DNA from: a virus
IMG/VR virus record: IMGVR_UViG_3300030329_006380
Coordinates: 1-64,000 of that record
Reading direction: 5' to 3' (one strand)
DNA length: 64,000 nt
A program made the position numbers and the translations under genes. Positions within the stretch are counted from its first letter, which is position 1. Each line of letters opens with the position of its first letter. Of this stretch, positions 1-64,000 are shown one piece after another. The notes under the pieces were generated by a model. The model made no database searches. It worked only from the letters and a program-made list of their open reading frames with translations, and was not told the origin of the DNA.

Positions 1-23
1 GCTTCGCTGCCCCCGCTCGTTAA

Positions 24-51
24 TTAGACGGACGGGGCAGCTTTTTATTCA
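24..51 (-). promoter_or_regulatory. Bipartite repeat element copy A (TGAATAA-N14-CGTCTAA), ECF-sigma-like promoter in a hairpin
   Basis: Plus strand TTAGACG 24-30 and TTATTCA 45-51, 14-nt gap; inverted repeat 6-13/34-41; would serve a gene beyond the left edge. Confidence 0.7.
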
Positions 52-717
52 AATTTTTTTCAACTTTTCGATATGTTCTTGAATTTCCTGAACTCTCCTG
101 TTGGCCATTTGAAGTCTGTCGGAAGCGCGCCACTCGTTAAAGTCCTTCTCCTTGAAGAGTTCAGTAACACGATCATCATTGACATAGTAGCCTTCTGGAT
201 AGTCAAAATCACGACCTAACGATACTACTTCTGATTTCATCCGCCACCCACTCTTCTCATGCTCACCAGAAATCTCTGCTAGACAAACATGACTGGTGTG
301 ATTTGAGTTCCTTACAGACTTAGCTTGGATAACAGAAGTGTGTGGATCAAAAGGGCTGATATACTTGAACAGGACGTGCGTGATCAGCACCAATGCCGAG
401 GAGTACTGGTCAGATCTGCGAACCAAAGCACCCTTACCTACGCCCCTAAGCTTGAAAACTTCTTCTACAAGCCTTCGGTACTTTCGAGTGGTTTCAACAA
501 ATTTGACGCGTATATTCTTTCGCTTGACACATGTTCTCTTTGTATGGCCGGGCTCATGACAATATGAACACTTTCTGTTTTTTACCTTGCTTCTCTCCAA
601 ATGGGCTTGCGCCCATGCATTGCCATCTTTGGCTCTTTGTTTAATTTCTGGGCATGATCTCTTGTTGTGTCCTGTTTGGTAGCAGTAACTACATCTAACT
701 GTTCCATTCCAACTCAT
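49..717 (-). CDS. Hypothetical protein with two CCHC zinc knuckles
   Basis: CSYCYQTGHNKRSC and CSYCHEPGHTKRTC both fit C-X2-C-X4-H-X4-C; GGAGG SD upstream. Confidence 0.8.
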   Translation of the reverse strand: MSWNGTVRCSYCYQTGHNKRSCPEIKQRAKDGNAWAQAHLERSKVKNRKCSYCHEPGHTKRTCVKRKNIRVKFVETTRKYRRLVEEVFKLRGVGKGALVRRSDQYSSALVLITHVLFKYISPFDPHTSVIQAKSVRNSNHTSHVCLAEISGEHEKSGWRMKSEVVSLGRDFDYPEGYYVNDDRVTELFKEKDFNEWRASDRLQMANRRVQEIQEHIEKLKKI

Positions 718-760
718 AATATCCTCCGGTTGGAGTCCTTGCCAATCCCGCTCTCGTCAC

Positions 761-788
761 TTAGACGAGTGAGGTCAAAAATTATTCA
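761..788 (-). promoter_or_regulatory. Bipartite repeat element copy B (TGAATAA-N14-CGTCTAA)
   Basis: TTAGACG 761-767, TTATTCA 782-788, 14-nt gap; 44 nt from the start at 717. Confidence 0.7.
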
Positions 789-908
789 AAAAAAATCGGG
801 CTGCTGCTCTCCTTGTTCACAGCTTACCAGCCTACCTTCATTTAGTGATTGATATGTCTAAGAAATTCACCTGACGTGCTCGTTATAGGCGTTGAGATCA
901 CTTATTTG

Positions 909-1607
909 TTAGTCCCGCTTCTTCTTTTTGAAGAGTTTCAATGCTCTCTCTTCAACAAGGAAAGGTCGGATGCCTCCAACCGGAAGAACCTGATATACTT
1001 TCGCTCCTTTGGTAGCACCCCATGGGGTTCTAGCATTGGACTTCATGATAAAATAGGCAATTGGTTTCCCATTTTTATGGGCTGGAAGTCTTGCTTCCCA
1101 GAATGCCCTATGGTGCGCATTGGCACGAATGGTAACGCATGCTCCATTCTCAAACTTTGGGTGTGCACCCCAAGCATCGAGAACTTTTTCAGCATACTTG
1201 TTTTGTGTCATTGATTTGAAGATCTTATACGAAGGTACATAATCTTCGTTTAATGTATCCTTGAACGAGATTCGAGGATTATAGTTTGGATCCCCTGCTC
1301 TGAGGCCAATTGCTTTTTCAACTTCGCCACGGTAGTAGCTAGTGTTACTATAATATATCGCGCAAATGCGGAATCGCTCTCTTGCATCCGGATCGTTTTT
1401 CCACGTCTCCTTCCAATCAGCAAGGGCTTTAATATTGGAACTTGAATATTGTTTCTCCTTCTTCTCGAAGATTTCCTTTTGTCGGGGAGAAAGAGACCTT
1501 CCCTTTACAATCTGCTCCATGAGAGATAGACAAAAATTAAGAGTCCAATCGTCTACAATGCCATTATTTCTGATAGTGTCAATAACTCTTGTTACACGCT
1601 TTCTCAT
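909..1607 (-). CDS. Hypothetical protein
   Basis: 232-aa ORF on the gene strand, directly downstream of element copy C. Confidence 0.75.
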   Translation of the reverse strand: MRKRVTRVIDTIRNNGIVDDWTLNFCLSLMEQIVKGRSLSPRQKEIFEKKEKQYSSSNIKALADWKETWKNDPDARERFRICAIYYSNTSYYRGEVEKAIGLRAGDPNYNPRISFKDTLNEDYVPSYKIFKSMTQNKYAEKVLDAWGAHPKFENGACVTIRANAHHRAFWEARLPAHKNGKPIAYFIMKSNARTPWGATKGAKVYQVLPVGGIRPFLVEERALKLFKKKKRD

Positions 1608-1646
1608 TACAATCTCTCTGTTGTGGGTCGCTGCCCGTTCTGTCTA

Positions 1647-1674
1647 TTAGACGTGCGGGGCAGCATTTTATTCA
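1647..1674 (-). promoter_or_regulatory. Bipartite repeat element copy C (TGAATAA-N14-CGTCTAA)
   Basis: TTAGACG 1647-1653, TTATTCA 1668-1674, 14-nt gap; 40 nt from the start at 1607. Confidence 0.7.
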
Positions 1675-1682
1675 AATTTTTT

Positions 1683-1898
1683 TCAACACCGTGCTGGCCG
1701 AGCTATAACTCGCAAGTCCATCACTGTGTTAGTTGTGATCAGTGGCCCCCGCTCTTCTTCATCCTTCACAAGCCATTCAACTTTAAAAAATAAATCCGAA
1801 GGGTCTTTCTGGATTACAATTCCTTTTGTCCCCTGTACTGTAATGTTTTCAACCAAATCTCCAATGTTAATATTGTTCTGTATCATGGGTGTTATCAT
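1683..1898 (-). CDS. Small hypothetical protein (KOW/SH3-like beta pattern)
   Basis: NIGDLVE...KGIVIQ...FKVEW pattern; start overlaps the upstream stop. Confidence 0.6.
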   Translation of the reverse strand: MITPMIQNNINIGDLVENITVQGTKGIVIQKDPSDLFFKVEWLVKDEEERGPLITTNTVMDLRVIARPARC

Positions 1899-2242
1899 GT
1901 CTTGTTCACCTTCCTCTTAACCATTTTAAACTTCCTGGCGATCTTCATCACTAGGGAATAAGGTACCTTGAACGTTGACTCCAAATCTCCTTGAGCAATG
2001 GGTTCAAGTCCCATACGCTTCAGTGCCCCGAAGGTATGTGACATCTTAAATGTTGTGTCCCTCACAACATACAAACCAACGTATTTATTTCCGAACCCAT
2101 CAAAAAGGTGGCAGCCATCGAACTCCTTTCCCCTTGAAACAACAATCGGAAAGCCATCTTCTCCACGCGATAAACGCAATCGTTTTTTCTTAGCAAACTC
2201 ACGAAACTTACGCTTTCCAAAATCTTTGGGCATTCTCGCCAT
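1895..2242 (-). CDS. Hypothetical basic protein
   Basis: 115-aa ORF with GAGG SD. Confidence 0.7.
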   Translation of the reverse strand: MARMPKDFGKRKFREFAKKKRLRLSRGEDGFPIVVSRGKEFDGCHLFDGFGNKYVGLYVVRDTTFKMSHTFGALKRMGLEPIAQGDLESTFKVPYSLVMKIARKFKMVKRKVNKT

Positions 2243-2261
2243 AACAATCCTCTCTAAGTGA

Positions 2262-3008
2262 TTATACTAATTCTTTTTCAAGTTCTGAAATCTTTGAACA
2301 TGCAAGTTCAAAGTACTCTTCGTTTTTTTCAATTCCAATAAATCTCCTATTATGTTTCATGGCAACAATTGCAGTTGTTCCCGATCCTAAAAAAGGATCA
2401 ATAATCAAATCCCCTTCTTCTGTAGTTGGGAGTATACAATTTTCAACCAACTTCTCAGGGAAAGAGCAAACGTGACCGTCATTTCTCGAAGGCGGGATCT
2501 TCCAAATATTAGTCAACCCTGCTTCGTTTTTCCACTGCCGAGGCTTTTGTATTTGATATACCCTCTCTTCTTGAATATGATATCTTCTAGATGGGTTGCC
2601 AATCCCACATCTATCCCATATAATTTCGCACCAAATTGGAAACTTAGCCAACCATTGCATCGGATGATGCAGGTTGCTTTGAGACCGGAAAATATTTCTA
2701 TTGTGCCAAGCAAATCTAACTTTATGATTATAAAAAATACTGCTGCGGCACACTCTCATGAGAGAGTGAATCACCGATTGTTGCCACCCTTGATATTCCC
2801 ACTCTGGCATTTCATCAAAATACCACCGCTTGTATTTTTCTGTCATAGCTTTGCTTGTTTTGGATTTTCCATAGTTTGAATATCTTTTACAAAGATTGTA
2901 TGGAGGTGAAGTAACACAAACTTCAATTGAGTTTCTCTCCAGCCCCTCCATGACTTCCATACAATCTCCAAGATAAACAACTCCATTTTTAAATTCTCTT
3001 TTCTTCAT
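2262..3008 (-). CDS. Site-specific DNA methyltransferase, beta-class N4-C/N6-A
   Basis: YLGDCME start, catalytic TSPPY near the N-terminus, SAM-binding DPFLGSGTT near the C-terminus. Confidence 0.92.
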   Translation of the reverse strand: MKKREFKNGVVYLGDCMEVMEGLERNSIEVCVTSPPYNLCKRYSNYGKSKTSKAMTEKYKRWYFDEMPEWEYQGWQQSVIHSLMRVCRSSIFYNHKVRFAWHNRNIFRSQSNLHHPMQWLAKFPIWCEIIWDRCGIGNPSRRYHIQEERVYQIQKPRQWKNEAGLTNIWKIPPSRNDGHVCSFPEKLVENCILPTTEEGDLIIDPFLGSGTTAIVAMKHNRRFIGIEKNEEYFELACSKISELEKELV

Positions 3009-3048
3009 TCTGCACTCTCGGTGTTGAGGTTTGTTCCGCGCTCATCCC

Positions 3049-3076
3049 TTAGACGAGCCAGCGAAGAATTTATTCA
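3049..3076 (-). promoter_or_regulatory. Bipartite repeat element copy D (TGAATAA-N14-CGTCTAA)
   Basis: TTAGACG 3049-3055, TTATTCA 3070-3076, 14-nt gap; 41 nt from the methyltransferase start. Confidence 0.7.
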
Positions 3077-3438
3077 CTCTTTTCTTCTGGTGCTTCGCCG
3101 CCGAATGTTAACTGCTCGTCATCTTCGAAAGTTATGATAGTTTTATTCAATGGATGCGGTTTTACATGAACCTTCAGAAAATCATTCAGTGAATCAAAAA
3201 TTGCAATTCCACCTCGTGGTGGAGGGAACAACCAGTGGATAACCACCTGTCCCGTTGCGTACTCAACCCCCTCAATTACGACACCAATGCCTGAGATTCC
3301 CGTCTCATCGTATTGTCTGGCGACTGTGAATGTTCGAATGCCCCGTGGTGCCTTTTTTGGCGGAGGCTTGGGCTTAAGGTCTTCAGTTTCTATATTTATC
3401 GCTTCGTCTTTTTCAACGTTAGTATTGTCTTCAATCAT
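3070..3438 (-). CDS. Conserved phage hypothetical protein
   Basis: RTFTVARQYDETGISGIGVVIEGV...GQVVIHW resembles a small phage protein family; start at 3438 avoids overlap with the upstream gene. Confidence 0.65.
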   Translation of the reverse strand: MIEDNTNVEKDEAINIETEDLKPKPPPKKAPRGIRTFTVARQYDETGISGIGVVIEGVEYATGQVVIHWLFPPPRGGIAIFDSLNDFLKVHVKPHPLNKTIITFEDDEQLTFGGEAPEEKSE

Positions 3439-3442
3439 TGTT

Positions 3443-3625
3443 TTAATTGATCCTATATATGCTGACAATATAATCCTTCAAAATTTTGTCGTATGTTATA
3501 TTGAAAGTTTTGTTTTTAAACCAATAAACCACACAATTAATTCCATGCATTGCATGTCTTTGGCCTTTTTCTATGATTACTCCCACATCTCCATTGATGC
3601 GAACAACCATGTCTCCCTCATTCAT
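3443..3625 (-). CDS. Small hypothetical protein (KOW-like start MNEGDMV...GDVGVII)
   Basis: 60-aa ORF packed between neighbours. Confidence 0.55.
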   Translation of the reverse strand: MNEGDMVVRINGDVGVIIEKGQRHAMHGINCVVYWFKNKTFNITYDKILKDYIVSIYRIN

Positions 3626-3632
3626 ATGTACC

Positions 3633-3992
3633 TCACTTCATAAACACTTGTATGCATACAATCGCTAAGGAAAGTACTATACAAATCATTGTCTTGGGTG
3701 CAAACATACTCTCATTATAAAAATAGTACGTGAGAATCGGGAAAGAAAGAAATGATATTCCAAAAGCCAATAATCTAGCAGACCATAGAGATCCCATACC
3801 ATCGACTGTATATTTTACACCGTAATAAAACATAAAGGCAATGGGGTAAGAAAAAACCAATATTGAAACTAAAGGCCTTTCCTTCCACCATTGCCATATA
3901 AATTGGGAATTAACCTGAAACCAAGTCAAAACATGACCAGTAAAAAACAAGCAACCAGCGATAAGCAATTTTGACCAAACTGTCGATTCCAT
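3633..3992 (-). CDS. Small multi-pass membrane protein (SMR/DMT-like)
   Basis: About four hydrophobic segments; ATG at 3992 preceded by GGGGGG (the ORF track starts at an upstream TTG at 4004). Confidence 0.65.
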   Translation of the reverse strand: MESTVWSKLLIAGCLFFTGHVLTWFQVNSQFIWQWWKERPLVSILVFSYPIAFMFYYGVKYTVDGMGSLWSARLLAFGISFLSFPILTYYFYNESMFAPKTMICIVLSLAIVCIQVFMK

Positions 3993-4047
3993 AAAACCCC
4001 CCAAGAATACAATATATATAGTTAGTTAATCACTTCTTGGGGGTTTT
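3993..4047 (-). promoter_or_regulatory. Hairpin sequestering the RBS of the membrane-protein gene, with a late-promoter-like motif in the loop
   Basis: Arms AAAACCCCCCAAGAA 3993-4007 and TTCTTGGGGGTTTT 4034-4047; loop contains ACTATATA (minus strand, 4015-4022). Confidence 0.5.
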
Positions 4048-4050
4048 TGA

Positions 4051-4449
4051 TTACTGGACCTCGATTGTGTGGGCCTTAACAATCTCAGACTCTGGCTTTT
4101 TAACTGTTAAAACCAACACCCCCGCATCATATTTTGCTGCAATATCTTTTTCCGTTAATCCCTTCGAAACCTGCCATGACTTAGAAAAGCTCTTTTTCGA
4201 GAGAAATCTAAGATCTTCTTTGTTTCTTTCATAAGAGACAGAAAGGGTTGTTCCCTCCAAATTGACTTTAAAATCTTCCTTTTTTAAACCCGGCGCGGCA
4301 ACTGAGATTTCGTGTGCATCGCCCAGATCACGGACATAAACATCTCCAGAAGATTTTATTTTGGGAGTCTCCAGTGCAAGAAGATCTCCAAATAGATCAT
4401 CGAAGAGAAAAGTGGTGGGGTGATTATAATTCCTTCTAGTGGTTAACAT
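4051..4449 (-). CDS. Small heat shock protein (Hsp20/alpha-crystallin family)
   Basis: APGLKKEDFKV and AKYDAGVLVLTVKK are typical sHSP motifs; AAGGAG SD. Confidence 0.92.
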   Translation of the reverse strand: MLTTRRNYNHPTTFLFDDLFGDLLALETPKIKSSGDVYVRDLGDAHEISVAAPGLKKEDFKVNLEGTTLSVSYERNKEDLRFLSKKSFSKSWQVSKGLTEKDIAAKYDAGVLVLTVKKPESEIVKAHTIEVQ

Positions 4450-4499
4450 AATGTTTCTCCTTTAAAATAATTTGTGCCGCCACCATTGCGGCTATTTTA

Positions 4500-4527
4500 A
4501 AGTTAAACACCAGCTAACGCAAGTCAA
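4500..4527 (-). promoter_or_regulatory. Possible sigma70-type promoter for hsp20
   Basis: TTGACT (4522-4527)-N16-TAACTT (4500-4505); imperfect -10. Confidence 0.35.
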
Positions 4528-4544
4528 GCATATTTTTATATTTT

Positions 4545-6494
4545 TTATTGTTCAATACAGATTTCTGAGAAGACAAGGCCCAGATCAATCGCCGCTAGAT
4601 CATGACGACTTAACCTAGAGAGTTCAAAGACATGCTGGCGTCCAGTTGGCACCATTGTATCCCACGGTGAATAAAAACCACTGGGCGTGAATACAAAAAG
4701 TTCCAATGGATCCCCGTCAGTCCAGCTTTCGTTTGTGACGCTTTTACATCCTGGTAATTCGCAAGGTGCCATCACATCAATAACATCAGTCGGAGTAATC
4801 TGTTCATTTGTTTGAGCTATTTCATCAGTAAACATTAATATAAATGGAGTAGCATTGTCGCGCCAATTAATTTGCAAATTATTTTGCATAGAGGCAATGT
4901 GATACACAGTATCCAAAGAGGGCTCCAGTCCTCCATCTGTCGTCATGCTGCTCAGGCTGGTAATTAAGTCTCCAATCTCGCTCAATTGTTGATAGAGCAC
5001 GGGATTCCCATCATCCTCCAGTTGACCAAACATAACAATGCCAAATTTATGCTCAGAATTATTTAATGAAGAGGCAAACATGGCGATCGCATCCCGAAGA
5101 TATGTTATATAACTGCTCATACTTCCAGAAACATCAATCGCAAAAATTATATCAGCCTTCTCAAAAACACGCTCCATATCATCAACCAATCCATTGCAAT
5201 CATTATCAATTGAATCACAGACTTCATCCTCAGGGGTCACTTCATTCTGACAACCCAGCCAAACACCGCGAAAACATCTTTCTGTTCCTGACTCGCAGAT
5301 TCCGACATCAATAGTTTGAGGTGGACCGGAATAACAATCACGAGTTATATTTTCATCTATATCCAGATCACAATCATCATCATAATTGTTGCAAAGTTCA
5401 ATCTGTGGCAGTTCTCCAACGCATTCGGACCACGTGCCATCCTCCATGCAAGTTTGTATTCCATACCCGCACATCGGGGGATTATTTCTACACACCTGTG
5501 TTTGCCCAAGTATACATGGGCACTCAAGATCTTCATCAATTGCCCCGTTGCAATTGTTGTCGATGCCATCACAGATTTCCTCAGTTGGTGCGGGAGCATC
5601 ACAGTCAACCCACTGACCATACGAACATTCTTCTATCCCGCGACCACAATCTGTCGTACACTCTTGCACCAATCCCTCGTCAACTGTGCCGTCGCAGTCG
5701 TTATCAAGCCCATCACATATTTCATTTTCAGGCAATGTGGCACCCCAGCATGTTATTTCAGCTTCGATGCAAGAGTCGCGACCGAAGTTACATTCACCAA
5801 CGTCGGTGGGGCCGCACTCGCCTCCTAAGCCTGCCATCTCATCCATAACACCATCGCAGTCATTGTCGTAACCATCACAGATCTCAGATTCTGGGCCAAT
5901 AAACTCTTCGCATTCAGACATTTCGCCGTCATAGCACTGTCGCCAACCACGAACACATGTTGAAAGAGCATCTTCATCATTATATATAATCCATGGATTT
6001 GACTCTTCTATCTCGCACGATATCCGCTTTGACCATCCCTCATCCACACTTCCATCGCAATCATCATCCACTCCATTACATAACTCATCGATTCCAGCAA
6101 ATCCTTCATCAATCTCACCGTTACAGTTATTGTCGATCTCATCACATACCTCTATTGGTTCTGGGGCGCACTCACCGCATGAATTGGTGACACCCTCGTC
6201 TTTCTCTCCATCACAGTCATTATCCAGACCGTCGCATACTTCCTCGACAGGAAGGACCTCTCCAACACACGGACCCCATGAATCTCCAAAACAAAATTTT
6301 CTTCCGCGAGTACATGCGCCTTTCATCGGACCATCAGTGCACTCCGACCAGACACCTGCCATGCATAAAGGCTCTTCGACTTCCTCTGCGGCGCCTCCGG
6401 TCGACTTAATTTGACCATCTGAGCATCCGAATAAAAAAATAAAAGCGAGCATAACCGCGTGAAGTGTTGAAGTTATGATCGCTTTCTTATTCAT
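4545..6494 (-). CDS. Putative lipoprotein with 8 Cys/Asp-rich (MopE-like metal-binding) repeats and a C-terminal vWA domain
   Basis: N-terminal signal ending FLFGC; eight C-[DN]-x2-D-[ND]-[DN]-C-[DN]-x4-D units; vWA MIDAS DVSGSMS, later FTDE. Confidence 0.85.
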   Translation of the reverse strand: MNKKAIITSTLHAVMLAFIFLFGCSDGQIKSTGGAAEEVEEPLCMAGVWSECTDGPMKGACTRGRKFCFGDSWGPCVGEVLPVEEVCDGLDNDCDGEKDEGVTNSCGECAPEPIEVCDEIDNNCNGEIDEGFAGIDELCNGVDDDCDGSVDEGWSKRISCEIEESNPWIIYNDEDALSTCVRGWRQCYDGEMSECEEFIGPESEICDGYDNDCDGVMDEMAGLGGECGPTDVGECNFGRDSCIEAEITCWGATLPENEICDGLDNDCDGTVDEGLVQECTTDCGRGIEECSYGQWVDCDAPAPTEEICDGIDNNCNGAIDEDLECPCILGQTQVCRNNPPMCGYGIQTCMEDGTWSECVGELPQIELCNNYDDDCDLDIDENITRDCYSGPPQTIDVGICESGTERCFRGVWLGCQNEVTPEDEVCDSIDNDCNGLVDDMERVFEKADIIFAIDVSGSMSSYITYLRDAIAMFASSLNNSEHKFGIVMFGQLEDDGNPVLYQQLSEIGDLITSLSSMTTDGGLEPSLDTVYHIASMQNNLQINWRDNATPFILMFTDEIAQTNEQITPTDVIDVMAPCELPGCKSVTNESWTDGDPLELFVFTPSGFYSPWDTMVPTGRQHVFELSRLSRHDLAAIDLGLVFSEICIEQ

Positions 6495-6506
6495 TCTGTT
6501 GTCTCC

Positions 6507-7085
6507 TTATCTTAGTTTAATCACCTTTCCAAATACTGGGGTATCATCGAACTTTAAATATTTTACCTCAAGCATGGCCGCGTGCAGGGGCTTCGCACCT
6601 CTTTGAAAAGAGCTTTGTTCATACCATTGATGTTTGTGCCACATTATCCTAGGATTATGATAGTCAGTCCAATAATATTTATCGTCTAGTCCCTGAAATA
6701 CACAGAGCGCATGGCCGGATATCCTTCCACTTCTCTTTTCCATGTGATAAAATGATATCCATGTTCTTTTAGCCAATCCGGATTTCAAAAGCGCTGCGCA
6801 CCAATATATAGCGTGGTCGTCACAGTCGCCAATTTCTTCATTTTCAGCAATATTTTTCTGAACTCTGGTTGGGTGATAAACAACGTCGAACGCGCCGCCA
6901 AGCGGATCGGATCGCCACATAGTGCCATATTCTAAAGCGGATGCTATTTCTTCGGGTGCAGAGTAAACTTTGACAGGAAAATTTTTGGTTTGCGTAAAAT
7001 ATATTGTAATTTTATACCATACTTTAGCGAGCCAAAGGAAAAAATTAAAAAAAATATATAATCCAATTTTAATTAATGAGTTCAT
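6507..7085 (-). CDS. Transglutaminase-like cysteine protease with hydrophobic N-terminus
   Basis: GDCDDHA (Cys), GHALCVF (His), WTDY (Asp) triad order. Confidence 0.7.
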   Translation of the reverse strand: MNSLIKIGLYIFFNFFLWLAKVWYKITIYFTQTKNFPVKVYSAPEEIASALEYGTMWRSDPLGGAFDVVYHPTRVQKNIAENEEIGDCDDHAIYWCAALLKSGLAKRTWISFYHMEKRSGRISGHALCVFQGLDDKYYWTDYHNPRIMWHKHQWYEQSSFQRGAKPLHAAMLEVKYLKFDDTPVFGKVIKLR

Positions 7086-7120
7086 TTAACGTTCCCCTAG
7101 AATAATTAGGGGGTAGTAAA

Positions 7121-7294
7121 TTAATCTTCTTTTTTTTCTTCTAAGGCTCCGAAGCCCGCGGGTGCCGATTCGGATCTCTCGTAATTAGGGTTTTCTTTAA
7201 AGGGAGCGGCTTTGTGTTTGTTCCCGCCTTTCCCTATGAGTTTAAATTTCATTTTTTTATGTTTTTTCTTCATTTTATCTTGAAATTCGCCCAT
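7121..7294 (-). CDS. Small hypothetical protein
   Basis: ATG at 7294 with GGGGGG SD immediately after the amidase stop. Confidence 0.55.
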   Translation of the reverse strand: MGEFQDKMKKKHKKMKFKLIGKGGNKHKAAPFKENPNYERSESAPAGFGALEEKKED

Positions 7295-7295
7295 C

Positions 7296-8039
7296 TTAAA
7301 CCCCCCGCATAAAACCCTTGAGAAAGAGCCAAAGCTGATTAACAACACTTTTCGCCGCTGCGTCTGCGACTTCTTCAGTATTCTTAGTAGTATTATTTTT
7401 CTTCTCTTCCACTAGGGAAAACAAATATCCCCAGTCGAAATGACCAGGATCCCAGCCACCTTTCTTACTTCCACGTGAAATTGGATCCACATCTTCGTGA
7501 CCTAATATATACTTTCTCTCTAAAGGGATTTCTAGGTTATCACACAAAGATTTTATTAACTTAGCTAGGCTTTTATATTGTGCTTGAGTATAAGCACTAG
7601 TAATAGCTCCGTTTCCATGAGCCAGCAAATCAATGCCAACTGAATTGACATTCGGGCTACCCTTCCAAACCGGTAGGCTTATTGGGTTTTTTAGATCTGG
7701 CCATCTTTCGGTCCACCACTCGTAAAGCTTTTCGGACTGCAAGAGCTTTCTTTTACCACTCCCAGTGTGCCATGCTACTTCAGTTACTGGCAAGAATTGC
7801 CAAATCTTTCCCGTATGATCAATCAAAAAATGGCCTTTATATTTTAATACGTTCGCCATTCTTTTAGCATATGCTTCGCCGATCTTATCAACGGTATTGT
7901 TGTTATTCTTTATTCTTTTTAATCCTGCGCCGTAACCAGTGGTATGTATAATAATTGAATTAATTTTCGATATTAATCTTTTTTTGCCACGAGGGGTCGT
8001 ACTTTCTAAAAATTCATCTGTTACATCAAAGGGGTCCAC
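7296..8039 (-). CDS. N-acetylmuramoyl-L-alanine amidase (Amidase_2), probable endolysin
   Basis: IIIHTT, HFLID, AWHTG, NSVGIDL, GHEDV, DPG motifs. Confidence 0.9.
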   Translation of the reverse strand: MDPFDVTDEFLESTTPRGKKRLISKINSIIIHTTGYGAGLKRIKNNNNTVDKIGEAYAKRMANVLKYKGHFLIDHTGKIWQFLPVTEVAWHTGSGKRKLLQSEKLYEWWTERWPDLKNPISLPVWKGSPNVNSVGIDLLAHGNGAITSAYTQAQYKSLAKLIKSLCDNLEIPLERKYILGHEDVDPISRGSKKGGWDPGHFDWGYLFSLVEEKKNNTTKNTEEVADAAAKSVVNQLWLFLKGFMRGV

Positions 8040-8054
8040 ATTAATATCCTCGCA

Positions 8055-8543
8055 TTAAATACGATATTTCTCTTGTTGTCCAACTAAGCTTATGTATCTT
8101 TCTATACTTATCGGATCAAGTAAATTTAAAGCCAAAAGTTTCTTCAAGATCCAGTGCTTGGGTTCCCTTTCTGGGATTCTTTCTATCTCTTCCCAGCTAA
8201 ATACTTCCGTCTCCTCGTTTCTTTGTACACCCGGATGCAATTGTGGCAATACTAATATAAATAATTTATAAAGCCGGTCATCTTTAACTAGTGAAATACT
8301 ATCAACAATTCTGTATTCACCCTTGTAGCCCGCCTCTTCTTTGAACTCTCTCGTAGCAGCGTCAATAAATCTTTCTCCGGGTTCAACTGTTCCTCCCGGA
8401 AGCCCCCATTGGCCAGGATCCGCAATCTCTTTCGATCTTTTTCCAAGCAAGATCTTTCCGCTCATATCAATCGCAATAACTCCTGCACCCCCAGTTTGTA
8501 ATTTCTTTTTAATTTTCTTCTTTGGAAGTTTGATTCGTATCAT
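8055..8543 (-). CDS. NUDIX hydrolase
   Basis: Intact NUDIX box GTVEPGERFIDAATREFKEEAGY. Confidence 0.92.
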   Translation of the reverse strand: MIRIKLPKKKIKKKLQTGGAGVIAIDMSGKILLGKRSKEIADPGQWGLPGGTVEPGERFIDAATREFKEEAGYKGEYRIVDSISLVKDDRLYKLFILVLPQLHPGVQRNEETEVFSWEEIERIPEREPKHWILKKLLALNLLDPISIERYISLVGQQEKYRI

Positions 8544-8905
8544 AATATTTGTTCCGGCTTCTTTACAAATTGAATTGACTTCAGGCCCTCGATTCTTCTT
8601 TCTCTACTAGGATGGAACAGAGCAACATGCCTTAAGTATTTAAAATACTGCCGCCAGTGACCAATTTTAATAAACTTAAACTTAACCATATGAATTTCCT
8701 CCTCTTCAGTTGCAACAACTTCTACTGAGGAGCAGACAGTAATGCCTTCTATTCCCCGAAATTTATCTAAAATATCAGTGATGTTTGCGCCACGCGCTAC
8801 TTTAAATTTTGCGTAGCCTCTCCAGATTTCATGTGCAACCTCTTCTTGGATAGAGAGGTTGAAGTCCTTAAATTCTTGGATCCATTTATCTGTCATGGTG
8901 TGCAC
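8540..8905 (-). CDS. Hypothetical protein
   Basis: ORF on the gene strand; late-like motif upstream; start 8905 or 8896. Confidence 0.7.
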   Translation of the reverse strand: MHTMTDKWIQEFKDFNLSIQEEVAHEIWRGYAKFKVARGANITDILDKFRGIEGITVCSSVEVVATEEEEIHMVKFKFIKIGHWRQYFKYLRHVALFHPSRERRIEGLKSIQFVKKPEQIL

Positions 8906-8952
8906 TCCATTAAATACTTACATCATTAAGTAGTTTATAATTTTGATTATCT

Positions 8953-9279
8953 CTAATGTACTTCAAGTGATACATTACAATTTAATAAATCATTCTTAGA
9001 ATGTTCAAATCTCTCCAACAAAGAGCGTAATATCAAAGCCTCAGGTTTACTAAGTACTATTTCTTCTACTTGTGATTGATCATAGCAAATTTTTTGTATA
9101 AACTCACCAGTGATTTTAGTTATTGTAAAATGGGAACATAGCGATGCAACAACAATTCCATTAAAATGTCGATTAGATAGAAAGAGTCTCAACAAGTGAA
9201 AAACATATTTTTTCTCCTGTTCCATCTCTCTCATGGTGTTTAAACACTTTACGTATGGAATTGTTATTGCGCCATTCAT
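8953..9279 (-). CDS. Hypothetical protein
   Basis: ATG at 9279 with AGGGGA SD just after the upstream stop. Confidence 0.55.
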   Translation of the reverse strand: MNGAITIPYVKCLNTMREMEQEKKYVFHLLRLFLSNRHFNGIVVASLCSHFTITKITGEFIQKICYDQSQVEEIVLSKPEALILRSLLERFEHSKNDLLNCNVSLEVH

Positions 9280-9280
9280 A

Positions 9281-9592
9281 CTATCCCCTGAGGAGTTGTT
9301 TTCCTTTATTAAGTTTATCTGCAACAACTGATGGACTTCCAACAACTATCATACTTCTAGACATATTGCCGTCAGCAAGCAACAGCTTTGTAAATTCCTG
9401 CATAGGGTTTAATTCTAACTGTAGCAATCCATTCTTCATTTTTGTTGCGGTCAATGGATCTTCGCGAAAAGAAACTATTTGACTAGTATTAACATAAACT
9501 TCGCGAAGAGAATAATTTTTTCTAGGCGAAGTATTTTCTGTGTAATTAGAGACCCCGGAATCTTGATATATTTCAACCATTTTAACTATCAT
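9281..9592 (-). CDS. Hypothetical protein
   Basis: 103-aa ORF; LREVYVNTSQIVSFRE...IVVGSP pattern. Confidence 0.75.
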   Translation of the reverse strand: MIVKMVEIYQDSGVSNYTENTSPRKNYSLREVYVNTSQIVSFREDPLTATKMKNGLLQLELNPMQEFTKLLLADGNMSRSMIVVGSPSVVADKLNKGKQLLRG

Positions 9593-9797
9593 CCTTAACT
9601 CCTTTTTCTATAAGAAATGCATCTCTTCTAGCAACGTACCAAACGTTGTTGTCAAAAGACAGTTTAACATAATTATTTACCTCTTCCAGTACAATTCCAA
9701 TGGCCGGTTTTTGCAGCTTCTTATAGTCACTGTGCAAACTGTGAGAATCATAGAGAAGAATTTGAGATGGAAGATGTACTAAATCACCCCTCTTCAT
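9582..9797 (-). CDS. Small hypothetical protein (SH3/KOW-like)
   Basis: MKRGDLVHLP...IGIVLE; start at 9797 preferred over 9854. Confidence 0.6.
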   Translation of the reverse strand: MKRGDLVHLPSQILLYDSHSLHSDYKKLQKPAIGIVLEEVNNYVKLSFDNNVWYVARRDAFLIEKGVKDDS

Positions 9798-10128
9798 TAG
9801 ATCCCTCTTCTTTAACTTGAGGCTCGGGGGGCTGGTGACTGTGAATGGAGTCACCTCTCTTTTGCAATAAAACTTCTTGATGACCGGTCACCATTGAAAT
9901 AATGTTTCTTAACCTCAAGTTAACAAAGGCCAGATCACCGTAAACTTTATTTAATTTCTGCAGCACCTTCTCTGAATTCGTTGGCGCTTCATCCAATAAA
10001 TTACAGATCTCAGTTAATTGTGGACTAATTTCCGCAACTAATTTTGCATCAATATCTTTCGAGATCAACTCCTTTGCTCTCGTTGGCAATTCCTCAATTG
10101 GGATTGTGTATGAAATATCTACTAACAT
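9784..10128 (-). CDS. Hypothetical protein
   Basis: Starts immediately after the groEL stop. Confidence 0.7.
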   Translation of the reverse strand: MLVDISYTIPIEELPTRAKELISKDIDAKLVAEISPQLTEICNLLDEAPTNSEKVLQKLNKVYGDLAFVNLRLRNIISMVTGHQEVLLQKRGDSIHSHQPPEPQVKEEGSNEEG

Positions 10129-11700
10129 TTAAGCCTCCACTATTGCATGGTTAGTTGTAATAAGTGTTGAAGTCACTGACACGGCGTTTTGCAGTGCGCA
10201 CCTAGTAACTTTTGTTGGATCGATAATCCCAGCATCCACTAGATCGACGATGCGTCGATTAGCAAAATCATAACCATTATTTCCTTCACATTCGTACTTT
10301 ATTCTCTGGATGATAATGTCTGGCGACTCTCCGGCATTTTGAGCCATCTGGCGAACTGGCTCTGAAAGTGCCAACAAAACAATTTTCTTTCCTAGCTCCT
10401 GCTCCTCGTTGTCTGTCTCTACTTCTAAACCCTCAGAAGCTCGAATAAGCGCTGTGCCTCCGCCCGGAACAACGCCCTCTTGTTGGGCTGCCTTAACTGC
10501 TTCCAGTGCGTCAATAATCCGATGTTTTTTTTCTACCATTTCAAGTTCAGTTGCTGCCCCAACTCTAATAACTGCAATGCCAGAAGCAAGACGAGTGATG
10601 CGCCCCTGTATCCTCTCGCATTCATGAATATTATCAGTTTGATTAAGCTCTGCCTTGAGTGCTTCAATTCGCTTTTCAATTTCATCTTCATCTCCATTCC
10701 CATCCATGATGGTGGTCATATTCTTGGTGATTTCAATAGATTTCGCAACACCCAAGTGTTCTAATTTAGTTTCTTTTAATTTATGGCCTGTTTCCCGAGT
10801 AATAAACTCTGCTCCAATTGATATAGCCAGATCTTTTAGAATATCTCTTCTTTCTTGTCCATAGCAAGGAGCCTTAACTGCCGCGACCTTCATTGTTCCA
10901 CGAATGGAGTTCATAATTAATGCCGCCAAAGCTTGTCCAGAAACTTCTTCTGCGACAATCACCAGAGGCCGGCCCTCACGAGCGACAACTTCTAGAACAG
11001 GGAGCATGTCCTCAACCAATTCAATTTTAAAATCAGTAACCAACACAAATGGATTATCATATTTGGTGACTCCTCGTGATTCATCCGTGATAAATTGCGG
11101 AGATGAATATCCGGAATCAATTCTGAATCCTTCGACAATGTCTAAGGATGTCTCATAAGATCTTGCATCTTCAATTGTTATCGACCCATCATTGCCAACC
11201 AAATCAACCGCAGTGGCAATAAGTTTGCCAATAGTTTCATCACCGTTTGCTGAAATGGTGGCAATATGTTCAACATCTTCTTTCTTTTTAATTGGTTTCG
11301 ATATTTCCCGTAAACCAGAGACAATTCTTTCAATTGTTTTGTCCATCCCTCTCTTAAGCTCAATAGGTGATGCCCCCGAGATTAAATATTTCTGGGATCT
11401 CCGGAGGAGGGCTCGGGCCAAAACAGTCGCAGTGGTAGTTCCATCGCCTGCATCTGAGTTTGTTTTTGCTGCAGCCTGTTTGATTGCTTGTGCTCCTAGA
11501 TTTTCAAAGGGGTCCTCAAGATCAATAAATTTTGCAACTGTTACGCCATCTTTTGTAATAATGGGCCTAGCGTCTTTCCGCTGAATTATAACATTTCTTC
11601 CTCGGGGACCAAGCGTACTGGCAACGTTATCTGCTAAGATATTAGCCCCGTTCAGAATTTTATTTTGCAATGTTAGCTTTGATTCATATTGTTTTGGCAT
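10129..11700 (-). CDS. groEL: Chaperonin GroEL (Cpn60)
   Basis: TLGPRGRNV, ITKDGVTVA, AGDGTTTATV, GVVPGGG, GIIDPTKV; lacks the GGM tail. Confidence 0.98.
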   Translation of the reverse strand: MPKQYESKLTLQNKILNGANILADNVASTLGPRGRNVIIQRKDARPIITKDGVTVAKFIDLEDPFENLGAQAIKQAAAKTNSDAGDGTTTATVLARALLRRSQKYLISGASPIELKRGMDKTIERIVSGLREISKPIKKKEDVEHIATISANGDETIGKLIATAVDLVGNDGSITIEDARSYETSLDIVEGFRIDSGYSSPQFITDESRGVTKYDNPFVLVTDFKIELVEDMLPVLEVVAREGRPLVIVAEEVSGQALAALIMNSIRGTMKVAAVKAPCYGQERRDILKDLAISIGAEFITRETGHKLKETKLEHLGVAKSIEITKNMTTIMDGNGDEDEIEKRIEALKAELNQTDNIHECERIQGRITRLASGIAVIRVGAATELEMVEKKHRIIDALEAVKAAQQEGVVPGGGTALIRASEGLEVETDNEEQELGKKIVLLALSEPVRQMAQNAGESPDIIIQRIKYECEGNNGYDFANRRIVDLVDAGIIDPTKVTRCALQNAVSVTSTLITTNHAIVEA

Positions 11701-11715
11701 TTTTCCTCCAAATAA

Positions 11716-11750
11716 AAAACCATGTTGTGTATATTATACAACATGGTTTT
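11716..11750. repeat. Perfect 13-bp inverted repeat with 9-nt spacer overlapping the groEL -10 box
   Basis: AAAACCATGTTGT 11716-11728 / ACAACATGGTTTT 11738-11750. Confidence 0.85.
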
Positions 11751-11761
11751 GTAGGTGTCAA
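11733..11761 (-). promoter_or_regulatory. Consensus sigma70 promoter for groEL
   Basis: TTGACA (11756-11761)-N17-TATAAT (11733-11738). Confidence 0.85.
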
Positions 11762-11774
11762 GGTTTAAATTGTA

Positions 11775-13058
11775 TTATTCGAGATACTTTTCGCCAGCGG
11801 CTGGGCTGGTTTTCTTGGGGGTGAGATCTTCTGTCCCTTCGATTATTTCCTTTGCCGACGCAATGGCACCTTCAGCATGTTGTATTTCCAGCCCACTAGT
11901 AAAAAATAAATTTAAAGATTTTGTCATATCCTTGGTGTTCTGAATGACCTTATAAACTGCTTCATCTAATTCCATGGAGACTCTTTTTAATAAGTCATCA
12001 AGTCCTTTCTGTCCAACCTCCAGTTCTCCAATAAGATCACCCTGTGCTTCAACAAAGTCTTTTTTTATACTAAACTTCATCTTCGCGAGCCTGCCATAAC
12101 TGGTTTCTAGTGCTGCTTTTTTTTGTTCCTGATCAAGACTGGAATATATTTTAATAGATTTTTTCCATGGAAAATAATCCCTGCCGGCAAATTTGCGTTT
12201 CTGTGCCTCCATTGTAACCTTCGCGGAGGCTTCAAGCTCTTCAGGTTGCTCGATAGGTTCTTCAGGTTGCTCGATAGGTTCCGGACGTCTTAATCTTATA
12301 TGTTGTGTGTTCTCGGATTTAGAGAGAATATCCAACACGTTATCTAAAGTAATGTTAAGTTGATATACTTTAATTTTTTCAACCTCGTCATCGCCCTCCT
12401 TCATGGCTATAAAAAACTTTAGCTTTTCTATCTCTACTCCCTCTCTACCTACTAAGGTTTTAGTCAAATTAGTATAACTACCCTCAGTCCGACCCTTGGC
12501 ACTTATTAATTTGACAGTGATGTCATCAGTAATATCAGCAATTGTCTTTGATCCCTGAGCAGGGATCTGTTGCTTACCCAACAATGTGGCAAGAAAAGAT
12601 TCAAAAGTAAAACCTGCTGAAGCTGGATTAAAATCTCTAATGATAGTTGTTAGAGTTTTAAAAAATACCAAATAAGAAAGAATTAATTTAATTTTTTCTG
12701 GTGAGGAAGCACCTTCAAGTTCTGGAAGTGCTCCCTTATAAAAATTTTGTATGTTTCCTAACTTTTCCTTAAGCGATGCGCCCTTAATCGTCCTAAGATA
12801 GTTAATTAATTCAGTGCGCTGTTCACTTGGAATCTTCTTGCCTTCCTCCCCAGACATCTTCGACCACCCTATCTCTGATATCCCAATCGTAGGTATACCG
12901 TCCCAAGTTAGTGAAAGACTTTTATTTTCCACCAGCAGAGATTCCATCTTGGCGTCCAATGCTTCCACTATCATCTCTTGTAAATTTTCTAAAGGAAGGT
13001 CTTGCTTCTTGGTCTTGTTCACCCTTCTTTCGATTAAAAGATCCAAATCATTAATCAT
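11775..13058 (-). CDS. Hypothetical protein with possible PD-(D/E)xK nuclease core
   Basis: AGFTFESFLATLLG...TIADI...TVKLIS pattern; ORF certain, function tentative. Confidence 0.5.
   Translation of the reverse strand: MINDLDLLIERRVNKTKKQDLPLENLQEMIVEALDAKMESLLVENKSLSLTWDGIPTIGISEIGWSKMSGEEGKKIPSEQRTELINYLRTIKGASLKEKLGNIQNFYKGALPELEGASSPEKIKLILSYLVFFKTLTTIIRDFNPASAGFTFESFLATLLGKQQIPAQGSKTIADITDDITVKLISAKGRTEGSYTNLTKTLVGREGVEIEKLKFFIAMKEGDDEVEKIKVYQLNITLDNVLDILSKSENTQHIRLRRPEPIEQPEEPIEQPEELEASAKVTMEAQKRKFAGRDYFPWKKSIKIYSSLDQEQKKAALETSYGRLAKMKFSIKKDFVEAQGDLIGELEVGQKGLDDLLKRVSMELDEAVYKVIQNTKDMTKSLNLFFTSGLEIQHAEGAIASAKEIIEGTEDLTPKKTSPAAGEKYLE
12238..12279. repeat. 21-bp tandem duplication (encodes PIEQPEE x2)
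   Basis: TCTTCAGGTTGCTCGATAGGT twice, exact. Confidence 0.9.
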
Positions 13059-13070
13059 GCTTCTACCTCT

Positions 13071-13649
13071 CTAAACTATTTTATCTGCAATACCATATGC
13101 AACTGCTTCTTCCGCAGAAAGGTATACATTTGTTTTCTTACTAATTATCTTGTTGATCTTCTTAACGGAAAGATTTGTTTCCCGTGCAAGACATTCAAAG
13201 TATTTTTCCTGTGTCCATGCTACTTCTTCTAAATCATTCTGCATTTCTGAAACAGAACCCTGCAATCCTGATCCTCGGGCATTGTGAATCATAACGCGGC
13301 AATATTTGCCAATCTTACGCTTCCCTTTGGTGCCAGCGGCAAGCAACAATACGCCAGCAGACATAACTTTCCCTAGAGCCAAACAGTGGATCTCGTTTTC
13401 TTTTCGCACAATACGCATGGTATCATAAATCGAAAACATATCGTATGCATCGCCTCCGCCCGTAGAAATAATAAATTTAATTGGGGCCTTCTTTTTTTCT
13501 TTATTCTTGCTGTTATTTAGCAGCATCAGGGAATATGTAACCTCTGATGCCCTCTCTTCACTAACTTCACCGTAGAGACCCACCAAGCGTGGCTCTTCCA
13601 GTTCAACGGAGACTAACTGTTCTAATTCTTCAACTATTTCTTTTGACAT
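13071..13649 (-). CDS. clpP: ClpP-like protease subunit
   Basis: ISTGGGDAY, GKVMSAGVLLLAAG (Ser), MIHN (His), YLSAEEAVAYGIAD. Confidence 0.9.
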   Translation of the reverse strand: MSKEIVEELEQLVSVELEEPRLVGLYGEVSEERASEVTYSLMLLNNSKNKEKKKAPIKFIISTGGGDAYDMFSIYDTMRIVRKENEIHCLALGKVMSAGVLLLAAGTKGKRKIGKYCRVMIHNARGSGLQGSVSEMQNDLEEVAWTQEKYFECLARETNLSVKKINKIISKKTNVYLSAEEAVAYGIADKIV

Positions 13650-13671
13650 AATAAAACCCTCCTTAGTATAA

Positions 13672-14064
13672 CTACTTCTGTGAAGATTTTTTTATCAATT
13701 CCATGGCCCCTTCCCAATCTTCAAAATCAATTATTTTTGTTTTAAAAATTATGGGGAATATTATCTTTATTTTTTCAACTGACTGTTGTTTCCAGTCTTC
13801 GATCAATTTCTTATCTAGTTCTTTGGATATTTCTATCGTATCGTGACCTAGATCTATGTCTTCCATGGTTTTATATTTAATCTCACATATAAAATTCATA
13901 TCATCAACAACATTAGACATCAAAAACAAAGACTGGATAATTGTTATTTGTGCTAATTTTGCTGCTTTAACAACCCGCATGGCTTTTGATAAGCCGCTAA
14001 ACAACAAGGCGCCCAAAACAAACCATATGCACTCATAGACACCCGCCACATAATATTCACCCAT
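13672..14064 (-). CDS. Hypothetical protein with N-terminal transmembrane segment
   Basis: CIWFVLGALLFSGL hydrophobic stretch; GGGAG SD. Confidence 0.7.
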   Translation of the reverse strand: MGEYYVAGVYECIWFVLGALLFSGLSKAMRVVKAAKLAQITIIQSLFLMSNVVDDMNFICEIKYKTMEDIDLGHDTIEISKELDKKLIEDWKQQSVEKIKIIFPIIFKTKIIDFEDWEGAMELIKKSSQK

Positions 14065-14081
14065 ATTTCTCCCTTGGTTGC

Positions 14082-14113
14082 AAAAAAAAGGCCCCTAGTT
14101 AAAAACTGGGGCC
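14082..14113 (-). terminator. Intrinsic terminator
   Basis: GGCCCCAGTT...AACTAGGGGCC stem followed by T8 on the minus strand. Confidence 0.8.
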
Positions 14114-14142
14114 TGAAATAACCATTATGGTCTTTTTCGACA

Positions 14143-14805
14143 TTATTTCTTTTTTGTGTATTTTAAAAGTCTCTTAGCAACGCGCTTGGTAACTTCTTCC
14201 AAAATCTCTTTTTCTTTTCGCTGCTTTTGCATATAAGCTTCAACCCTGCGGGCTATCTTTTCAACCAACTTGTCTTTATTAGACGGCACCACTTGAATAT
14301 CAGCTTTTTCAAATTCCTTCATAACTTCTTCCAAGGCCAACTCTTCTTCTGCTTCTCCTTCAGAGGGAAGATCAAATTCTTCGGCAGCGGGTTCGAGTTC
14401 AAGCTCCTCTCCGGCAGGCTCCTCTAGTTCCGGGGCCAATTCATCGTCGGCTGCACCTTCGTCGGCGGCCTCCTCTGCTGCTGTCACAACCTTCTTCAAG
14501 AAAGGTAAAGCGCCCTCAAGTTCCTCAGGGGAGATATCAATTTCTGCATCTGCGGCAGGTTCCTCAGCTTCCTCAGCGCCAAGCTCTTCACCTGCAGCCA
14601 GATCATCGAGAACGGCCTCTTCGTCGGCAAGGGGTTCTTCAAGAGCTACTCCTTCAGCGCCAAGTTCTAATTCTTCACCGGCTTCGGCAGGAAGCTCTTC
14701 TTCATCTCTGACATAGACCTTGCCAGTTTCATTTATAGCGCCAATTTTGGCCAATTTCTGAAAGCGGCGGATTGTGCTTTCGTTAAGTAATTTATCTTTG
14801 CTCAT
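14143..14805 (-). CDS. Highly acidic protein, possible internal head/scaffold-like protein
   Basis: Long Glu/Ala-rich centre; LLNESTIRRFQKLAKI N-terminus; late-like motif upstream. Confidence 0.6.
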   Translation of the reverse strand: MSKDKLLNESTIRRFQKLAKIGAINETGKVYVRDEEELPAEAGEELELGAEGVALEEPLADEEAVLDDLAAGEELGAEEAEEPAADAEIDISPEELEGALPFLKKVVTAAEEAADEGAADDELAPELEEPAGEELELEPAAEEFDLPSEGEAEEELALEEVMKEFEKADIQVVPSNKDKLVEKIARRVEAYMQKQRKEKEILEEVTKRVAKRLLKYTKKK

Positions 14806-14878
14806 TTGAATCTCTCCTTAAAAGAAAATAAATTAGGAATCTCAATGTATAATAAATAGTATTACAAACCTGAAAAAG

Positions 14879-15214
14879 CTATAAATCAGGATGTTCTTTT
14901 TCCAGTATGTCGAATATACTTTCGACCTCTCCTTCGTTTAGGCCAAACTTTGTCTTGGTCAACTTAGCTTTTTTAATTAGATTCCTATTAGATTTTCTCT
15001 GACCCTTTTCGGATTGGCCTCTTTCTTCTTTATGTTCATCAATTATATGAGTGATTCTTTCATCGTTTTTCAGGTAAGCCGAAATAATCATCTGAAAGAA
15101 CTCGGTTATTTTCATATTATCATAATTCAATCTTATTTTTAGTTCTGCATGTCTCTTGTCCGTCTCCTTGAAAACAATGTTTTTCTTGGTTAGGCCATAA
15201 AGTGTGTCATTCAT
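14879..15214 (-). CDS. Hypothetical protein
   Basis: 111-aa ORF coupled to the upstream gene. Confidence 0.7.
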   Translation of the reverse strand: MNDTLYGLTKKNIVFKETDKRHAELKIRLNYDNMKITEFFQMIISAYLKNDERITHIIDEHKEERGQSEKGQRKSNRNLIKKAKLTKTKFGLNEGEVESIFDILEKEHPDL

Positions 15215-15566
15215 TTTCTTTTATTTTCCTTAAAAGATATTCAGATAGGTCTTCAAAACTATATCCAGAGTCTGGGTTTGGATCTGATGGCCACTCCAAC
15301 TCTCTAATGCTGTTTCTATGAAAATAAAATATTGTTGGCACCCCATCTTTAATAAAGGCTTTTGATAATCTTTTTTCCACTCTAACGTTAACATTGCCAA
15401 AATTAATTCTATCTTGAAAAGCTAACGCTAGTTGATCAAAAACTGGCTCTAGTCCTATGCATAGTGCGCATGTATCAGAAGTAAACTTCACCAACCATGG
15501 CTTGTCGCTCTCTTTAACAGAGAGATTAAAGTTTGAAAGAAATAATTTTTTAACTTTGCTTTTCAT
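15207..15566 (-). CDS. Thioredoxin-like protein
   Basis: WLVKFTSDTCALC (CxxC) and GVPTIFYF cis-Pro motif; start 15566 preferred. Confidence 0.8.
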   Translation of the reverse strand: MKSKVKKLFLSNFNLSVKESDKPWLVKFTSDTCALCIGLEPVFDQLALAFQDRINFGNVNVRVEKRLSKAFIKDGVPTIFYFHRNSIRELEWPSDPNPDSGYSFEDLSEYLLRKIKENE

Positions 15567-16014
15567 CTGTCGATCCCAATGCTCCTTCCCCCCGATCACT
15601 TATTGTAATGGGGTACTCGTTGTAAAGATTGCCTTCTTCCTTTGTTTCTACCGCCCTAAAATGTACAATTGGAACCAAAACTGCTTGAGCTATCTTCATT
15701 CCCGGTTCTATCTTTCGCCGGAGAACACCAATATTATGAAGGTTAACAAAGACCTCCCCCTCATACCCTGAGTCGACAACGCAAGCACCAACAATTAAAC
15801 TCTTCTTGGCAGCAACGCCAGATCTATTTTTAATCTCCAGCATATAACCATGCGGAATTCCAAATTTTAATCCTGTTTGTAATACCGCTCCATAGCCGGG
15901 TTGAAGCAGTACAGCATTGCCGTCTTCTGGATTAAAATACAAATCCAACCCCGCATCGGAAGGATTTGCACGAGTTGGGCATACGCCTCTCATTTTATAG
16001 TACTCCAATAACAT
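15550..16014 (-). CDS. dut: dUTPase (trimeric)
   Basis: DAGLDL, NRSGVA, VVDSGYEGEV, IAQAV, RGEGALGST. Confidence 0.97.
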   Translation of the reverse strand: MLLEYYKMRGVCPTRANPSDAGLDLYFNPEDGNAVLLQPGYGAVLQTGLKFGIPHGYMLEIKNRSGVAAKKSLIVGACVVDSGYEGEVFVNLHNIGVLRRKIEPGMKIAQAVLVPIVHFRAVETKEEGNLYNEYPITISDRGEGALGSTDEKQS

Positions 16015-16029
16015 AAAGCCTCCTTATAA

Positions 16030-19000
16030 TTATGCTAACATTTTAAAATTATGATAAACTGATCGCGTTGAGAACCCCCACGCATCATTATAGTCCAGTG
16101 TTCCTTGATATGGGCGATTAAGATGTACTACATCGCGGTCCTTCTTCACCGCCCAGCATCGTATCTTAACCATCTGACTACTAGAATCAGTGACATCGAG
16201 GATCCAATAATCTTTTCCTGTTTTAGTTTTCTTTCGGGTTATAGTTCTAGGGATGAACCATGCCTCCTTAAGATCAGGATCGTACTCTGATATCGGAGGA
16301 ATCATACTATCTTCAATCTTCTTCATAACCATGGGGACCATTACCTTGTGGTAAGGGAACAACCCAGTTAAAGACACAAGGAAGTTTAATTTATCTGCTT
16401 CGGAAAAATCACCCTCTGGTTCATATGTCGCTATATTTTCCAGAAGCTTCTTCTTGCTCTTTGGCCGATCAACAGCAACCGCTGACCAGAAATGTTTCAG
16501 GCCAGAAAACCTCTCGTCTATTAAACAATTCAGTGCCTGACTTCGCGCCAAAACATCGATCGCTTTTTTATTTAATTTAGAATAAACGATCGCTTCATTA
16601 AATAAAAACTCTTCGATGTCCTTGAAGGGTCGATTCGCAATAATTTGCTCCACAGCTTTATCACCCAAACCCTTGATAGATGTTAGTGGCTGAATCAGTG
16701 TCTGGCCATCCTCCGAGACACCCCAGGAAGTACCAGAGGTATTAATATTAATTGATTCTATTTCATACCCCAAGCTCTTAGCAATACCAATGGCCTGCTC
16801 CTTACGAGCTTCTGGTTCACGATCCAAAAATGCCGCTAACCATTCGGCGGGGTGATAGTTCAATAACCACGCGCACTGAAAAGACAGCAGACAATAAGAA
16901 ACAGCATGAGATTTATTGAATCCGTAGCCACTGAAGTATTCAAATGTCTGCCAAAGATTTTCTGCTTCTTGTTTGGAGAAACCCTTTTCCACGCAGCCAA
17001 CAATAAACTTCTTGTAGATCTTTTGCTTTTGCTCGGCAACTTTACCCGTACCCTTCTTGGTTAAGAGCTTACGAAGTTTGTTACCCTCCTCCAGCGACAA
17101 GTCTTTACCCAGCTTGTGGGCAAGGATCGCAATCTGCTCTTGAAAGATAAGAAACCCATAAGTGTCCGCAGTGTATTCCTCAATCAGAGGGTGAGCATAC
17201 TCAACTTCCTCAGGAAACATCTTTGCTTCAACATATTTACGATCAACTTTTGCGCTCAGTGGTCCGGGACGATAAATTGAAGTAATGGCAGATAAGTCAA
17301 TAATATTCTCTGGCTTTGCTTTGACACAAAAAGTTTGCGCACCCTTCTGAGTGAACTGGAAGATCCCAGCAAACTTACCATCATGAAATATATTTTTCCA
17401 CACTGCTTTATTTTTTAAATCAATTTTGTCTGGATGGAGATTCTCGTCATAAAACTTCCTGATTTGTGTCATTGAAGGATTTTCAATCCCGTGAACGCGT
17501 TTAAGGATATTTTCAATACACTGCTGAATCATTTCAATTGTTGAGAGACCCAGTAGATCAAATTTAATAAAGCCCATGGGCTCCAGATGACGAACATTCT
17601 GACCTTCAGACCATGGAGTTTGAGATACGCCACCTGAGTTAATCAAGGGCATGTGTTTATCTAAATCCTCGCCAACAACAACACCCCCAGCGTGACGACT
17701 AACACTTCGAATTTGCCCATGAAGAGCTTCAACGTGCTGTTTAATGTGAGGATATTTCACAAGAAAAGATTGTAGGCTGGAACTATACTGCATCACCTCG
17801 TCAAACGTCGGCACATATACCCCCGCAGAGATACCATGAGCCGCTTTGGCAGCGGGAGTAGCTTCATCCATCATCTTACTGGTAACCGTATTAACTTCTT
17901 TAAAAGGAATATTATAAAACTTTGATATATCCTTAATGAGCGAACGAAGTTTGAGTGTATTATAATTTGAAATCGGTACAACAACATTTCTGCCCCACTC
18001 CTCTATTAGAGTCTCCTTAAGACGCATCGGGTTTGCAACATCGTAATCAATATCAGGATATCCGTCGCCATCTTTTGTCAAGAACCTCTCAAACAGGAGA
18101 TCATATTTTAGTGGATCAACCTGAGTGATGCCCAGTACATACGACGTCAAAGCTCCCGCCGCAGAACCTCGTGCTGGTCCGACAAGAGATAATTCCTGTG
18201 CTTTATCGGAGATTGCCTTCATTGTCAAGAAGTACTTTGAAAACCCACGATCGCCAATAACATGAAGCTCCCTGCGTAAACGATCAATATACTCTTTATT
18301 TGTGTGAAGGTTCTTCTCTTTCAAGCCCTCAATAGCGGCACGAGCAAGAGCTTCATCTTCATCCATCCCCTCGGTTAACACGAAAGAGGGCAAACGAACA
18401 GTTCTGTCCGGAATAAAATCTTCGATGCGCTCATGAGCAATCTGATGGGTTCTTTTAATACTATCAAGAATCAATTGATCATCATACTCCTGATCGAGCT
18501 TCTGGCAATAGGTTTTATAAGATTCCCAAACTTGATCACCATTCTTGGGATATAATTCATATCCAATTTCTTCCACACTCTCTGGGAGTTCATTAGAAAG
18601 CCACGCGGGGCGTTTCTTTCCGAGCCATGCCAAGCGCTTGTATAGTTCTCGGTCTTTCCAAGCATCAGGGTTTGGATAATGCGAGTCTACTGTGGTGATC
18701 AACTCCAAGTTAAATCGCTTTGCTGTCTCAATAACAAAGTGATTGAGTTCATGCTGTTCAGGGATAGCATTCCACTGGACCTCTGCGTACCACCTGTCAC
18801 CAAAAATGTCCAACATCTTGTTAGTTGCTGTCGCCATGGCCTCTAGAACAGCCTCAGGTCCTTCCTCGCGATTCTCCCAATAACAACCAGCATAAACGCC
18901 CCCGAGACATGCTGAGGACGCAATTATACCTTCATTGTATTCCTTGAGGATATCATAATCAATTCTGGGGTATCGATAAAAATTTTCCCGCTGATAGGAA

Positions 19001-19449
19001 AGTGAAACAATTTTAAAAAGATTGTTTAAGCCAGTCTGATTTTGAGCCAACAGCACTAAGTGTCGTCGACGATTCAATATATTTTTAACCTTTCGTGTTT
19101 GTTCCTCATCTTCAACAACAGTTGCGGAGATTTCTTCTTTTTTCTTACGCTTTTTAGTTGCCTGATTCTTCTCATATTCTTCGCGCCACTCACTCAATGA
19201 GGGGGTGAAATAAGCTTCCATGCCATAAATGGCTTTGAAGTTTTTTCCAGAAGACTTCATTTTCTCTAGATGCATAAGCATGTGTGGAAGAGAGTTCATA
19301 TTTCCGTGATTCGTGATCGCATGCGCATCCAAACCATTAGAGTAAGCAAAGTCAAAATGTTCGTCAGGATAGCCCAAGCCGTCGCCAACTGAGTATCCAT
19401 CATGCGCGTGTAATCCAACAAATGGTATGTTACTTCTATTCCTGCTCAA
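16030..19449 (-). CDS. dnaE: DNA polymerase III alpha subunit (family C, DnaE) with PHP domain
   Basis: LHAH, GMEAY, SACLGG, DSH (PHP); RGSAAG, PDIDYD, RHAGGVV, KFDLLGL, YGFNKSHA. Confidence 0.98.
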   Translation of the reverse strand: MSRNRSNIPFVGLHAHDGYSVGDGLGYPDEHFDFAYSNGLDAHAITNHGNMNSLPHMLMHLEKMKSSGKNFKAIYGMEAYFTPSLSEWREEYEKNQATKKRKKKEEISATVVEDEEQTRKVKNILNRRRHLVLLAQNQTGLNNLFKIVSLSYQRENFYRYPRIDYDILKEYNEGIIASSACLGGVYAGCYWENREEGPEAVLEAMATATNKMLDIFGDRWYAEVQWNAIPEQHELNHFVIETAKRFNLELITTVDSHYPNPDAWKDRELYKRLAWLGKKRPAWLSNELPESVEEIGYELYPKNGDQVWESYKTYCQKLDQEYDDQLILDSIKRTHQIAHERIEDFIPDRTVRLPSFVLTEGMDEDEALARAAIEGLKEKNLHTNKEYIDRLRRELHVIGDRGFSKYFLTMKAISDKAQELSLVGPARGSAAGALTSYVLGITQVDPLKYDLLFERFLTKDGDGYPDIDYDVANPMRLKETLIEEWGRNVVVPISNYNTLKLRSLIKDISKFYNIPFKEVNTVTSKMMDEATPAAKAAHGISAGVYVPTFDEVMQYSSSLQSFLVKYPHIKQHVEALHGQIRSVSRHAGGVVVGEDLDKHMPLINSGGVSQTPWSEGQNVRHLEPMGFIKFDLLGLSTIEMIQQCIENILKRVHGIENPSMTQIRKFYDENLHPDKIDLKNKAVWKNIFHDGKFAGIFQFTQKGAQTFCVKAKPENIIDLSAITSIYRPGPLSAKVDRKYVEAKMFPEEVEYAHPLIEEYTADTYGFLIFQEQIAILAHKLGKDLSLEEGNKLRKLLTKKGTGKVAEQKQKIYKKFIVGCVEKGFSKQEAENLWQTFEYFSGYGFNKSHAVSYCLLSFQCAWLLNYHPAEWLAAFLDREPEARKEQAIGIAKSLGYEIESININTSGTSWGVSEDGQTLIQPLTSIKGLGDKAVEQIIANRPFKDIEEFLFNEAIVYSKLNKKAIDVLARSQALNCLIDERFSGLKHFWSAVAVDRPKSKKKLLENIATYEPEGDFSEADKLNFLVSLTGLFPYHKVMVPMVMKKIEDSMIPPISEYDPDLKEAWFIPRTITRKKTKTGKDYWILDVTDSSSQMVKIRCWAVKKDRDVVHLNRPYQGTLDYNDAWGFSTRSVYHNFKMLA

Positions 19450-20362
19450 AATCTCCTCCTATGGGATTTAGTTCGTGATAAGACAAAAGGTTTTTGGTTG
19501 GTCGTTTAATTAACTTTCTTTCCTCGGACCCTAGATATTTGCATAGGCCGTCCCATGATCCTATATTATAATACCAGTCTGTTTCCACCTTTTCTTCCTC
19601 CTTGATATCATAAAAGCGAAATACATAATCTAAAGGAAAGTTTCTAGCTGAATTTCTTTCGTGCGGAGGTAGAGGGATCGTTGCGTACAGTCCATATCTT
19701 CTCTCCTCCATTGGCTGATCGGGGCACCACCTACCAGTACCTTCCTTCTTGACTCGTCGACTTATTATTTTAACATCTTCTAGTGTCAAAGTAAAGCCCA
19801 AATATTCACCATCTGTAACTGTTTTCCCCTCGTGTGTTATAAAAAATCGGCCGCCGCGGAGAAGGTGTTTTCTGTGGTGGAAGGGTATTCCCGGATCATA
19901 AATTCCATAGGGAAACGCCACATAAAATTTATCTGGACGGATCCACTTACTTATGGCTCTACTAGCATCATCGGCGGTGAGGGCACCATGTAAAACACTC
20001 CATCCCAAACAGTCCCTCCTCTTTCGATCGAGAGGGTGAATGGGGACATAAAAAATTGGAATGTATTCTTTGTGAAATTCCGGATATCCAGCAAACTTTG
20101 AGCGATGCATCGCAGTTGGGTCGCCCAGATAATCTCCTAATCTATGACGCAACAATGGTTGCATGTCATCATGACATACGATCCAAATTGTCTTGCAGGA
20201 CGCACACGCACATTCAACAACAGCGCGTTCGACTGCTAAATAATCCGCTGCTATAGGCTGTAAGCTATCATGCCATGGGAATTCAAAATCTAATTTTTGG
20301 CCTGCCACCGGGACTATCCCGGCTAAGTAAGGGCTTTTCGGTGGAGTCTTTTTCTTTTTCAT
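19436..20362 (-). CDS. Nucleotidyltransferase-like protein (sugar-NTP transferase fold, divergent)
   Basis: LAGIVPVAG...DSLQPI...VERAVVECA...IWIV N-terminal pattern. Confidence 0.55.
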   Translation of the reverse strand: MKKKKTPPKSPYLAGIVPVAGQKLDFEFPWHDSLQPIAADYLAVERAVVECACASCKTIWIVCHDDMQPLLRHRLGDYLGDPTAMHRSKFAGYPEFHKEYIPIFYVPIHPLDRKRRDCLGWSVLHGALTADDASRAISKWIRPDKFYVAFPYGIYDPGIPFHHRKHLLRGGRFFITHEGKTVTDGEYLGFTLTLEDVKIISRRVKKEGTGRWCPDQPMEERRYGLYATIPLPPHERNSARNFPLDYVFRFYDIKEEEKVETDWYYNIGSWDGLCKYLGSEERKLIKRPTKNLLSYHELNPIGGDFEQE

Positions 20363-21197
20363 TAATAATCTCTTTAATGGTTATATTTATAAACTTGACA
20401 TTATCAAAATCTTCATATATATCGCGTTCACATTTATATAATTGCCTCTCGGCAGCCTCCATTTTCAAAGCCATGTATTTATATACTTTTGGGTTTTCTG
20501 TTGAGCGACCATTTCGAGCACCACGAATACCCAGCGATTTCATAATTTTCTGAATTTTAAATCTAGCGTATGTATCTGAATATTCGAATTTATCTAGCTG
20601 CTTTTTCTTTAAATAAGAAATGGCACAGACATCTTTCCTCATCAAATTAAGACCGTCAATTCGATCAGAAGGGTAGAAGAAAATTTCTTTAACAAATTCA
20701 TCCTCAGAAGAGTAGTATTCGTGTTCATGAGAAAGACCGGAGCGCACATCCATCCAATCCAAAACTTTATATAATTTGGGTTTTTCCTGCTTGGGGGCAG
20801 GAATACCAACTATATTCTCTTCATCAAAAATATAAAGTTCTTCAAAGTGTATCTTAGATAGTCTAGAGTCTTTTGTTTGTATACTTAAGATACTGTCTTC
20901 AACTCGCAAGGAAAACACTTTATCGCAAGGATATAACAACCCCCTCAAAGAAAGGTTAAATAATAGTTTTCTAGCAATCGGTAATTTAAAATATCCGAAA
21001 TCTTTATCTGCTAGAGATAGCGACTCCTCAACCCCCAAGCACTGGCACTCTGACGGTGTTAAGAAGTCAAAATAACTTATTGATTCTTCTAGACTTATGT
21101 TGGTTATCAATAAACAATCATTTAATAAGCTGTAAAGTATTGCTTCAAATGTTGATCCTATAACCACTTTGTCGTGATTATAGATGTGATTTCTCAT
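20283..21197 (-). CDS. Hypothetical protein with degenerate Rossmann-like N-terminus
   Basis: HDKVVIGSTFEAILYS; start 21197 follows the upstream stop. Confidence 0.5.
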   Translation of the reverse strand: MRNHIYNHDKVVIGSTFEAILYSLLNDCLLITNISLEESISYFDFLTPSECQCLGVEESLSLADKDFGYFKLPIARKLLFNLSLRGLLYPCDKVFSLRVEDSILSIQTKDSRLSKIHFEELYIFDEENIVGIPAPKQEKPKLYKVLDWMDVRSGLSHEHEYYSSEDEFVKEIFFYPSDRIDGLNLMRKDVCAISYLKKKQLDKFEYSDTYARFKIQKIMKSLGIRGARNGRSTENPKVYKYMALKMEAAERQLYKCERDIYEDFDNVKFINITIKEIINEKEKDSTEKPLLSRDSPGGRPKIRF

Positions 21198-21198
21198 C

Positions 21199-21744
21199 TT
21201 AGTGTTTGAATAGTTTTGGGTTTGAATGCGGATCGACACAACACTCCTCTTCCATAGTCATGCACTCGTGATATTCCTCTGCTTTCTTTTTTATTGCTTT
21301 CGAAAATTTTAAAATTTTTCTAGCATATCCGATTCCACGCTGTTTTGCGCGCCAAGATTTGCATGAACTTGAATAAGGGCCTCTATTATATTTGCACAAT
21401 GTAGATTTAATATTTCCGGAGGAATTCTCGTGCAGAAGGCCGAGAATTTTTGCCCCAACCTGAATTGAAGTCTCCGGATCATGAAGGGCCTTGCATGAGT
21501 AGTGTTTCCCCAAAGTACCTTTGGTGTATCGAGGGAGAACCTGTGTTAGGCCGCATGCGCCAGCTTTCGATCTGACCTTTGGGCTCCAACGGCTTTCATA
21601 AAAAATTAAAGAAAATAGTATTTCCGGTTTAACATTATTTTTGTCCGCTTCCTCTAGAATCACGGCTGACTGCTCGCATGCTAATTCATGATTTGGCATG
21701 TTCAGTGCTGTTATTGCCAAGCAAAACATAAAAGGTGTAATCAT
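21199..21744 (-). CDS. Lytic transglycosylase (SLT domain) with N-terminal hydrophobic signal
   Basis: LIFYESRW (catalytic Glu), AGACGLTQV, YNRG. Confidence 0.88.
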   Translation of the reverse strand: MITPFMFCLAITALNMPNHELACEQSAVILEEADKNNVKPEILFSLIFYESRWSPKVRSKAGACGLTQVLPRYTKGTLGKHYSCKALHDPETSIQVGAKILGLLHENSSGNIKSTLCKYNRGPYSSSCKSWRAKQRGIGYARKILKFSKAIKKKAEEYHECMTMEEECCVDPHSNPKLFKH

Positions 21745-21753
21745 ATCTTTTCC

Positions 21754-22284
21754 TCAAATCAATTGGTATTCTTTGTCGCCCCTATATTGGACGAACCAAC
21801 TGGGTACTTTATTCAAAGGATATCTAATCTTTGGCTTTGATGCATAAAATTTTCTATAAGATTCAACGATATCGTCTGATTTAAATTTTTCGGGCATGCA
21901 CAACGGTAATGTTGTTGGTTCATGGTAGGGGAACAAACCCGGATTAAAATCAACAATCAACTCACGAAGAACCCCCTCACACTTATGAGTCTTTCCGAAT
22001 CTCTCAGTATACTCTCTCAGTAAAGCGCGCGTATGGCGCACCAAAAGCATATAATTAGCCGAAGATTCACAAACCCACTTAGTGGAAGGATGGTTCTTGT
22101 GAGTTGATCTATAGCGAGCTATCTGCCGACCAGATAGCTCATTAAGAGCAGTGGAGAGCATCTGACACGACTCTAGAATCATCTTAACTACTCTATAGTT
22201 GTCTTGAGAAACTGCAGAAGCTTCCCAGTCAATCTCTCCACACTCGTTACGTTCGATAGCAAAAATATTCATGTTTCTCCTCAA
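21754..22284 (-). CDS. Pyrimidine-dimer DNA glycosylase-like phage protein
   Basis: MNIF..., KMILESCQMLSTA, THKNHPSTKW, YTERFGKTHK. Confidence 0.75.
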   Translation of the reverse strand: MRRNMNIFAIERNECGEIDWEASAVSQDNYRVVKMILESCQMLSTALNELSGRQIARYRSTHKNHPSTKWVCESSANYMLLVRHTRALLREYTERFGKTHKCEGVLRELIVDFNPGLFPYHEPTTLPLCMPEKFKSDDIVESYRKFYASKPKIRYPLNKVPSWFVQYRGDKEYQLI

Positions 22285-22534
22285 AACAAATTGCTGGTAT
22301 CTCGCCTTCTTTAGGGACGTAGTCGCCCTCTACTTCTTCTTCCGGAATGGTTTCTTCAATTTGATTCGGCTGAATCGTTTCCAGCTTTTTATCTTCTGCG
22401 AATGCTATTTGAAACCATGTGGTGACAGTAAAAGCAATAAAGAATGTCACTCCAAGGAGAATAGTTCCTCGGATCTTATCCTCCACCGTCTCTAATTTAT
22501 TCGTTAACATTATTTTCCTCCTTGTACGCCGCAA
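22247..22534 (-). CDS. Hypothetical membrane-anchored protein
   Basis: One hydrophobic segment, acidic tail. Confidence 0.6.
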   Translation of the reverse strand: MRRTRRKIMLTNKLETVEDKIRGTILLGVTFFIAFTVTTWFQIAFAEDKKLETIQPNQIEETIPEEEVEGDYVPKEGEIPAICFEEKHEYFCYRT

Positions 22535-23201
22535 TAGTTACTGGATATAACTCTGATGCTATTTCTAGGCATGCTTCTGCGACTCTCTGTATTTCCCATT
22601 GCGCTCCTTCGTGGGAACGTAAATCTATAAATTTCATTAAATTATTTAAATTAACTGTGCCATAGTATTCCGTGTACATGTTTTGTGGTAATACGCCCCT
22701 TGCCTGCTCCCGACACACCCCGCTTTTAATTAACGCCTCATAGAGGGCCATGGAGCGGCCATGATGCTGCTTCATCATCAAAGAAGCATCTCCAGAAACT
22801 CCTAGTGAGCCATGAGAAAAGTGAATTAAGGGGTTAGATAAATCATCCGGATTGGATGCTTGACGGTTACTTTTATGTTGCGTGCGAAATGCTTTAGGCT
22901 CATAAAATTCAATATTAACGTCTGTATATCTTCTACTAATCTCATTATAGCTCCAAGTCCTGTGTCTGTGGTGCTGTGATCTGACGAACAGAGGGACCTT
23001 GAAGCGAAATGTCATGACACAATGCTCCAATGTGGAAGTGTGCCGATGTTTAATTAGATACTTAATAAGTTTTTTATCTTTTTCATCTAAACTTTCTTTA
23101 TGTACACCAAAACTAACGCGTGCACTATTAACAACAGACAGGTCAGTCCCAACATGATCGACCAATTCTACTTTCCCTATACCATCATCATATATTTCCA
23201 T
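22497..23201 (-). CDS. thyX: Flavin-dependent thymidylate synthase
   Basis: VNSARVSF, HTSTLEH, RHRTWSYNEISRRY signature, AQWEI. Confidence 0.97.
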   Translation of the reverse strand: MEIYDDGIGKVELVDHVGTDLSVVNSARVSFGVHKESLDEKDKKLIKYLIKHRHTSTLEHCVMTFRFKVPLFVRSQHHRHRTWSYNEISRRYTDVNIEFYEPKAFRTQHKSNRQASNPDDLSNPLIHFSHGSLGVSGDASLMMKQHHGRSMALYEALIKSGVCREQARGVLPQNMYTEYYGTVNLNNLMKFIDLRSHEGAQWEIQRVAEACLEIASELYPVTIAAYKEENNVNE

Positions 23202-23202
23202 A

Positions 23203-23526
23203 TTATCCTCTGTGGCTCACATTTTCATAAAAACCTAATACATAATTCTCCTGAATTAGTTGAATTCGATGGTCATTAACAGTGATGTCTCGTACCATAT
23301 GGTGTTCGACGAGTATTCGGGCACCTTTATTCAAATTAATTATACAATCCTCGGCAACATCAATAACTCTTGCCACAACCACCGGTGGACCTTCTTTTTT
23401 ATAGTCCTCGGGCAAAAGAACCAAGCTATTATCCTCCTCCTCTTGCCATTCTAAAATAATATGAATATGCCGATTTGTTGGTTTAAAGGATGGCAATGAT
23501 TGACACTCTTCATACGCAATTCCCAT
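23203..23526 (-). CDS. groES: Co-chaperonin GroES-like (Cpn10)
   Basis: FKPTNRHIHI...LVLLPED...ARVIDV...GARIL...LIQENYVLG follows the Cpn10 pattern; start 23526. Confidence 0.65.
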   Translation of the reverse strand: MGIAYEECQSLPSFKPTNRHIHIILEWQEEEDNSLVLLPEDYKKEGPPVVVARVIDVAEDCIINLNKGARILVEHHMVRDITVNDHRIQLIQENYVLGFYENVSHRG

Positions 23527-23527
23527 A

Positions 23528-23779
23528 TCAGCCTCCCACTTTATTAGAGATTTTATTGTAGACTTCATTGAGCGCATTGATGTCGATATCACCTTTGACC
23601 AAGCGATATGCTTTTACCGCAATGCGTAGCTCATCGCGTGTTAACCATCCATTCTCAATATAATTCTTCTTGAGATCCCTACGGTGCTCTTTGAATGGCT
23701 CCATTTTCTCCTCAATAGCAGAAAGGGATCTGATATAATCAACGACACGCTGTTCTTTTGTGGTAGAGTTGGTAGACAT
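23528..23779 (-). CDS. Small helical protein, possibly GapR/DsbA-like dsDNA-binding
   Basis: YIRSLSAIEEKME...RRDLKKNY...ELRIAVKAY; GGAGG SD. Confidence 0.45.
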   Translation of the reverse strand: MSTNSTTKEQRVVDYIRSLSAIEEKMEPFKEHRRDLKKNYIENGWLTRDELRIAVKAYRLVKGDIDINALNEVYNKISNKVGG

Positions 23780-23792
23780 GTTTCCTCCATGG

Positions 23793-25670
23793 TTAAAGTT
23801 CTTTTACTTCACAGACACCACCAGAGCAAGCTAGCTCACCCTGTAATTTTGTTTCATCATTATACTCTATAATATTTGTTAAGTCAATACTTTTAAGCAA
23901 TGAAAATAATTTTTCATACTCCTCCTCTGTACACTCCTCGAATGGAGCCTGAACATATGTTCCTCCGTCATAGGGCAAAACACTCAATCCATTAAAAATA
24001 TTTCTGTTCATCCACATCCAAACTCCAACGCCTGCCCACTCACTCTCTTTTATACTAACTGTGGCACTAACATTGTGACTATTTTGACCACTAATGTGTC
24101 CGGGTGCCACCCACTCAGTACTAATCTTTTTAACGCGCTGCAGGAAATTAAACACGCTCTCATCGCGTGTAGTGGCGCCGTCAGGGGCTTTTATTGGAAT
24201 CGTGATGACCGCTGAGGCGTTGGGAGTAAAATAATCATCCTCTACTAGTTCTGGGTGGTTCTCAGCCAAATAACCGTATATGACCTCTCCTTTCCCAACT
24301 CGAAGACGACGTTTATAAAATTTACTATGCCATGCATGAATTCCTGAGGATGTGCCCAGAATACAACTGGTTGTTCCTGCAGGTTTGACACAAGTAAGTC
24401 TGGCAGCGGGATTAATACCTAAGAGATCGGCAACTCTCTTATTTTCTTCAATGACAACATTCGCTGCAGCGGTTAAATCCATATTGTCGATCTTTCCAGA
24501 TGCGATACCAGTCATACTGACGCCCAACAAAGCGTCTTTCTCTGTGGTTTCTTTCCAGATCTCTCGTAAATAATGAAAATCCGTATAGCTGGCCTGAAGT
24601 GTTGCAATAAAAGATGCTGCTTTACAGCGAGCTTCAAGCTCTTCTTGATCCTCTAGATCGGAAACATTAATCTCTGTAAGGTTGCAAAACTGATGGGGGC
24701 GGAGGCCTATCTCAACACAAGGATTAGCACCCCACAATTGATTATTGCTAAAATAAATTCCAGGTTCCCCTGATTTGGACTCTTCTACCTTTTTCCAGAA
24801 GTCTTTAAATTCATGCTCTTTCACTCTATGCCTCAAGGCAACAGCGGAGTTGTTTGCCCTTGCTCTTTGAGGATTTAGTTCCCACCATTTGCCAAACTTA
24901 GCAGTTCTCATTTGTTCGTCATCAAAGGAAAATAAAGAAATTAATGCTGCTCGGCGGATTCCACCTGCTAGCACAGCATCGGCAATATAACAAACAATAT
25001 CATGAGCTTCAATGGAGGAAAGTTTTTGTCCAGGCAGCTTGGCATCGAGCACTTTTCGAATATTGTGAATGCAGTCTTTCAAGGGCTGTGGACCGGGTGC
25101 CTTACCTCCGGAAGTAACCAGTCGCGATCCTTTGCGACGTATATCATCATAAATGAAATCTGGGTCCGACTTACCATAAAAATAAGCCTCAACTAAAACT
25201 TTAACTGCGTCTGACCACCCTTCTATTGAATCTCCAATAACATATCTTCTTCTCTTGTATTTGTCTGTTTTTGGATTTTTCCTAGGGAAAACTATTGCTG
25301 GGAGAGAATCAACATCATGCTTTTGTACGGAAAATCCAACTCCAGTACCGGACAACAATAAAAACATTATTTCAGAAAATGCATCTAAGTGATCAATCGG
25401 TAAAAAAGAGCAATTAAATATTCTTGTGTTGTTTAGTTCAATAGGTTTTCCGGCAAACTGCATAGAGCGCATAGAGGGGAGTACCTTTTTATCATGCACA
25501 AAAGTGTACGCCTCCTCAATCTGATCTTTCAATTCAGGAAATCTTCGAATATGCATCTCTTTGTTGCGGTCGACCGTCTCTGAAAAGATCTCGCGCCTGT
25601 ACTTATCCGGCATATATTTCGCATACTTCATGAAGTGTGTAATATCAGATAGAATTTGTGTTGATTTCAT
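23793..25670 (-). CDS. nrdJ: Class II (adenosylcobalamin-dependent) ribonucleotide reductase
   Basis: FNCSF, GTGVGFSV, GGIRRAALISL, GANPCVEI, TCVKPAGTTS, C-terminal CSGGVC; no ATP cone. Confidence 0.93.
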   Translation of the reverse strand: MKSTQILSDITHFMKYAKYMPDKYRREIFSETVDRNKEMHIRRFPELKDQIEEAYTFVHDKKVLPSMRSMQFAGKPIELNNTRIFNCSFLPIDHLDAFSEIMFLLLSGTGVGFSVQKHDVDSLPAIVFPRKNPKTDKYKRRRYVIGDSIEGWSDAVKVLVEAYFYGKSDPDFIYDDIRRKGSRLVTSGGKAPGPQPLKDCIHNIRKVLDAKLPGQKLSSIEAHDIVCYIADAVLAGGIRRAALISLFSFDDEQMRTAKFGKWWELNPQRARANNSAVALRHRVKEHEFKDFWKKVEESKSGEPGIYFSNNQLWGANPCVEIGLRPHQFCNLTEINVSDLEDQEELEARCKAASFIATLQASYTDFHYLREIWKETTEKDALLGVSMTGIASGKIDNMDLTAAANVVIEENKRVADLLGINPAARLTCVKPAGTTSCILGTSSGIHAWHSKFYKRRLRVGKGEVIYGYLAENHPELVEDDYFTPNASAVITIPIKAPDGATTRDESVFNFLQRVKKISTEWVAPGHISGQNSHNVSATVSIKESEWAGVGVWMWMNRNIFNGLSVLPYDGGTYVQAPFEECTEEEYEKLFSLLKSIDLTNIIEYNDETKLQGELACSGGVCEVKEL

Positions 25671-27052
25671 TTTCGTTTTCCTTTTTGCCTAAATTTTTTA
25701 TATTTGCTCCGAAGATCTTCTGAGGATTCTTTAAGAGTCTTTTGTATCTCAATTGGTTCTATTCCCTCGCCTTGTGGTAGAATTTTAATCTCTACACTTG
25801 AAGTATCCATAAATATGGGAAATACTATCCCATCTGCCCCATTTCTATTTTTAGCAATGAATATTCTCCCACTATTAGTATTTTTATCTTGTACTGTTCT
25901 GGATATTGAAAAAATTAGATCTGCAACAAAGCACTTGCTGAAAGCCTCTGATATCGACTCCATCGTAATAACCTCAGCATTTAATCCACTCCTATTGGTC
26001 TGACTAGCTGTCCATATCGGACATTCAAACTCTTGAGCCATCCCTCTCAGTTCTTCATAGATGGACTCTAGTTCATTTCTTTTCTCTTTTCTCCGCTCGG
26101 TTGGTCTCAATAAGTCACCATAGTCAACAATAATCATATCAATATCTCGCCCATGCATACGGAGTTTTTCTAGATGATTGACTATTGTTCTGGTACTGGC
26201 AGTCTTTGTAGGATATTCTTTAACTGTAAGACCACCTTCTATATTCTTTACTTTTTCTAATATCTCTTCCTTGCATGCATTTAGATTGCCTAGCTTAACT
26301 CCAGTCAGGCAACTATCGTATCTTCTGGCTACTACTGTATCTTGCAATTCCAGCGTATAGTGAATAACGGATTTGCCCTCTATGATCGCTTGTGTACCTA
26401 AATGCACCAAGGCCATAGATTTACCTGCTCCAGTGGGAGCAATTACAACCCCTAGCTCCCCTTTTCCCAAGCCACCACTTGTCAGTCTATCCATATCTTC
26501 CCAGCCCGTAGTAATGGGATTCCGCACTCTGGGAATATATCGGGTCTCAAAATCCTGAACGAATTCATATCCGAAATCATTATCGTTACCAAGCTTTAAA
26601 GCGTCATCAATCAATGTCTTGATCTCTTCAAAGGAAGAGTTGTTTAACAGATTAATAGATTTTAATATTGCTTCCTTTAGCTTTTGTTTTTTGCAAAAAT
26701 CTAAACTTGTATCCTTGATATACTCAGAGCCATCAACCTTTGTCCCTGAAGCGACAATTCTAGCAAAATAATCCCTAGTTTGCTGTTGAATAACTTCATT
26801 CTGGTCTTGCAATTCTGTGCGCAAGATTGAAACAAATATATCATATGTTGGATGAAGTTTATATTTTTCTTTGTATTCATAAATTTTTTCGCAAAAAATC
26901 TGCAAGTATTTCAATTCGAAAAAAGAAGGAGTTAGCACCTCTCCAATCTGATCGGCAAATGGTCGATCTTGCAGTATTAATTGGCATAAGTTTTCTTGAA
27001 AAGACTTTCCAAATTTCGAAAAATCTTCTTTTTTCGTCAAAGTCAGATTCAT
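25667..27052 (-). CDS. dnaB: Replicative DNA helicase (DnaB/T4 gp41-like)
   Basis: Walker A APTGAGKS, IIVDYGDLL, TASQTNR, IAKNRNG. Confidence 0.93.
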   Translation of the reverse strand: MNLTLTKKEDFSKFGKSFQENLCQLILQDRPFADQIGEVLTPSFFELKYLQIFCEKIYEYKEKYKLHPTYDIFVSILRTELQDQNEVIQQQTRDYFARIVASGTKVDGSEYIKDTSLDFCKKQKLKEAILKSINLLNNSSFEEIKTLIDDALKLGNDNDFGYEFVQDFETRYIPRVRNPITTGWEDMDRLTSGGLGKGELGVVIAPTGAGKSMALVHLGTQAIIEGKSVIHYTLELQDTVVARRYDSCLTGVKLGNLNACKEEILEKVKNIEGGLTVKEYPTKTASTRTIVNHLEKLRMHGRDIDMIIVDYGDLLRPTERRKEKRNELESIYEELRGMAQEFECPIWTASQTNRSGLNAEVITMESISEAFSKCFVADLIFSISRTVQDKNTNSGRIFIAKNRNGADGIVFPIFMDTSSVEIKILPQGEGIEPIEIQKTLKESSEDLRSKYKKFRQKGKRK

Positions 27053-27180
27053 TTTTTGCCTTAAAAAAGAAAAACCTCTCCATGAGGTTATTATAAAATC
27101 AATTCACCTCCCTATACAGGGGATCCATTAAGATTACGGTCTATATAACTGTGAGCACAGATAGAGGAAAGTCATCATTA

Positions 27181-27321
27181 CTAATTATCTTCATCATCTC
27201 TTTCCTCTTCATTTTTTTCAACAAAATTTACATTACAAGTGATAAAGATCAGCATACCCGATACAATCATAAAACAAATTATTAGTCTACCAACTAAGTC
27301 TAAAATTTCTAATGTTGTCAT
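27181..27321 (-). CDS. Small membrane protein (46 aa, missing from the ORF track)
   Basis: MTTLEILDLVGRLIICFMIVSGMLIFITCNVNFVEKNEEERDDEDN; GGAGG SD. Confidence 0.6.
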   Translation of the reverse strand: MTTLEILDLVGRLIICFMIVSGMLIFITCNVNFVEKNEEERDDEDN

Positions 27322-27339
27322 TTTTACCTCCATTGAAAA

Positions 27340-27413
27340 CACACCCATCAGGACTCGAACCTGAAACCTACGGCTTAGAAGGCCGTTGCTCTATCCAATT
27401 GAGCTATGGGTGC
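27340..27413 (-). tRNA. tRNA-Arg (anticodon UCU)
   Basis: Full cloverleaf GCACCCA-TA-GCTC..GAGC-A-ACGGC-CTTCTAA-GCCGT-AGGTT-TCAGG-TTCGAGT-CCTGA-TGGGTGT-G; CCA not encoded. Confidence 0.97.
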
Positions 27414-27426
27414 CGGCCGACATTAG

Positions 27427-27454
27427 TAAGACGCGTGAATGCAATTTTTATTCA
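27427..27454 (-). promoter_or_regulatory. Bipartite repeat element copy E (TGAATAA-N14-CGTCTTA) upstream of tRNA-Arg
   Basis: TAAGACG 27427-27433, TTATTCA 27448-27454, 14-nt gap; 13 nt before the tRNA 5' end. Confidence 0.65.
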
Positions 27455-28431
27455 TGAGAAAATGATTTTTCCACAGATATTTTCTTCGAGCACGTAAAAA
27501 GCTCTTCCCAGTTGTAACTTCCCACCCCATCCTCCAGCATCAAACCCAGAAGAGCAGTCTTGTTAAAGTCTCTATAGGGAATAGAAACCTTGTTTTTTAT
27601 CTGCTTGCTGGTCTGCGGGGATATGACCGGCGAATACAACTGCATTAATTTATAATTGTCCAAGATGGTCTTTTTTTCTTCAATAATCCTTTCATGAATC
27701 TTAAGTCTCTTTTCCTGCTCCATACAGAACTCAACCACAGACTTGGTTTCATGAAATTTTTCTTCTTTAAGAAAAGGAAACCGCTTGGCTATAGTTGCCA
27801 AACCTGCGCCTTTAATACCTTGGATATTATCAGATTTATCACCAGCTATAGCACGTGCAAGAGCGAAATTATTTGGATGGATCCCAAATTTCTCCACTAC
27901 TGCATTCATGTTCAGTATTTCATTAACTATTGGACGCATAAGTACTGTCTCTTTGTCCAGTAGTTGGATAAAATCTTTATCCATAGACACTATAACTTTC
28001 TGAGATCCTTTATACTCGGGGAGGCCAACAACATATGCAATGACATCATCTGCTTCTAAACCCTCAAATACCAACTGGATTACAGGAAGAGTATTTAGAT
28101 ACTCAATGATTCTAAATTGTTGCCATGTTCTATTTTGGATCTCCTGATCCTCGGTTAAGTTTTTAATATTTCTATTTAACCGCAGGGGTTTGCGACCCTC
28201 TTTGTAGTTTTTGTTAGCCTGCTTGCGGCGCTGACTTCCACCGGTGCCGTCCCAGCAGATCACAATCTCATCTGGTTTTACCTCTCGGATAGTCTTCTGC
28301 AAAGACTTTAAAAACCCCTGAACACCGCCGATTGGCTGGCCACCGGACGATATAGAGGGGTTAACTATGTAACTCCGAATAAACATATTCAGAGCATCAA
28401 CTATCAGCACTCTCTTCTTTGTCGACGTCAT
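27448..28431 (-). CDS. 5'-3' exonuclease / flap endonuclease (T4 RNase H-like)
   Basis: LIVDALN, CWDG, EADDVIA, SMDKDFIQL, GDKSDNIQGIKGAG. Confidence 0.93.
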   Translation of the reverse strand: MTSTKKRVLIVDALNMFIRSYIVNPSISSGGQPIGGVQGFLKSLQKTIREVKPDEIVICWDGTGGSQRRKQANKNYKEGRKPLRLNRNIKNLTEDQEIQNRTWQQFRIIEYLNTLPVIQLVFEGLEADDVIAYVVGLPEYKGSQKVIVSMDKDFIQLLDKETVLMRPIVNEILNMNAVVEKFGIHPNNFALARAIAGDKSDNIQGIKGAGLATIAKRFPFLKEEKFHETKSVVEFCMEQEKRLKIHERIIEEKKTILDNYKLMQLYSPVISPQTSKQIKNKVSIPYRDFNKTALLGLMLEDGVGSYNWEELFTCSKKISVEKSFSHE

Positions 28432-29521
28432 AAAAATCCTCTGCTTTCCCTTCTCTCTTCTCGAATTTTAAAATTACTTCTTCATCCATAATATCCATGA
28501 CTCTCTGTCTGAACTTGGGTTCTTGAAGTTTATCTAGCCAATTGGCTCTTTGAAACTTTGCTTCGGAGCCATCGTCCATCTTCATATAGAGCCATGACCC
28601 TCCAGAACGTAAGGAAGGTGAGCCCTTAATGGCCTCCAGCCATGACTGTTCATCTTGAATACCAACTTGTCCACCCCAAAGGATCTTAAAGGCACACTGT
28701 CGACCAGCAGATCCAAACCTACATTTCTGAAGTCTTACTTTGACTTCCGAACCAATCCTGAACCCATGTTTATCTTCAATAAAACTGGCTTTTGCCTTGC
28801 GACCTGTGAGCCAAATCCTCAGTGAATAAGCATAATTTAATGCTTTGCCGCCCGGAGTTACATATGGAGTGGTCAGCGCTTCAGACATATTGCGCGTGAT
28901 ATTTGCTTTTAATTGATTTAATACTAATAATGTAGATTGTGTATCAGCTATTGACAACAATAACTTTGACATGCCTTTTGCTAGGATACGAGCTTTAAGA
29001 GCCATTGAAGACTGAGGATTAAAGTCTCCCTCAATATCTCCAATAGCTGGGGTGAGTGCAAGTGAATCCCATACAAACAACATGCGGTTATTATTAGAAG
29101 ACAACAACTGTTCAATAGTTTCAAGAACGAATTCGACACTTTGAGCCTGTACGTAAATAAGTTTCTCTATATCGCAACCTGCGTTCTGCAGGAAGCTAGG
29201 ATCGATAGCACTTTCGCTATCAAAATAAACAACATCCATACCCATCTTCTGGGCATTCGCAGCAACCATTGCTGCCATAAAAGATTTGCCGGTAGATTCT
29301 AAACCGGCAATTTCAGTAACTTTCCCAACTGGGATCCCCGCCAGTTTTCCTCGGGCTATGATCGAATCAAGCCACCTAGATCCTGTCGGGATCCAATCTT
29401 TAACCGTCGTGGGGTTCTCCTCAGTCAAGTCATGGGCAACTGTAATTCCGGCTTTTTTATTAATTAAAGATCTCATATCATCGATGGATAGACCTGTCTT
29501 GTCTTGTTTTTTTCTTGCCAT
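28397..29521 (-). CDS. recA: RecA/UvsX recombinase
   Basis: TEIAGLESTGKS, FDSE, VWDSL, LNQ, TPGGKAL. Confidence 0.93.
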   Translation of the reverse strand: MARKKQDKTGLSIDDMRSLINKKAGITVAHDLTEENPTTVKDWIPTGSRWLDSIIARGKLAGIPVGKVTEIAGLESTGKSFMAAMVAANAQKMGMDVVYFDSESAIDPSFLQNAGCDIEKLIYVQAQSVEFVLETIEQLLSSNNNRMLFVWDSLALTPAIGDIEGDFNPQSSMALKARILAKGMSKLLLSIADTQSTLLVLNQLKANITRNMSEALTTPYVTPGGKALNYAYSLRIWLTGRKAKASFIEDKHGFRIGSEVKVRLQKCRFGSAGRQCAFKILWGGQVGIQDEQSWLEAIKGSPSLRSGGSWLYMKMDDGSEAKFQRANWLDKLQEPKFRQRVMDIMDEEVILKFEKREGKAEDFYDVDKEESADS

Positions 29522-29531
29522 ACTCCTCCTT

Positions 29532-29555
29532 AAAAAAGGGGGGCTTTCGCCCCCC
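29532..29555 (-). terminator. Intrinsic terminator between ssb and recA
   Basis: GGGGGGC-GAAA-GCCCCCC followed by T6. Confidence 0.85.
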
Positions 29556-29567
29556 TTGGGTTAGGTA

Positions 29568-30305
29568 TTATGTCAACAATTCGTTGAAAGCTTTATCAAT
29601 TGATGAATCCGTGTTGTACTTTGTGGTCTCGGACGAAACCTCTTCAGCACCGTCTTCGGCAAGAAGGAACTCATCAAGCATAGATTGTACCTGTTCAGGT
29701 GTTTTACGCTCAAAGAGCCCAGAGATATCTGGCACAGAGCCCAGCAACTCTTTAGCTAGCTCATTATCTTCTACCATGGGCGAGGGGCGGCGACGAGGGG
29801 TGATCTTCGTCTGAGGGAATGATGCCCCTGCGGGTTTTCCATATTGGAGAACCAAATCAGTGCCACTATCAGCATCGGTAATATCGCCATACTCAGGATT
29901 AAGAACAAGGCCCAGGAGGGTTTCATAGACCTGCTTCCCATATCCCCAAATACGTACACCTTGAGACTCTTCGCCGCGAACAATCACAGGGGAGAAAAAG
30001 CGCTGGCGAGCGGACAAGGATTTAGCCATTTTAATGCTATCCTCAGACTTGTCTTTCCAGAGTTCTTTAACAAACTTATCAAGGGGATCATCCTCTCCAA
30101 AGTTTCTTTTGGGGCTGAGAAATCCGGGATTATCTCCCACATTATAGTGGAACCAATAATCCTTAAAAGGATCTCCATCAGCCGTTGGGACAAGACGAAT
30201 TGTCTGCTCTCCATCGGAAGGGCGCCAGAAGTAACTGCGATTGCCATTACCGCGATTCTTCAAGGCTGCGTACTTAGCTCTCATTTTTTTCATGTCGATA
30301 CCCAT
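29568..30305 (-). CDS. Single-stranded DNA-binding protein (gp32-like)
   Basis: FWRP...TIRLVP...WFHY...SPK...RFFSPVIVRGEE...IWGYGK...YGDITD; acidic C-terminus. Confidence 0.88.
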   Translation of the reverse strand: MGIDMKKMRAKYAALKNRGNGNRSYFWRPSDGEQTIRLVPTADGDPFKDYWFHYNVGDNPGFLSPKRNFGEDDPLDKFVKELWKDKSEDSIKMAKSLSARQRFFSPVIVRGEESQGVRIWGYGKQVYETLLGLVLNPEYGDITDADSGTDLVLQYGKPAGASFPQTKITPRRRPSPMVEDNELAKELLGSVPDISGLFERKTPEQVQSMLDEFLLAEDGAEEVSSETTKYNTDSSIDKAFNELLT

Positions 30306-30330
30306 AATAACCTCCTAAAGTTGTTGGGTT

Positions 30331-30378
30331 GGGTGAAATTACCCTATAGTATGCTTGGCCAATTTCCCAAGCATCTAT
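30331..30378 (-). promoter_or_regulatory. Structured ssb 5' leader (two hairpins with complementary loops)
   Basis: Stem AUGCUUGG/CCAAGCAU with loop GAAAUUGG; stem GGGU/ACCC with loop AAUUUC. Confidence 0.6.
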
Positions 30379-30382
30379 GAGT

Positions 30383-30411
30383 ATTATAGCAAACGATATG
30401 TTCGCTGTCAA
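30383..30411 (-). promoter_or_regulatory. Consensus sigma70 promoter for the ssb-recA operon
   Basis: TTGACA (30406-30411)-N17-TATAAT (30383-30388). Confidence 0.85.
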
Positions 30412-30414
30412 GTA

Positions 30415-31242
30415 TTAATTTTGAATTATGGAAGAGTAATTTAAGGTGTAGCAGTAATTCTGCTCATATGAGGTCGAAAAAATTCCAAAACCAGATTTAA
30501 TGTCTCCGGATGTAATCTTGACCTGCTCTGTTATATCTCTAAAAAGAGACCCTTTGGTCTCTAAATCTTTCTCTGAAATGGCATAATAATATTTTTTGTC
30601 GCGGATGCTCTCCAGAGGAAAAAATAATTTCTCCTCACCGGTTTCAATATTGACAATCCCTATAGTAGCTATTCTAGATATTTCAGAGACATCCGAAAAT
30701 GTTTCAACAATTGCTTTTGAATTTTCTAAAACATTAATCATATTGACTGAGGATGATATCATTTCATTTATGGAATCAAAATATTTCTTAATAGGTACAT
30801 CCCCTATTATATCGCTAACAAAATTATTGTGCACGAGAATAATATTTTTAAAAAGTCCGGATCTAGCATATTCTTGAAGTACATTAAACGTTACTCTCTC
30901 TTGTAGGCGTTTTATACCCGTTAATAATTGAACATCAGGTCTAATATATAATAAGCTTATATTACGATCTTTGATTGTCTCTAATAACCTCAATACCACT
31001 GCTGATACATGGCCGGATCCACCCAATATCAAACAAACGTCATCTTCGACATCTTGCAAAAAAGATGAGAAATCTGGGCAATTTTTTTCATATTTTTCTG
31101 GGTGGTCCTCAAAAGGTATTCTGAAGAAGTTGGCGCCAACCCTCTCTTCCGCGTCCATATATTTGACGGTGTACTGCGGAAAATATTCAAACTTTTTTGC
31201 AATTTCGCAACCGCAATTTCCTAGCCCTATGATACTATACAT
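30415..31242 (-). CDS. Divergent tubulin/FtsZ-like protein
   Basis: SIIGLGNCGCEIA (T1-like), LILGGSGHVS (degenerate T4 loop), IILVHN. Confidence 0.6.
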   Translation of the reverse strand: MYSIIGLGNCGCEIAKKFEYFPQYTVKYMDAEERVGANFFRIPFEDHPEKYEKNCPDFSSFLQDVEDDVCLILGGSGHVSAVVLRLLETIKDRNISLLYIRPDVQLLTGIKRLQERVTFNVLQEYARSGLFKNIILVHNNFVSDIIGDVPIKKYFDSINEMISSSVNMINVLENSKAIVETFSDVSEISRIATIGIVNIETGEEKLFFPLESIRDKKYYYAISEKDLETKGSLFRDITEQVKITSGDIKSGFGIFSTSYEQNYCYTLNYSSIIQN

Positions 31243-32452
31243 TTAATTTCCTCATTGCAGCGAAATTTTTCCCAGCCTTGATATTAACTTTAAAGTCTCC
31301 AAAAATCGTCCGGCGAAAAATTTCGACAATCTCCAAAACCAAATCTCGGTCAGAATCAGAAAAATCAATAACAATCGAATCATGCATGCAAAAAGCAATT
31401 TGAGAACTGGAATCTTTTAAAAAATCGTGAATCTTAACCATTTGCTGCAACATTAAATCAGATGTGGTGCTCTGAATGATATAGTTCACCGCTCGATAAT
31501 CATCACAGTCGATGGATCGCTCAAAGATGGTATTAACCTTTGAACCATCAAAGTATTTTTCTTTAACTGCATCGCGCTTATAAATCATGTCTGCTGTTCT
31601 GTGAGTTGCATTAGGATTGTAAAGCCATGCAAAGATTTTTTTCTTGGCTTCATCCCGCGAGATGTTTTCCCCACCAAAAATATTTTTCATGTTCCATTCG
31701 TGAATGTCTTCTTCTGGTTGTTTAACATTCAGGAGGCCCAAAACTGTTCTCAGTTCTGCTGCATTGAAATCCAATTCCAAAAACCAATCATTATTTGGCT
31801 TCAAAATCCCTCGAAATTTCTTATTCATGGTCAAGATAGGAAAAGAGTTCTTCATGGTTGACAGTCTTCCTGTTTTTGTACCAAAAATGTTATATAAGGG
31901 GGTATTTTTTGTGCTCTGGAGCCTCTTGAAGAAGTTCCGTGCCTCAATAGTCGATAGATGGCCACGAAGAGGTTTTTCGTCAATATTTAGCTCTCTAGCG
32001 CCAATTTCCTCAACAACCTTAGAAAGCTCATAAAGAAGGTCGTAGTTTTTGGGTTTTTCATATGTCTCGAAGACATGTTCACAAATTTCATTCTTGAGGT
32101 GACAATATTCGAGCAGAAATTTTTCTGGGATCATATCAAAAAAGCAAAAATCATCCATGGAAATTTTTGCTGTTGCAAAAGAGAGAAGAAACGCTTTCAA
32201 TTTCTTCGTCGCCTTGTTCCACTCTGGTTTTAAAAATTCTGGGCACACTTCATCAAGTTGTTTCCCATTGCAGTATAAACTGGCACACTCAACTTCATGA
32301 CCGTTTAGGTGTCGAGTATATTTCCATGTTTTTGTTAATTTTTTTCTAGAAGGTATTCTGGGGTGGATCGATCCATTCATGTAAATGCCGCGGCATTCTG
32401 CTTTATTGTCTAAAATCTGAAATAACACAATTCCCTCGCTATAAATTGACAT
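31235..32452 (-). CDS. Compact family-A DNA polymerase without exonuclease domains
   Basis: TGRLS, motif A LDFNAAELR, motif B RDEAKKKIFAWLY, AVNYIIQSTTSD, motif C MHDS. Confidence 0.8.
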   Translation of the reverse strand: MSIYSEGIVLFQILDNKAECRGIYMNGSIHPRIPSRKKLTKTWKYTRHLNGHEVECASLYCNGKQLDEVCPEFLKPEWNKATKKLKAFLLSFATAKISMDDFCFFDMIPEKFLLEYCHLKNEICEHVFETYEKPKNYDLLYELSKVVEEIGARELNIDEKPLRGHLSTIEARNFFKRLQSTKNTPLYNIFGTKTGRLSTMKNSFPILTMNKKFRGILKPNNDWFLELDFNAAELRTVLGLLNVKQPEEDIHEWNMKNIFGGENISRDEAKKKIFAWLYNPNATHRTADMIYKRDAVKEKYFDGSKVNTIFERSIDCDDYRAVNYIIQSTTSDLMLQQMVKIHDFLKDSSSQIAFCMHDSIVIDFSDSDRDLVLEIVEIFRRTIFGDFKVNIKAGKNFAAMRKLNV

Positions 32453-33779
32453 CCTGCATATAACTCGGGGTGATTATCGATGGACCTCTTATATTGTCGA
32501 TGATCTTGCTGTGCCTCGACTCTTCTAGGTACATCTCCGCCCCAAATTTTGCTCGGCGATATCGATTTTCCGAAATCGCCAGCACTTGATTGTCAGTATA
32601 GCGCAAAATGTTTCGATATGCAAGAAAAAAATCATTTCCACTCGAAGAAAGTGCTAATTTATACCTCCGAACTATATTTTCTTCCAATATCTGGAGGGAC
32701 CTAGGGTTTGGTTTAAATCTGACTTCCAATAAACGAACATGCAGATAAAATAATATCCAAAATATATCTGGGTATTTATTCTCGAATTCCTGCTGACTAA
32801 TCGGCTGACGGGGAACATGTGAAGTTGTAGCAGAGTAATTTTGAAACCTTTGAGAGGGGCGCATGGTACCATCAGCACACCCAATTAAATAATTTTTAGT
32901 TGCAAATGGAAACTCGTCAACAAACTCATTATACATATCAAAAAGCCCTTGCTTTATTAAAGATATATCTGCGGTATAAGCTTGAGTATAGTAACCACTA
33001 AATAATTCTGTAATGCTTCCTATACCATAAGGCTTCATAAACTCAAACATGTTAGCAGAACTAATGTCTGCTATTAATCTCCATGGACAATTTTTATCAA
33101 CGTAGAAACCAAACTTTCTAGCAGCATTAATATAAAAATTAAATGATGGATCCTTAATATAGTTCCTCATTTTTATCCAATCATCAGACTCAGGATTATC
33201 TGAGATGTCAATCATCAAACCGGAGATCCCAGAAGTACAATACTTAGATTTAATAAAACTGGACTTTGTTAAAGGATGCAACATGGCATTGCTGTATATA
33301 TATTTCCTGAATTCTCTGAAGAAGTCGTCAAACGTTGTAACCTTATTTTGCAACTCAGGATCTTCCATCAAATGGATGGTTGAGAAAGTGCCAATATATG
33401 ATTCCAAGTGATTTCTATAGAATACATTAGAGTTTTCATATGCTCTATGGGGAATAAAATCTCCAATGAAACTCCGTGAAATATTAATTTTCTTTAACAT
33501 CGATGCTTGCGCCATATGCTTACGCAAAGCCATGAAAGCATCAACAACAAAATCTAAGGCCCATAGTGATCTAATACCAGGATGAAAAAGTTTCAAGTTA
33601 TCTGCCTTAGGGTATATTGAATTAAATTTGTTATCAACTTTTCCATATAACGGATTTTCGTACAACAAATCCATCAATAAATATTCTTCAACCAGATTAT
33701 ATGCATTCTCTTGAAAATGCATTCTATTGTGAAAACTATCAAACGCTGTCATTTCATTGGTTGCACTAAAATCAGGCAT
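32439..33779 (-). CDS. Hypothetical protein
   Basis: 446-aa ORF continuing the baseplate region. Confidence 0.8.
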   Translation of the reverse strand: MPDFSATNEMTAFDSFHNRMHFQENAYNLVEEYLLMDLLYENPLYGKVDNKFNSIYPKADNLKLFHPGIRSLWALDFVVDAFMALRKHMAQASMLKKINISRSFIGDFIPHRAYENSNVFYRNHLESYIGTFSTIHLMEDPELQNKVTTFDDFFREFRKYIYSNAMLHPLTKSSFIKSKYCTSGISGLMIDISDNPESDDWIKMRNYIKDPSFNFYINAARKFGFYVDKNCPWRLIADISSANMFEFMKPYGIGSITELFSGYYTQAYTADISLIKQGLFDMYNEFVDEFPFATKNYLIGCADGTMRPSQRFQNYSATTSHVPRQPISQQEFENKYPDIFWILFYLHVRLLEVRFKPNPRSLQILEENIVRRYKLALSSSGNDFFLAYRNILRYTDNQVLAISENRYRRAKFGAEMYLEESRHSKIIDNIRGPSIITPSYMQDVNL

Positions 33780-33785
33780 CTTTGC

Positions 33786-36700
33786 TTATCCTTTTTTTGA
33801 TCCCGGATCCCACAGGTCATCCATTCTATGTCCCCCTGGAGGGACTATGTCACTATTATGAGCAAAACCTGGACCAACATCATCACCATATTTCACCCAA
33901 TTATATATGCCTTTTCGCGCTTGCGCGCCTTCATTAGCCCAAAAGTGAGTGCATTCTGCTTCAATCTTTTTCTTGTCCCAGTTGCTGTGGAATGGGTCCA
34001 AGAAACGATTAATTTGATCTCTTCTAGACGTCGCGACCTTGCTTTGATATTTCGCGCTCAATCGCGTTTCATATTTCATAGAATCAATTCTGTGTTCAAC
34101 CTCAAGCACAAAATAATATCCACCCAGACCTAGCTTTCCAGCAAATTGTGAAGCGGCATTGGCCCTGCCCCAACTATTGGGGAGTTTTTCATTAATATAT
34201 ATATACATTCCAGGTTTAAAATAAGCATTTCCATATAAAGTTAAGTCTGCATCATACGGGTCATATATGTGGTCCACACTTCCTTCACTAGCATCAACTA
34301 TTCTTTTCGTGCGAAGTTCCTCAAAGGTGTTTTTCTTAAACTTAATATCTTTTAGAAAGCCACCTGCAACACCCATATCAAAGTGAAAAATTCCATGCTC
34401 TGCATCTTTCTTTTCTTGGCGTGTGAAGCCACCAATATCTTCATTCTCGCCATACAAATATAAATAATAAAAAATATCTTTACCCTTTAGGCGACTACTA
34501 TCATGCGACATGTCTATTCGCGGTGGATTTGGGCGAGCCAACAGGCCAGGAAACTTATGTAAAAATTCATCGTCTTCCGAACCGGCGCCGGGATCCGACC
34601 AGACAGATTGTCCAGGCTTTGCCTTTCGAAGTTGCTTCAATCGCGCATCATCCAAAACAACACGCGGAAGTCTAGGAATTGGATCGCGAGGTGACTTGCG
34701 ACCACTTTCACCGATAATCCCATAAGAAGACATATGCTTCATCATCGGTCGACCGATTTGTTTAACGCCGCGGATGCAGGTTTCGCCTAACGCAGCAAAC
34801 AATAAGTCGCTGGCGCAATTCCTGATGAAATCCCTAAGAGTCCACATGTGGCTACCTTTATCAGTGCACATTTTCTGAAACCATGTCATATAATCTTGCA
34901 AAGATATTGGAAGATCCCCTAGGTTTATGGAGTATGCCATCTGAGAATCTTTCCTATAATCTTTTAAAATTGTATTACCTAAGATAATACGAGTTCTGGA
35001 CATATAATCGCGATTTGGGGGACTTTCCTTAAATAACAATTCCACTGCAGTATCGATTAGGTCTGAAAAATAAACAAAATTAATTCTGCGCATATTCACT
35101 GATTTTTGTTTTGAGACCAAAGCAAAATCTCCCGAATCCTGAGGGGAGTCCAAGCAGGCTTTAATATTGCAAATTCGTGTTTCTTTGTTTTGCGAAGAAT
35201 AATTTCTCATTGTGCGGCAAGCTGATGTGTCTTCTAGTTTTTTATTTTTTCCCTTACCCTTCTTTACTCTCGGCGGTGTTGATTGACCAGCAGCTTTTGG
35301 AGTTTCGGGAGCTTTTTTTCCTTTTTGCCTCTCTTTTCTCTTGCGCTCTATCATTTCGCTAATCGCTCCGATTTTCTCGCGCCACAAATCAACATCTTTA
35401 AGGCTCAAATCAACAAAGTGTATCTTACCATCATCATACAGTTTTTCTAAAATCTTTCTATATTTTCGCATCTGAACTCGGGCGCGCATTTCATGAATCT
35501 GAGCGTCGTCATCAACTTTAATCTTCAATATTTTAGCCAAGCCCTTACGAACTTTAATTAAATTATCGGTACTGAGCCTGTGTTCTTTTGCGGTGCTAAT
35601 TTTTAATTCCATGGCCGAAAGATCCCTTTCTTGCCCTTCTTCATCCAACTCAAAGGTCTGCATGGTATCCTTTGTGTCGTGATAAACTTTTTCCGAATCC
35701 AGTATCCAAGCCGCGGCAGATATATTAATACCTTTCCGGCGCTGATCTTTGGGGAACACCGTATTGAAAAGGCGCACATCCGTGTTCATCATTGGTTTAG
35801 CATCATAATCTTCCGCATGGCCAAATATTTCTGCCGGCACCCAGCGCTTTGGACGTCCGCATTTCTTTCGATCCTTCAAACAACCTTCACCGTCTTGATT
35901 GTCATTTTTTATACGTGATTGAATTTCCTTGGCTATGATCGTGTATAGTCTTTTCTGTCTTACCTTCAATGCTGCATCAAGAGCTTGCTCTTTTTCTATT
36001 TCGTCAGCTTCCCCAGTTGGATTAAAAAGATCAAATCTAGAGCTAGCAAAAACTTGCTCCAAGGACGCTGTAAATTCAATTTTAACTTTGACACTGCCAT
36101 CTTTCCCAATATCAAAAACATGCTTAGAATAGCTCAGCAAAAGACTCGTTGATGTTTTTTTAATTTGCTCTATCAACTGTTTAATGCTTTCTGGTGATTC
36201 TCCGGGAAGAACCTCCATCAACGCGCTTTTTGGGGGTGTGGCCCACCCAATCTCGGCTCGGGTCCAAAAGCTATTACCCAAGGTGCCACCTATAAAATTT
36301 TCTTTCCTTGTTCTTCCATCGTAAACTTGTGTTTTATTCTCCTTGCCAGCCCTCTTCTTCTCGTTGACCGGATCCTTGCCCTGCGGAATTATAATATCTG
36401 AGTGTCTTACCTCTCTCGATTCCCCCTCAGGACTGGTTACTTCACGCACTTTAAAAAACTCATCGATATTCGCATAATACAGTTCCAATTCAGCTTGCAA
36501 AAATATATCAACAGTTACGGGATTTCCCCCCAAATATTTGTAAGAAAAAGATTTGATGCCACCGCCAGATGGGAGATCCTCAAGTGAACTTCTCTCCACT
36601 TGTGGGAACGGTATCTCAAACTCAACAAAATCAGTAGGCTTGCTAAGCTTGTCTTGTTTGTTTCTGGGGTATACTTTAAAGAGCCTTATCTTCGGCACCA

Positions 36701-37304
36701 AAAGTCCCTGCACTGCGGGTGTCAATTTTTTGAATATATCAAAGCCGGCGCTGTGGCCCTCAAATAAACCAACAACTTTCTCGGGATAACTGGCGTCTAA
36801 TAGGGTTATATTTCGTGGAGAAAACGACGGGAGTCCCGAAAAAAACTTGCACATGGAACAACCAGAGATTGATTTATGATGTTGTACAAAATCTCGCCAA
36901 TATGCCATAAGATAACACTGTTCGTCAAAATTTATAGCGCTTTGCGATTCCCGCGCAGAGGAATCGTCCTCTTTCATATCCTCTTCCAGCAGTTCGAATT
37001 CTTTTTCGATCTCGTCTATCGATTTTTCTTTTTCTTTATCAGCCTTAAGAGATTTTTTGCTTTTTTTCTTCCATTTTTGTCTTTTCTTTTTCCCCTTTTT
37101 GTCCTCTGGTGGGGCCAAAGGATCGGCGCCGTCCATTGCACTCACGACATCATCTACATTAGTTCCCTCAATATTCGCTGGCAAGACACTTTCTGGGTCT
37201 TTTTGCGATTGCTGAAGGGCCTTCTGGGTCTTTTCTTTCCGATCCTCCGAAAATCGAGAGGCTCCCATTCTCTGACCATGTAATAGATTCTTATTTTCAG
37301 CCAT
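33786..37304 (-). CDS. Large virion protein, probable baseplate hub (gp27/gpD-like C-terminus)
   Basis: C-terminal ADLTLYGNAYFKPGMYIYIN...GGYYFVLEVEHRI...YETRL; position after the LysM gene. Confidence 0.6.
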   Translation of the reverse strand: MAENKNLLHGQRMGASRFSEDRKEKTQKALQQSQKDPESVLPANIEGTNVDDVVSAMDGADPLAPPEDKKGKKKRQKWKKKSKKSLKADKEKEKSIDEIEKEFELLEEDMKEDDSSARESQSAINFDEQCYLMAYWRDFVQHHKSISGCSMCKFFSGLPSFSPRNITLLDASYPEKVVGLFEGHSAGFDIFKKLTPAVQGLLVPKIRLFKVYPRNKQDKLSKPTDFVEFEIPFPQVERSSLEDLPSGGGIKSFSYKYLGGNPVTVDIFLQAELELYYANIDEFFKVREVTSPEGESREVRHSDIIIPQGKDPVNEKKRAGKENKTQVYDGRTRKENFIGGTLGNSFWTRAEIGWATPPKSALMEVLPGESPESIKQLIEQIKKTSTSLLLSYSKHVFDIGKDGSVKVKIEFTASLEQVFASSRFDLFNPTGEADEIEKEQALDAALKVRQKRLYTIIAKEIQSRIKNDNQDGEGCLKDRKKCGRPKRWVPAEIFGHAEDYDAKPMMNTDVRLFNTVFPKDQRRKGINISAAAWILDSEKVYHDTKDTMQTFELDEEGQERDLSAMELKISTAKEHRLSTDNLIKVRKGLAKILKIKVDDDAQIHEMRARVQMRKYRKILEKLYDDGKIHFVDLSLKDVDLWREKIGAISEMIERKRKERQKGKKAPETPKAAGQSTPPRVKKGKGKNKKLEDTSACRTMRNYSSQNKETRICNIKACLDSPQDSGDFALVSKQKSVNMRRINFVYFSDLIDTAVELLFKESPPNRDYMSRTRIILGNTILKDYRKDSQMAYSINLGDLPISLQDYMTWFQKMCTDKGSHMWTLRDFIRNCASDLLFAALGETCIRGVKQIGRPMMKHMSSYGIIGESGRKSPRDPIPRLPRVVLDDARLKQLRKAKPGQSVWSDPGAGSEDDEFLHKFPGLLARPNPPRIDMSHDSSRLKGKDIFYYLYLYGENEDIGGFTRQEKKDAEHGIFHFDMGVAGGFLKDIKFKKNTFEELRTKRIVDASEGSVDHIYDPYDADLTLYGNAYFKPGMYIYINEKLPNSWGRANAASQFAGKLGLGGYYFVLEVEHRIDSMKYETRLSAKYQSKVATSRRDQINRFLDPFHSNWDKKKIEAECTHFWANEGAQARKGIYNWVKYGDDVGPGFAHNSDIVPPGGHRMDDLWDPGSKKG

Positions 37305-37320
37305 TTGTTTTCCCTATAAA

Positions 37321-37686
37321 TCACATAAAACTCAACACGCGTTCAAGAGGCAGTGGGATATGAACAAAGTCACCGACCTTCAAATGAGCCTCAGTTGGCG
37401 CGCGGTTAAACCAAGCTATGACCCACCATAAGCTAGGATCGTCATAATATTGATCAGCCAGCTTATAAAGTCTATCGCCAGTAGTCCAAGTATGACCAAT
37501 CAAATCCAGCGTGGTCATTTGATCCACAGTGGGTCTTCTCAAAGTAGAAACCGGCGTTAAATAATGTCGCATTCTCTTTATTTTTCTTTCTTCAAGATAT
37601 TGTTCATAATGTTTTGTATTTTCCGCAAGATTTTCTCTATCCAAAGTCCTGATCCTGCGGCCAGAAAATCGCAATCCATTTGACAT
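37321..37686 (-). CDS. LysM-like baseplate protein
   Basis: HTWTTGDRLYKLADQYYDDPSLWWVIAWFN...LKVGDFVHIP. Confidence 0.8.
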   Translation of the reverse strand: MSNGLRFSGRRIRTLDRENLAENTKHYEQYLEERKIKRMRHYLTPVSTLRRPTVDQMTTLDLIGHTWTTGDRLYKLADQYYDDPSLWWVIAWFNRAPTEAHLKVGDFVHIPLPLERVLSFM

Positions 37687-37725
37687 GTTATTTCTCTCCT
37701 CGTGCAAACAACAACCCAGTCACAA

Positions 37726-39951
37726 TTATCGATGTTGCGCCAGATACTTCCCCGTTAAAGCCATTTTTATTTCCTCGTCAAATTCGCCTTCCAGACTCAT
37801 TTGTTTTGATTTGCCCACGTCCACCGACATGGCACCATAAATAGGTTCCCCCGTCACTTTATCTGTTGTGCGGAAATCATACGGAAAATCATAAAAACCA
37901 CCCTCTGGGTCCAAAGCAGAAGGATGCTTCACGCCGGCCATTTTTCTGGACCAGTCTGGGACGCTAGAATTCCATCCCAAAGTAAAATCATGCAACACAA
38001 CAAATGAAAGATTCAGCGTTATTTTTTTTGGTATAAGATATGCTGCCGATGCCTCCTCCACTTGTGATTGAAAGAAACCAACGTCCAAATCGGGGGTCAC
38101 CGATACAGAACTAATAGCCGCCAGCAAACCTGATTTACGAGATGGACTCGTTATCATATTTGCCCAGCCAATCTTTAAAAGTGGGGCTGCATTGATCCTT
38201 GTTGAAGATAGAGACAAGCTGGGATCCCCGAGGCCACGGGAGGCTTCGTAACCAGGATATAAATTCTGAATTAATTGATTGAGATTCTGCATATTTCGAA
38301 TCCCCTCGGAAAATCTATCGGATAATATTTCAACGTCCAGTGACATATTTCTTTTTGTGTTCGAATATGTCATAATAGGATCCATACGGCCATATACATC
38401 TTCTGAATTCCATGCCAATTCATAATTATCAGAAAGTGTGGTAACAAATGCTGTGAAGGCAGCCACGCGGCCTGTTGGCACATGTTTAAACGTAACGTAA
38501 TCCGGTGTTGGGACAATCTTCCCCCGCTTCTCATCTTCATTAAAAATATATTTTACCCTAGGGTGTTTCGAAGAATAACTGGTTGGAGTATGAACGTATG
38601 TGCCTCTTAATTCCGCTTCCTCTAGGGCTTTTCGTTGGCCAGCAGTAACTTCTTGCTGCTTCTTTATTTTCTTGGCTTCCCCCTGTCGACGTTGACGCTC
38701 GGCCTCTTTAGCTCGTTGTTCTCTTTCCCTTTCAGCCCGCAATTCGTCTTCATATTCTTTATTTAGCCTATTTCTCTCTTTTTGTTCGGCTAGCCGCTGC
38801 GCCAAGAGACGCTGTCTCTCTTTTTCGCGGGCAGCTTCTTCTTCCAGTTTTTTTATTTTTTCTTCTTGGGCTTTTTTTGCGGCGGCGGCTCGGGCGCGGG
38901 CTCGGGCGCGGGCGCGAGCCTTTTTATTCACTAAGGCTTTCTTTTCCCCTTCTTCTGTTGCTGTATGTATTGCCATATTTAATGCTACTAGATCTGTAAC
39001 GTCTTTGTCCCCGTCGCTCGCCAAAACTGCTGCGCCGGCATGTGCTGCAATTTTATCCTTTTCTGCTTGAGTGAGAATAACCCTTCCAACCTTTGCGGTG
39101 ATACTTTTCAACTTCGCTCGCTCTTCGGCCAGTTGCTTTTCAATGGTACTTATGGTACCTCCGATATTATCTATACCCGCGAGACGGGCCCTTTTGAGAT
39201 CAATTGATGCAAGATCTCCATCCTTGATCACCAGCGCACCTTCCGCGTCGTCCATGATGGACCGAGCGGTGCCATGCACGTTTTGCCAATATTTGCGGTT
39301 CGTTTCTGCTGCCTTTTCCTCTTCTAGAAGTTTTTCGGCCGCGGCGGCGGCCTCCCTGTCAAAATCCTCTTTAGTGAGGCCGCCTTGATTCCTGCGGATC
39401 AATCCTTGATCAGCTTCGATATTCATGAGATTTCTTTTATAATCTAGTTCCAGTTTCGCATTCAACTCATCGCGCATCCGTTGCTTTGTAGCCTCATCAT
39501 GGCCACTAGTTTCAATTTCAATCGCCGCGGTGCCGGCATCTACTAGTCTCCCGGCTTTATTTAAAAGCTTTCGGGTGCCATACCATGCTGCTGTGGATTC
39601 ATCGGCGAGCCCAGTGACCAGTTGTTCTGTAGTAACCGGTCTTCCACTAAGGCTGGGGAGAATTGGTTGGTTGTAATAAATACTCATCCCCAAGTGCTTA
39701 ACATCTTGCCAATATGTTGACGCTTCGGGTTTTTCTGGAGCGCCAACACGTGCAGTGGCTAAAGTGGGATCAACGACTTTTGGCTTTTCTTCTGATGAGT
39801 CGAGCCCTAAAGAGGCCAAAGCTCTATCCTCCAGATCGCCGCCTTCGCCGGTGCCCTTCTTTGATGGCGTGCTCGCCGATATATCGACTTGAGCATTGGG
39901 GTCTGTGTCCGGTACTTCCCTGCAGCCATATGAATTACATATCAAAGCCAT
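37726..39951 (-). CDS. Baseplate/tube-initiator-like C-terminal domain fused to a long coiled-coil N-terminus
   Basis: FTAFVTTLSDNY...WNSEDVYGRMDPIMTYSNTKR near the C-terminus; EK/ER-rich helix in the middle. Confidence 0.6.
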   Translation of the reverse strand: MALICNSYGCREVPDTDPNAQVDISASTPSKKGTGEGGDLEDRALASLGLDSSEEKPKVVDPTLATARVGAPEKPEASTYWQDVKHLGMSIYYNQPILPSLSGRPVTTEQLVTGLADESTAAWYGTRKLLNKAGRLVDAGTAAIEIETSGHDEATKQRMRDELNAKLELDYKRNLMNIEADQGLIRRNQGGLTKEDFDREAAAAAEKLLEEEKAAETNRKYWQNVHGTARSIMDDAEGALVIKDGDLASIDLKRARLAGIDNIGGTISTIEKQLAEERAKLKSITAKVGRVILTQAEKDKIAAHAGAAVLASDGDKDVTDLVALNMAIHTATEEGEKKALVNKKARARARARARAAAAKKAQEEKIKKLEEEAAREKERQRLLAQRLAEQKERNRLNKEYEDELRAEREREQRAKEAERQRRQGEAKKIKKQQEVTAGQRKALEEAELRGTYVHTPTSYSSKHPRVKYIFNEDEKRGKIVPTPDYVTFKHVPTGRVAAFTAFVTTLSDNYELAWNSEDVYGRMDPIMTYSNTKRNMSLDVEILSDRFSEGIRNMQNLNQLIQNLYPGYEASRGLGDPSLSLSSTRINAAPLLKIGWANMITSPSRKSGLLAAISSVSVTPDLDVGFFQSQVEEASAAYLIPKKITLNLSFVVLHDFTLGWNSSVPDWSRKMAGVKHPSALDPEGGFYDFPYDFRTTDKVTGEPIYGAMSVDVGKSKQMSLEGEFDEEIKMALTGKYLAQHR
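38885..38918. repeat. Short GC-rich tandem repeat encoding (AR)n
   Basis: GCTCGGGCGCGG about 2.5 times; protein KKARARARARARAAAA. Confidence 0.7.
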
Positions 39952-39962
39952 CTCTTATTCTC

Positions 39963-42491
39963 CTATCCGTTTCTCACGGCATTAACTGCTCTCGCAAATT
40001 CTTTTCCATCTAGCATCAAAGTAATATTATATTTTTCAGTACTAAACCCCGAGCCACCCGTGGCTCCTCCGCCTTCGCCAAAGCCAACTGTGGTACCGGC
40101 TGGGGATGCTGCCGCAGGGGCGCCAGGTGAACCAGCAATTAAACTAGTAGCCACTTCAAAAACATTCGCCGATTTGTCAATAACTTTGGCAACGCTGGGT
40201 CGAGCATATTCCGGAACAACATGCAGGGCTGCGGCCATGGCAGCGACACCGGCTGCCAGCATTATAAGTGGTGCACTGGCAAAATACCCAACCAGTCCCA
40301 ATGCCCCTAAAGCAATTGCTAGACCACCAAAAGCCATGGATAATTGACCAATTACGCCAACATATTTTGCCAACGTTGGTAGTGCGCCGGTCAGTGTCTT
40401 GATAAACACCGAGAAGGATACCATAGTAACCGCTATCCCTGCTCCAATTAGGGCGACTGCACCGCCAAAAAATAACATTGGTTTCGAGGCAAGTTTTGCT
40501 CCCAGTGCGATAAGAGCAAAGAAGCCTAAAACTGCAACCCCCATTGCAATAAGGGCAGATTGTGTTTGTTCTGGATTTAGATCCCTAAAGGCCTTTACCA
40601 ACTGTGCAAGCCCTAGAGCAGCAACCGCTACGCCTGCACCCAACATTAAAAAGGCAAAACCCAGAGATAGAATTTGACCTGAACTGGCCAAGAAGCCTCC
40701 CAACTTGCTTCCCTTGCCTACAACAGACCCAACATCCTTTGCGCTCTTAGCTGCCTTAGCAAGCATGAGGCCAGAGAATAGTTTTCCGACACCTCCCATG
40801 ACAAGGGAAAGGGCGACCAAGGCAACCTTGAAAGCAATAAAGGCACCAATAATATCATAAAGGGATATCTTATGTTTATCTAGAAACTTCTCCATCTTTT
40901 GAAACCAAAAAATCAATTTCTCGACAACCATCTTAACATCGCTAACAATACCGGTTCGTGCAAAGGCTCTCTCTATTGCTCGCGTGAGGCGCTCCATCAA
41001 TGGCAAGGCACGGTGGGCTGCAGACATTAATTTCTCAAGTTGTTTTCGCGAATGAGCTTCTTTAGCAGCCTTCCTTTGTATTTTCAACTTCTCTTCGTCC
41101 GTTGTGTTGGAATCCTTCAGGAGAGCGTTCAATCCCTCTTGGCCAATCACTGCAGCGATCGCTTTTTTCGTCAAGTGGTCAGTGCTGCCGGTTAAAAGTC
41201 CGGATAGTCTGATTTGTTCTTTCAAATATTTGATTCTTTCTTCATCTCGCATACCGACCATCTTAACTGAATTTAAATAATTGCCGCCCATCAATTGATT
41301 TAATTTATTTACTTTATCTTGTGCGTCAGAAAAAGTATCAAAACCTTGGGCCACACCAACAAGAGTAGAAACTTCCGTACCTGTTGCTTTTGCTTCAGTA
41401 GCCAAATCCTTAAAAGTTCTTTTCATATTTTTGCCAAAAAATTGCATTCGACCAGCAGAAGTTTGAAAATCCTTGGCCATCTTACCTGCATTAACACCAA
41501 TAGCTGATCCCATGCGGGCCAATTCAACGTTGAATCCCATGGCTTGCTCAGTTGACATACCAAAAGTTTTAGTAAGTTCGGTCATGTTTTCAGCAACCTG
41601 AGCTTCTGACATTCCCATTCTAGAGAGTGCTGTGGTAGTGGTCACCAATGCAGCGGCGCGGTTTGCCTCAAGGGATGAGAACTCTGAATATCCCTCATAA
41701 AGCGCTGCAATGGATTTATGTTGCTCCTGCATATTTGCAGAGATACCTAGGCCGGCTTTGTATGATTGGGCCAGCACCGTATTATATTTTTGCACGCCTC
41801 CAGTCAACCCAGACAGCGAAGCTTCGGCATCAAGCTGGGCGCTGACTGCTTTCCATGTTGCCTCAAAAAATTTCATCATGATTGAGTTAGTGGCAGAATG
41901 AGCAACTTGAAAATTAATTGTACTTTTTGCCAAAGCTTTAAAGCCATTGGCCAAGCCAGCCTCTTTCATTTTGCTAGCAAAGTTATCCAGTTGCGCAAAA
42001 ATGCCCTCATTAAAATTCATTCCCAATAAGCCCATGAAGTTACGTGTGAGGCCCTCAGCGGCGGCCTCCATCTCCTTCATGTTCTTTTCGCCCTCAGCGG
42101 ATAACTCATTGAATTTTTTCATGACCGCGATTTTTTGCGCATTATCTTTCTGCCGAGCTTCACGTTCCTTGCCGCTCATGTCATGAATTTCTACCAGAGC
42201 ATCTCTTTGTGTTAACTGAAGTTCAGTTAATTCACCCTGATGCTCTTCCAACTGCTGTAATATGTCTAGTTGCTTAGCTATTTCTTCATGGTTCATCGCC
42301 AACATGCTAGCTTCTGCTTCCAGAGCGTGCAAGCGCCCTTCGGCGAATTCGCGGCGCTTGTCCATATCCTGAACGGCTCTCTTCGCTAGAGCTTCTGCCT
42401 CTTTCTCAGCTTGATTAGCACGCTCAACCTGTTCTGCATATTCTCTAGCTAGTTGTACTCGAAACTGTGAAGTTGCACTGTCATTTGCCAT
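39963..42491 (-). CDS. Tape measure protein
   Basis: 842 aa, Ala/Gly-rich helical, hydrophobic C-terminal repeats, downstream of the tail chaperones. Confidence 0.85.
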   Translation of the reverse strand: MANDSATSQFRVQLAREYAEQVERANQAEKEAEALAKRAVQDMDKRREFAEGRLHALEAEASMLAMNHEEIAKQLDILQQLEEHQGELTELQLTQRDALVEIHDMSGKEREARQKDNAQKIAVMKKFNELSAEGEKNMKEMEAAAEGLTRNFMGLLGMNFNEGIFAQLDNFASKMKEAGLANGFKALAKSTINFQVAHSATNSIMMKFFEATWKAVSAQLDAEASLSGLTGGVQKYNTVLAQSYKAGLGISANMQEQHKSIAALYEGYSEFSSLEANRAAALVTTTTALSRMGMSEAQVAENMTELTKTFGMSTEQAMGFNVELARMGSAIGVNAGKMAKDFQTSAGRMQFFGKNMKRTFKDLATEAKATGTEVSTLVGVAQGFDTFSDAQDKVNKLNQLMGGNYLNSVKMVGMRDEERIKYLKEQIRLSGLLTGSTDHLTKKAIAAVIGQEGLNALLKDSNTTDEEKLKIQRKAAKEAHSRKQLEKLMSAAHRALPLMERLTRAIERAFARTGIVSDVKMVVEKLIFWFQKMEKFLDKHKISLYDIIGAFIAFKVALVALSLVMGGVGKLFSGLMLAKAAKSAKDVGSVVGKGSKLGGFLASSGQILSLGFAFLMLGAGVAVAALGLAQLVKAFRDLNPEQTQSALIAMGVAVLGFFALIALGAKLASKPMLFFGGAVALIGAGIAVTMVSFSVFIKTLTGALPTLAKYVGVIGQLSMAFGGLAIALGALGLVGYFASAPLIMLAAGVAAMAAALHVVPEYARPSVAKVIDKSANVFEVATSLIAGSPGAPAAASPAGTTVGFGEGGGATGGSGFSTEKYNITLMLDGKEFARAVNAVRNG

Positions 42492-42503
42492 TTAAAATAT
42501 TTC

Positions 42504-42851
42504 CTAATGAATCGGATACAATAATCCGGTTTCTTTTTCAAAAGCTTCTATTGCGCGATTCAATTCATATTTACTGCGAAAAGTATTGGGATTTAATAAA
42601 CCAAATTTCTTAAAAGAATTTGCATATTTTTTCTCTTTTGCCAATACACTCATAAATGCCGCTATTTCATTTCTCGACCCTCGAACAGTAAGGGGAACAG
42701 GCTTTTGGTCGAACATAATACCCAAAACATTTTCCATGGCGGCTCCAAACATTCTCAAGAAACTTTCATCCAATCTCTTGCTTTTCAGCGCTTCTAGGTC
42801 GATAATCAGGGGCTGTATTTTCTCTTCGTGAAGTTTTTTCATTATTTTCAC
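42504..42851 (-). CDS. Hypothetical protein
   Basis: ORF with AAGGAG SD and late-like motif upstream. Confidence 0.75.
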   Translation of the reverse strand: MKIMKKLHEEKIQPLIIDLEALKSKRLDESFLRMFGAAMENVLGIMFDQKPVPLTVRGSRNEIAAFMSVLAKEKKYANSFKKFGLLNPNTFRSKYELNRAIEAFEKETGLLYPIH

Positions 42852-42884
42852 TCCTTAGGTATATCTCTTTCTTAAATAGTGTTT

Positions 42885-42920
42885 AAAAAAAAATAAGGCC
42901 GGCTAGTGGCCGGCCTTATA
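42885..42920 (-). terminator. Intrinsic terminator
   Basis: ATAAGGCCGGC-CACTA-GCCGGCCTTAT then T-run. Confidence 0.85.
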
Positions 42921-42925
42921 TAAAA

Positions 42926-43132
42926 TCATCTTTTTGCTTTCTTCATTGCATCTTCTGAGGCCTTGTTTTCATCTTCAATTTGCTTAACCAACCTCTGTAG
43001 AAACCATCGTCTAATAACAATTGGAAGATTATAAGCTTCAAAAAAGCTCCAGCCACCATAATATTTTAATAAGAAAAATTCTTCGTATACTGCTTCTATA
43101 TATTTATCACTTAGGCCAAAAAAATTCCGCAT
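42926..43132 (-). CDS. Small tail-assembly protein (possible frameshift extension of the upstream chaperone)
   Basis: FFGLSDKYIEAVYEEFFLLKYYGGWSFFEAYNLPIVIRRWF; overlaps the upstream ORF across a T7 run. Confidence 0.7.
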   Translation of the reverse strand: MRNFFGLSDKYIEAVYEEFFLLKYYGGWSFFEAYNLPIVIRRWFLQRLVKQIEDENKASEDAMKKAKR

Positions 43133-43973
43133 TCAGCGGAACCTCCAGTATGGTTTCTGAACCACAGTGTTCGCAAAGAAATTCATGACTCATATCAATT
43201 GTCGGCATTGAAGCCTCGTAGGCTTCCCTTAAAAATCTAGAATCACGGGCCGGCATCACATTGATAAAATTACTAATTAATCCAGGCCTCTCGTCGCCGT
43301 TAACAGATACGATAAGCGATTTAAATAAATCAGTAACAATTGATTCTGGTAGTTTATTCTTCTTTTTTCTAGTCACCATTGAAGATATTTTCTTCTCATC
43401 GTTGCCTCGCAAAAGTCTGAACTTCACTTCCACGCCCGAAATTGGCAATTTCAATAAAAAATACCCTTCTGGGTCAACCTTGAGGCCATAAGAGTCATAA
43501 TCCTCTGCATGGTTAATTGGACATAAAAGTAAATTAAAATCATATTCACTGACTCCTGCACATGATGGGCATGTAACTTTTGTCTCATATGATTCTCCAT
43601 ATCCAGTAATTCTTGCTGCGATCATTAAAGCGTTTTTATCGCCAACTAACATATCGTCTAGACGAATGGATTTATCCATTATAATATTTTGCAAGAAACG
43701 GTCAATCGCAACCCCTTTCTTTAAAAGAGTTTTAGAAGACAATATATCTTCATCTTTCGCAATCATATACCTTATCTCTATACTTTCTCTGCCGTGTAAA
43801 GGATGGCCCTCGGGATAATATCTCCCGCGAGAAGGAAGCTCAACAAATTGTGTCGGTAATGTAAAAGAAAAAGCATGTTCTTGTTCGGGCTTATCTTGTA
43901 CGATGGGGGGAATAGGTAAATCCGGTGCAAAATCCTTCACACCGGATCTCTCTTCATTATTTCTCCTAGTCAT
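43107..43973 (-). CDS. Baseplate hub assembly / tail assembly chaperone (T4 gp26-like)
   Basis: VELPSRGRYYPEGHPL, EDIL, GDKNALMIAARITGYG, CPSC and CEHC pairs. Confidence 0.8.
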   Translation of the reverse strand: MTRRNNEERSGVKDFAPDLPIPPIVQDKPEQEHAFSFTLPTQFVELPSRGRYYPEGHPLHGRESIEIRYMIAKDEDILSSKTLLKKGVAIDRFLQNIIMDKSIRLDDMLVGDKNALMIAARITGYGESYETKVTCPSCAGVSEYDFNLLLCPINHAEDYDSYGLKVDPEGYFLLKLPISGVEVKFRLLRGNDEKKISSMVTRKKKNKLPESIVTDLFKSLIVSVNGDERPGLISNFINVMPARDSRFLREAYEASMPTIDMSHEFLCEHCGSETILEVPLNAEFFWPK

Positions 43974-43995
43974 TTTAACCTCTTAGTTATTGTTT

Positions 43996-44499
43996 TTAGC
44001 CCAAAGAATACTTGGCATAATCATAACGAAGAGTAAGTGTAAGATCAACCATACCTTCGCCTTCATAATCCAACTCTCCCAATGCAGCCTTTTGAATCCA
44101 AGCATTGTAGATAGTGAATCGATTATTTGTTTGGCCTTCGGGTGTCAATTCATGGATCGTCATCTGTCCAAAGGAATTAACAGCTAGAGCTTTACTAATT
44201 GTACTTCGGACATTGGGGTTTTCCGGAAAGAAATACCCTGCTTGCTGTAATTTAAAATAGAGCTTAGCGGTGGAATCAGCGGCACCACCGGGATCAACAA
44301 TTGTAAGATCTATAGCATCCCAAGTCACTCGACCAGGATACCAAAAGCTGTGGTTTAAAAATTTATGCTCGGTCTCACCCACCGTAAAGGAAGGGCGGGT
44401 GACCTTTTTAGCGATCCAGTGATCAAAGTCTTCAACATAGACAACCCAACGATGTTGTCTTTTCGGTTCAATAGCAGGGTTCGCCCAGAAATTAGACAT
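43996..44499 (-). CDS. Tail tube protein (gp19-like)
   Basis: EPKRQHRW, KVTRPSF, YPGRVTWDAI, LTLRYDYA; directly after the sheath. Confidence 0.88.
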   Translation of the reverse strand: MSNFWANPAIEPKRQHRWVVYVEDFDHWIAKKVTRPSFTVGETEHKFLNHSFWYPGRVTWDAIDLTIVDPGGAADSTAKLYFKLQQAGYFFPENPNVRSTISKALAVNSFGQMTIHELTPEGQTNNRFTIYNAWIQKAALGELDYEGEGMVDLTLTLRYDYAKYSLG

Positions 44500-44547
44500 A
44501 TCTTTATCTCCTATAAGTGCCTCAAATTAATTAGTAGACACTTAACT

Positions 44548-47469
44548 TTATTCTAGAAAATCAGCGCCAGTGTTTGTAATCACAAAATCAAGCGCGATAA
44601 ATTCAATTGATCTAGCGGGTTTGAGGTATACCTTGGCATACATGATATTTCTATCAACCATATCCGCTGTTGTGGTTGTCTCATCCAAGACAACCAAGAA
44701 ATCAGACAAACCAAATCTAATCTTAACATTGGTCAAGAAGGGATTAACTCTGCCCAAAAATCTGTTCCATGTTGCTTGTACATTTTGATCAAAGAGAATG
44801 TCTTTCGCCATTCTGGAGATAATTCTCTTGACAAAGATCATCAAACGTCTAACATTAATTCTATCCAAGGCAGATGGTGTTACCTGTAGGGTCTTTTGTC
44901 CAAAGACCACAATGCCTTCTGCGGGGAAAGAAGCAATCGGGTTAATGTTTTTCTCATAAAGCCTGTCTCTTTCCTTAGAAGTCAATCTCTGACGAACACC
45001 AACAACATTCAAGCCGCCTGCACCCAAGCTAAGACCACCACGATTAAAACCAGCGGGGGCAAACCAAAGCTCAGAGCGTACTTCACTACTTCCCATTACA
45101 CCCAAAGCAATGACTGATGGCGGAATCCACACATTGTTACCAGAAATTGTATCTCTGATTTGTACCCATGGGTAATATGCGCATCCATATGAAGAATTAA
45201 TTGCTCGGGCATCTAAACTAGAAATCACTGAGTTTACGGATCCTATTCTATCTGCCTCCGCGCTAGTGCTCTCTGTAGAGGGGGTATAGTCATTCAAAAG
45301 GTCGATAATTGCCATAGAATCTGTTCTAGAGTCGCAAATATCAATCATTCTCTGTGTTAATGATTTCTGCCTAATTCCTGGAGCGACAAGCAGGTTCATT
45401 TCAACATCTTCCGGATCGGCAACAGTATCTAGTGCACGCTTGACAGTGTGATATGCATAGTTTGTTTTCTCAACGGCACTTTCAACCAACACGTGGTTAC
45501 CAAAAGGCTCTTGCTCAAGAATATCCAAACCATCAGCGCCGCCCAGAACCGGCAAAGTAAATCTATCAAACCCTGCATCGAGAGTTCCTGTGACACCAAA
45601 AACAGCGGTATAAGATGTGCCAGCGGCTCGGGATCCTTCATTGTAATCGCCATGTGTTGCGCTAGTTGATGTATTGTCGGCGCTTCCGGAAACATTATCC
45701 AAGGTGAAGTAAAAAGAATACTCTTGATATGTGGAGTCCGGATACGATTTATCGCCAGTAGTACCCTGTATTCCTTTTGGCGCCGGAGCAGTAATATCAC
45801 CATAGCTTTCATTAAACCTAGTTTCAGTCCCAGTAAGAATCGTCGTGATACCCCAGTAGGTATCCTCTGGTTTATTGACGGATACTCCCGTTTCTCGGGT
45901 ACCCATTCTCAAAGGAAGTGTGGGGAACTGAAATTTAGCTTTCCATGCAGTGGTATACTCGCTAAATTTAATATATACAAAGTCGCCAATTGGCTCATCA
46001 GTTGCCAATGTTGTAAATCCGGGAATAGATCCGGTGCCAACAACAAATTGACTTGCGCCTGCTGCTGCATAATCATGATATTTTTTCGGAGTTGAAGATC
46101 CGCTAACGACACCAAAGCCCAGCATCCTAGGTGGCCCATAGAATCCAAAGGGGATCAAGGCCTTATTGATGCCGCCGTTTCTGACTCTTTCGTCCACATC
46201 AACTCTAAAGTATTTGGAATAATTTCGATAATCACCAATCAGTCTATGGGTTCTCTCTGACTCAACCCATGTTAAATATTGATCGCCAATCTTTTTACAA
46301 ATATAGTTGTCAGAGTTTGGATTAAGATTACAGTTTGAATATCGCTCCACAACTTTTTGTGCAGTATCCAGATCATCAACTTTTCGTATTACAACCGAAA
46401 AAGTGCCATATGGATCATAAGGGCTCCTAGAAGCTCGAATATCCTGTATCGATACCTTAAGGTTTCTGGAGGGCCATGCGCCGCCATTTAACGACACCAA
46501 TCTAAACAATTTCTGTACATTAGTGAACGTTTCGCTAAAATCGGTTGCATCGCCAACATGCTGAGAGACGATCCATGGAGTGGCGGCATTATGCCTAGCG
46601 TATTGATGATTTGCTTGCTCAGCAACTGCCGAACCAGAAGTCTGGAGTCCCAAGATTATACCAATCTGAGTTGATCCCGTGCATCTGGTTTTAACATCAT
46701 TTTCGAACGTCTCACCCAACCAGTAATACTTTTTGTCTGACACAACATCGGCATTTGTCAAAGTTGGATTGGTGTTGAAAACCTTTCGAATAAACTTTTT
46801 ATCATTTGGGTCAAAGTTAAACTCAATATTCTCAGTAGCAGAACTGTGATATACTGACGCAACAAAAGTATTTGGCTTCCCAGAGACACTCAATATTGGA
46901 GTGGCAGTTGCCGTTTTATCTGTGTCTCGGTCTATTCTAGTGCCCTTAAGTGCTGTATATCCCTCGCCATGATAAAAAATAGCTGCCAAGGTGCCAGTAA
47001 TATATCCCTGATCTGTTATTGCCGCGGCAGAACCCGAGTCGACAATAAATAATCCATAGGCACCGCCGCCAGTAGTATCAAGAAGATTTGCGACACCAGA
47101 AGAATTGCGAGTTTGCCAGCCAGCCAGTCCATTTCCAGTGGCACCAGTGTCCTGTTCGCCCAAAAGACGAATCATCGTAACAGGGCCATTTGACCTCAAA
47201 TAAGCTTGTGCTGCATACGCTGCATAGGTTGGCCCAATTGAATTTCCATCGCGCCATTGATCACCCCCACCTGCACCGGCAATAGGCTCTCCAAAAGTTT
47301 CAACAAATTCTGAAAAGGAGTTAACCAAATGTGGAACCATTCCAGGACCCTTTTCGGTTCGGCCAATAATAACCGGTCCAGGAAAAGGTGAGGAAGCGGG
47401 TAACTGCGAGTTGTCGATTTCTTTTAAGAAAATCCCTGGGGATGAGAATTTAAACTGTCTTTCAGCCAT
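44548..47469 (-). CDS. Contractile tail sheath protein (gp18-like)
   Basis: SPGIFLKEID, WFAPAGFNRG, INPIASFP, VFGQKTLQ, DRINVRRL. Confidence 0.96.
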   Translation of the reverse strand: MAERQFKFSSPGIFLKEIDNSQLPASSPFPGPVIIGRTEKGPGMVPHLVNSFSEFVETFGEPIAGAGGGDQWRDGNSIGPTYAAYAAQAYLRSNGPVTMIRLLGEQDTGATGNGLAGWQTRNSSGVANLLDTTGGGAYGLFIVDSGSAAAITDQGYITGTLAAIFYHGEGYTALKGTRIDRDTDKTATATPILSVSGKPNTFVASVYHSSATENIEFNFDPNDKKFIRKVFNTNPTLTNADVVSDKKYYWLGETFENDVKTRCTGSTQIGIILGLQTSGSAVAEQANHQYARHNAATPWIVSQHVGDATDFSETFTNVQKLFRLVSLNGGAWPSRNLKVSIQDIRASRSPYDPYGTFSVVIRKVDDLDTAQKVVERYSNCNLNPNSDNYICKKIGDQYLTWVESERTHRLIGDYRNYSKYFRVDVDERVRNGGINKALIPFGFYGPPRMLGFGVVSGSSTPKKYHDYAAAGASQFVVGTGSIPGFTTLATDEPIGDFVYIKFSEYTTAWKAKFQFPTLPLRMGTRETGVSVNKPEDTYWGITTILTGTETRFNESYGDITAPAPKGIQGTTGDKSYPDSTYQEYSFYFTLDNVSGSADNTSTSATHGDYNEGSRAAGTSYTAVFGVTGTLDAGFDRFTLPVLGGADGLDILEQEPFGNHVLVESAVEKTNYAYHTVKRALDTVADPEDVEMNLLVAPGIRQKSLTQRMIDICDSRTDSMAIIDLLNDYTPSTESTSAEADRIGSVNSVISSLDARAINSSYGCAYYPWVQIRDTISGNNVWIPPSVIALGVMGSSEVRSELWFAPAGFNRGGLSLGAGGLNVVGVRQRLTSKERDRLYEKNINPIASFPAEGIVVFGQKTLQVTPSALDRINVRRLMIFVKRIISRMAKDILFDQNVQATWNRFLGRVNPFLTNVKIRFGLSDFLVVLDETTTTADMVDRNIMYAKVYLKPARSIEFIALDFVITNTGADFLE

Positions 47470-47562
47470 TTGAATTTATCTCCTTAATTTTAAACGTATA
47501 ACACGATAAAAACTATATATTTTCTAGAGTAAATAGTTTATCATAAGAGCAAACACCATTTA

Positions 47563-48420
47563 TTACTCTCTATAAAACCCTTTTTTCCCAATATGGTCCT
47601 GTATATCGCCTAATATTACGCGCTCGCGAGGTATTTTGACCTCTACGGCATTTTCCCTAATTACCATCTTGGGCGCCTTTTGGTTCTTGTCACTACCAAT
47701 TAAATACGCCAGAACTTTAAATGATATAGTTGTTTTATATTGCCTTTCTGCTACTTCTAGTGTCGCAATATTATTGTCTTGCTTATAATCCCCGTCAACA
47801 AAAACTTCGTAGGAATGGCCATTTTTTCTTACTACCTCCTGAGAGGCTCGGCCGGGGATTGCTATGAATGGAATTACTATTTCATTAATTTGTTGTTGAT
47901 ATTCCGCTATTACAGATAAACTATAATTAACCTCAACGAAGACCGGGTTGGGTATTGTTATTGTTTCATAAACAACCTTTTCATTCGGCCTATTTCTGTT
48001 TCTAAAGTTTCTTTGATTATACAATCTCTTGGAATCGGCATTAGCAAAATTTGAAGTCTTTTTTTGATTTATTCTTCGAGCAATCGTTATTGAACCTTGT
48101 TTTTCGTCTTTCACTCCGGGAATATTCGAATACATCATATTGCCTGCACTTTTATCTCTTGTCAGCGACACTCGCTCAAGGGTCATAATAGGTAAATTTA
48201 TCGATCCAGAGGGAGTCATCAACTCTTTATTATGCTTTCTCTGATATGCTCTCTCAGATGAGATCCATACAACCGGCACCTTTTTGAATCCATCTCGGGT
48301 GGTACAATGTATATCAAACCTCTGATCAATATGTTCAAACATTGCTGTATCGATACCTTCAATTGTCGAAGGTTGAAATGGTATTTCTCTTAATTTAAGT
48401 TTTTTATTATTAGCTTGCAT
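47563..48420 (-). CDS. Tail completion / sheath terminator (gp15-like)
   Basis: VPVVWISSERA, LPIMTLER; position after the neck genes; start 48420 preferred. Confidence 0.65.
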   Translation of the reverse strand: MQANNKKLKLREIPFQPSTIEGIDTAMFEHIDQRFDIHCTTRDGFKKVPVVWISSERAYQRKHNKELMTPSGSINLPIMTLERVSLTRDKSAGNMMYSNIPGVKDEKQGSITIARRINQKKTSNFANADSKRLYNQRNFRNRNRPNEKVVYETITIPNPVFVEVNYSLSVIAEYQQQINEIVIPFIAIPGRASQEVVRKNGHSYEVFVDGDYKQDNNIATLEVAERQYKTTISFKVLAYLIGSDKNQKAPKMVIRENAVEVKIPRERVILGDIQDHIGKKGFYRE

Positions 48421-48895
48421 CAAATAATCCTTTTCTCGAAAGAATACATTTTGCAGAAATTTCAAAACGATGTTCAATTTGTCCAAATAATTGTTTAGGT
48501 TCTGAAAGAGAAACGATTTCAAAATACAAATCACCATACAACACAAAATCACCTTCTCTTACGAATAAATCCTGATCTTCTGTCAATCTTCTTTTATGGA
48601 AGTTAACTGTTATTTCGGATTTCCTATCCAAGGCACCATTGGACATCCATGAGGTTTCAAAGTTATCCCATGCAATCAATGCATATACGCGCACCGGTGG
48701 CAAAAATGTTTTTTTCATTGCTTCACCATAAATTGGGTGAAAATTCGTATGTTCTAGATCAATCGAATAATAAAGAATTTGCTGGCCAATGACTCTCTCA
48801 ATTAACTCATCATTAACTTGCTTAACGAGATTCCTCTCTTTCTCTCCTAAGAATAAAGGAGGTGGTGGCTGATCTGGCTGTTCCCACTCGGACAT
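48410..48895 (-). CDS. Neck / head-closure protein (gp14-like)
   Basis: QQILYY...HPIYGEA...VREGDFV...FEI. Confidence 0.7.
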   Translation of the reverse strand: MSEWEQPDQPPPPLFLGEKERNLVKQVNDELIERVIGQQILYYSIDLEHTNFHPIYGEAMKKTFLPPVRVYALIAWDNFETSWMSNGALDRKSEITVNFHKRRLTEDQDLFVREGDFVLYGDLYFEIVSLSEPKQLFGQIEHRFEISAKCILSRKGLFDAS

Positions 48896-48908
48896 TCATT
48901 TTTCTCCT

Positions 48909-50183
48909 TTATCCAACAAATACCGAAACCGGTACCTGCTGTATAACTTTATTAACAGAATCTGCCATAGCGGCTTCGCTCTCAGAAAGTTTTTGGTATG
49001 TCATTTCATCTAGCATTGTCTTAAGTTCTTCGCGCAACTTTTCTTGCTCTTCTTTTGCTTGCGAAAATAAATCCGAGGCATTCAAAGTAACTGATTCTCC
49101 GGGTATCGGGACAGTTTGAAATTTCCCCCTAATTTGCCCCAGCGTTTCTTTACTTAAGGCCAAAGCAAACCTCCGAATCCATTGCTTTCCTATACTATTA
49201 ATATTAGCATATGGGATATTTGCAAATGGTATCGTATTCATGTTATTGATGCCATCAACGCCAGTTGTTCTATCTGAGTCATCATCCCATGCGTCTGTTT
49301 GGACTGAAAACTCCACCCACATTTTAGTTGGTTGTACTCGATTTGTCGAGGGGAATATCCTTAATTTATTATTTTTTATCTCATATGAATAATGCGAAAT
49401 TCTTGTATATAATGAATCCTCGAATGCCATGGCTTGCAATTTATTCTGCCATGCTGGGATTACTTCAAAGCTTGAATCGTCTGTATACTGTCCATAGCTG
49501 AACATATTGCCGATAACATTTAACCCGCCATAATACCCAAAAAACCGCCACATTGCTTGCGGAGTTTTATAATACACTTTTTTAATAAATATTTTTTTAT
49601 TGCCAATTTTATTATCGCCCAAATTTGAATCAGAATACGGTAGCGATGATGTGGCAAACGCAGAGGAAGATATAATTGTCTGCAAGTCATAATCCTGCTG
49701 ATTAACAACCGTGTTGAAAGAAGCAGAGTATATAGTTTCGTTGCCACCTAAACCAATTTCCGCTTCAACACCCTCAGAAAAGCGGCGCGCATATTCAAAT
49801 CTCACTTTTGGGAACTTCAAAGCAACGCCAGTTGGGCCCGAACTTATCTCACCCTTATGGTCAAAGGTCCCAGTTGTGTTTCCTAGAACGTTCGATAAAA
49901 CATTTTTTGATTGATGTAGATTAACAATGTAAGAGTATTCCAAGCACGACTCTTCATATGCTGAATATATGTTCCCCTTCGTTAGCTCAATGTCCAGTAC
50001 ATCTCCACCTAATTTTTTATAAGTATAGGCGACTTGTTTGAGTGCGCCAGTGAAAAACTCCGTACTCGATGTGTAGACCCCAAATGGCAAACTGGCTTCT
50101 ATAGTAGCTTGTGCATCAGAGCTAGTCACCGGTAAAGTAATCGCGCTAGTGGTGCTTGCTGGCGTAAGTGTTGGATGGGACAT
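48909..50183 (-). CDS. Neck / head-tail adaptor protein (gp13-like)
   Basis: YKKLGGDVLDIEL, WIRRFALALSKETLGQIRGKF. Confidence 0.75.
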   Translation of the reverse strand: MSHPTLTPASTTSAITLPVTSSDAQATIEASLPFGVYTSSTEFFTGALKQVAYTYKKLGGDVLDIELTKGNIYSAYEESCLEYSYIVNLHQSKNVLSNVLGNTTGTFDHKGEISSGPTGVALKFPKVRFEYARRFSEGVEAEIGLGGNETIYSASFNTVVNQQDYDLQTIISSSAFATSSLPYSDSNLGDNKIGNKKIFIKKVYYKTPQAMWRFFGYYGGLNVIGNMFSYGQYTDDSSFEVIPAWQNKLQAMAFEDSLYTRISHYSYEIKNNKLRIFPSTNRVQPTKMWVEFSVQTDAWDDDSDRTTGVDGINNMNTIPFANIPYANINSIGKQWIRRFALALSKETLGQIRGKFQTVPIPGESVTLNASDLFSQAKEEQEKLREELKTMLDEMTYQKLSESEAAMADSVNKVIQQVPVSVFVG

Positions 50184-50211
50184 AATATTCTCTCCTCACA
50201 GTAAGTAGTTT

Positions 50212-50260
50212 AAAAAATACAAAACCCCACCTCAAACTGGTCAAGGCGGGGTTTTTGTAT
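50212..50260 (-). terminator. Intrinsic terminator after the major capsid gene
   Basis: ATACAAAAACCCCGCCT...AGGTGGGGTTTTGTAT stem then T-run. Confidence 0.75.
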
Positions 50261-50279
50261 GATCAAAGATCAATCAGGA

Positions 50280-52016
50280 TTAGCCAAGGAAGTCCTTGAT
50301 GACGACCAAACCGTACATGTCAGGACGAACCATCTTCTTAGCATACCGAGTCATGACTCCCTTACGGGGCACGAAGTCCTCGGTACCGAAGATCGTAGGA
50401 GTGACTTGCAGGGGGACGTAAGGAGCGTATACGTAGCCGCTTTCTAAGAAGCTTCCACCATTACGTCCAACAAGAACCACATTTCGTGGGAAATAGGGAT
50501 CAACATAGACATCCCACTTCTTACTGAGTGTACCTGCTTTCACGGCACCAGCAGTGCCGGCAGCATCGTCATGGGTCACACTGGCGCGGAAACCAGAAGT
50601 AAACTCAAGAAGGTTAGCTGTCTCGGGGCCAACAACAATAAAGTTTGCTCCACCCCTCAGCACCTTGCGGTGAATCTGAGCCGAAATATCATTGATAGTT
50701 TCGAGAAGAGTCTCGTACCATTCGCTAACAGTACCAGTGAAGTCTGCTCCGAGAAGCGATTCATTGGAAAAAGTACTGATGTCGGTACCAGTTCCACGAT
50801 CCACAAAACGACCTGGGCGACGTGACCAGTAATATGTTCCGGCGGTCGCGCCTTGGACGAGATCATTCAAGATTTCTCGATCAATTTCGAGCGCAATTTG
50901 CTCAGACAAAATACCAGTCAGTTCAACTTCGGCATCAAGGTTATGATAAGCGTTCAAGTCCTGACCAAGTTCCGGCGACCATTTAGCTTTGAGCTTCTTG
51001 GTAATCGCCGTGACTGCTACGCTGTCGACCTTAATGTCGATCTCGGGAATCTGATTTTTCCCATCGGTGACTGAGGCTCCAGTCTGTCCGCCTGCTGATA
51101 CGCCAGCTTCTTCAAGACCCCAATCAGATGCACCAACAACAGCACCAAGAGCATTGGCGGGGTTGAAGTTATCAACGATCGGATATGAAATAATATGTTC
51201 GTCCTGTGAGGTGGTCACCGCTGCGGCGGCGCCGTCGACGATGGTAAAGGTAACGGTTTTATCTGCACCGGTACCAGAAATCGATGTCAGACGCCTGACG
51301 AGCACGTCATCACCATCCAAATCTGTGATCTCAATAGCACCAAGCATATCTTCGTTGAAATTATACGTACCGGACATTATGCATGTAAGCTGTATAATTC
51401 CCTTGTCAGAATCAGCAGCTAAAAGATCCGGATCGTAACGAATAAGTTTTTTCTGTGCATCGGTCAAGGCACCAATCGTAGTAGCAGCAAAACCAGAGAC
51501 TGCGTTGAGTGTACAGGCAGCGGTAGAACCAGTAGGTGAAGAGTAAGCGTTGGCCATATTATAAAAGCCGCCACCCTCTTCAGTGACATCAGTGACACCG
51601 CCGGTCAAAGCACTAGCTACGACACCACCACCATAAAGGGAGTCGCCGGCATCAACGCCATGGCGACCAGTGGTTTGAGAACTGTAAGTAAAGTCCAGGA
51701 AGAAAATGAGGCCCGAGGGCAAGCTCATCGGCTGGACGGAAACGAGATCATTGGCAATCAATCCACCAAAGACCCTTCGAACGATTGGGAATGCAACGGC
51801 CGCAAAGCCTTCGACATCGCCAGCAGCCATGGAAGAAGCTTCACGAAGAAGCTCTTTGGCTTGATTTTCTAAAAGCAAAGACATACTCTGCTTGGTTCTT
51901 TCATCACCCAGACCTTCAAGAAGTCCGGTTTTTTCCCACTTATTAAGGATGGCTTCGCCTTCCTTTTGGACATTGCGATTAACAATACCCTCTGTCAATT
52001 TTTGTAAAATAGACAT
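50280..52016 (-). CDS. Major capsid protein (T4 gp23-like)
   Basis: KWEKTGLLEGL, VSVQPMSLPSG, LKAKWSPELGQDL, YAPYVPL, GVMTRYA. Confidence 0.96.
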   Translation of the reverse strand: MSILQKLTEGIVNRNVQKEGEAILNKWEKTGLLEGLGDERTKQSMSLLLENQAKELLREASSMAAGDVEGFAAVAFPIVRRVFGGLIANDLVSVQPMSLPSGLIFFLDFTYSSQTTGRHGVDAGDSLYGGGVVASALTGGVTDVTEEGGGFYNMANAYSSPTGSTAACTLNAVSGFAATTIGALTDAQKKLIRYDPDLLAADSDKGIIQLTCIMSGTYNFNEDMLGAIEITDLDGDDVLVRRLTSISGTGADKTVTFTIVDGAAAAVTTSQDEHIISYPIVDNFNPANALGAVVGASDWGLEEAGVSAGGQTGASVTDGKNQIPEIDIKVDSVAVTAITKKLKAKWSPELGQDLNAYHNLDAEVELTGILSEQIALEIDREILNDLVQGATAGTYYWSRRPGRFVDRGTGTDISTFSNESLLGADFTGTVSEWYETLLETINDISAQIHRKVLRGGANFIVVGPETANLLEFTSGFRASVTHDDAAGTAGAVKAGTLSKKWDVYVDPYFPRNVVLVGRNGGSFLESGYVYAPYVPLQVTPTIFGTEDFVPRKGVMTRYAKKMVRPDMYGLVVIKDFLG

Positions 52017-52031
52017 TTAGTTTCCTCCTTT

Positions 52032-53132
52032 TTATTTTTTTATTCCAGCTAAAAGTTTCATTCTATCAGCAAAAGAAGCTTCGCGATCATTGCGTTTTTC
52101 TCTACGCGGAAAGAATGGTGAAGAGTTCTTATTTACAGCCTCGCTCAATGATTTTGGACCTCTCCTCTTCTTGATGGAAAGATCACTCACTGCGCTCTCA
52201 AGAGTCTCGTAAATTACTTTTGCCTCTTCAATGGTTTGTGCTTTAGAAATAGATTCGACAATTCTTTTCTTTTGTCGCTCATTCAAAGAGGAACTATTCA
52301 AGGCACGATTAATGTAGAGCAACCTAGCATTGGAGAGATTGACCTCATTAAGTTTGGTTTCAAATTTTTTGAAAACCTTTAAGTATTTTTCATTCTTTGT
52401 TTTATAGTCATCGAGTACACTCTCGGTAACCTTAAGTGTCTCTTCTAAGTTTTTATTTTTTTCTTCCAGATCTTCTTTCTCGGCTTTAAGTTCACCAATT
52501 GAAGCCAATAAAGCATAATTTTCTTCCATCTCTGCCGTGGGTTTATCGGCGCCGACCGCCCAGCCTGAGGGCTTAGGATCATAATCAAATTCAAGCTCTT
52601 CTAGAATTCCTTCTAAATCAATGTCTTCCAGATCAATGTCTTCATTTTCATGCAACGCGACTGCGGGTTGCTCAGCCGGCACCTCGGGCGCAAATTCTAC
52701 AGCATCTGACACTTCAATGTCTGATAAAATATTACCGCGGTCGGTCATATCCTCTGGGTCGACATTGTCCTGTTTTTGATCATAATCTAATTGTGCTGCC
52801 AGATCCTGCAAATCGATTGTTAATTCAATTTGGTCATCGTGCTCTGGTGCATGCGGAACTGTATCTAGCATTTCTGTGCCAGTAAAAGGAATCTGCGATA
52901 GGGTTACTTCTTCCTCTGGAGATAATTCCACTGTCATACCTGTCGGCGACGAAGCTTCCTCTTGATCGGTGGTATCATCAAAAAACCTCTCTAAATCTTG
53001 TTCCAATAGAGAGTTGACGGCTTCTTTAATTTCAGTTGAATATTTCTCAATAACAGCAGCTTCTGCGTTTTTGATTGCAGCCTCTTTTAAAGCGGTTGCA
53101 TCTACGATAGCTTGATCAAGCAGACTGGACAT
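52032..53132 (-). CDS. Prohead scaffold protein (gp22-like)
   Basis: Acidic coiled coil immediately upstream of the MCP; LNEVNLSNARLLY, C-terminal RMKLLAGI. Confidence 0.75.
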   Translation of the reverse strand: MSSLLDQAIVDATALKEAAIKNAEAAVIEKYSTEIKEAVNSLLEQDLERFFDDTTDQEEASSPTGMTVELSPEEEVTLSQIPFTGTEMLDTVPHAPEHDDQIELTIDLQDLAAQLDYDQKQDNVDPEDMTDRGNILSDIEVSDAVEFAPEVPAEQPAVALHENEDIDLEDIDLEGILEELEFDYDPKPSGWAVGADKPTAEMEENYALLASIGELKAEKEDLEEKNKNLEETLKVTESVLDDYKTKNEKYLKVFKKFETKLNEVNLSNARLLYINRALNSSSLNERQKKRIVESISKAQTIEEAKVIYETLESAVSDLSIKKRRGPKSLSEAVNKNSSPFFPRREKRNDREASFADRMKLLAGIKK

Positions 53133-53211
53133 AGTGAATCTCCTAGAAAAAATAGTATTCAGTGTAATAAATAGTAATCAGGTCTTTTAAAGGAAGTTTT
53201 TTTGTCGGAGG

Positions 53212-53604
53212 CTAAGAGTTGTCAGTTAACTGAGCTTCGAGTTCTTTAATTTTTTGTTCCAATGTTTCCGTATACGTAAGGGCACGAACCGATTTGACTA
53301 CCCAAAAAGGCTCTCTATATACTAATGGATACTTAATCAATATCCATAGATCATTATTGGCTTTGTGCGGAACCCAATACCACTCATCGGGTGCACCAAG
53401 CCGAGCGTGCGCTTCATCATAATCAAAAGGAATTGGCACATAATCTTTGTCTTCTCGATTCCACAATTCTTTGACTGCCGCTGTAGTCGGCACTATACTT
53501 AAATCAAAGATTTTCTTGAAACCAAACAATGGTTGGTTAGGTTGAAAAAAGACATCAAACATCCTCTCTGTCGTAACTTTATATCTTCGAGTACTTACTT
53601 TCAT
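53212..53604 (-). CDS. Hypothetical protein
   Basis: 130-aa ORF, GAGGAG SD. Confidence 0.7.
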   Translation of the reverse strand: MKVSTRRYKVTTERMFDVFFQPNQPLFGFKKIFDLSIVPTTAAVKELWNREDKDYVPIPFDYDEAHARLGAPDEWYWVPHKANNDLWILIKYPLVYREPFWVVKSVRALTYTETLEQKIKELEAQLTDNS

Positions 53605-53624
53605 CTCTTCTCCTCAATAACCAT

Positions 53625-54770
53625 TTAAGATTCGTTGACAAATAATAGTCCTTCAGTCTGTGCATCGGTGTCTCGGGCAACACCGTAAGCCAATATACCT
53701 CCCGAAGCATCCAATATCTTTGTTCTGTTATATATTTTTCCGGGGGAAAGTGTTATCTGCCTAGCATATCCCACTGACCATAGGGGGTCCACAGCATATT
53801 GAAATATCATAGGTTCATAAATAAACCTTACTTCTGTACCGTCTTGAACTAGCCCAGAATTTGCCTCGTCTATGGTGTTACCGCCGCGGCGCAGGTCATA
53901 CTGGCAACCTCGTATGTATTTCCAACCGGCATCGGGCTTAGCACCATCGGCACTTCCACTGTCCCAGACTTTTATCGTGACGCCAAAGCCTCCGCCATCG
54001 GAACCCCCGAATGCGCTATACTCGCTGCCAAGAGCATGGTGCGTGGTTTTGAAAACATCGGTATAAGAGCCTCCATAGAGGCCGCCATGCATTGCATAAA
54101 GTCTCCAAGGCTCCGAAGCAGAACTTCGATGGGCGGCGCCGGTGACATAAGGAACGAGCCAGCAACCAGCGCCAAAAAAAGTAGCAACACTTGCATTCTC
54201 ATGATCACGCATAAAGTGGAAAAAGATACACTCAGCGGTTTCTAAAATATATGAATACCGAAGAGATCTTGAAGTAATATCTGTAAGGGCGGCCTTAGAC
54301 CAGCCTGACCAACGCGCTGATCCGCTAGAAAAAACATTTATTGCGCCGGCGCTGGCATTGTCTTCGGTCCATCCACCCGCAACCCCATAGGCGCCGGTGC
54401 AAATGGTGTCTTCTCCGGCAAATGGGGCGTATCCCATATATAAATAAGTATCGCTGCTGTTATCTGACTCGCCGGCACATACCTGTGCTGCGGGTGGGCC
54501 CATGACCGCGCCTCCATCGTCCTCCCCCTGAACAAAAACAATTCTTTGATCGCTATAATCCTCGCCTGTTGTTTTTGGCGCAATAACAATAGCATTTGTG
54601 CCTGATGCATGTGTTGCAGATCCAGAAACCACCTTCCAATAGTTACTAGCTTCCACGGCTGCGGATATATGGTGTAAGCACCCAGTTAAATGGCCGGTTG
54701 TGGCAAAATCTGTGGGACCCAAGTCCCTGACCGCGCTCATTTTCCAAGTTAATGTAGGTAAATCTGCCAT
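53625..54770 (-). CDS. Hypothetical Gly/Ser/Ala-rich protein, probable virion component
   Basis: 381 aa, beta-rich composition, in the head module. Confidence 0.65.
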   Translation of the reverse strand: MADLPTLTWKMSAVRDLGPTDFATTGHLTGCLHHISAAVEASNYWKVVSGSATHASGTNAIVIAPKTTGEDYSDQRIVFVQGEDDGGAVMGPPAAQVCAGESDNSSDTYLYMGYAPFAGEDTICTGAYGVAGGWTEDNASAGAINVFSSGSARWSGWSKAALTDITSRSLRYSYILETAECIFFHFMRDHENASVATFFGAGCWLVPYVTGAAHRSSASEPWRLYAMHGGLYGGSYTDVFKTTHHALGSEYSAFGGSDGGGFGVTIKVWDSGSADGAKPDAGWKYIRGCQYDLRRGGNTIDEANSGLVQDGTEVRFIYEPMIFQYAVDPLWSVGYARQITLSPGKIYNRTKILDASGGILAYGVARDTDAQTEGLLFVNES

Positions 54771-54790
54771 TTCTTAAATACTCCAAAAAA

Positions 54791-55060
54791 TCAAGGGGAT
54801 GCGGATCCAACAGCAACAGTGCCATGGCTACCAGTTATAGTACTAAGTGATTTACCGCCACCGAATATTCCACTGCCAGTAAGATGCGGCAGAATAGTGG
54901 CACTACCAGTTGGGCCAATTGCGTATCGCATGCCTCCTGCGACAACGACGATTTCAGATTGCCAGCGGCGTGATCCGACTGGGTACTTCTCTATTAGGGA
55001 AGTCAATTCAAGATCATCTACAACCTTCCACACTCCATCTTCTAATATTAATCTAGCCAT
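54791..55060 (-). CDS. Small hypothetical protein
   Basis: 89-aa ORF in the head module. Confidence 0.6.
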   Translation of the reverse strand: MARLILEDGVWKVVDDLELTSLIEKYPVGSRRWQSEIVVVAGGMRYAIGPTGSATILPHLTGSGIFGGGKSLSTITGSHGTVAVGSASP

Positions 55061-55062
55061 AA

Positions 55063-55533
55063 TTAGTTAACCCAAATCGAATGCCAAACAGCACCATTCC
55101 CTGAAATGAAGGCAATCGCTCCATAGTTTGAATTTATCACAACTGATGTTGCACCATCAATGGTATCCGATCCTGCACGTGCAACTGTAATATTCTTCGA
55201 GGATGCATTTCCAGATTTATCTTTTATCAAAAGAATTCGACCAGCTTGTGCAGATACTGCCGGCAGGTTAACTGTTATTGCTGTACTGGATGTGTCCACC
55301 AGTAATACGTGATCACTTGACCCCACAGAGTGAGGAGTACTTGATACATCTGTTACGGTCCAAATATTAACTGCCATGGCTATAGCTGCCTCCACTGCTT
55401 GTCTTAGAAATATATTGTTTGGTCCACCGCGTGATCCTAGAAAAAATGGTGCAACAGCGGCACCATATTCTGATGCCAAGTCCTGATTTGTTTGTATTGT
55501 GTGATCCCCACTCCATCTATTTCTCGTTGCCAA
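55063..55533 (-). CDS. Virion decoration/fibre-like domain protein
   Basis: VLLVDTSSTAITVNLPA...GRILLIKDKSGNA...NITV...DTIDG, a beta-domain common in phage structural proteins. Confidence 0.65.
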   Translation of the reverse strand: MATRNRWSGDHTIQTNQDLASEYGAAVAPFFLGSRGGPNNIFLRQAVEAAIAMAVNIWTVTDVSSTPHSVGSSDHVLLVDTSSTAITVNLPAVSAQAGRILLIKDKSGNASSKNITVARAGSDTIDGATSVVINSNYGAIAFISGNGAVWHSIWVN

Positions 55534-55563
55534 AACAATCGACCTCGTTCAAAAGTTAAACGG

Positions 55564-56073
55564 TTAACCAACCCCCAAAGAACCAGTCCAGTTATCAAAA
55601 TCAACAGAGCCAGTGCTAATTGGTGTCAATCCTGCGATAATTGAAGCAGTGGCCTGATGGGCGGTGTCTCCCATCAAAAAAATGTCCTTTACACGCCACT
55701 CTCCGGTATAACTTTCACCCGGAGCAAGAACAAAATAATTTGCTCCGTAAGAACCGGCGTTCAACTCAAAGCCTTCACCGCCAGCTACTGATCCATCGGC
55801 GCCATGGTTCAATCCCCCAGTAGCAACAGTACCGATGCTTGCAAACCCAACTCTCATTGATCCCGTTGTCGATGCTCCAGCATGCGAGGTGCCGGCGCGA
55901 CCAACTGTGTTTCTAATTGTAACAAACTTAGAAACCCGTGGTAACGACACCTTTATTGGTCCAACACTATTTGATGCAGGTACAATTATTGACGAACTTA
56001 AATACGGAATTGCACTAGATTGATAAACACTAGTTGAGAACATTCCCGCTTTATGAGATTTAAATGTTGACAT
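55564..56073 (-). CDS. Hypothetical protein, probable virion component
   Basis: YQSSAIPY, FVTIRN; late-like motif upstream. Confidence 0.65.
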   Translation of the reverse strand: MSTFKSHKAGMFSTSVYQSSAIPYLSSSIIVPASNSVGPIKVSLPRVSKFVTIRNTVGRAGTSHAGASTTGSMRVGFASIGTVATGGLNHGADGSVAGGEGFELNAGSYGANYFVLAPGESYTGEWRVKDIFLMGDTAHQATASIIAGLTPISTGSVDFDNWTGSLGVG

Positions 56074-56079
56074 AGGATC

Positions 56080-56343
56080 CTACCTCTTGCGTTTTTTAAT
56101 ATAATTAGTACCACTAATGATACTTCGCTCTATTTCTTTCTGTTCTAAAAGCTCTTGTCTTCTTTTTTTCTTAATAAGGCGTTTTTTTCTATTCCTTATA
56201 GAAGATGGCTTTTCATATCTTTGCTTAGCTAAATATTCTTCTAAAATTTTTTCTTTCTTCACTTTCCTTGTGAATCTCTTGATTGCTCTCTCAACCGACT
56301 CACCGGTCTTGACTTTAACTTCTAAATTAACTGGCTTTGGCAT
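56080..56343 (-). CDS. rpsU: Ribosomal protein bS21
   Basis: VKVKTGESVERAIKRFTRKVKKEKILEEY...YEKPSSIRNRKKR; start 56343 or 56370. Confidence 0.88.
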   Translation of the reverse strand: MPKPVNLEVKVKTGESVERAIKRFTRKVKKEKILEEYLAKQRYEKPSSIRNRKKRLIKKKRRQELLEQKEIERSIISGTNYIKKRKR

Positions 56344-56351
56344 AATATTCC

Positions 56352-56759
56352 TTAAATCATTTTTTTCCAATTATCTGACAATGGACCAAAAATTTTATCT
56401 ACATCAACACCCGAGTCTCCGGCCGCGAAGTTTGATAGTGGCGAAGACGGGGACACTCCCTCTGTAGGGGATCCCGCACTATTTAAAGGTTGAGTTCCCT
56501 CAAAAAGATCTACGTCTCCATAAGAATCCCTTCCGATGGCATCCAGCATCTTCTGTTTTGTTTCATTAAGTTTTTTCTTGAAATTTTGCTTTTCTTCGCG
56601 AATAGCAGGAGGGTTAGCCTGAATTGTCTCTTTTTGAGCCCCTGTCCCTCTGACAACTTCTGTAATAATTCCGGATAGCACCCCCTCTTCGAAGATAACT
56701 TCCTTAATACACTGCTTGATTAACGGTTTTAAAATTTTTTTAAATTCGCTGGTTTTCAT
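56352..56759 (-). CDS. Hypothetical protein
   Basis: MKTSEFKKILKPLIKQCIKEV... Confidence 0.75.
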   Translation of the reverse strand: MKTSEFKKILKPLIKQCIKEVIFEEGVLSGIITEVVRGTGAQKETIQANPPAIREEKQNFKKKLNETKQKMLDAIGRDSYGDVDLFEGTQPLNSAGSPTEGVSPSSPLSNFAAGDSGVDVDKIFGPLSDNWKKMI

Positions 56760-57339
56760 ATTCTCTCGCTAGTTGTTCGAAGGTATCATTTATTTTCTTA
56801 ATTAATTGTCTCTTGAGCGCATCATATAGCCCTTTGTCTCTAAATTTTTTCATGTCGTCTGTCAGAATCGAATCTATTTTAGTGCCAAAAATTTCAAAAA
56901 ACATATGTTCTAATTGCCATCGATCATCCCTTTCCAGAGCATTAATAAAGTTATTTCTTTCAGTTTCTACGTAATCAATAATTTTATTAATACGCTTATT
57001 CTCTGATTCTTCTTGAAGAGCCATCCTTCTCTTAAGAATCTGAGCCGGTGTCTCCCTGTCTAAATTAAGGATCAGGAACACTAAAATCGTTTGAATTGGA
57101 TAGCCGCGATGGTCGACTGTTCCAACTCTTAGATAATTAAGAAATTTTTTCCGAGCGGCGTCTGCTTCTTTTTGAAGAAGTTCGCGTTCATGCTGGGCCT
57201 TGGCTTTTTCCATCTCTGTTGGAATACGCTTTGATTTGTAGGTCTCTCCCGAGCCTTGAGGTTTCTCTATAGTATCAACTAATGAACCCCTTAAAGAAGC
57301 CTCAATCATCTCCATAAGAATTTTCTTTGTCAATTTCAT
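56740..57339 (-). CDS. Hypothetical protein
   Basis: 199-aa ORF coupled to the protease gene. Confidence 0.7.
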   Translation of the reverse strand: MKLTKKILMEMIEASLRGSLVDTIEKPQGSGETYKSKRIPTEMEKAKAQHERELLQKEADAARKKFLNYLRVGTVDHRGYPIQTILVFLILNLDRETPAQILKRRMALQEESENKRINKIIDYVETERNNFINALERDDRWQLEHMFFEIFGTKIDSILTDDMKKFRDKGLYDALKRQLIKKINDTFEQLAREYENQRI

Positions 57340-57939
57340 CTACTTGATCCCCAATACATCATTTAAGGCCTGATTGATTCTTTCTGCCTTAGAATCTTGT
57401 TTCTTCTCCTTCCACTCCTTCAACATAAATGCATTGGGAGTGGAAGGTTCAGAAACAATATCAAAACAAATAAGCTGGAAATCGTCTTCGACAATCGTAT
57501 CACCTCCTTCTTGTCGAACCGATCCCAAGCCCCGCGAAGAAATTCCAGTTTTAATATTAGACCTTATCAGTTCTTGCAATATTTTACCGGATGGTGTATT
57601 AAGCACCTCAATCTTTCCCATGACATTGGGGCCATCCCACCAGATTTCAGTGACTAAATGAGATACATTTTGAAGATTGATAACGGCTTCCGGTGGATGA
57701 TCTAACTCTCCAAGGGCGCGCCGCTCTTTAATTAAATTTAAATATTTTTTTATTTCTCGCTCCAAAATTGCTTGAGGGTATTTACGACCATTGCCGTTTC
57801 TACAATCTGCCTCTTGAAGTTTGCCAGAAAGGAAGACAACGCCACTGGCGGCGCGGACCTTCTCTTCTTCAGTTAAGAGATCTTGACATACGCCGTCGGC
57901 GCACAATTCATAGTATTCTCTAAGGACGTATTTACTCAT
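57340..57939 (-). CDS. Prohead core protease (T4 gp21-like)
   Basis: NGNGRKYP, LGELDHP, GISSRGLGS, DIVSEPSTPNA. Confidence 0.93.
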   Translation of the reverse strand: MSKYVLREYYELCADGVCQDLLTEEEKVRAASGVVFLSGKLQEADCRNGNGRKYPQAILEREIKKYLNLIKERRALGELDHPPEAVINLQNVSHLVTEIWWDGPNVMGKIEVLNTPSGKILQELIRSNIKTGISSRGLGSVRQEGGDTIVEDDFQLICFDIVSEPSTPNAFMLKEWKEKKQDSKAERINQALNDVLGIK

Positions 57940-59104
57940 TGTTCTTAATTCCTGCTAAAAGTTTCCAACGTTGATAGTTTTTTTGTTCTTCAAGGCTGAG
58001 AGGTTCAATCATGGTTTTTACTTTCGGTCGGTGTGAGGGTGTTGGTGCCTTGCCTTCGTCACCTGTGGATTTCGTTTCTCTAAAGCGTTTGTTTAACATA
58101 TTAATGAACTCTGGGGAAAGGTTCATGGTTTCAGCCGACCGTCTCTTTAACTCTTGGCGCTCGCGGTCTGCCGAAGTTTCTTCCTCCGGTGCAGGTGGAA
58201 CTTCCTGATCTGCTTGAGTCGCGATCTTCTTTTTGTCGCCTGATACGGTGGTCGCGAGTTTAGAGGTATCAATTATTTGTGTTTCAAGATCCTGTGCCGC
58301 AGTGCCCTTAAGCTTGGAGGTATCAATTATTTGTGTTTCAAGATCCTGTGGCACAGCAGGTCTTTGCGCTTGGCGCGCTTTTGCTCGGGCTGTGGCCATG
58401 GCTTTGGATCTCTCCTCCCTAGCTGACGAAAAGGCTGCGGCGCTTTTGTTACGTCGCTTCTGAAATTCTTTTTCGCGGTCGGGCAGACCCAGTGTGTCAA
58501 TTTTATTTTTCGGTACTTGATTCTTAACCAAAAACTTTTTAATTTTTGAAGCTACGCTATTGGTTAATTTATTTTTTATTTTTTCTGGTAGATCAACTGC
58601 ATGGGCTGAAAATACAGTATCGATAATCTTTGATATATCAATATTGCGTTGGGGAGTTTCTCTCTTGGATGTGGGAGCGTCAACATCAAGTTCTTCTTTG
58701 ACGTGAAACGCGTCTCCGAAAATATTTTCATCTTCCAGATAACTGGTCAACTCTTCCCCGATCTTCTCGATAACACTTCGTGATATTTTCCGCGAAGCTT
58801 TTATACCAGCTTTCTGTAAAGTGTAATCTAGATCTGTTTTCATTTTTCTTAAAGCATCGGAGAGGCGAATCTTGCGTCCGGATTTTCTAGGCTGCTCTTC
58901 TGGTGTCTCTTCTGGAGCTTGTTCTGGTGCCTGCGCTGATTGGTCTTCGACCGGAGAATGTCTCTGCTTCCAAGCATCCTTTTTTTCTCGACGGGCGGTA
59001 ACAATATCCTTTGCACGATTGGCAAGATATTCCCTATACCTAGGGGATATATCTTCTTCAAGTACATCAAACTGCTTTGTAATTTTCAACTTCAAAATCT
59101 TCAA
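57932..59104 (-). CDS. Hypothetical protein with internal duplication, possible internal head protein
   Basis: QDLETQIIDTSKL twice; C-terminal RWKLLAGIK. Confidence 0.65.
   Translation of the reverse strand: MKILKLKITKQFDVLEEDISPRYREYLANRAKDIVTARREKKDAWKQRHSPVEDQSAQAPEQAPEETPEEQPRKSGRKIRLSDALRKMKTDLDYTLQKAGIKASRKISRSVIEKIGEELTSYLEDENIFGDAFHVKEELDVDAPTSKRETPQRNIDISKIIDTVFSAHAVDLPEKIKNKLTNSVASKIKKFLVKNQVPKNKIDTLGLPDREKEFQKRRNKSAAAFSSAREERSKAMATARAKARQAQRPAVPQDLETQIIDTSKLKGTAAQDLETQIIDTSKLATTVSGDKKKIATQADQEVPPAPEEETSADRERQELKRRSAETMNLSPEFINMLNKRFRETKSTGDEGKAPTPSHRPKVKTMIEPLSLEEQKNYQRWKLLAGIKNNE
58263..58350. repeat. 34-bp exact direct repeat, period 54 bp
   Basis: GAGGTATCAATTATTTGTGTTTCAAGATCCTGTG at 58263-58296 and 58317-58350. 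Confidence 0.9.
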
Positions 59105-59225
59105 GAAAATCTCCCGTAACCAGGCTCACCCTGGCATGATTATGCAGCCTGACCGGCAGCGGCGCACTCTCTGTAGCATCCATCGAGATCCCATAAGATT
59201 CTCAAGATCCCTAAGCATTAGAAAA

Positions 59226-59528
59226 TTATCCATTTTCTCCCCCTTGGATTATATTCACCTTCACGCCAAAATCATCAAAAAGCATTGTCATGATATATGA
59301 CACTCCAGATGATATCCCTCCTAATATAAGGAAGTTGGCAAAATTATATTCAAAATTAAATAGTTCTGTAAAGCCGTTAATGCCGAATAAAAAGGCTCCA
59401 ACCCAAAAGCCCATGCACATGGGGCAATGAAAGAAATGATGTTCCGGTCGAATTTTCTCAAAAATCTTTCCGTAAACTAAAATTAATGTAATTCCGTAAG
59501 AAGCAAGAGTAAAATATAATAAGTCCAC
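59226..59528 (-). CDS. Small membrane protein (DUF1360-like)
   Basis: Three hydrophobic segments, CPMCMGFWVG. Confidence 0.65.
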   Translation of the reverse strand: MDLLYFTLASYGITLILVYGKIFEKIRPEHHFFHCPMCMGFWVGAFLFGINGFTELFNFEYNFANFLILGGISSGVSYIMTMLFDDFGVKVNIIQGGENG

Positions 59529-59529
59529 T

Positions 59530-60060
59530 TTACATCCTGTATAAGCTTACTGATCCAAATGATCCATACGGGTAAATATATCCGGGCCTAATTGCACCCT
59601 GTGTTTCCTCATGGGGCACTTCGCCTAGTTCCGTAGAAGCCTCTTCATCTGGGTCTAGCATTTCCTGTTCCATCTTCTCAAAGACATCATTGTAGATATA
59701 ATAAGATTTATCTTCTTGGATATATGCGTCTAATGCCAATAGCACCATGTTTAAAGAATTTACCTCTTCGCTCTTGGGATAGGTAGCCTCCAGTACACCA
59801 TACATATTACCACCTTGAATCGTCTCAACATCAACAACTCCCTTTTTCCCCAGATATTCAAAAATTCGATCCTGCACGTCGTACACATCGTCGCTCATTT
59901 TGTCTTTTGCGAAAATGACAACCTTTCTCGCTGCCGGACGAATCACAATATCAACCTCCGGATGGTCGTAGATCATAATGTCTCCATTGAGAGCCCTTCG
60001 CGCATTAATAGTTATATCTTTTTTATGTGCCTCTGGTGTTATATTAAGTGCTAAATTCAT
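59530..60060 (-). CDS. Hypothetical protein
   Basis: 176-aa ORF. Confidence 0.75.
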   Translation of the reverse strand: MNLALNITPEAHKKDITINARRALNGDIMIYDHPEVDIVIRPAARKVVIFAKDKMSDDVYDVQDRIFEYLGKKGVVDVETIQGGNMYGVLEATYPKSEEVNSLNMVLLALDAYIQEDKSYYIYNDVFEKMEQEMLDPDEEASTELGEVPHEETQGAIRPGYIYPYGSFGSVSLYRM

Positions 60061-60902
60061 TACTTTTTGATCTCTCTTATAAGATTTTGAATTTTAAGAA
60101 TTTTTTGAAATTCCTCGACAACAAGCTCTTTCTTTGCATAAGACTGCAGAATACCTAGAACTTCTTTTAATTTTTCTACAATCGTTTCTTCTTTTTTAAC
60201 CTCTTTATCGGTGAGAGAGTCCTTGACCTCTTCTTTAAGTCTACCTATCTCTTCATTTAAAAACATCTTAAGGCTTAAGCCATTATCACTAAAAGATGCT
60301 ATATATCGGCTCAACAATTCTTTTTGTTCTTCAAAAAGGATATGTCCATATTTTTCATTAAATTTACTAATAAAAGTAGAATATGTAATATTATCAATAG
60401 GCATCATCTCTTTTTCCTCTTCCCTGCGAGAAGAAATAGTATTAATCAAGTTAGTTTCCAGCAGTACGCGTGTTTTAACCGGCATCGCGGCATTAAAAAT
60501 TTGTTGAATACTGGCTAAATCTTTATAATTCCTAACAAAATTTAAATAAACACTTTTTGGAAGTTCTTTGTTGATCCTATTAATCAGATTGCTTTGCTCT
60601 AGAAATAAACTTTTTTTATCAATCTTTTCATATTCTCTCTTAGTCTCGAAAATTATTCTCTCTGCCAAATAAGGATTAATACCACTAGAATCGTACAAGG
60701 AGCGATAAAGCTCTAATTCCTTATATAAAAGCGTATCCTTGGAAAAATGTGTCTTTAATATTTCCAATATTGTGTGTTTTTTATCAGAATTCTTATTGAT
60801 TATGGACTTAGTTAATTCCTTAATCAAGGTTTCATATAAAAAAGCAGTGTTTCTTTTCTTATTGTGCTTCAGTTTCATTCTTTTTGGACTCCATTTGCGC
60901 AA
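60060..60902 (-). CDS. Hypothetical protein downstream of the portal
   Basis: KHNKKRNTAFLYETL...; helical. Confidence 0.8.
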   Translation of the reverse strand: MRKWSPKRMKLKHNKKRNTAFLYETLIKELTKSIINKNSDKKHTILEILKTHFSKDTLLYKELELYRSLYDSSGINPYLAERIIFETKREYEKIDKKSLFLEQSNLINRINKELPKSVYLNFVRNYKDLASIQQIFNAAMPVKTRVLLETNLINTISSRREEEKEMMPIDNITYSTFISKFNEKYGHILFEEQKELLSRYIASFSDNGLSLKMFLNEEIGRLKEEVKDSLTDKEVKKEETIVEKLKEVLGILQSYAKKELVVEEFQKILKIQNLIREIKK

Positions 60903-62832
60903 TTAAATCAGCAATTTCTTTTTTAGACTCAAAAAGAAGATGCTCTTCTTCACTATCATAACTAGTTTCTTTTACTTCGTAAATTCCCTTTGCTAGGCTA
61001 AAGCCTTTAAAAATGTTACGATCTGTAGACTTTGCAGTCTCTGACGAATATTTTCCCCACATGCTTCTTTTGCGGGCGCCCATATCTCTTTTATCCGTGG
61101 CGACCGGTCGGTACCACTTTCCCTTCGCCCCTTTAGTTAAGTAACCCTTTCTTCTTTTTGGTATCTTATACCACTCATCATCTCTCTTTCCTGGTACGTC
61201 GCCTCCAGGCGTAGCTAAGAGGCCGCCGGCGGGTGAATCATCATCCTCAATCTCAATTTCTCCACCTTCGTCACCAGCAAGAAGGTCTTCAGCTTCCTCT
61301 TCTGCGCCCAACTCGTCCGGTTCAAACCCCTCTTCTTCTCCTCCAAGTATATCTCCCCCAACGCCTTGAGCAGCGAGGGCTGCTTCTCCAGCAGCTTCAG
61401 AAGTTGAATTAAGGATCGATTCAAACTTAGCATCGTGAAAAAGCTCACGCTGGATTCTAATAAAGACTTCCTCGGATAAATTAAAAATATGTTTTGCAAC
61501 CCATCGCTTGCTAAAATATCCTTCTGTGGCACTTGCAGCAACATCAAACTTAGTTCGCCAATGTTCTAGTTCTTGCATTTCAGAAATCTTCGAAGGATTA
61601 TTTAATGCTAATTTGAAGTCAACCAAGTCTTTCCCCTTAAACCCTAAGATATAGAGGTGAATTGTACCAACTTTTTCTAATTCAGCTACAATAGATCTCT
61701 GAAGTCTCTGAATTGTTCTAGCGAATCTAATATCTTTTTGAGCCAGTGTCTGTTTGTCTTCATCGGCCCCCTCACCCCGTGACAAATAAGATTGAGGAAC
61801 CTTGATTGCGGCGAAAAGCTTGTCTCTGAGGTATTTTACATCATCAATATCGCCAGTATACGTACCTCCAGGAACTGTTTCAATTCTCGAAGATTGTCCG
61901 CCACGGACGGGGATAAAATAATCCTCTTCTATACTCATAGGGTTATACCGAAGGTCAACACGGCCTGTATCGGGATCGACAACTTGATTCCTTTTCATCT
62001 GTGTCATAACTTTTTGCATATATTGTTCTACATCAGGTGCACTGATATTTCCAACATCAATATAAAAAACGCGGCGCTCAGGGGAGCGAACAATACGATA
62101 AGCCATCATCGCATCTTCTAAGAGATTAAGTTGGCGCCATATTCGGCGGGCCGGATCTAAAACAGAGGTGCCATATGGTGCAAATTTATCATTCCCCAGT
62201 ATGCGAAAATGCGCAACTTGCCAATTCTCAAAAGTCAACCCTCCGGAGTTCCATTGATACTGTACATAATTAGGATTGGTACTATCTTGTCCTTCCAGCC
62301 TCTCTATCTCTCCAGCGGGGAGACCAATAACGTGTTTAACACCCAGATCTTCATCAATATCCAAATATAAGAAAAAGTCCCCAAATTTACACATGGTGCG
62401 ACACCAACCAAATAAATTAAATTCTACATTTAATATATTACTATACAATGCTTCAAGAATCGACTTTATCTCTTGGTTAGGGCAATCAATCGTGAGAAGG
62501 GGCTGCAATCCGGAAGAAGTAGTCATCTCATCTGCATATATATCAAGTGCAGATGCTAGCTCCGGTGTGAACTCCATTTGCTGAAAATCGTTATACCTCA
62601 AGGTCCTTTCTTGGTTAACCATGAGGTTTGATTGTAGTTGTTCCAGAGGGTTATAGGCAGTCTTTTTGAACTGCTTTCCGGAGGCCGATTGAAATTTGTG
62701 TTTATCTAAAAACCTTCTTCTTAATTGACGCTCGGTTTGAGAGCGATAATTCACCAAAGGACCAGAAAACAAACGCGTCAGCCTCTTAAATAAGAGAGAG
62801 GATCTATTTTTGGGATTTCTAATTGTTGCCAT
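60859..62832 (-). CDS. Portal protein (T4 gp20-like)
   Basis: MAYRIVRSPERRVFYIDVGN, EEDYFIPVRG, DVKYLRDKLFAAIKVP. Confidence 0.95.
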   Translation of the reverse strand: MATIRNPKNRSSLLFKRLTRLFSGPLVNYRSQTERQLRRRFLDKHKFQSASGKQFKKTAYNPLEQLQSNLMVNQERTLRYNDFQQMEFTPELASALDIYADEMTTSSGLQPLLTIDCPNQEIKSILEALYSNILNVEFNLFGWCRTMCKFGDFFLYLDIDEDLGVKHVIGLPAGEIERLEGQDSTNPNYVQYQWNSGGLTFENWQVAHFRILGNDKFAPYGTSVLDPARRIWRQLNLLEDAMMAYRIVRSPERRVFYIDVGNISAPDVEQYMQKVMTQMKRNQVVDPDTGRVDLRYNPMSIEEDYFIPVRGGQSSRIETVPGGTYTGDIDDVKYLRDKLFAAIKVPQSYLSRGEGADEDKQTLAQKDIRFARTIQRLQRSIVAELEKVGTIHLYILGFKGKDLVDFKLALNNPSKISEMQELEHWRTKFDVAASATEGYFSKRWVAKHIFNLSEEVFIRIQRELFHDAKFESILNSTSEAAGEAALAAQGVGGDILGGEEEGFEPDELGAEEEAEDLLAGDEGGEIEIEDDDSPAGGLLATPGGDVPGKRDDEWYKIPKRRKGYLTKGAKGKWYRPVATDKRDMGARKRSMWGKYSSETAKSTDRNIFKGFSLAKGIYEVKETSYDSEEEHLLFESKKEIADLIAQMESKKNETEAQ

Positions 62833-62834
62833 GT

Positions 62835-64000
62835 TTAACCCTTATAGAGCCAAGCAAAATCTTTATATTGCTTAATTTGCTCTTTTTGTTGTTTATGTTT
62901 ATACTCCGGCATGCCATTAATCGATGTATTCAAAGTATTACCCACCGTCATTATCGAAGACAAGGCTGCTTTTGTGTATTCAACATCTCTTTTGTTCTCC
63001 ACCAGAGCGGTATCTCTGACCCAACAACCTATGGCACATGCCATAATTAAATCATCATTATAACTTCGTTGAGCTTGTGCCTTTCCATTGTTCCAAACAA
63101 AGGTTTTCATTTCATTAATAAGTCTGGAGGAATACATTATAAGTAGTTTATTTCGAATGAACTCCTCCATTTTCGCGATTATCAAGGGCTTTGTCTTTGA
63201 AGAGGTTGTAAACCCCGCAACAGCGCCGGTTCTATTTTCTGCTAAATATTCTTCTATGTACTCATGTGTTGATTTAATTGAGTGATAAACGTTTGGATAC
63301 TTCCTTTCCTTTAGTTTGTCTAAAACTGTATATCCCACAGTATTGTTTTCAACGACGATCATACAGTTTCCATATTCTCGGCCGGCATTTTCAAGAATCT
63401 CTGAAAAAACATCTGGGGCTATTTTCCCTTGGTATTCGGCAATTATCTCCATGGTCTCCAGCTTAAAAACATGAAAAACCGAATAGTCAGCACCGTCTCC
63501 ACGTGCAACATCTGCCGATATCATATAAGAAAAAGACGCGTCAAATTTTTCCCATATCCAATAGTTCCGATCATACCCTGTTTTATATAATGGCTCTCTT
63601 ATCCCCTTAAATATCCTAGTAATATCATCGGAATGAAAAACTGTTTCACCGGAAGCATTGAAGTTGCACTCCAATTCTTGGGCAATTTGCCGTTTGGACA
63701 TATTTCTGGTTTCATGAGCAAACCACTCTTCATCACGGTCTGGGTGTACATTCCAATGCAATTTTATTGGGTTAAAATCATTTTTACCTTGGTCTGAATC
63801 GATATATGTTCTGTGAAACCAATTCCCAACGCCATTTGGTGTCGAAAGGGCAATGCACCGGCCACCGGTTGAGAGTGTCGGGTAAAGGCCAGTCCATAGC
63901 TCTTCCAATCCATCAACATGAGCAGCCTCATCAATTATCAGTAAAGAAAGAGCCTCAGAACGGCCCGCATCTGCACTAGTTGATGATGCTTTTATTTGAG
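62835..64000 (-). CDS. Terminase large subunit (partial; reading frame is open to the window edge)
   Basis: GRSEALSLLIIDEAAH (Walker B), LSTPNG, ADVARGDGADYS, YNDDLIMA. Confidence 0.95.
   Translation of the reverse strand, partial: QIKASSTSADAGRSEALSLLIIDEAAHVDGLEELWTGLYPTLSTGGRCIALSTPNGVGNWFHRTYIDSDQGKNDFNPIKLHWNVHPDRDEEWFAHETRNMSKRQIAQELECNFNASGETVFHSDDITRIFKGIREPLYKTGYDRNYWIWEKFDASFSYMISADVARGDGADYSVFHVFKLETMEIIAEYQGKIAPDVFSEILENAGREYGNCMIVVENNTVGYTVLDKLKERKYPNVYHSIKSTHEYIEEYLAENRTGAVAGFTTSSKTKPLIIAKMEEFIRNKLLIMYSSRLINEMKTFVWNNGKAQAQRSYNDDLIMACAIGCWVRDTALVENKRDVEYTKAALSSIMTVGNTLNTSINGMPEYKHKQQKEQIKQYKDFAWLYKG

Follow-up and report, generated by a model that had tools for sequence, protein, structure and literature searches.

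The window analysed here, 64,000 nt in length, covers positions 1 to 64,000 of the IMG/VR virus record IMGVR_UViG_3300030329_006380, and its first 3 kb hold accessory genes punctuated by a bipartite repeat, TGAATAA-N14-CGTCTAA, as listed in Table 1. The four exact copies described in an earlier note on this DNA were confirmed, and all of them lie on the minus strand, which is the coding strand. The close placement in front of start codons given there also stands, while the distances of 44, 41 and 40 nt were corrected slightly to 43, 39 and 40 nt, owing to differences in counting. Since the contig stops 23 nt past copy 1, no gene can be seen downstream of that copy. A fifth copy precedes a tRNA gene, and sequence comparison revealed that its position is kept in relatives with an unrelated spacer. 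The phage is marine, T4-like and uncultured; its whole contig is 136 kb long and 62% complete, and it breaks within the motif array.

Table 1. Motif copies, hairpins and associated genes in the window.
Feature	Positions	Strand	Description
Promoter copy 1, predicted	24-51	minus	exact TGAATAA-N14-CGTCTAA; downstream gene lost at contig edge
Promoter copy 2, predicted	761-788	minus	exact; 43 nt 5′ of ATG of CCHC zinc-knuckle gene
Promoter copy 3, predicted	1647-1674	minus	exact; 39 nt 5′ of ATG of 232-aa gene
Promoter copy 4, predicted	3049-3076	minus	exact; 40 nt 5′ of ATG of DNA methyltransferase gene
Promoter copy 5, predicted	27427-27454	minus	1 mismatch, second box CGTCTTA; no hairpin
Possible N15-spaced variant, uncertain	21787-21815	minus	second box CGTCCAA; within end of upstream gene
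Hairpin, copy 1	6-41	minus	5′ arm 33-41 in spacer, CGTCTAA in loop, 3′ arm 6-15; -21.1 kcal/mol
Hairpin, copy 2, short	753-769	minus	arms 764-769 and 753-758; second box partly in stem; -11.9 kcal/mol
Hairpin, copy 3	1630-1664	minus	5′ arm 1656-1664, box in loop, 3′ arm 1630-1637; -17.4 kcal/mol
Hairpin, copy 4	3034-3065	minus	second box itself base-paired; -15.6 kcal/mol
222-aa protein	49-717	minus	two CCHC zinc knuckles; assigned to copy 2
232-aa protein	909-1607	minus	helical N-terminal part, Tudor/SH3-like C-terminal part; assigned to copy 3
N6/N4 DNA methyltransferase	2262-3008	minus	assigned to copy 4
Two small ORFs	1895-2242, 1683-1898		after methyltransferase gene in copy-4 unit
tRNA-Arg(TCT)	27340-27413		13 nt 3′ of copy 5

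The uncertain N15-spaced variant lies ~43 nt 5′ of an ATG at 21744 and is conserved in G009. A match with two mismatches at 31162-31189 was rejected and left out of the copy count, since it falls within a tubulin/FtsZ-like coding sequence, where its conservation follows the codons. No protein recurs more often in the motif arrays than the 232-aa one, with the motif preceding 9 of its 11 homologues, and of eight related loci with a CCHC zinc-knuckle homologue, six have the motif upstream of it; in both families the identity between homologues is only 24-37%, and the upstream motif is retained. Both proteins were considered as hidden sigma factors and rejected, as their alignments show the Tudor/SH3-like domain and the CCHC knuckles, respectively, and no sigma domains.

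At ≤2 mismatches, six matches were observed against a mean of 0.68 in shuffled sequence, and none of 100 shuffles reached six, while the number of exact copies expected in the 136-kb contig is ~0.001. Over the whole contig, four of the six CGTCTAA words on the coding strand have TGAATAA at exactly N14, compared with none of four on the opposite strand. The invariant length of the spacer and its variable sequence were borne out beyond the window, with 58 of 62 box pairs in five phage records spaced by 14 nt and no pair at any spacing on the opposite strand.

A scan of the genome and its relatives, which the earlier note had proposed, revealed that the motif recurs on the coding strand and is enriched 5′ of gene starts. 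There are ~40 copies in G001, 18 in G007, 16 in L277 and seven in an unrelated phage, G006; opposite-strand copies number zero in the first three and one, with two mismatches, in G006. In the syntenic relatives the copies lie ~20-46 nt 5′ of start codons, and further copies were observed 9-28 nt 5′ of tRNA genes and 16 nt 5′ of one tmRNA gene, a placement that speaks for initiation rather than a ribosome site, since tRNA and tmRNA genes need none. A Shine-Dalgarno sequence with an ORF start follows 10-60 nt 3′ of 49 of the 77 copies, at a median of 31 nt; at random positions the share is 13-19%. The random placement with respect to gene starts and strand that would favour a recombination site or an RNA element was not seen. 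Downstream of a 327-aa core gene, G000, G001 and G009 carry the motif with unrelated spacers, and more distant relatives have TTGACA-N17-TATAAT-like promoters, the consensus sigma70 type, there instead. Two near-complete relatives without the motif, G002 (89%) and G023 (100%), showed only a gp55-like sigma. An exact-pattern scan of IMG/VR returned mostly chance or coding matches. When the late sigma and the DnaE-type polymerase were used as queries, no cultured phage exceeded ~35% identity with either. Co-occurrence counts taken from the metagenome loci are shifted upward, since these loci were retrieved by the motif itself.

Genes for extracytoplasmic-function (ECF) sigma factors were found beside the same boxes in bacteria and in phages. 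Both boxes, with ≤2 mismatches, lie 12-40 nt upstream of bacterial ECF sigma genes at ~45 loci. On the bacterial contig L323, an exact copy is located 14 nt 5′ of a pair of genes, first for an ECF sigma and then for a zf-HC2 anti-sigma, and a second copy is located 5′ of a secreted-protein gene; the arrangement of motif before ECF sigma gene is the same in L240 and L271. In Thermodesulfobacteriota, 33 homologues harbor TGAATAT-N14-CGTCTAA 12-35 nt 5′ of the sigma start (N15 in two), and homologues from Polyangiaceae and other myxobacteria harbor TGAATA-N15 followed mostly by CGTCCAA.

In relatives of the phage clade, namely L277/L290 and L274, an ECF sigma is encoded beside the motif arrays. 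L277 has in common with G001 a 94%-identical tmRNA gene, the cassette design and the hyperplastic-region proteins, and its sigma (P0002) is a full ECF sigma that scores 50.4 bits with TIGR02937 against a cut-off of 42.9; L274 is also related to G001, and its sigma is 48% identical over region 4. The L277 sigma gene is preceded by a sigma70-like promoter, TTGACA-N17-TAAATT. Its product has no close homologue in cultured phages, and a peptide-pattern search of IMG/VR did not turn one up either.

An ECF sigma gene, which the earlier note had suggested to look for, was absent from the 136-kb contig. Profile searches with Sigma70_r2, Sigma70_r4_2, the ECF superfamily model and MotA in G000, G001, G006, G007 and G009, which covered this contig (62% of the genome) and the available parts of G001, G007 and G006, returned no ECF sigma and no MotA, only a gp55-like late sigma (L006:1141-1851) and spurious weak matches; the link to a phage sigma consequently rests on the two partial relatives. 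Two small proteins were also considered. An 84-aa region-4-like protein of G007 was rejected as the factor reading the motif, being present in motif-less relatives and having no homologue in G000, G001 and G006, and a 194-aa ORF of G006 with a weak region-4 match was set aside because it looks like a small-terminase-type HTH protein, as judged by sequence and position only.

Taken from the sequence, the element is very probably a promoter read by an ECF-type sigma factor, as the earlier note had proposed. Promoter function is supported by the absolute strand bias, the fixed spacing with variable spacer sequence, the placement, and the sigma70 promoters that occupy the same locus in distant relatives. 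The ECF assignment now goes beyond resemblance, since the boxes and their spacing occur at bacterial ECF sigma genes and ECF sigmas are encoded in two clade relatives. TGAATAA would be the -35 box and the -10 box would lie within CGTCTAA, preceded by an A/T-rich tract; in the numbering used for sigmaE this reads GAATAA-N16-TCTAA, so that the 14 nt between the 7-mers correspond to the N16 expected of ECF promoters. The -35 box with GAAT, and not the usual ECF GAAC, is a point against the assignment.

The factor is most likely an ECF sigma encoded by the phage itself, and of the two sources proposed in the earlier note, the stress-induced host sigma has become the less probable. The full explanation, to which we assign a probability of roughly 0.58, is that these are ECF (group 4) promoters, read by a phage-encoded sigma, which form a delayed-early or middle class and travel as portable cassettes. 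By analogy with L277, promoters of the host sigma70 type would drive early synthesis of the sigma, whose gene is to be expected just past the array break, where the genome is unsequenced. Transcription is predicted to start ~5-8 nt past the second box and would yield short leaders with a Shine-Dalgarno site before the accessory genes and very short leaders before tRNA genes. In time, the class would come after the sigma70 promoters and before the late promoters of gp55 type, and the cassettes of promoter, leader and Shine-Dalgarno site would be scattered across the hyperplastic region in the manner of PeSL cassettes. A third transcription class beside the sigma70 and late ones, as suggested earlier, is plausible, since a late-type motif, distinct from this one, and a perfect sigma70 promoter are both present in the contig.

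The same ECF-type promoters might be read by a host ECF sigma that is active or induced during infection, in which case the phage would borrow the factor and encode none. An ECF sigma gene is absent from the sequenced 62% of the genome, and cellular ECF sigmas with exactly such a promoter exist. The unrelated phage G006, with a GC content of 53% and no protein in common with the present phage, opens its early operon with the same boxes, which suggests a common host factor, although a private sigma would account for this use without common proteins equally well. Against a host factor, two clade relatives encode their own ECF sigma beside their arrays, and the present contig breaks inside the array at a point past which, in L277, the sigma gene follows ~2.6 kb further on. 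The MAGs that supplied the motif-linked cellular sigmas, of Thermodesulfobacteriota and myxobacteria, stem from soil, peat and groundwater, with no obvious marine hosts among them, and for a lytic phage it would be risky to make dozens of genes depend on a stress sigma. Borrowing from the host is therefore possible, yet we hold it to be clearly the less probable source.

Hairpins enclose the second box in four of the five contig copies and in most copies of G001, L277 and G006, and the spacer pairs better with its own downstream arm than with the arms of other copies (p = 0.0002 in G001 and p = 0.01 in G006). However, the hairpin is an optional feature, for the boxes and spacing are kept without it in G007 (15 distinct copies tested) and in all core-region copies, and it would accordingly stand outside promoter recognition. 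The stems do not resemble intrinsic terminators, as the loops are 5-17 nt long and no T-run (U-tract) follows on the coding strand; a consensus scan of that strand listed no motif hairpin, and Rfam gave no family match at the copies. We infer that the hairpin acts on RNA that reads through from the gene upstream, which it would insulate or stabilise at the 3′ end. It is conceivable, but in our view unlikely, that the hairpin, with the -10 box in the loop of a stem whose arms co-vary, is a working part of a switch. It would give an end signal for the upstream transcript together with a start signal for the next gene, or the -10 box would be exposed in extruded single-stranded DNA, as at the hairpin promoters of the phage N4 virion polymerase, or be bound by the CCHC zinc-knuckle protein that recurs in the array. 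If this held, the motif with its private ECF sigma would be a self-contained, portable expression module that had passed between marine phages of unrelated lineages.

Another reading assigns the element a primary role in RNA or DNA structure, with promoter activity secondary or absent: RNA might be processed, terminated or stabilised at its 3′ end there, a protein might bind, or cassettes might be shuffled by recombination. Besides the hairpins and their significant own-arm pairing, this reading draws on a stretch of ~45 nt common to copies 1 and 3, which includes 13 nt upstream of the motif and reaches into the upstream ORF, as expected from cassette recombination, and on the breaks of three clade contigs within arrays. 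Yet a spacer whose length is fixed while its sequence varies is characteristic of DNA recognition, the hairpin-free copies keep boxes and spacing, and the tRNA-gene placement and the sigma70 promoter swap point to initiation; cassette recombination is compatible with promoter function and secondary to it, and a primarily structural role is very improbable. Least probable is a non-ECF promoter at which a TGAATAA-binding phage activator redirects host sigma70 (cf. T4 MotA/AsiA) or another phage-modified polymerase acts. T4-type phages do use such a middle mode, with PmSL cassettes bearing Mot boxes in phage nt-1 (PMC4122927), copies 1 and 3 hold a weak sigma70 look-alike (TTGAAT and TCTAAT, 18-nt spacing), and the clade conserves a small protein resembling sigma region 4. 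Yet the profile search found no MotA-like gene, neither the CG that always precedes TCTAA nor the C at the critical position -11 fits a sigma70 -10 box, the small protein also occurs in motif-less relatives and was not detected in G000, and the exact boxes at genuine ECF sigma genes favour direct ECF recognition.

The E. coli sigmaE promoter reads GGAACTT-N16-TCAAA, with an A/T-rich upstream region (PMC1312014). Cellular ECF promoters of this kind and of the L323-type clade are like those of the phage in the fixed 16-nt gap (sigmaE numbering), the CGTC-type -10, the A/T-rich tract and the highly conserved boxes, and the autoregulatory promoter boxes of the L323 sigma family match the phage boxes. 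They differ from the phage system, in which several to tens of copies stand at unrelated accessory genes and tRNAs and form no stress regulon, many copies are embedded in a hairpin, and no anti-sigma gene was seen near the phage-encoded sigma. In phage phiEco32, early transcription is driven by sigma70, after which the phage-encoded two-domain sigma gp36 (with gp79) reads the middle and late promoters (PMC12276001). The cascade proposed here, from host sigma70 through a phage sigma gene to a private promoter class, is alike, as are the sigma70-like promoters of L277, whereas gp36 is a distant sigma homologue of a podovirus with its own promoter, AATGTA centred at -11.5, and the phage sigma found in our relatives passes the ECF superfamily model. 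The lineage keeps its gp55-like late sigma too, so that the ECF class would be an added layer.

The T4-type PeSL and PmSL are short repeated cassettes of an A/T-rich tract, a promoter, a stem-loop, a Shine-Dalgarno sequence and an ATG (PMC2839356, PMC4122927). The present repeats resemble them in lying between small ORFs of a T4-like hyperplastic region as intergenic units of promoter, stem-loop and Shine-Dalgarno sequence, with near-identical copies that hint at cassette recombination. PeSLs, however, carry sigma70-type and PmSLs MotA-type promoters with the stem-loop upstream of the promoter (PMC4122927), and no such arrangement was found here, where the boxes are of ECF type and the stem-loop straddles the -10 box.

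A full-text literature search found nothing on ECF-type promoters in T4-like phages, and a search by the motif word was uninformative. T4-like phages are thought to use host sigma70 for early genes, sigma appropriation for middle genes (in the T-evens only) and gp55 for late genes. Many marine T4-like phages lack MotA/AsiA, and if the main reading is true, one clade of them would time its middle genes through an ECF sigma of its own and portable cassettes; this would also explain the assembly breaks in the accessory regions of such phages. The motif may further help, as a simple tag in the sequence, to annotate the transcription units of uncultured phages, and together with the sigma it may serve as an orthogonal sigma/promoter pair for testing. 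In three copies of the window (1, 4 and 5), a TGA or TAA of the first box doubles as the stop codon of the upstream ORF, with the TGA of copy 1 closing the ORF at 49-717 and the TAA of copy 4 closing the ORF at 3070-3468.

The window is the initial 64 kb of a 136,483-nt IMG/VR contig (G000) with an estimated completeness of 62%, in which the minus strand carries almost all genes. The four exact copies of TGAATAA-N14-CGTCTAA listed in the earlier note were all recovered, exactly four and all on the minus strand, with a single further copy (copy 5) found at ≤1 mismatch across the whole contig, as shown in the table. At ≤2 mismatches, six matches were observed against 0.68 in shuffled sequence, and TGAATAA stands exactly 14 nt ahead of four of the six coding-strand CGTCTAA words of the whole contig. 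One two-mismatch look-alike was rejected, as it consists of codons, conserved in relatives, of a tubulin/FtsZ-like gene with an N-terminal IIGLGNCG motif. A variant with an N15 spacer, lying within a gene end, with the next ATG about 43 nt downstream, and kept in the relative G009, may be an internal promoter.

Features located in the window and in related records
Feature	Record	Coordinates	Strand	Remark
Copy 1, exact	window	24-51	minus	contig end reached 23 nt downstream
Copy 2, exact	window	761-788	minus	43 nt to ATG
CCHC zinc-knuckle protein gene	window	49-717		downstream of copy 2
Copy 3, exact	window	1647-1674	minus	39 nt to ATG
232-aa protein gene	window	909-1607		downstream of copy 3
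Copy 4, exact	window	3049-3076	minus	40 nt to ATG
DNA methyltransferase gene	window	2262-3008		downstream of copy 4
Copy 5, one mismatch	window	27427-27454	minus	tRNA-Arg starts 13 nt past it
N15-spaced variant	window	21787-21815	minus	
N15-spaced variant	G009	4592-4620		
Two-mismatch look-alike	window	31162-31189		rejected
Tubulin/FtsZ-like gene	window	30415-31242		
12-bp hairpin, then T-run	window	11701-11774	minus	just before gene 10129-11700
TTGACA-N17-TATAAT	window	11733-11761		
DnaE-like polymerase	window	16030-19449		
Gaps with ACTAYTTA-like words	window	42852-53211		
tmRNA gene	L182 (G001)	7719-8052		
tmRNA gene	L277	12790-13123		
Region-4-like protein	G007	31782-32036		L196:1468-1722, minus

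Related viral contigs were retrieved with the core protein adjoining copy 5, followed by whole-record pattern searches. G001 (47 kb; 65% identity in that core protein) harbors 33 copies at ≤1 mismatch and about 40 at ≤2, with none on the opposite strand of the whole record at ≤2 mismatches, while G007 (64 kb), which is syntenic with G000 and has proteins 50-65% identical, contributed 18 copies and G009 two. Whole-record searches found the motif absent from the more distant T4-like relatives G002-G005, G010 and G023. Many more marine contigs with strand-consistent arrays emerged from a metagenome scan, including L277 with 16 exact copies. Seven copies also head the leftward early operon of G006, a 20-kb phage contig of 53% GC sharing no protein with G000. 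The ends of G000 (window 1-51), G001 and G007 (both from position 1) all fall inside cassette arrays, suggesting that these repeats break metagenome assemblies.

Several results support promoter function. The fixed spacing described in the earlier note held in the half-site pairing test, in which spacings of 5-30 nt were allowed on both strands: N14 was found in 58 of 62 pairs on the coding strand, and the non-coding strand yielded no pair at any of these spacings, while spacer sequences vary freely among copies. The enrichment upstream of starts that the earlier note proposed to check was likewise borne out, with a Shine-Dalgarno sequence and ORF start within 10-60 nt of 49 of 77 copies (median 31 nt), against 13-19% for random positions. 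The tRNA genes begin 13, 9, 16 and 28 nt after motif copies and a tmRNA gene 16 nt after one; since such stable-RNA genes need no ribosome site, the signal acts at or before the transcript 5′ end. On the 3′ side of a 327-aa core gene, the motif occurs in G000, G001 and G009 with spacers that show no relation to one another, and more distant relatives have TTGACA-N17-TATAAT-like promoters there instead. The most recurrent proteins across the marine-contig arrays are the zinc-knuckle protein (8 loci), with two retroviral-type CCHC knuckles, and the 232-aa protein (11 loci), with a Tudor/SH3-like C-terminus. Single-stranded nucleic acid is the usual ligand of zinc knuckles. Despite identities of only 24-37%, homologues of the former have the motif upstream in 6/8 loci and those of the latter in 9/11, counts that are biased because the loci were fetched through the motif itself.

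The phage motif has the same geometry as E. coli sigmaE promoters, which read GGAACTT-N16-TCAAA and are preceded by an A/T-rich region (PMC1312014). Among the loci fetched via the motif, the bacterial L323 encodes an ECF sigma (Sigma70_r2, r4_2 and Sigma70_ECF each score above cut-off) followed by a zf-HC2 anti-sigma, with one exact motif 14 nt ahead of the sigma gene and a second ahead of a secreted-protein gene. When 80 genomic homologues of this sigma were checked, 33 from Thermodesulfobacteriota carried TGAATAT-N14-CGTCTAA 12-35 nt before the sigma start (two with N15), Polyangiaceae and other myxobacterial homologues carried TGAATA-N15 and then mostly CGTCCAA 28-40 nt upstream, and the more remote ones among the 80 lacked the motif. 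A real ECF sigma clade therefore has this exact motif as its autoregulatory promoter. In a separate IMG/VR contig family (L015, L020, L043, L059, L069, L070, L104 and others), the exact motif with free spacers lies in the gap separating a gene ending in ...EEK from the gene of a signal-peptide protein, resembling the second target promoter of L323.

The search for an ECF sigma gene found none in the available DNA of G000 (62% complete), G001, G006 or G007; a gp55-like sigma, the late sigma in G000, was the only one found in G000 and in the near-complete relatives without the motif. L277 resembles G001 in its cassettes, a 94% identical tmRNA gene and shared hyperplastic-region proteins, and it encodes a 217-aa protein that matches the ECF superfamily model above cut-off along its entire length and shares 29% identity with the L323 sigma. 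The gene sits just beyond the last cassette, downstream of TTGACA-N17-TAAATT and two more sigma70-like sites, and recurs in L290, the same sequence from a different sample; L274, also a G001 relative, encodes a sigma with 48% identity in region 4. The terminal gene of the G001 contig is homologous to one about 2.6 kb upstream of the L277 sigma gene. These data are most economically read as a cascade in which host sigma70 would transcribe a phage ECF sigma gene, whose product would then fire the cassettes, G000 presumably having such a sigma of its own. A host ECF sigma is possible as the reader instead of a phage-encoded one, and G006 fits this. The proposed cascade from sigma70 to a phage ECF sigma has a parallel in that of phiEco32 gp36 (PMC12276001), which is similar in working but differs in sigma and promoter. 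T4-type PeSL/PmSL cassettes (PMC4122927, PMC2839356) also work similarly, although their defining promoter type is not the one found here; no account of ECF-type promoters for T4-like phages came up in a full-text literature search. An 84-105-aa Cys-rich protein with a terminal sigma-region-4-like helix-turn-helix was observed in G007, G003, G004, G005, G010, G011, G014 and G018, kept across the clade with the motif present or absent; no match was detected in the G000 contig.

In four of the five G000 copies and most of those in G001, L277 and G006, base pairing joins a C-rich portion of the spacer to a G-rich segment immediately beyond the second box, so that CGTCTAA lies in the loop or has part of its length in the stem. 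When arms were swapped among copies, they paired less well than each copy's own arms, both in G001 (p = 0.0002) and in G006 (p = 0.01); for L277, with its mutually similar arms, and for the five G000 copies, the test was not significant. The G007 and core-region copies lack the hairpin, so recognition does not require it. The stem has no U-tract after it, and Rfam gave no matching family at the motif copies. As a transcript starting after the box would lack the 5′ arm, hairpin formation would be confined to DNA or to read-through RNA; we infer a putative role as 3′ end or insulator of the upstream message, similar to that of the PeSL stem-loop. Elsewhere in the window, an intrinsic-terminator-like hairpin holds in its loop the -10 box of a perfect sigma70 promoter, so that nesting promoters in hairpins may be a habit of the lineage.

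The phage-encoded tmRNA genes, 94% identical between contigs, start 16 nt after a motif copy in L277 and 61 nt after one in G001, and their tag peptide, ANNNDSYSQVALAA, might hint at the host. The replicative polymerase of G000 is DnaE-like (Pol III alpha type) rather than of the T4 gp43 type, shows ≤31% identity to any cultured phage and co-occurs with T4-like virion genes. ACTAYTTA-like words recurring ahead of structural genes are probably gp55-type late promoters.

Follow-up and report, generated by a model that had tools for sequence, protein, structure and literature searches.

A covarying 5' leader hairpin, very probably a control element, upstream of gp32-family genes in uncultured marine phages

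Introduction

The gp32 proteins of phages T4 and RB69 are proven repressors of their own translation: they nucleate at a structure at the 5' end of the message and extend from there over an unstructured A+U-rich tract that covers the ribosome binding site (RBS). The stable form of the T4 gene 32 message has its 5' end a short distance upstream of this structure (PMC3014915, PMC535899). This message is the most stable of T4 (PMC3014915). Beyond T4 and RB69, gene 32 autoregulation has received hardly any study, and RB49 lacks the pseudoknot, as summarized in a 2010 review (PMC3014915). Messages of E. coli can likewise be stabilized by stem-loops at their 5' terminus (Emory et al. 1992, as cited in PMC3997798). 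A screen published in 2023 listed, from the intergenic regions of IMG/VR, 12 candidate structured RNAs located at most 25 nt upstream of GP32, among them DNAVirus_6622 and DNAVirus_8758, for which GP32 regulation was proposed; copy number, promoter register, a second hairpin and pairing between loops are not treated there motif by motif (PMC10690425).

The locus considered here belongs to IMG/VR record IMGVR_UViG_3300030329_006380, which is derived from a marine phage and has a full length of 136 kb. Positions 1-64,000 of the record were analyzed, and this whole stretch of 64,000 nucleotides is referred to as the window. Its leader resembles the T4 operator in overall plan and is built around a different RNA architecture.

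Results

The locus and its gp32-family gene

The promoter, both hairpins, the RBS and the gp32 gene all lie on the minus strand of the window (Table 1). Upstream of the gene are a short PolA and an unknown 275-aa gene, and downstream a RecA/UvsX-like gene and a 5'-3' exonuclease gene. The window has no blastn match among cultured phages, and the nearest cultured-phage proteins, from Flavobacterium phage immuto (35%) and Microcystis phage Mel-JY01 (31%), are not close.

The 245-aa product matches Pfam PF08804 (gp32) with an E value of 1.4e-12 and 48.5 bits, against a cut-off of 26.8. While phmmer against PDB sequences retrieved no gp32 with the window protein, a fold search with its AlphaFold model (64 homologues used, pLDDT 87.6) did retrieve, as the best solved matches, the gp32 cores of RB69 (2a1k, E 3e-10) and T4 (1gpc, E 5.7e-10), with TM values of ~0.6-0.68. 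The N-terminal helix is basic and the tail acidic. By its Pfam match and predicted fold, the window single-stranded DNA-binding protein (SSB) is a distant gp32 homologue.

Concerning the zinc site, proteins of the window clade (at least 70% identity) carry S...DPLD at residues ~63-78, the cysteines C/C/C being changed to S/D/D, and relatives at 40-56% identity retain the T4-like ligands H...C...CPxC. As the zinc-ligand cysteines, present in T4 gp32, are lost in the window clade, its nucleic-acid binding may differ. A two-copy gp32 complex prediction gave no answer (score 0.00) and speaks neither for nor against self-association. The RegA family (PF01818) was sought in four genomes with no match, and since the control genomes gave none either, this search is uninformative.

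The window also contains repeats of other kinds. A repeat of ~41 nt ending in TTTTATTCA occurs at 11-51, 748-788, 1646-1687, 3036-3076 and 27414-27454 (direct-repeat families D3 and D9), and two 46-nt direct repeats (family D6), 91% identical and 54 nt apart, lie within 58257-58356.

Table 1. Elements of the gp32 transcription unit, in window coordinates.
Feature	Position	Strand	Description
Sigma-70 promoter	30383..30411	(-)	TTGACA 30411-30406, 17-nt spacer, TG 30391-30390, TATAAT 30388-30383
Putative transcription start	30376	(-)	A of the invariant AG, preceded by Y; placed from promoter geometry
Hairpin 1 (conserved core)	30348..30376	(-)	10 bp, bulged A, 8-nt loop; from fold and covariation
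Hairpin 1, AG	30376-30375	(-)	5' base of stem
Hairpin 1, 5' arm AUGCUUGG	30374-30367	(-)	8-bp arm
Hairpin 1, loop GAAAUUGG	30366-30359	(-)	8 nt
Hairpin 1, 3' arm CCAAGCAU	30358-30351	(-)	8-bp arm
Hairpin 1, bulged A	30350	(-)	unpaired
Hairpin 1, CU	30349-30348	(-)	3' base of stem
Conserved 3' flank (ACU-N-U-A)	30345..30347	(-)	here AUA after CU
Hairpin 2	30331..30344	(-)	GGGU 30344-30341, loop AAUUUC 30340-30335, ACCC 30334-30331
A/C-rich spacer	30317..30330	(-)	predicted mostly unpaired; from sequence and RNAfold
Shine-Dalgarno AGGAGG	30311..30316	(-)	from sequence
gp32-family single-stranded DNA-binding protein gene	29568..30305	(-)	245 aa; ATG 30305-30303; zinc-ligand cysteines absent
Intrinsic terminator-like hairpin and T run	29539..29555	(-)	GGGGGGC GAAA GCCCCCC, directly after the gp32 stop codon

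Layout of the leader

The original prediction described an ssb leader with two hairpins behind a perfect sigma70 promoter, an A/C-rich run leading to AGGAGG, and two loops of complementary sequence, and each of these elements was recovered: the promoter matches the consensus at 12 of 12 positions, RNAfold returns exactly hairpins 1 and 2 for the leader, the A/C-rich run into AGGAGG occupies 30330-30311 on the minus strand, and GAAAUU of the first loop is the exact complement of AAUUUC of the second, giving 6 Watson-Crick pairs. The 48-nt part that holds both hairpins folds with -18.9 kcal/mol (z = -4.69, none of 200 shuffles being as good), and the 88-nt leader has z = -3.47. In the window, stem 1 could be extended by AU/AU (30378-30377 with 30347-30346), and the spacer is broken by hairpin 2, as in its subclade, which leaves it less open than in most relatives.

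Conservation of hairpin 1

A close sample was assembled from 80 viral and 80 metagenome loci with gp32 65-89% identical (85 distinct of 160), and hairpin 1 is present in 160/160 of these loci with upstream sequence. The covariation set comprised 47 distinct 44-nt cores, in which 99.6% of the cells of stem 1 form standard pairs and both partners have changed in a compensatory manner at 8 of the 10 base pairs. The covariation score of 0.739 compares with 0.224 after shuffling and with no more than 0.222 when the pairing partners are slid. RNAalifold independently predicts the identical structure, bulged A included. This covariation shows that hairpin 1 is an RNA structure under selection.

The sequence of stem 1 is freely variable and that of the loop is limited to R-A-N-A-K-U-N-R, where A4 and U6 are invariant and A2 is found in 76 of 77 leaders. 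The bulge is an A in 74/77, and the ACU-N-U-A flank is nearly fixed, with U at +4 in 70/77 and A at +5 in 76/77. Near-invariance of A2, A4 and U6, of the bulged A and of the ACU flank implies recognition by a specific partner.

An inverted repeat occupying +1 to +29 of a strong promoter could also be looked upon as a duplex-DNA operator, to which a dimeric repressor would bind over the start site. Its conservation is the reverse of that of a protein-DNA operator, however, as the arms vary yet stay complementary while the centre is conserved. Moreover, the alignment of hairpin 1 contains 21 G-U cells, which fit a sense-strand RNA and not duplex DNA, since they would be A-C mismatches on the other strand, and the hairpin is retained in relatives that lack the promoter. 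We consider a DNA operator extremely improbable.

The distant sample was obtained with representatives 56% and 48% identical to the window protein as queries. A covariance model of hairpin 1, termed R1, matches at E <=0.01 in 77/85 loci with gp32 ~48-56% identical, and all 77 matches lie on the gene's strand just upstream of the start; a few distant loci show bulged-stem variants and two show nothing. A further query protein, P0139 (42% identity), retrieved no viral locus. Hairpin 1 occurs upstream of zinc-containing and zinc-less gp32 alike. Between hairpin 1 and the ATG, the family-wide spacer has a median length of 27 nt and consists of 50% A and 21% U, and in the predicted ensembles of the family the mean unpaired probability after the ACU flank is 0.80.

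Hairpin 2 and pairing between the loops

Pooling of all loci gave 147 distinct leaders, in 62 of which the G of ACU-N-UAG opens a short GC-rich hairpin, against 6.2 +/- 2.3 after shuffling. The sequences of stem 2 vary by clade: GCC/GGC (24 leaders), GGGU/ACCC with or without an extra U-A pair (16), GAC/GUC (5), GCCA/UGGC (4), GGC/GCC (4), GCU/AGC (3) and GGU/ACC (2). Judged from these leaders, the two-hairpin architecture is real but optional, being present in ~40% of the family.

The complementary loops had originally been taken as a kissing loop or pseudoknot, and the corresponding mechanism would be that this contact, or a pseudoknot of loop 1, forms the functional nucleation site for gp32 as in T4. 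Several features of the window and its relatives speak for such a contact. Considering just the two window loops, 6 Watson-Crick pairs would arise by chance with a probability of 0.1-0.5%; one further lineage (L326) shows a different yet perfect 6-bp match, GAUAUU with AAUAUC; and in leaders with a 6-nt second loop the consensus GA-N-AUU / AAU-N-UC is complementary at 5 fixed positions in two clades that differ in stem 2. Permutation gives p = 0.03 for duplex energy and p = 0.048 for the length of the helix with Watson-Crick and G-U pairs, both uncorrected for kinship.

Over the family, however, the pattern is not maintained. Covariation of the two loops in homologous leaders, a check that the kissing proposal called for, places Watson-Crick pairing at the permuted level: 6 pairs are formed in just 2 of 48 distinct loop combinations, those of the window and of L326 (permuted mean 0.99, P = 0.26 for two or more), such a match being expected about once per 48 combinations from the family's own loop repertoire. 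The means over the 48 combinations are 2.9 Watson-Crick bp and a duplex energy of +0.9 kcal/mol, and for the window duplex the nearest-neighbour energy is only -1.6 to -2.3 kcal/mol. Loop 1 variants (G5/U5) and loop 2 variants (C6/U6) occur in all four combinations. Second loops have just 3-4 nt in 36 of the 62 leaders, in close relatives of the window a stem 2 of 5 bp is capped by a loop of 3-4 nt, and 85 of the 147 leaders have no hairpin 2 at all, with loop 1 equally conserved there. Pairing of loop 1 with the downstream leader is likewise no better in matched (4.34) than in mismatched (4.41) combinations. We therefore regard a kissing or pseudoknotted nucleation site as improbable. In the window, the complementarity has probably arisen as a by-product of having two conserved A/U-rich loops, and not as a required tertiary contact. 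The perfect loop-loop complement, striking in the single sequence, dissolves across relatives, and it is the plainer hairpin 1 that holds the real signal.

Other candidate pairings of loop 1 were tried and rejected. For an H-type pseudoknot between loop 1 and the downstream leader, Watson-Crick permutation gave p values of 0.66-0.75 and no consistent support; the test with Watson-Crick and G-U pairs over all leaders gave p = 0.011, uncorrected for kinship. Between loop 1 and coding sequence near +380, pairing is about the same for matched (3.78) and mismatched (3.82) combinations, the recurrent 6-mers in this region being due to a conserved YETLL peptide. A steric objection to kissing was dropped as well, as the linker is 3 nt with the start placed as in Table 1 and the geometry permits contact.

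Gene specificity and reach

In the 136-kb record R1 has one strong match, before gp32. Five relatives (166-205 kb, three rated 100% complete) likewise have one each, again before gp32; the next-best match in each genome has E >0.6. The pattern AG-N8-GAGAGTTA-N8-ACTTTA, scanned over 2.9 million IMG/VR contigs, gave 68 matches. Those with 7-8 of the 8 N positions paired all lie either at the end of a contig or upstream of a gp32 start, at a distance of 14-26 nt, and the 13 with at most 5 pairs are found elsewhere than gp32, in unrelated sequence.

Outside the family, R1 gave only chance-level matches on the gp32 leaders of T4, of Flavobacterium phage immuto and its IMG/VR relatives, and of Mel-JY01, and Rfam 15 returned for the leader region only chance-level snoRNA matches (E >1). 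In immuto-like Bacteroidetes gp32 loci (L243-L322), the last 60 nt before the ATG are extremely A/U-rich and without the hairpin motif, and in some of these leaders GTTAAATTAAA words recur that are similar to the UUAAA repeats in the operator of T4 gene 32. The gp32-like leader of Mel-JY01 (L161:524-564) can form a 14-bp A/U-rich hairpin with a 13-nt loop, which is non-significant against shuffles (z = -0.59).

Hairpin 1 shows compensatory changes, keeps to one strand and has a constant place with respect to a single gene, as is generally required of a conserved cis-regulatory RNA. The proposal of a structured leader RNA is thereby borne out as far as conservation and specificity for this SSB gene are concerned (covariation, one copy per genome), and hairpin 1 is very probably a control element for gp32.

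Promoter, message ends and their alternatives

The promoter includes the extended -10 TG (TGn), and perfect sigma-70 sites are rare: the 64-kb window contains 2, against 0.18 expected. The other perfect TTGACA-N17-TATAAT, at 11733-11761 (-), is not followed by a hairpin of the R1 type. With 6 nt between TATAAT and A30376, promoter geometry would make this A the +1 of a 71-nt leader. The same register is seen among relatives, where a sigma-70 promoter scoring at least 9/12 is found in 71 of 85 distinct upstream regions and in 55 of these 71 the last base of the -10 hexamer lies 6-7 nt upstream of the A of AG, which would correspond to a start at +1 or +2; the base preceding AG is C or T in 75/77 leaders.

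Hairpin 1 also occurs without a recognizable sigma-70 promoter, as in L002, L020, L072, L178 and L242, the first of which encodes a protein 89% identical to the window gp32. Much of the P0121 clade (L326-L331 and others) likewise keeps hairpin 1 and shows no recognizable sigma-70 promoter, and many promoter-less loci have CCAG ahead of stem 1. Since promoter-less relatives retain it, hairpin 1 would not always be 5'-terminal, unless the RNA is processed; these loci suggest another promoter class, or a longer transcript that is processed at the hairpin.

Downstream of the gene, the terminator of the window separates gp32 from the RecA/UvsX-like gene. Similar hairpins with T runs are found behind gp32 in 33 of 54 distinct relatives, where the stems differ in sequence. 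With hairpin 1 at the head of the message and a terminator after the stop codon, gp32 would often be a monocistronic unit bracketed by two hairpins. Concerning expression, the sequence libraries near the source are DNA contigs only, and one metatranscriptome holds small fragments of relatives; one 151-nt contig of an RNA library spans 30219-30363 and cannot indicate start, strand or expression.

This layout would also suit a hairpin that serves stability or processing only, as a barrier to decay at the 5' end, its loop being read by a host or other phage factor or needed for folding, with no self-regulation by gp32. In most relatives the promoter would set +1 at the base of the hairpin, hairpin and terminator would bracket a monocistronic message, 5' stem-loops are known stabilizers (references in PMC3997798), and the T4 counterpart is a notably stable message. 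A pure stabilizer, on the other hand, would need neither invariant loop bases nor a bulged A, would be expected on other abundant messages as well, whereas there is one copy per genome, and would not account for the hairpin in relatives without the promoter. On balance we hold stabilization alone to be unlikely.

Alternatively, the element could act on transcription: the nascent hairpin or hairpins would alter RNA polymerase, by pausing or by antitermination of the put/nut kind, and so control read-through of the terminator into the RecA/UvsX-like and 5'-3' exonuclease genes. Its place directly after the promoter, the terminator between gp32 and the downstream recombination genes, and the single copy per genome, suited to an operon-specific device, would all agree with such a function. 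It is nevertheless very unlikely, given that no boxA-like or put-like similarity was found and Rfam gave nothing, that 21 of 54 distinct relatives have no terminator in a simple scan, and that the element is retained where a sigma-70 promoter is not seen.

Proposed mechanism

As the element would regulate only gp32, its simplest partner would be gp32 itself, and by analogy with T4 we infer autogenous repression of gp32 through the leader. The reading that we put forward, tentatively and as nearly an even call, gives hairpin 1 a dual role as gp32-specific leader operator and 5' stabilizer. A strong sigma-70 promoter, present in most family members, would start the message at the first base of hairpin 1, so that the message would consist of hairpin 1, an optional short hairpin 2, a mostly unpaired A-rich spacer and the RBS, often with a terminator after gp32. 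Hairpin 1 would shield the 5' end of a message that needs to be abundant and long-lived, and its loop and bulge would offer surplus gp32 a specific landing site, from which the protein could spread cooperatively along the unstructured spacer and block the RBS. Such a leader would do with a hairpin what the autogenous operator of T4 gene 32 does with a pseudoknot. To our knowledge, T4 gp32 is not known to read the sequence of a hairpin loop.

A more far-reaching version, possible and in our estimate somewhat doubtful, is that hairpin 1, with its R-A-N-A-K-U-N-R loop and bulged A, is a sequence-specific high-affinity nucleation site read by both zinc-containing and zinc-less gp32. SSB self-regulation would then have found an RNA solution twice, by independent evolution; this second one would be widespread among uncultured marine phages with a DnaE/mini-PolA replisome and in some lineages, that of the window included, tuned by a loop-loop contact with hairpin 2.

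Comparison with known systems

The closest described system is the gene 32 operator of T4, T2 and RB69. As there, the element lies in the 5' leader of a homologous gp32 gene, is specific to that gene, and combines a structure at the 5' end with an A-rich stretch, mostly unpaired, that leads into the RBS, so that the unstructured tract of the T4-type operator has its equivalent here. The two differ in several respects. The structure is a 10-bp hairpin with a bulged A, a conserved 8-nt loop and an optional hairpin 2, with no H-type pseudoknot; there is no sequence similarity, R1 finding nothing in the T4 leader; the spacer is A-rich (A/C-rich in the window) and without UUAAA repeats; the 5' end is probably set by the promoter and not by RNase E cleavage as in T4; and the gp32 of the window, unlike that of T4, has no zinc ligands. 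Since the pseudoknot that defines T4-type operators was tested for and not found, the hairpin leader, as judged from sequence, parallels the T4 gene 32 operator and is not a member of that class. The notion of an independently built equivalent in a distant phage lineage holds in part: the operator RNA may be independent, but the protein, by Pfam and fold, is a gp32 homologue.

The operator hairpin of T4 gene 43, which encodes the DNA polymerase, has an 8-nt loop. It resembles hairpin 1 in being a hairpin in the leader of a replication protein, with a sequence-specific loop, upstream of the RBS, and differs in that it serves another protein, has a loop with UAAC and a shorter stem, and is not 5'-terminal (PMC3014915). 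The stem-loops of the E. coli ompA and papA messages, as described in the references given in PMC3997798, lie at or within a few nt of the 5' end of an abundant message, as is predicted for hairpin 1; these stabilizers need no conserved loop, whereas hairpin 1 shows conservation of loop, bulge and flank and occurs at a single gene. With the GP32-upstream RNAs of the 2023 screen (PMC10690425), hairpin 1 has in common the IMG/VR source, the position, the proposed role and the absence from Rfam, and it is probably among the 12 published models.

Autoregulation of T4 gene 32 is a textbook case, to which the hairpin family adds a well-defined and abundant second example, with 147 distinct leaders, strong covariation, one copy per genome, a different RNA architecture and both zinc types of gp32.
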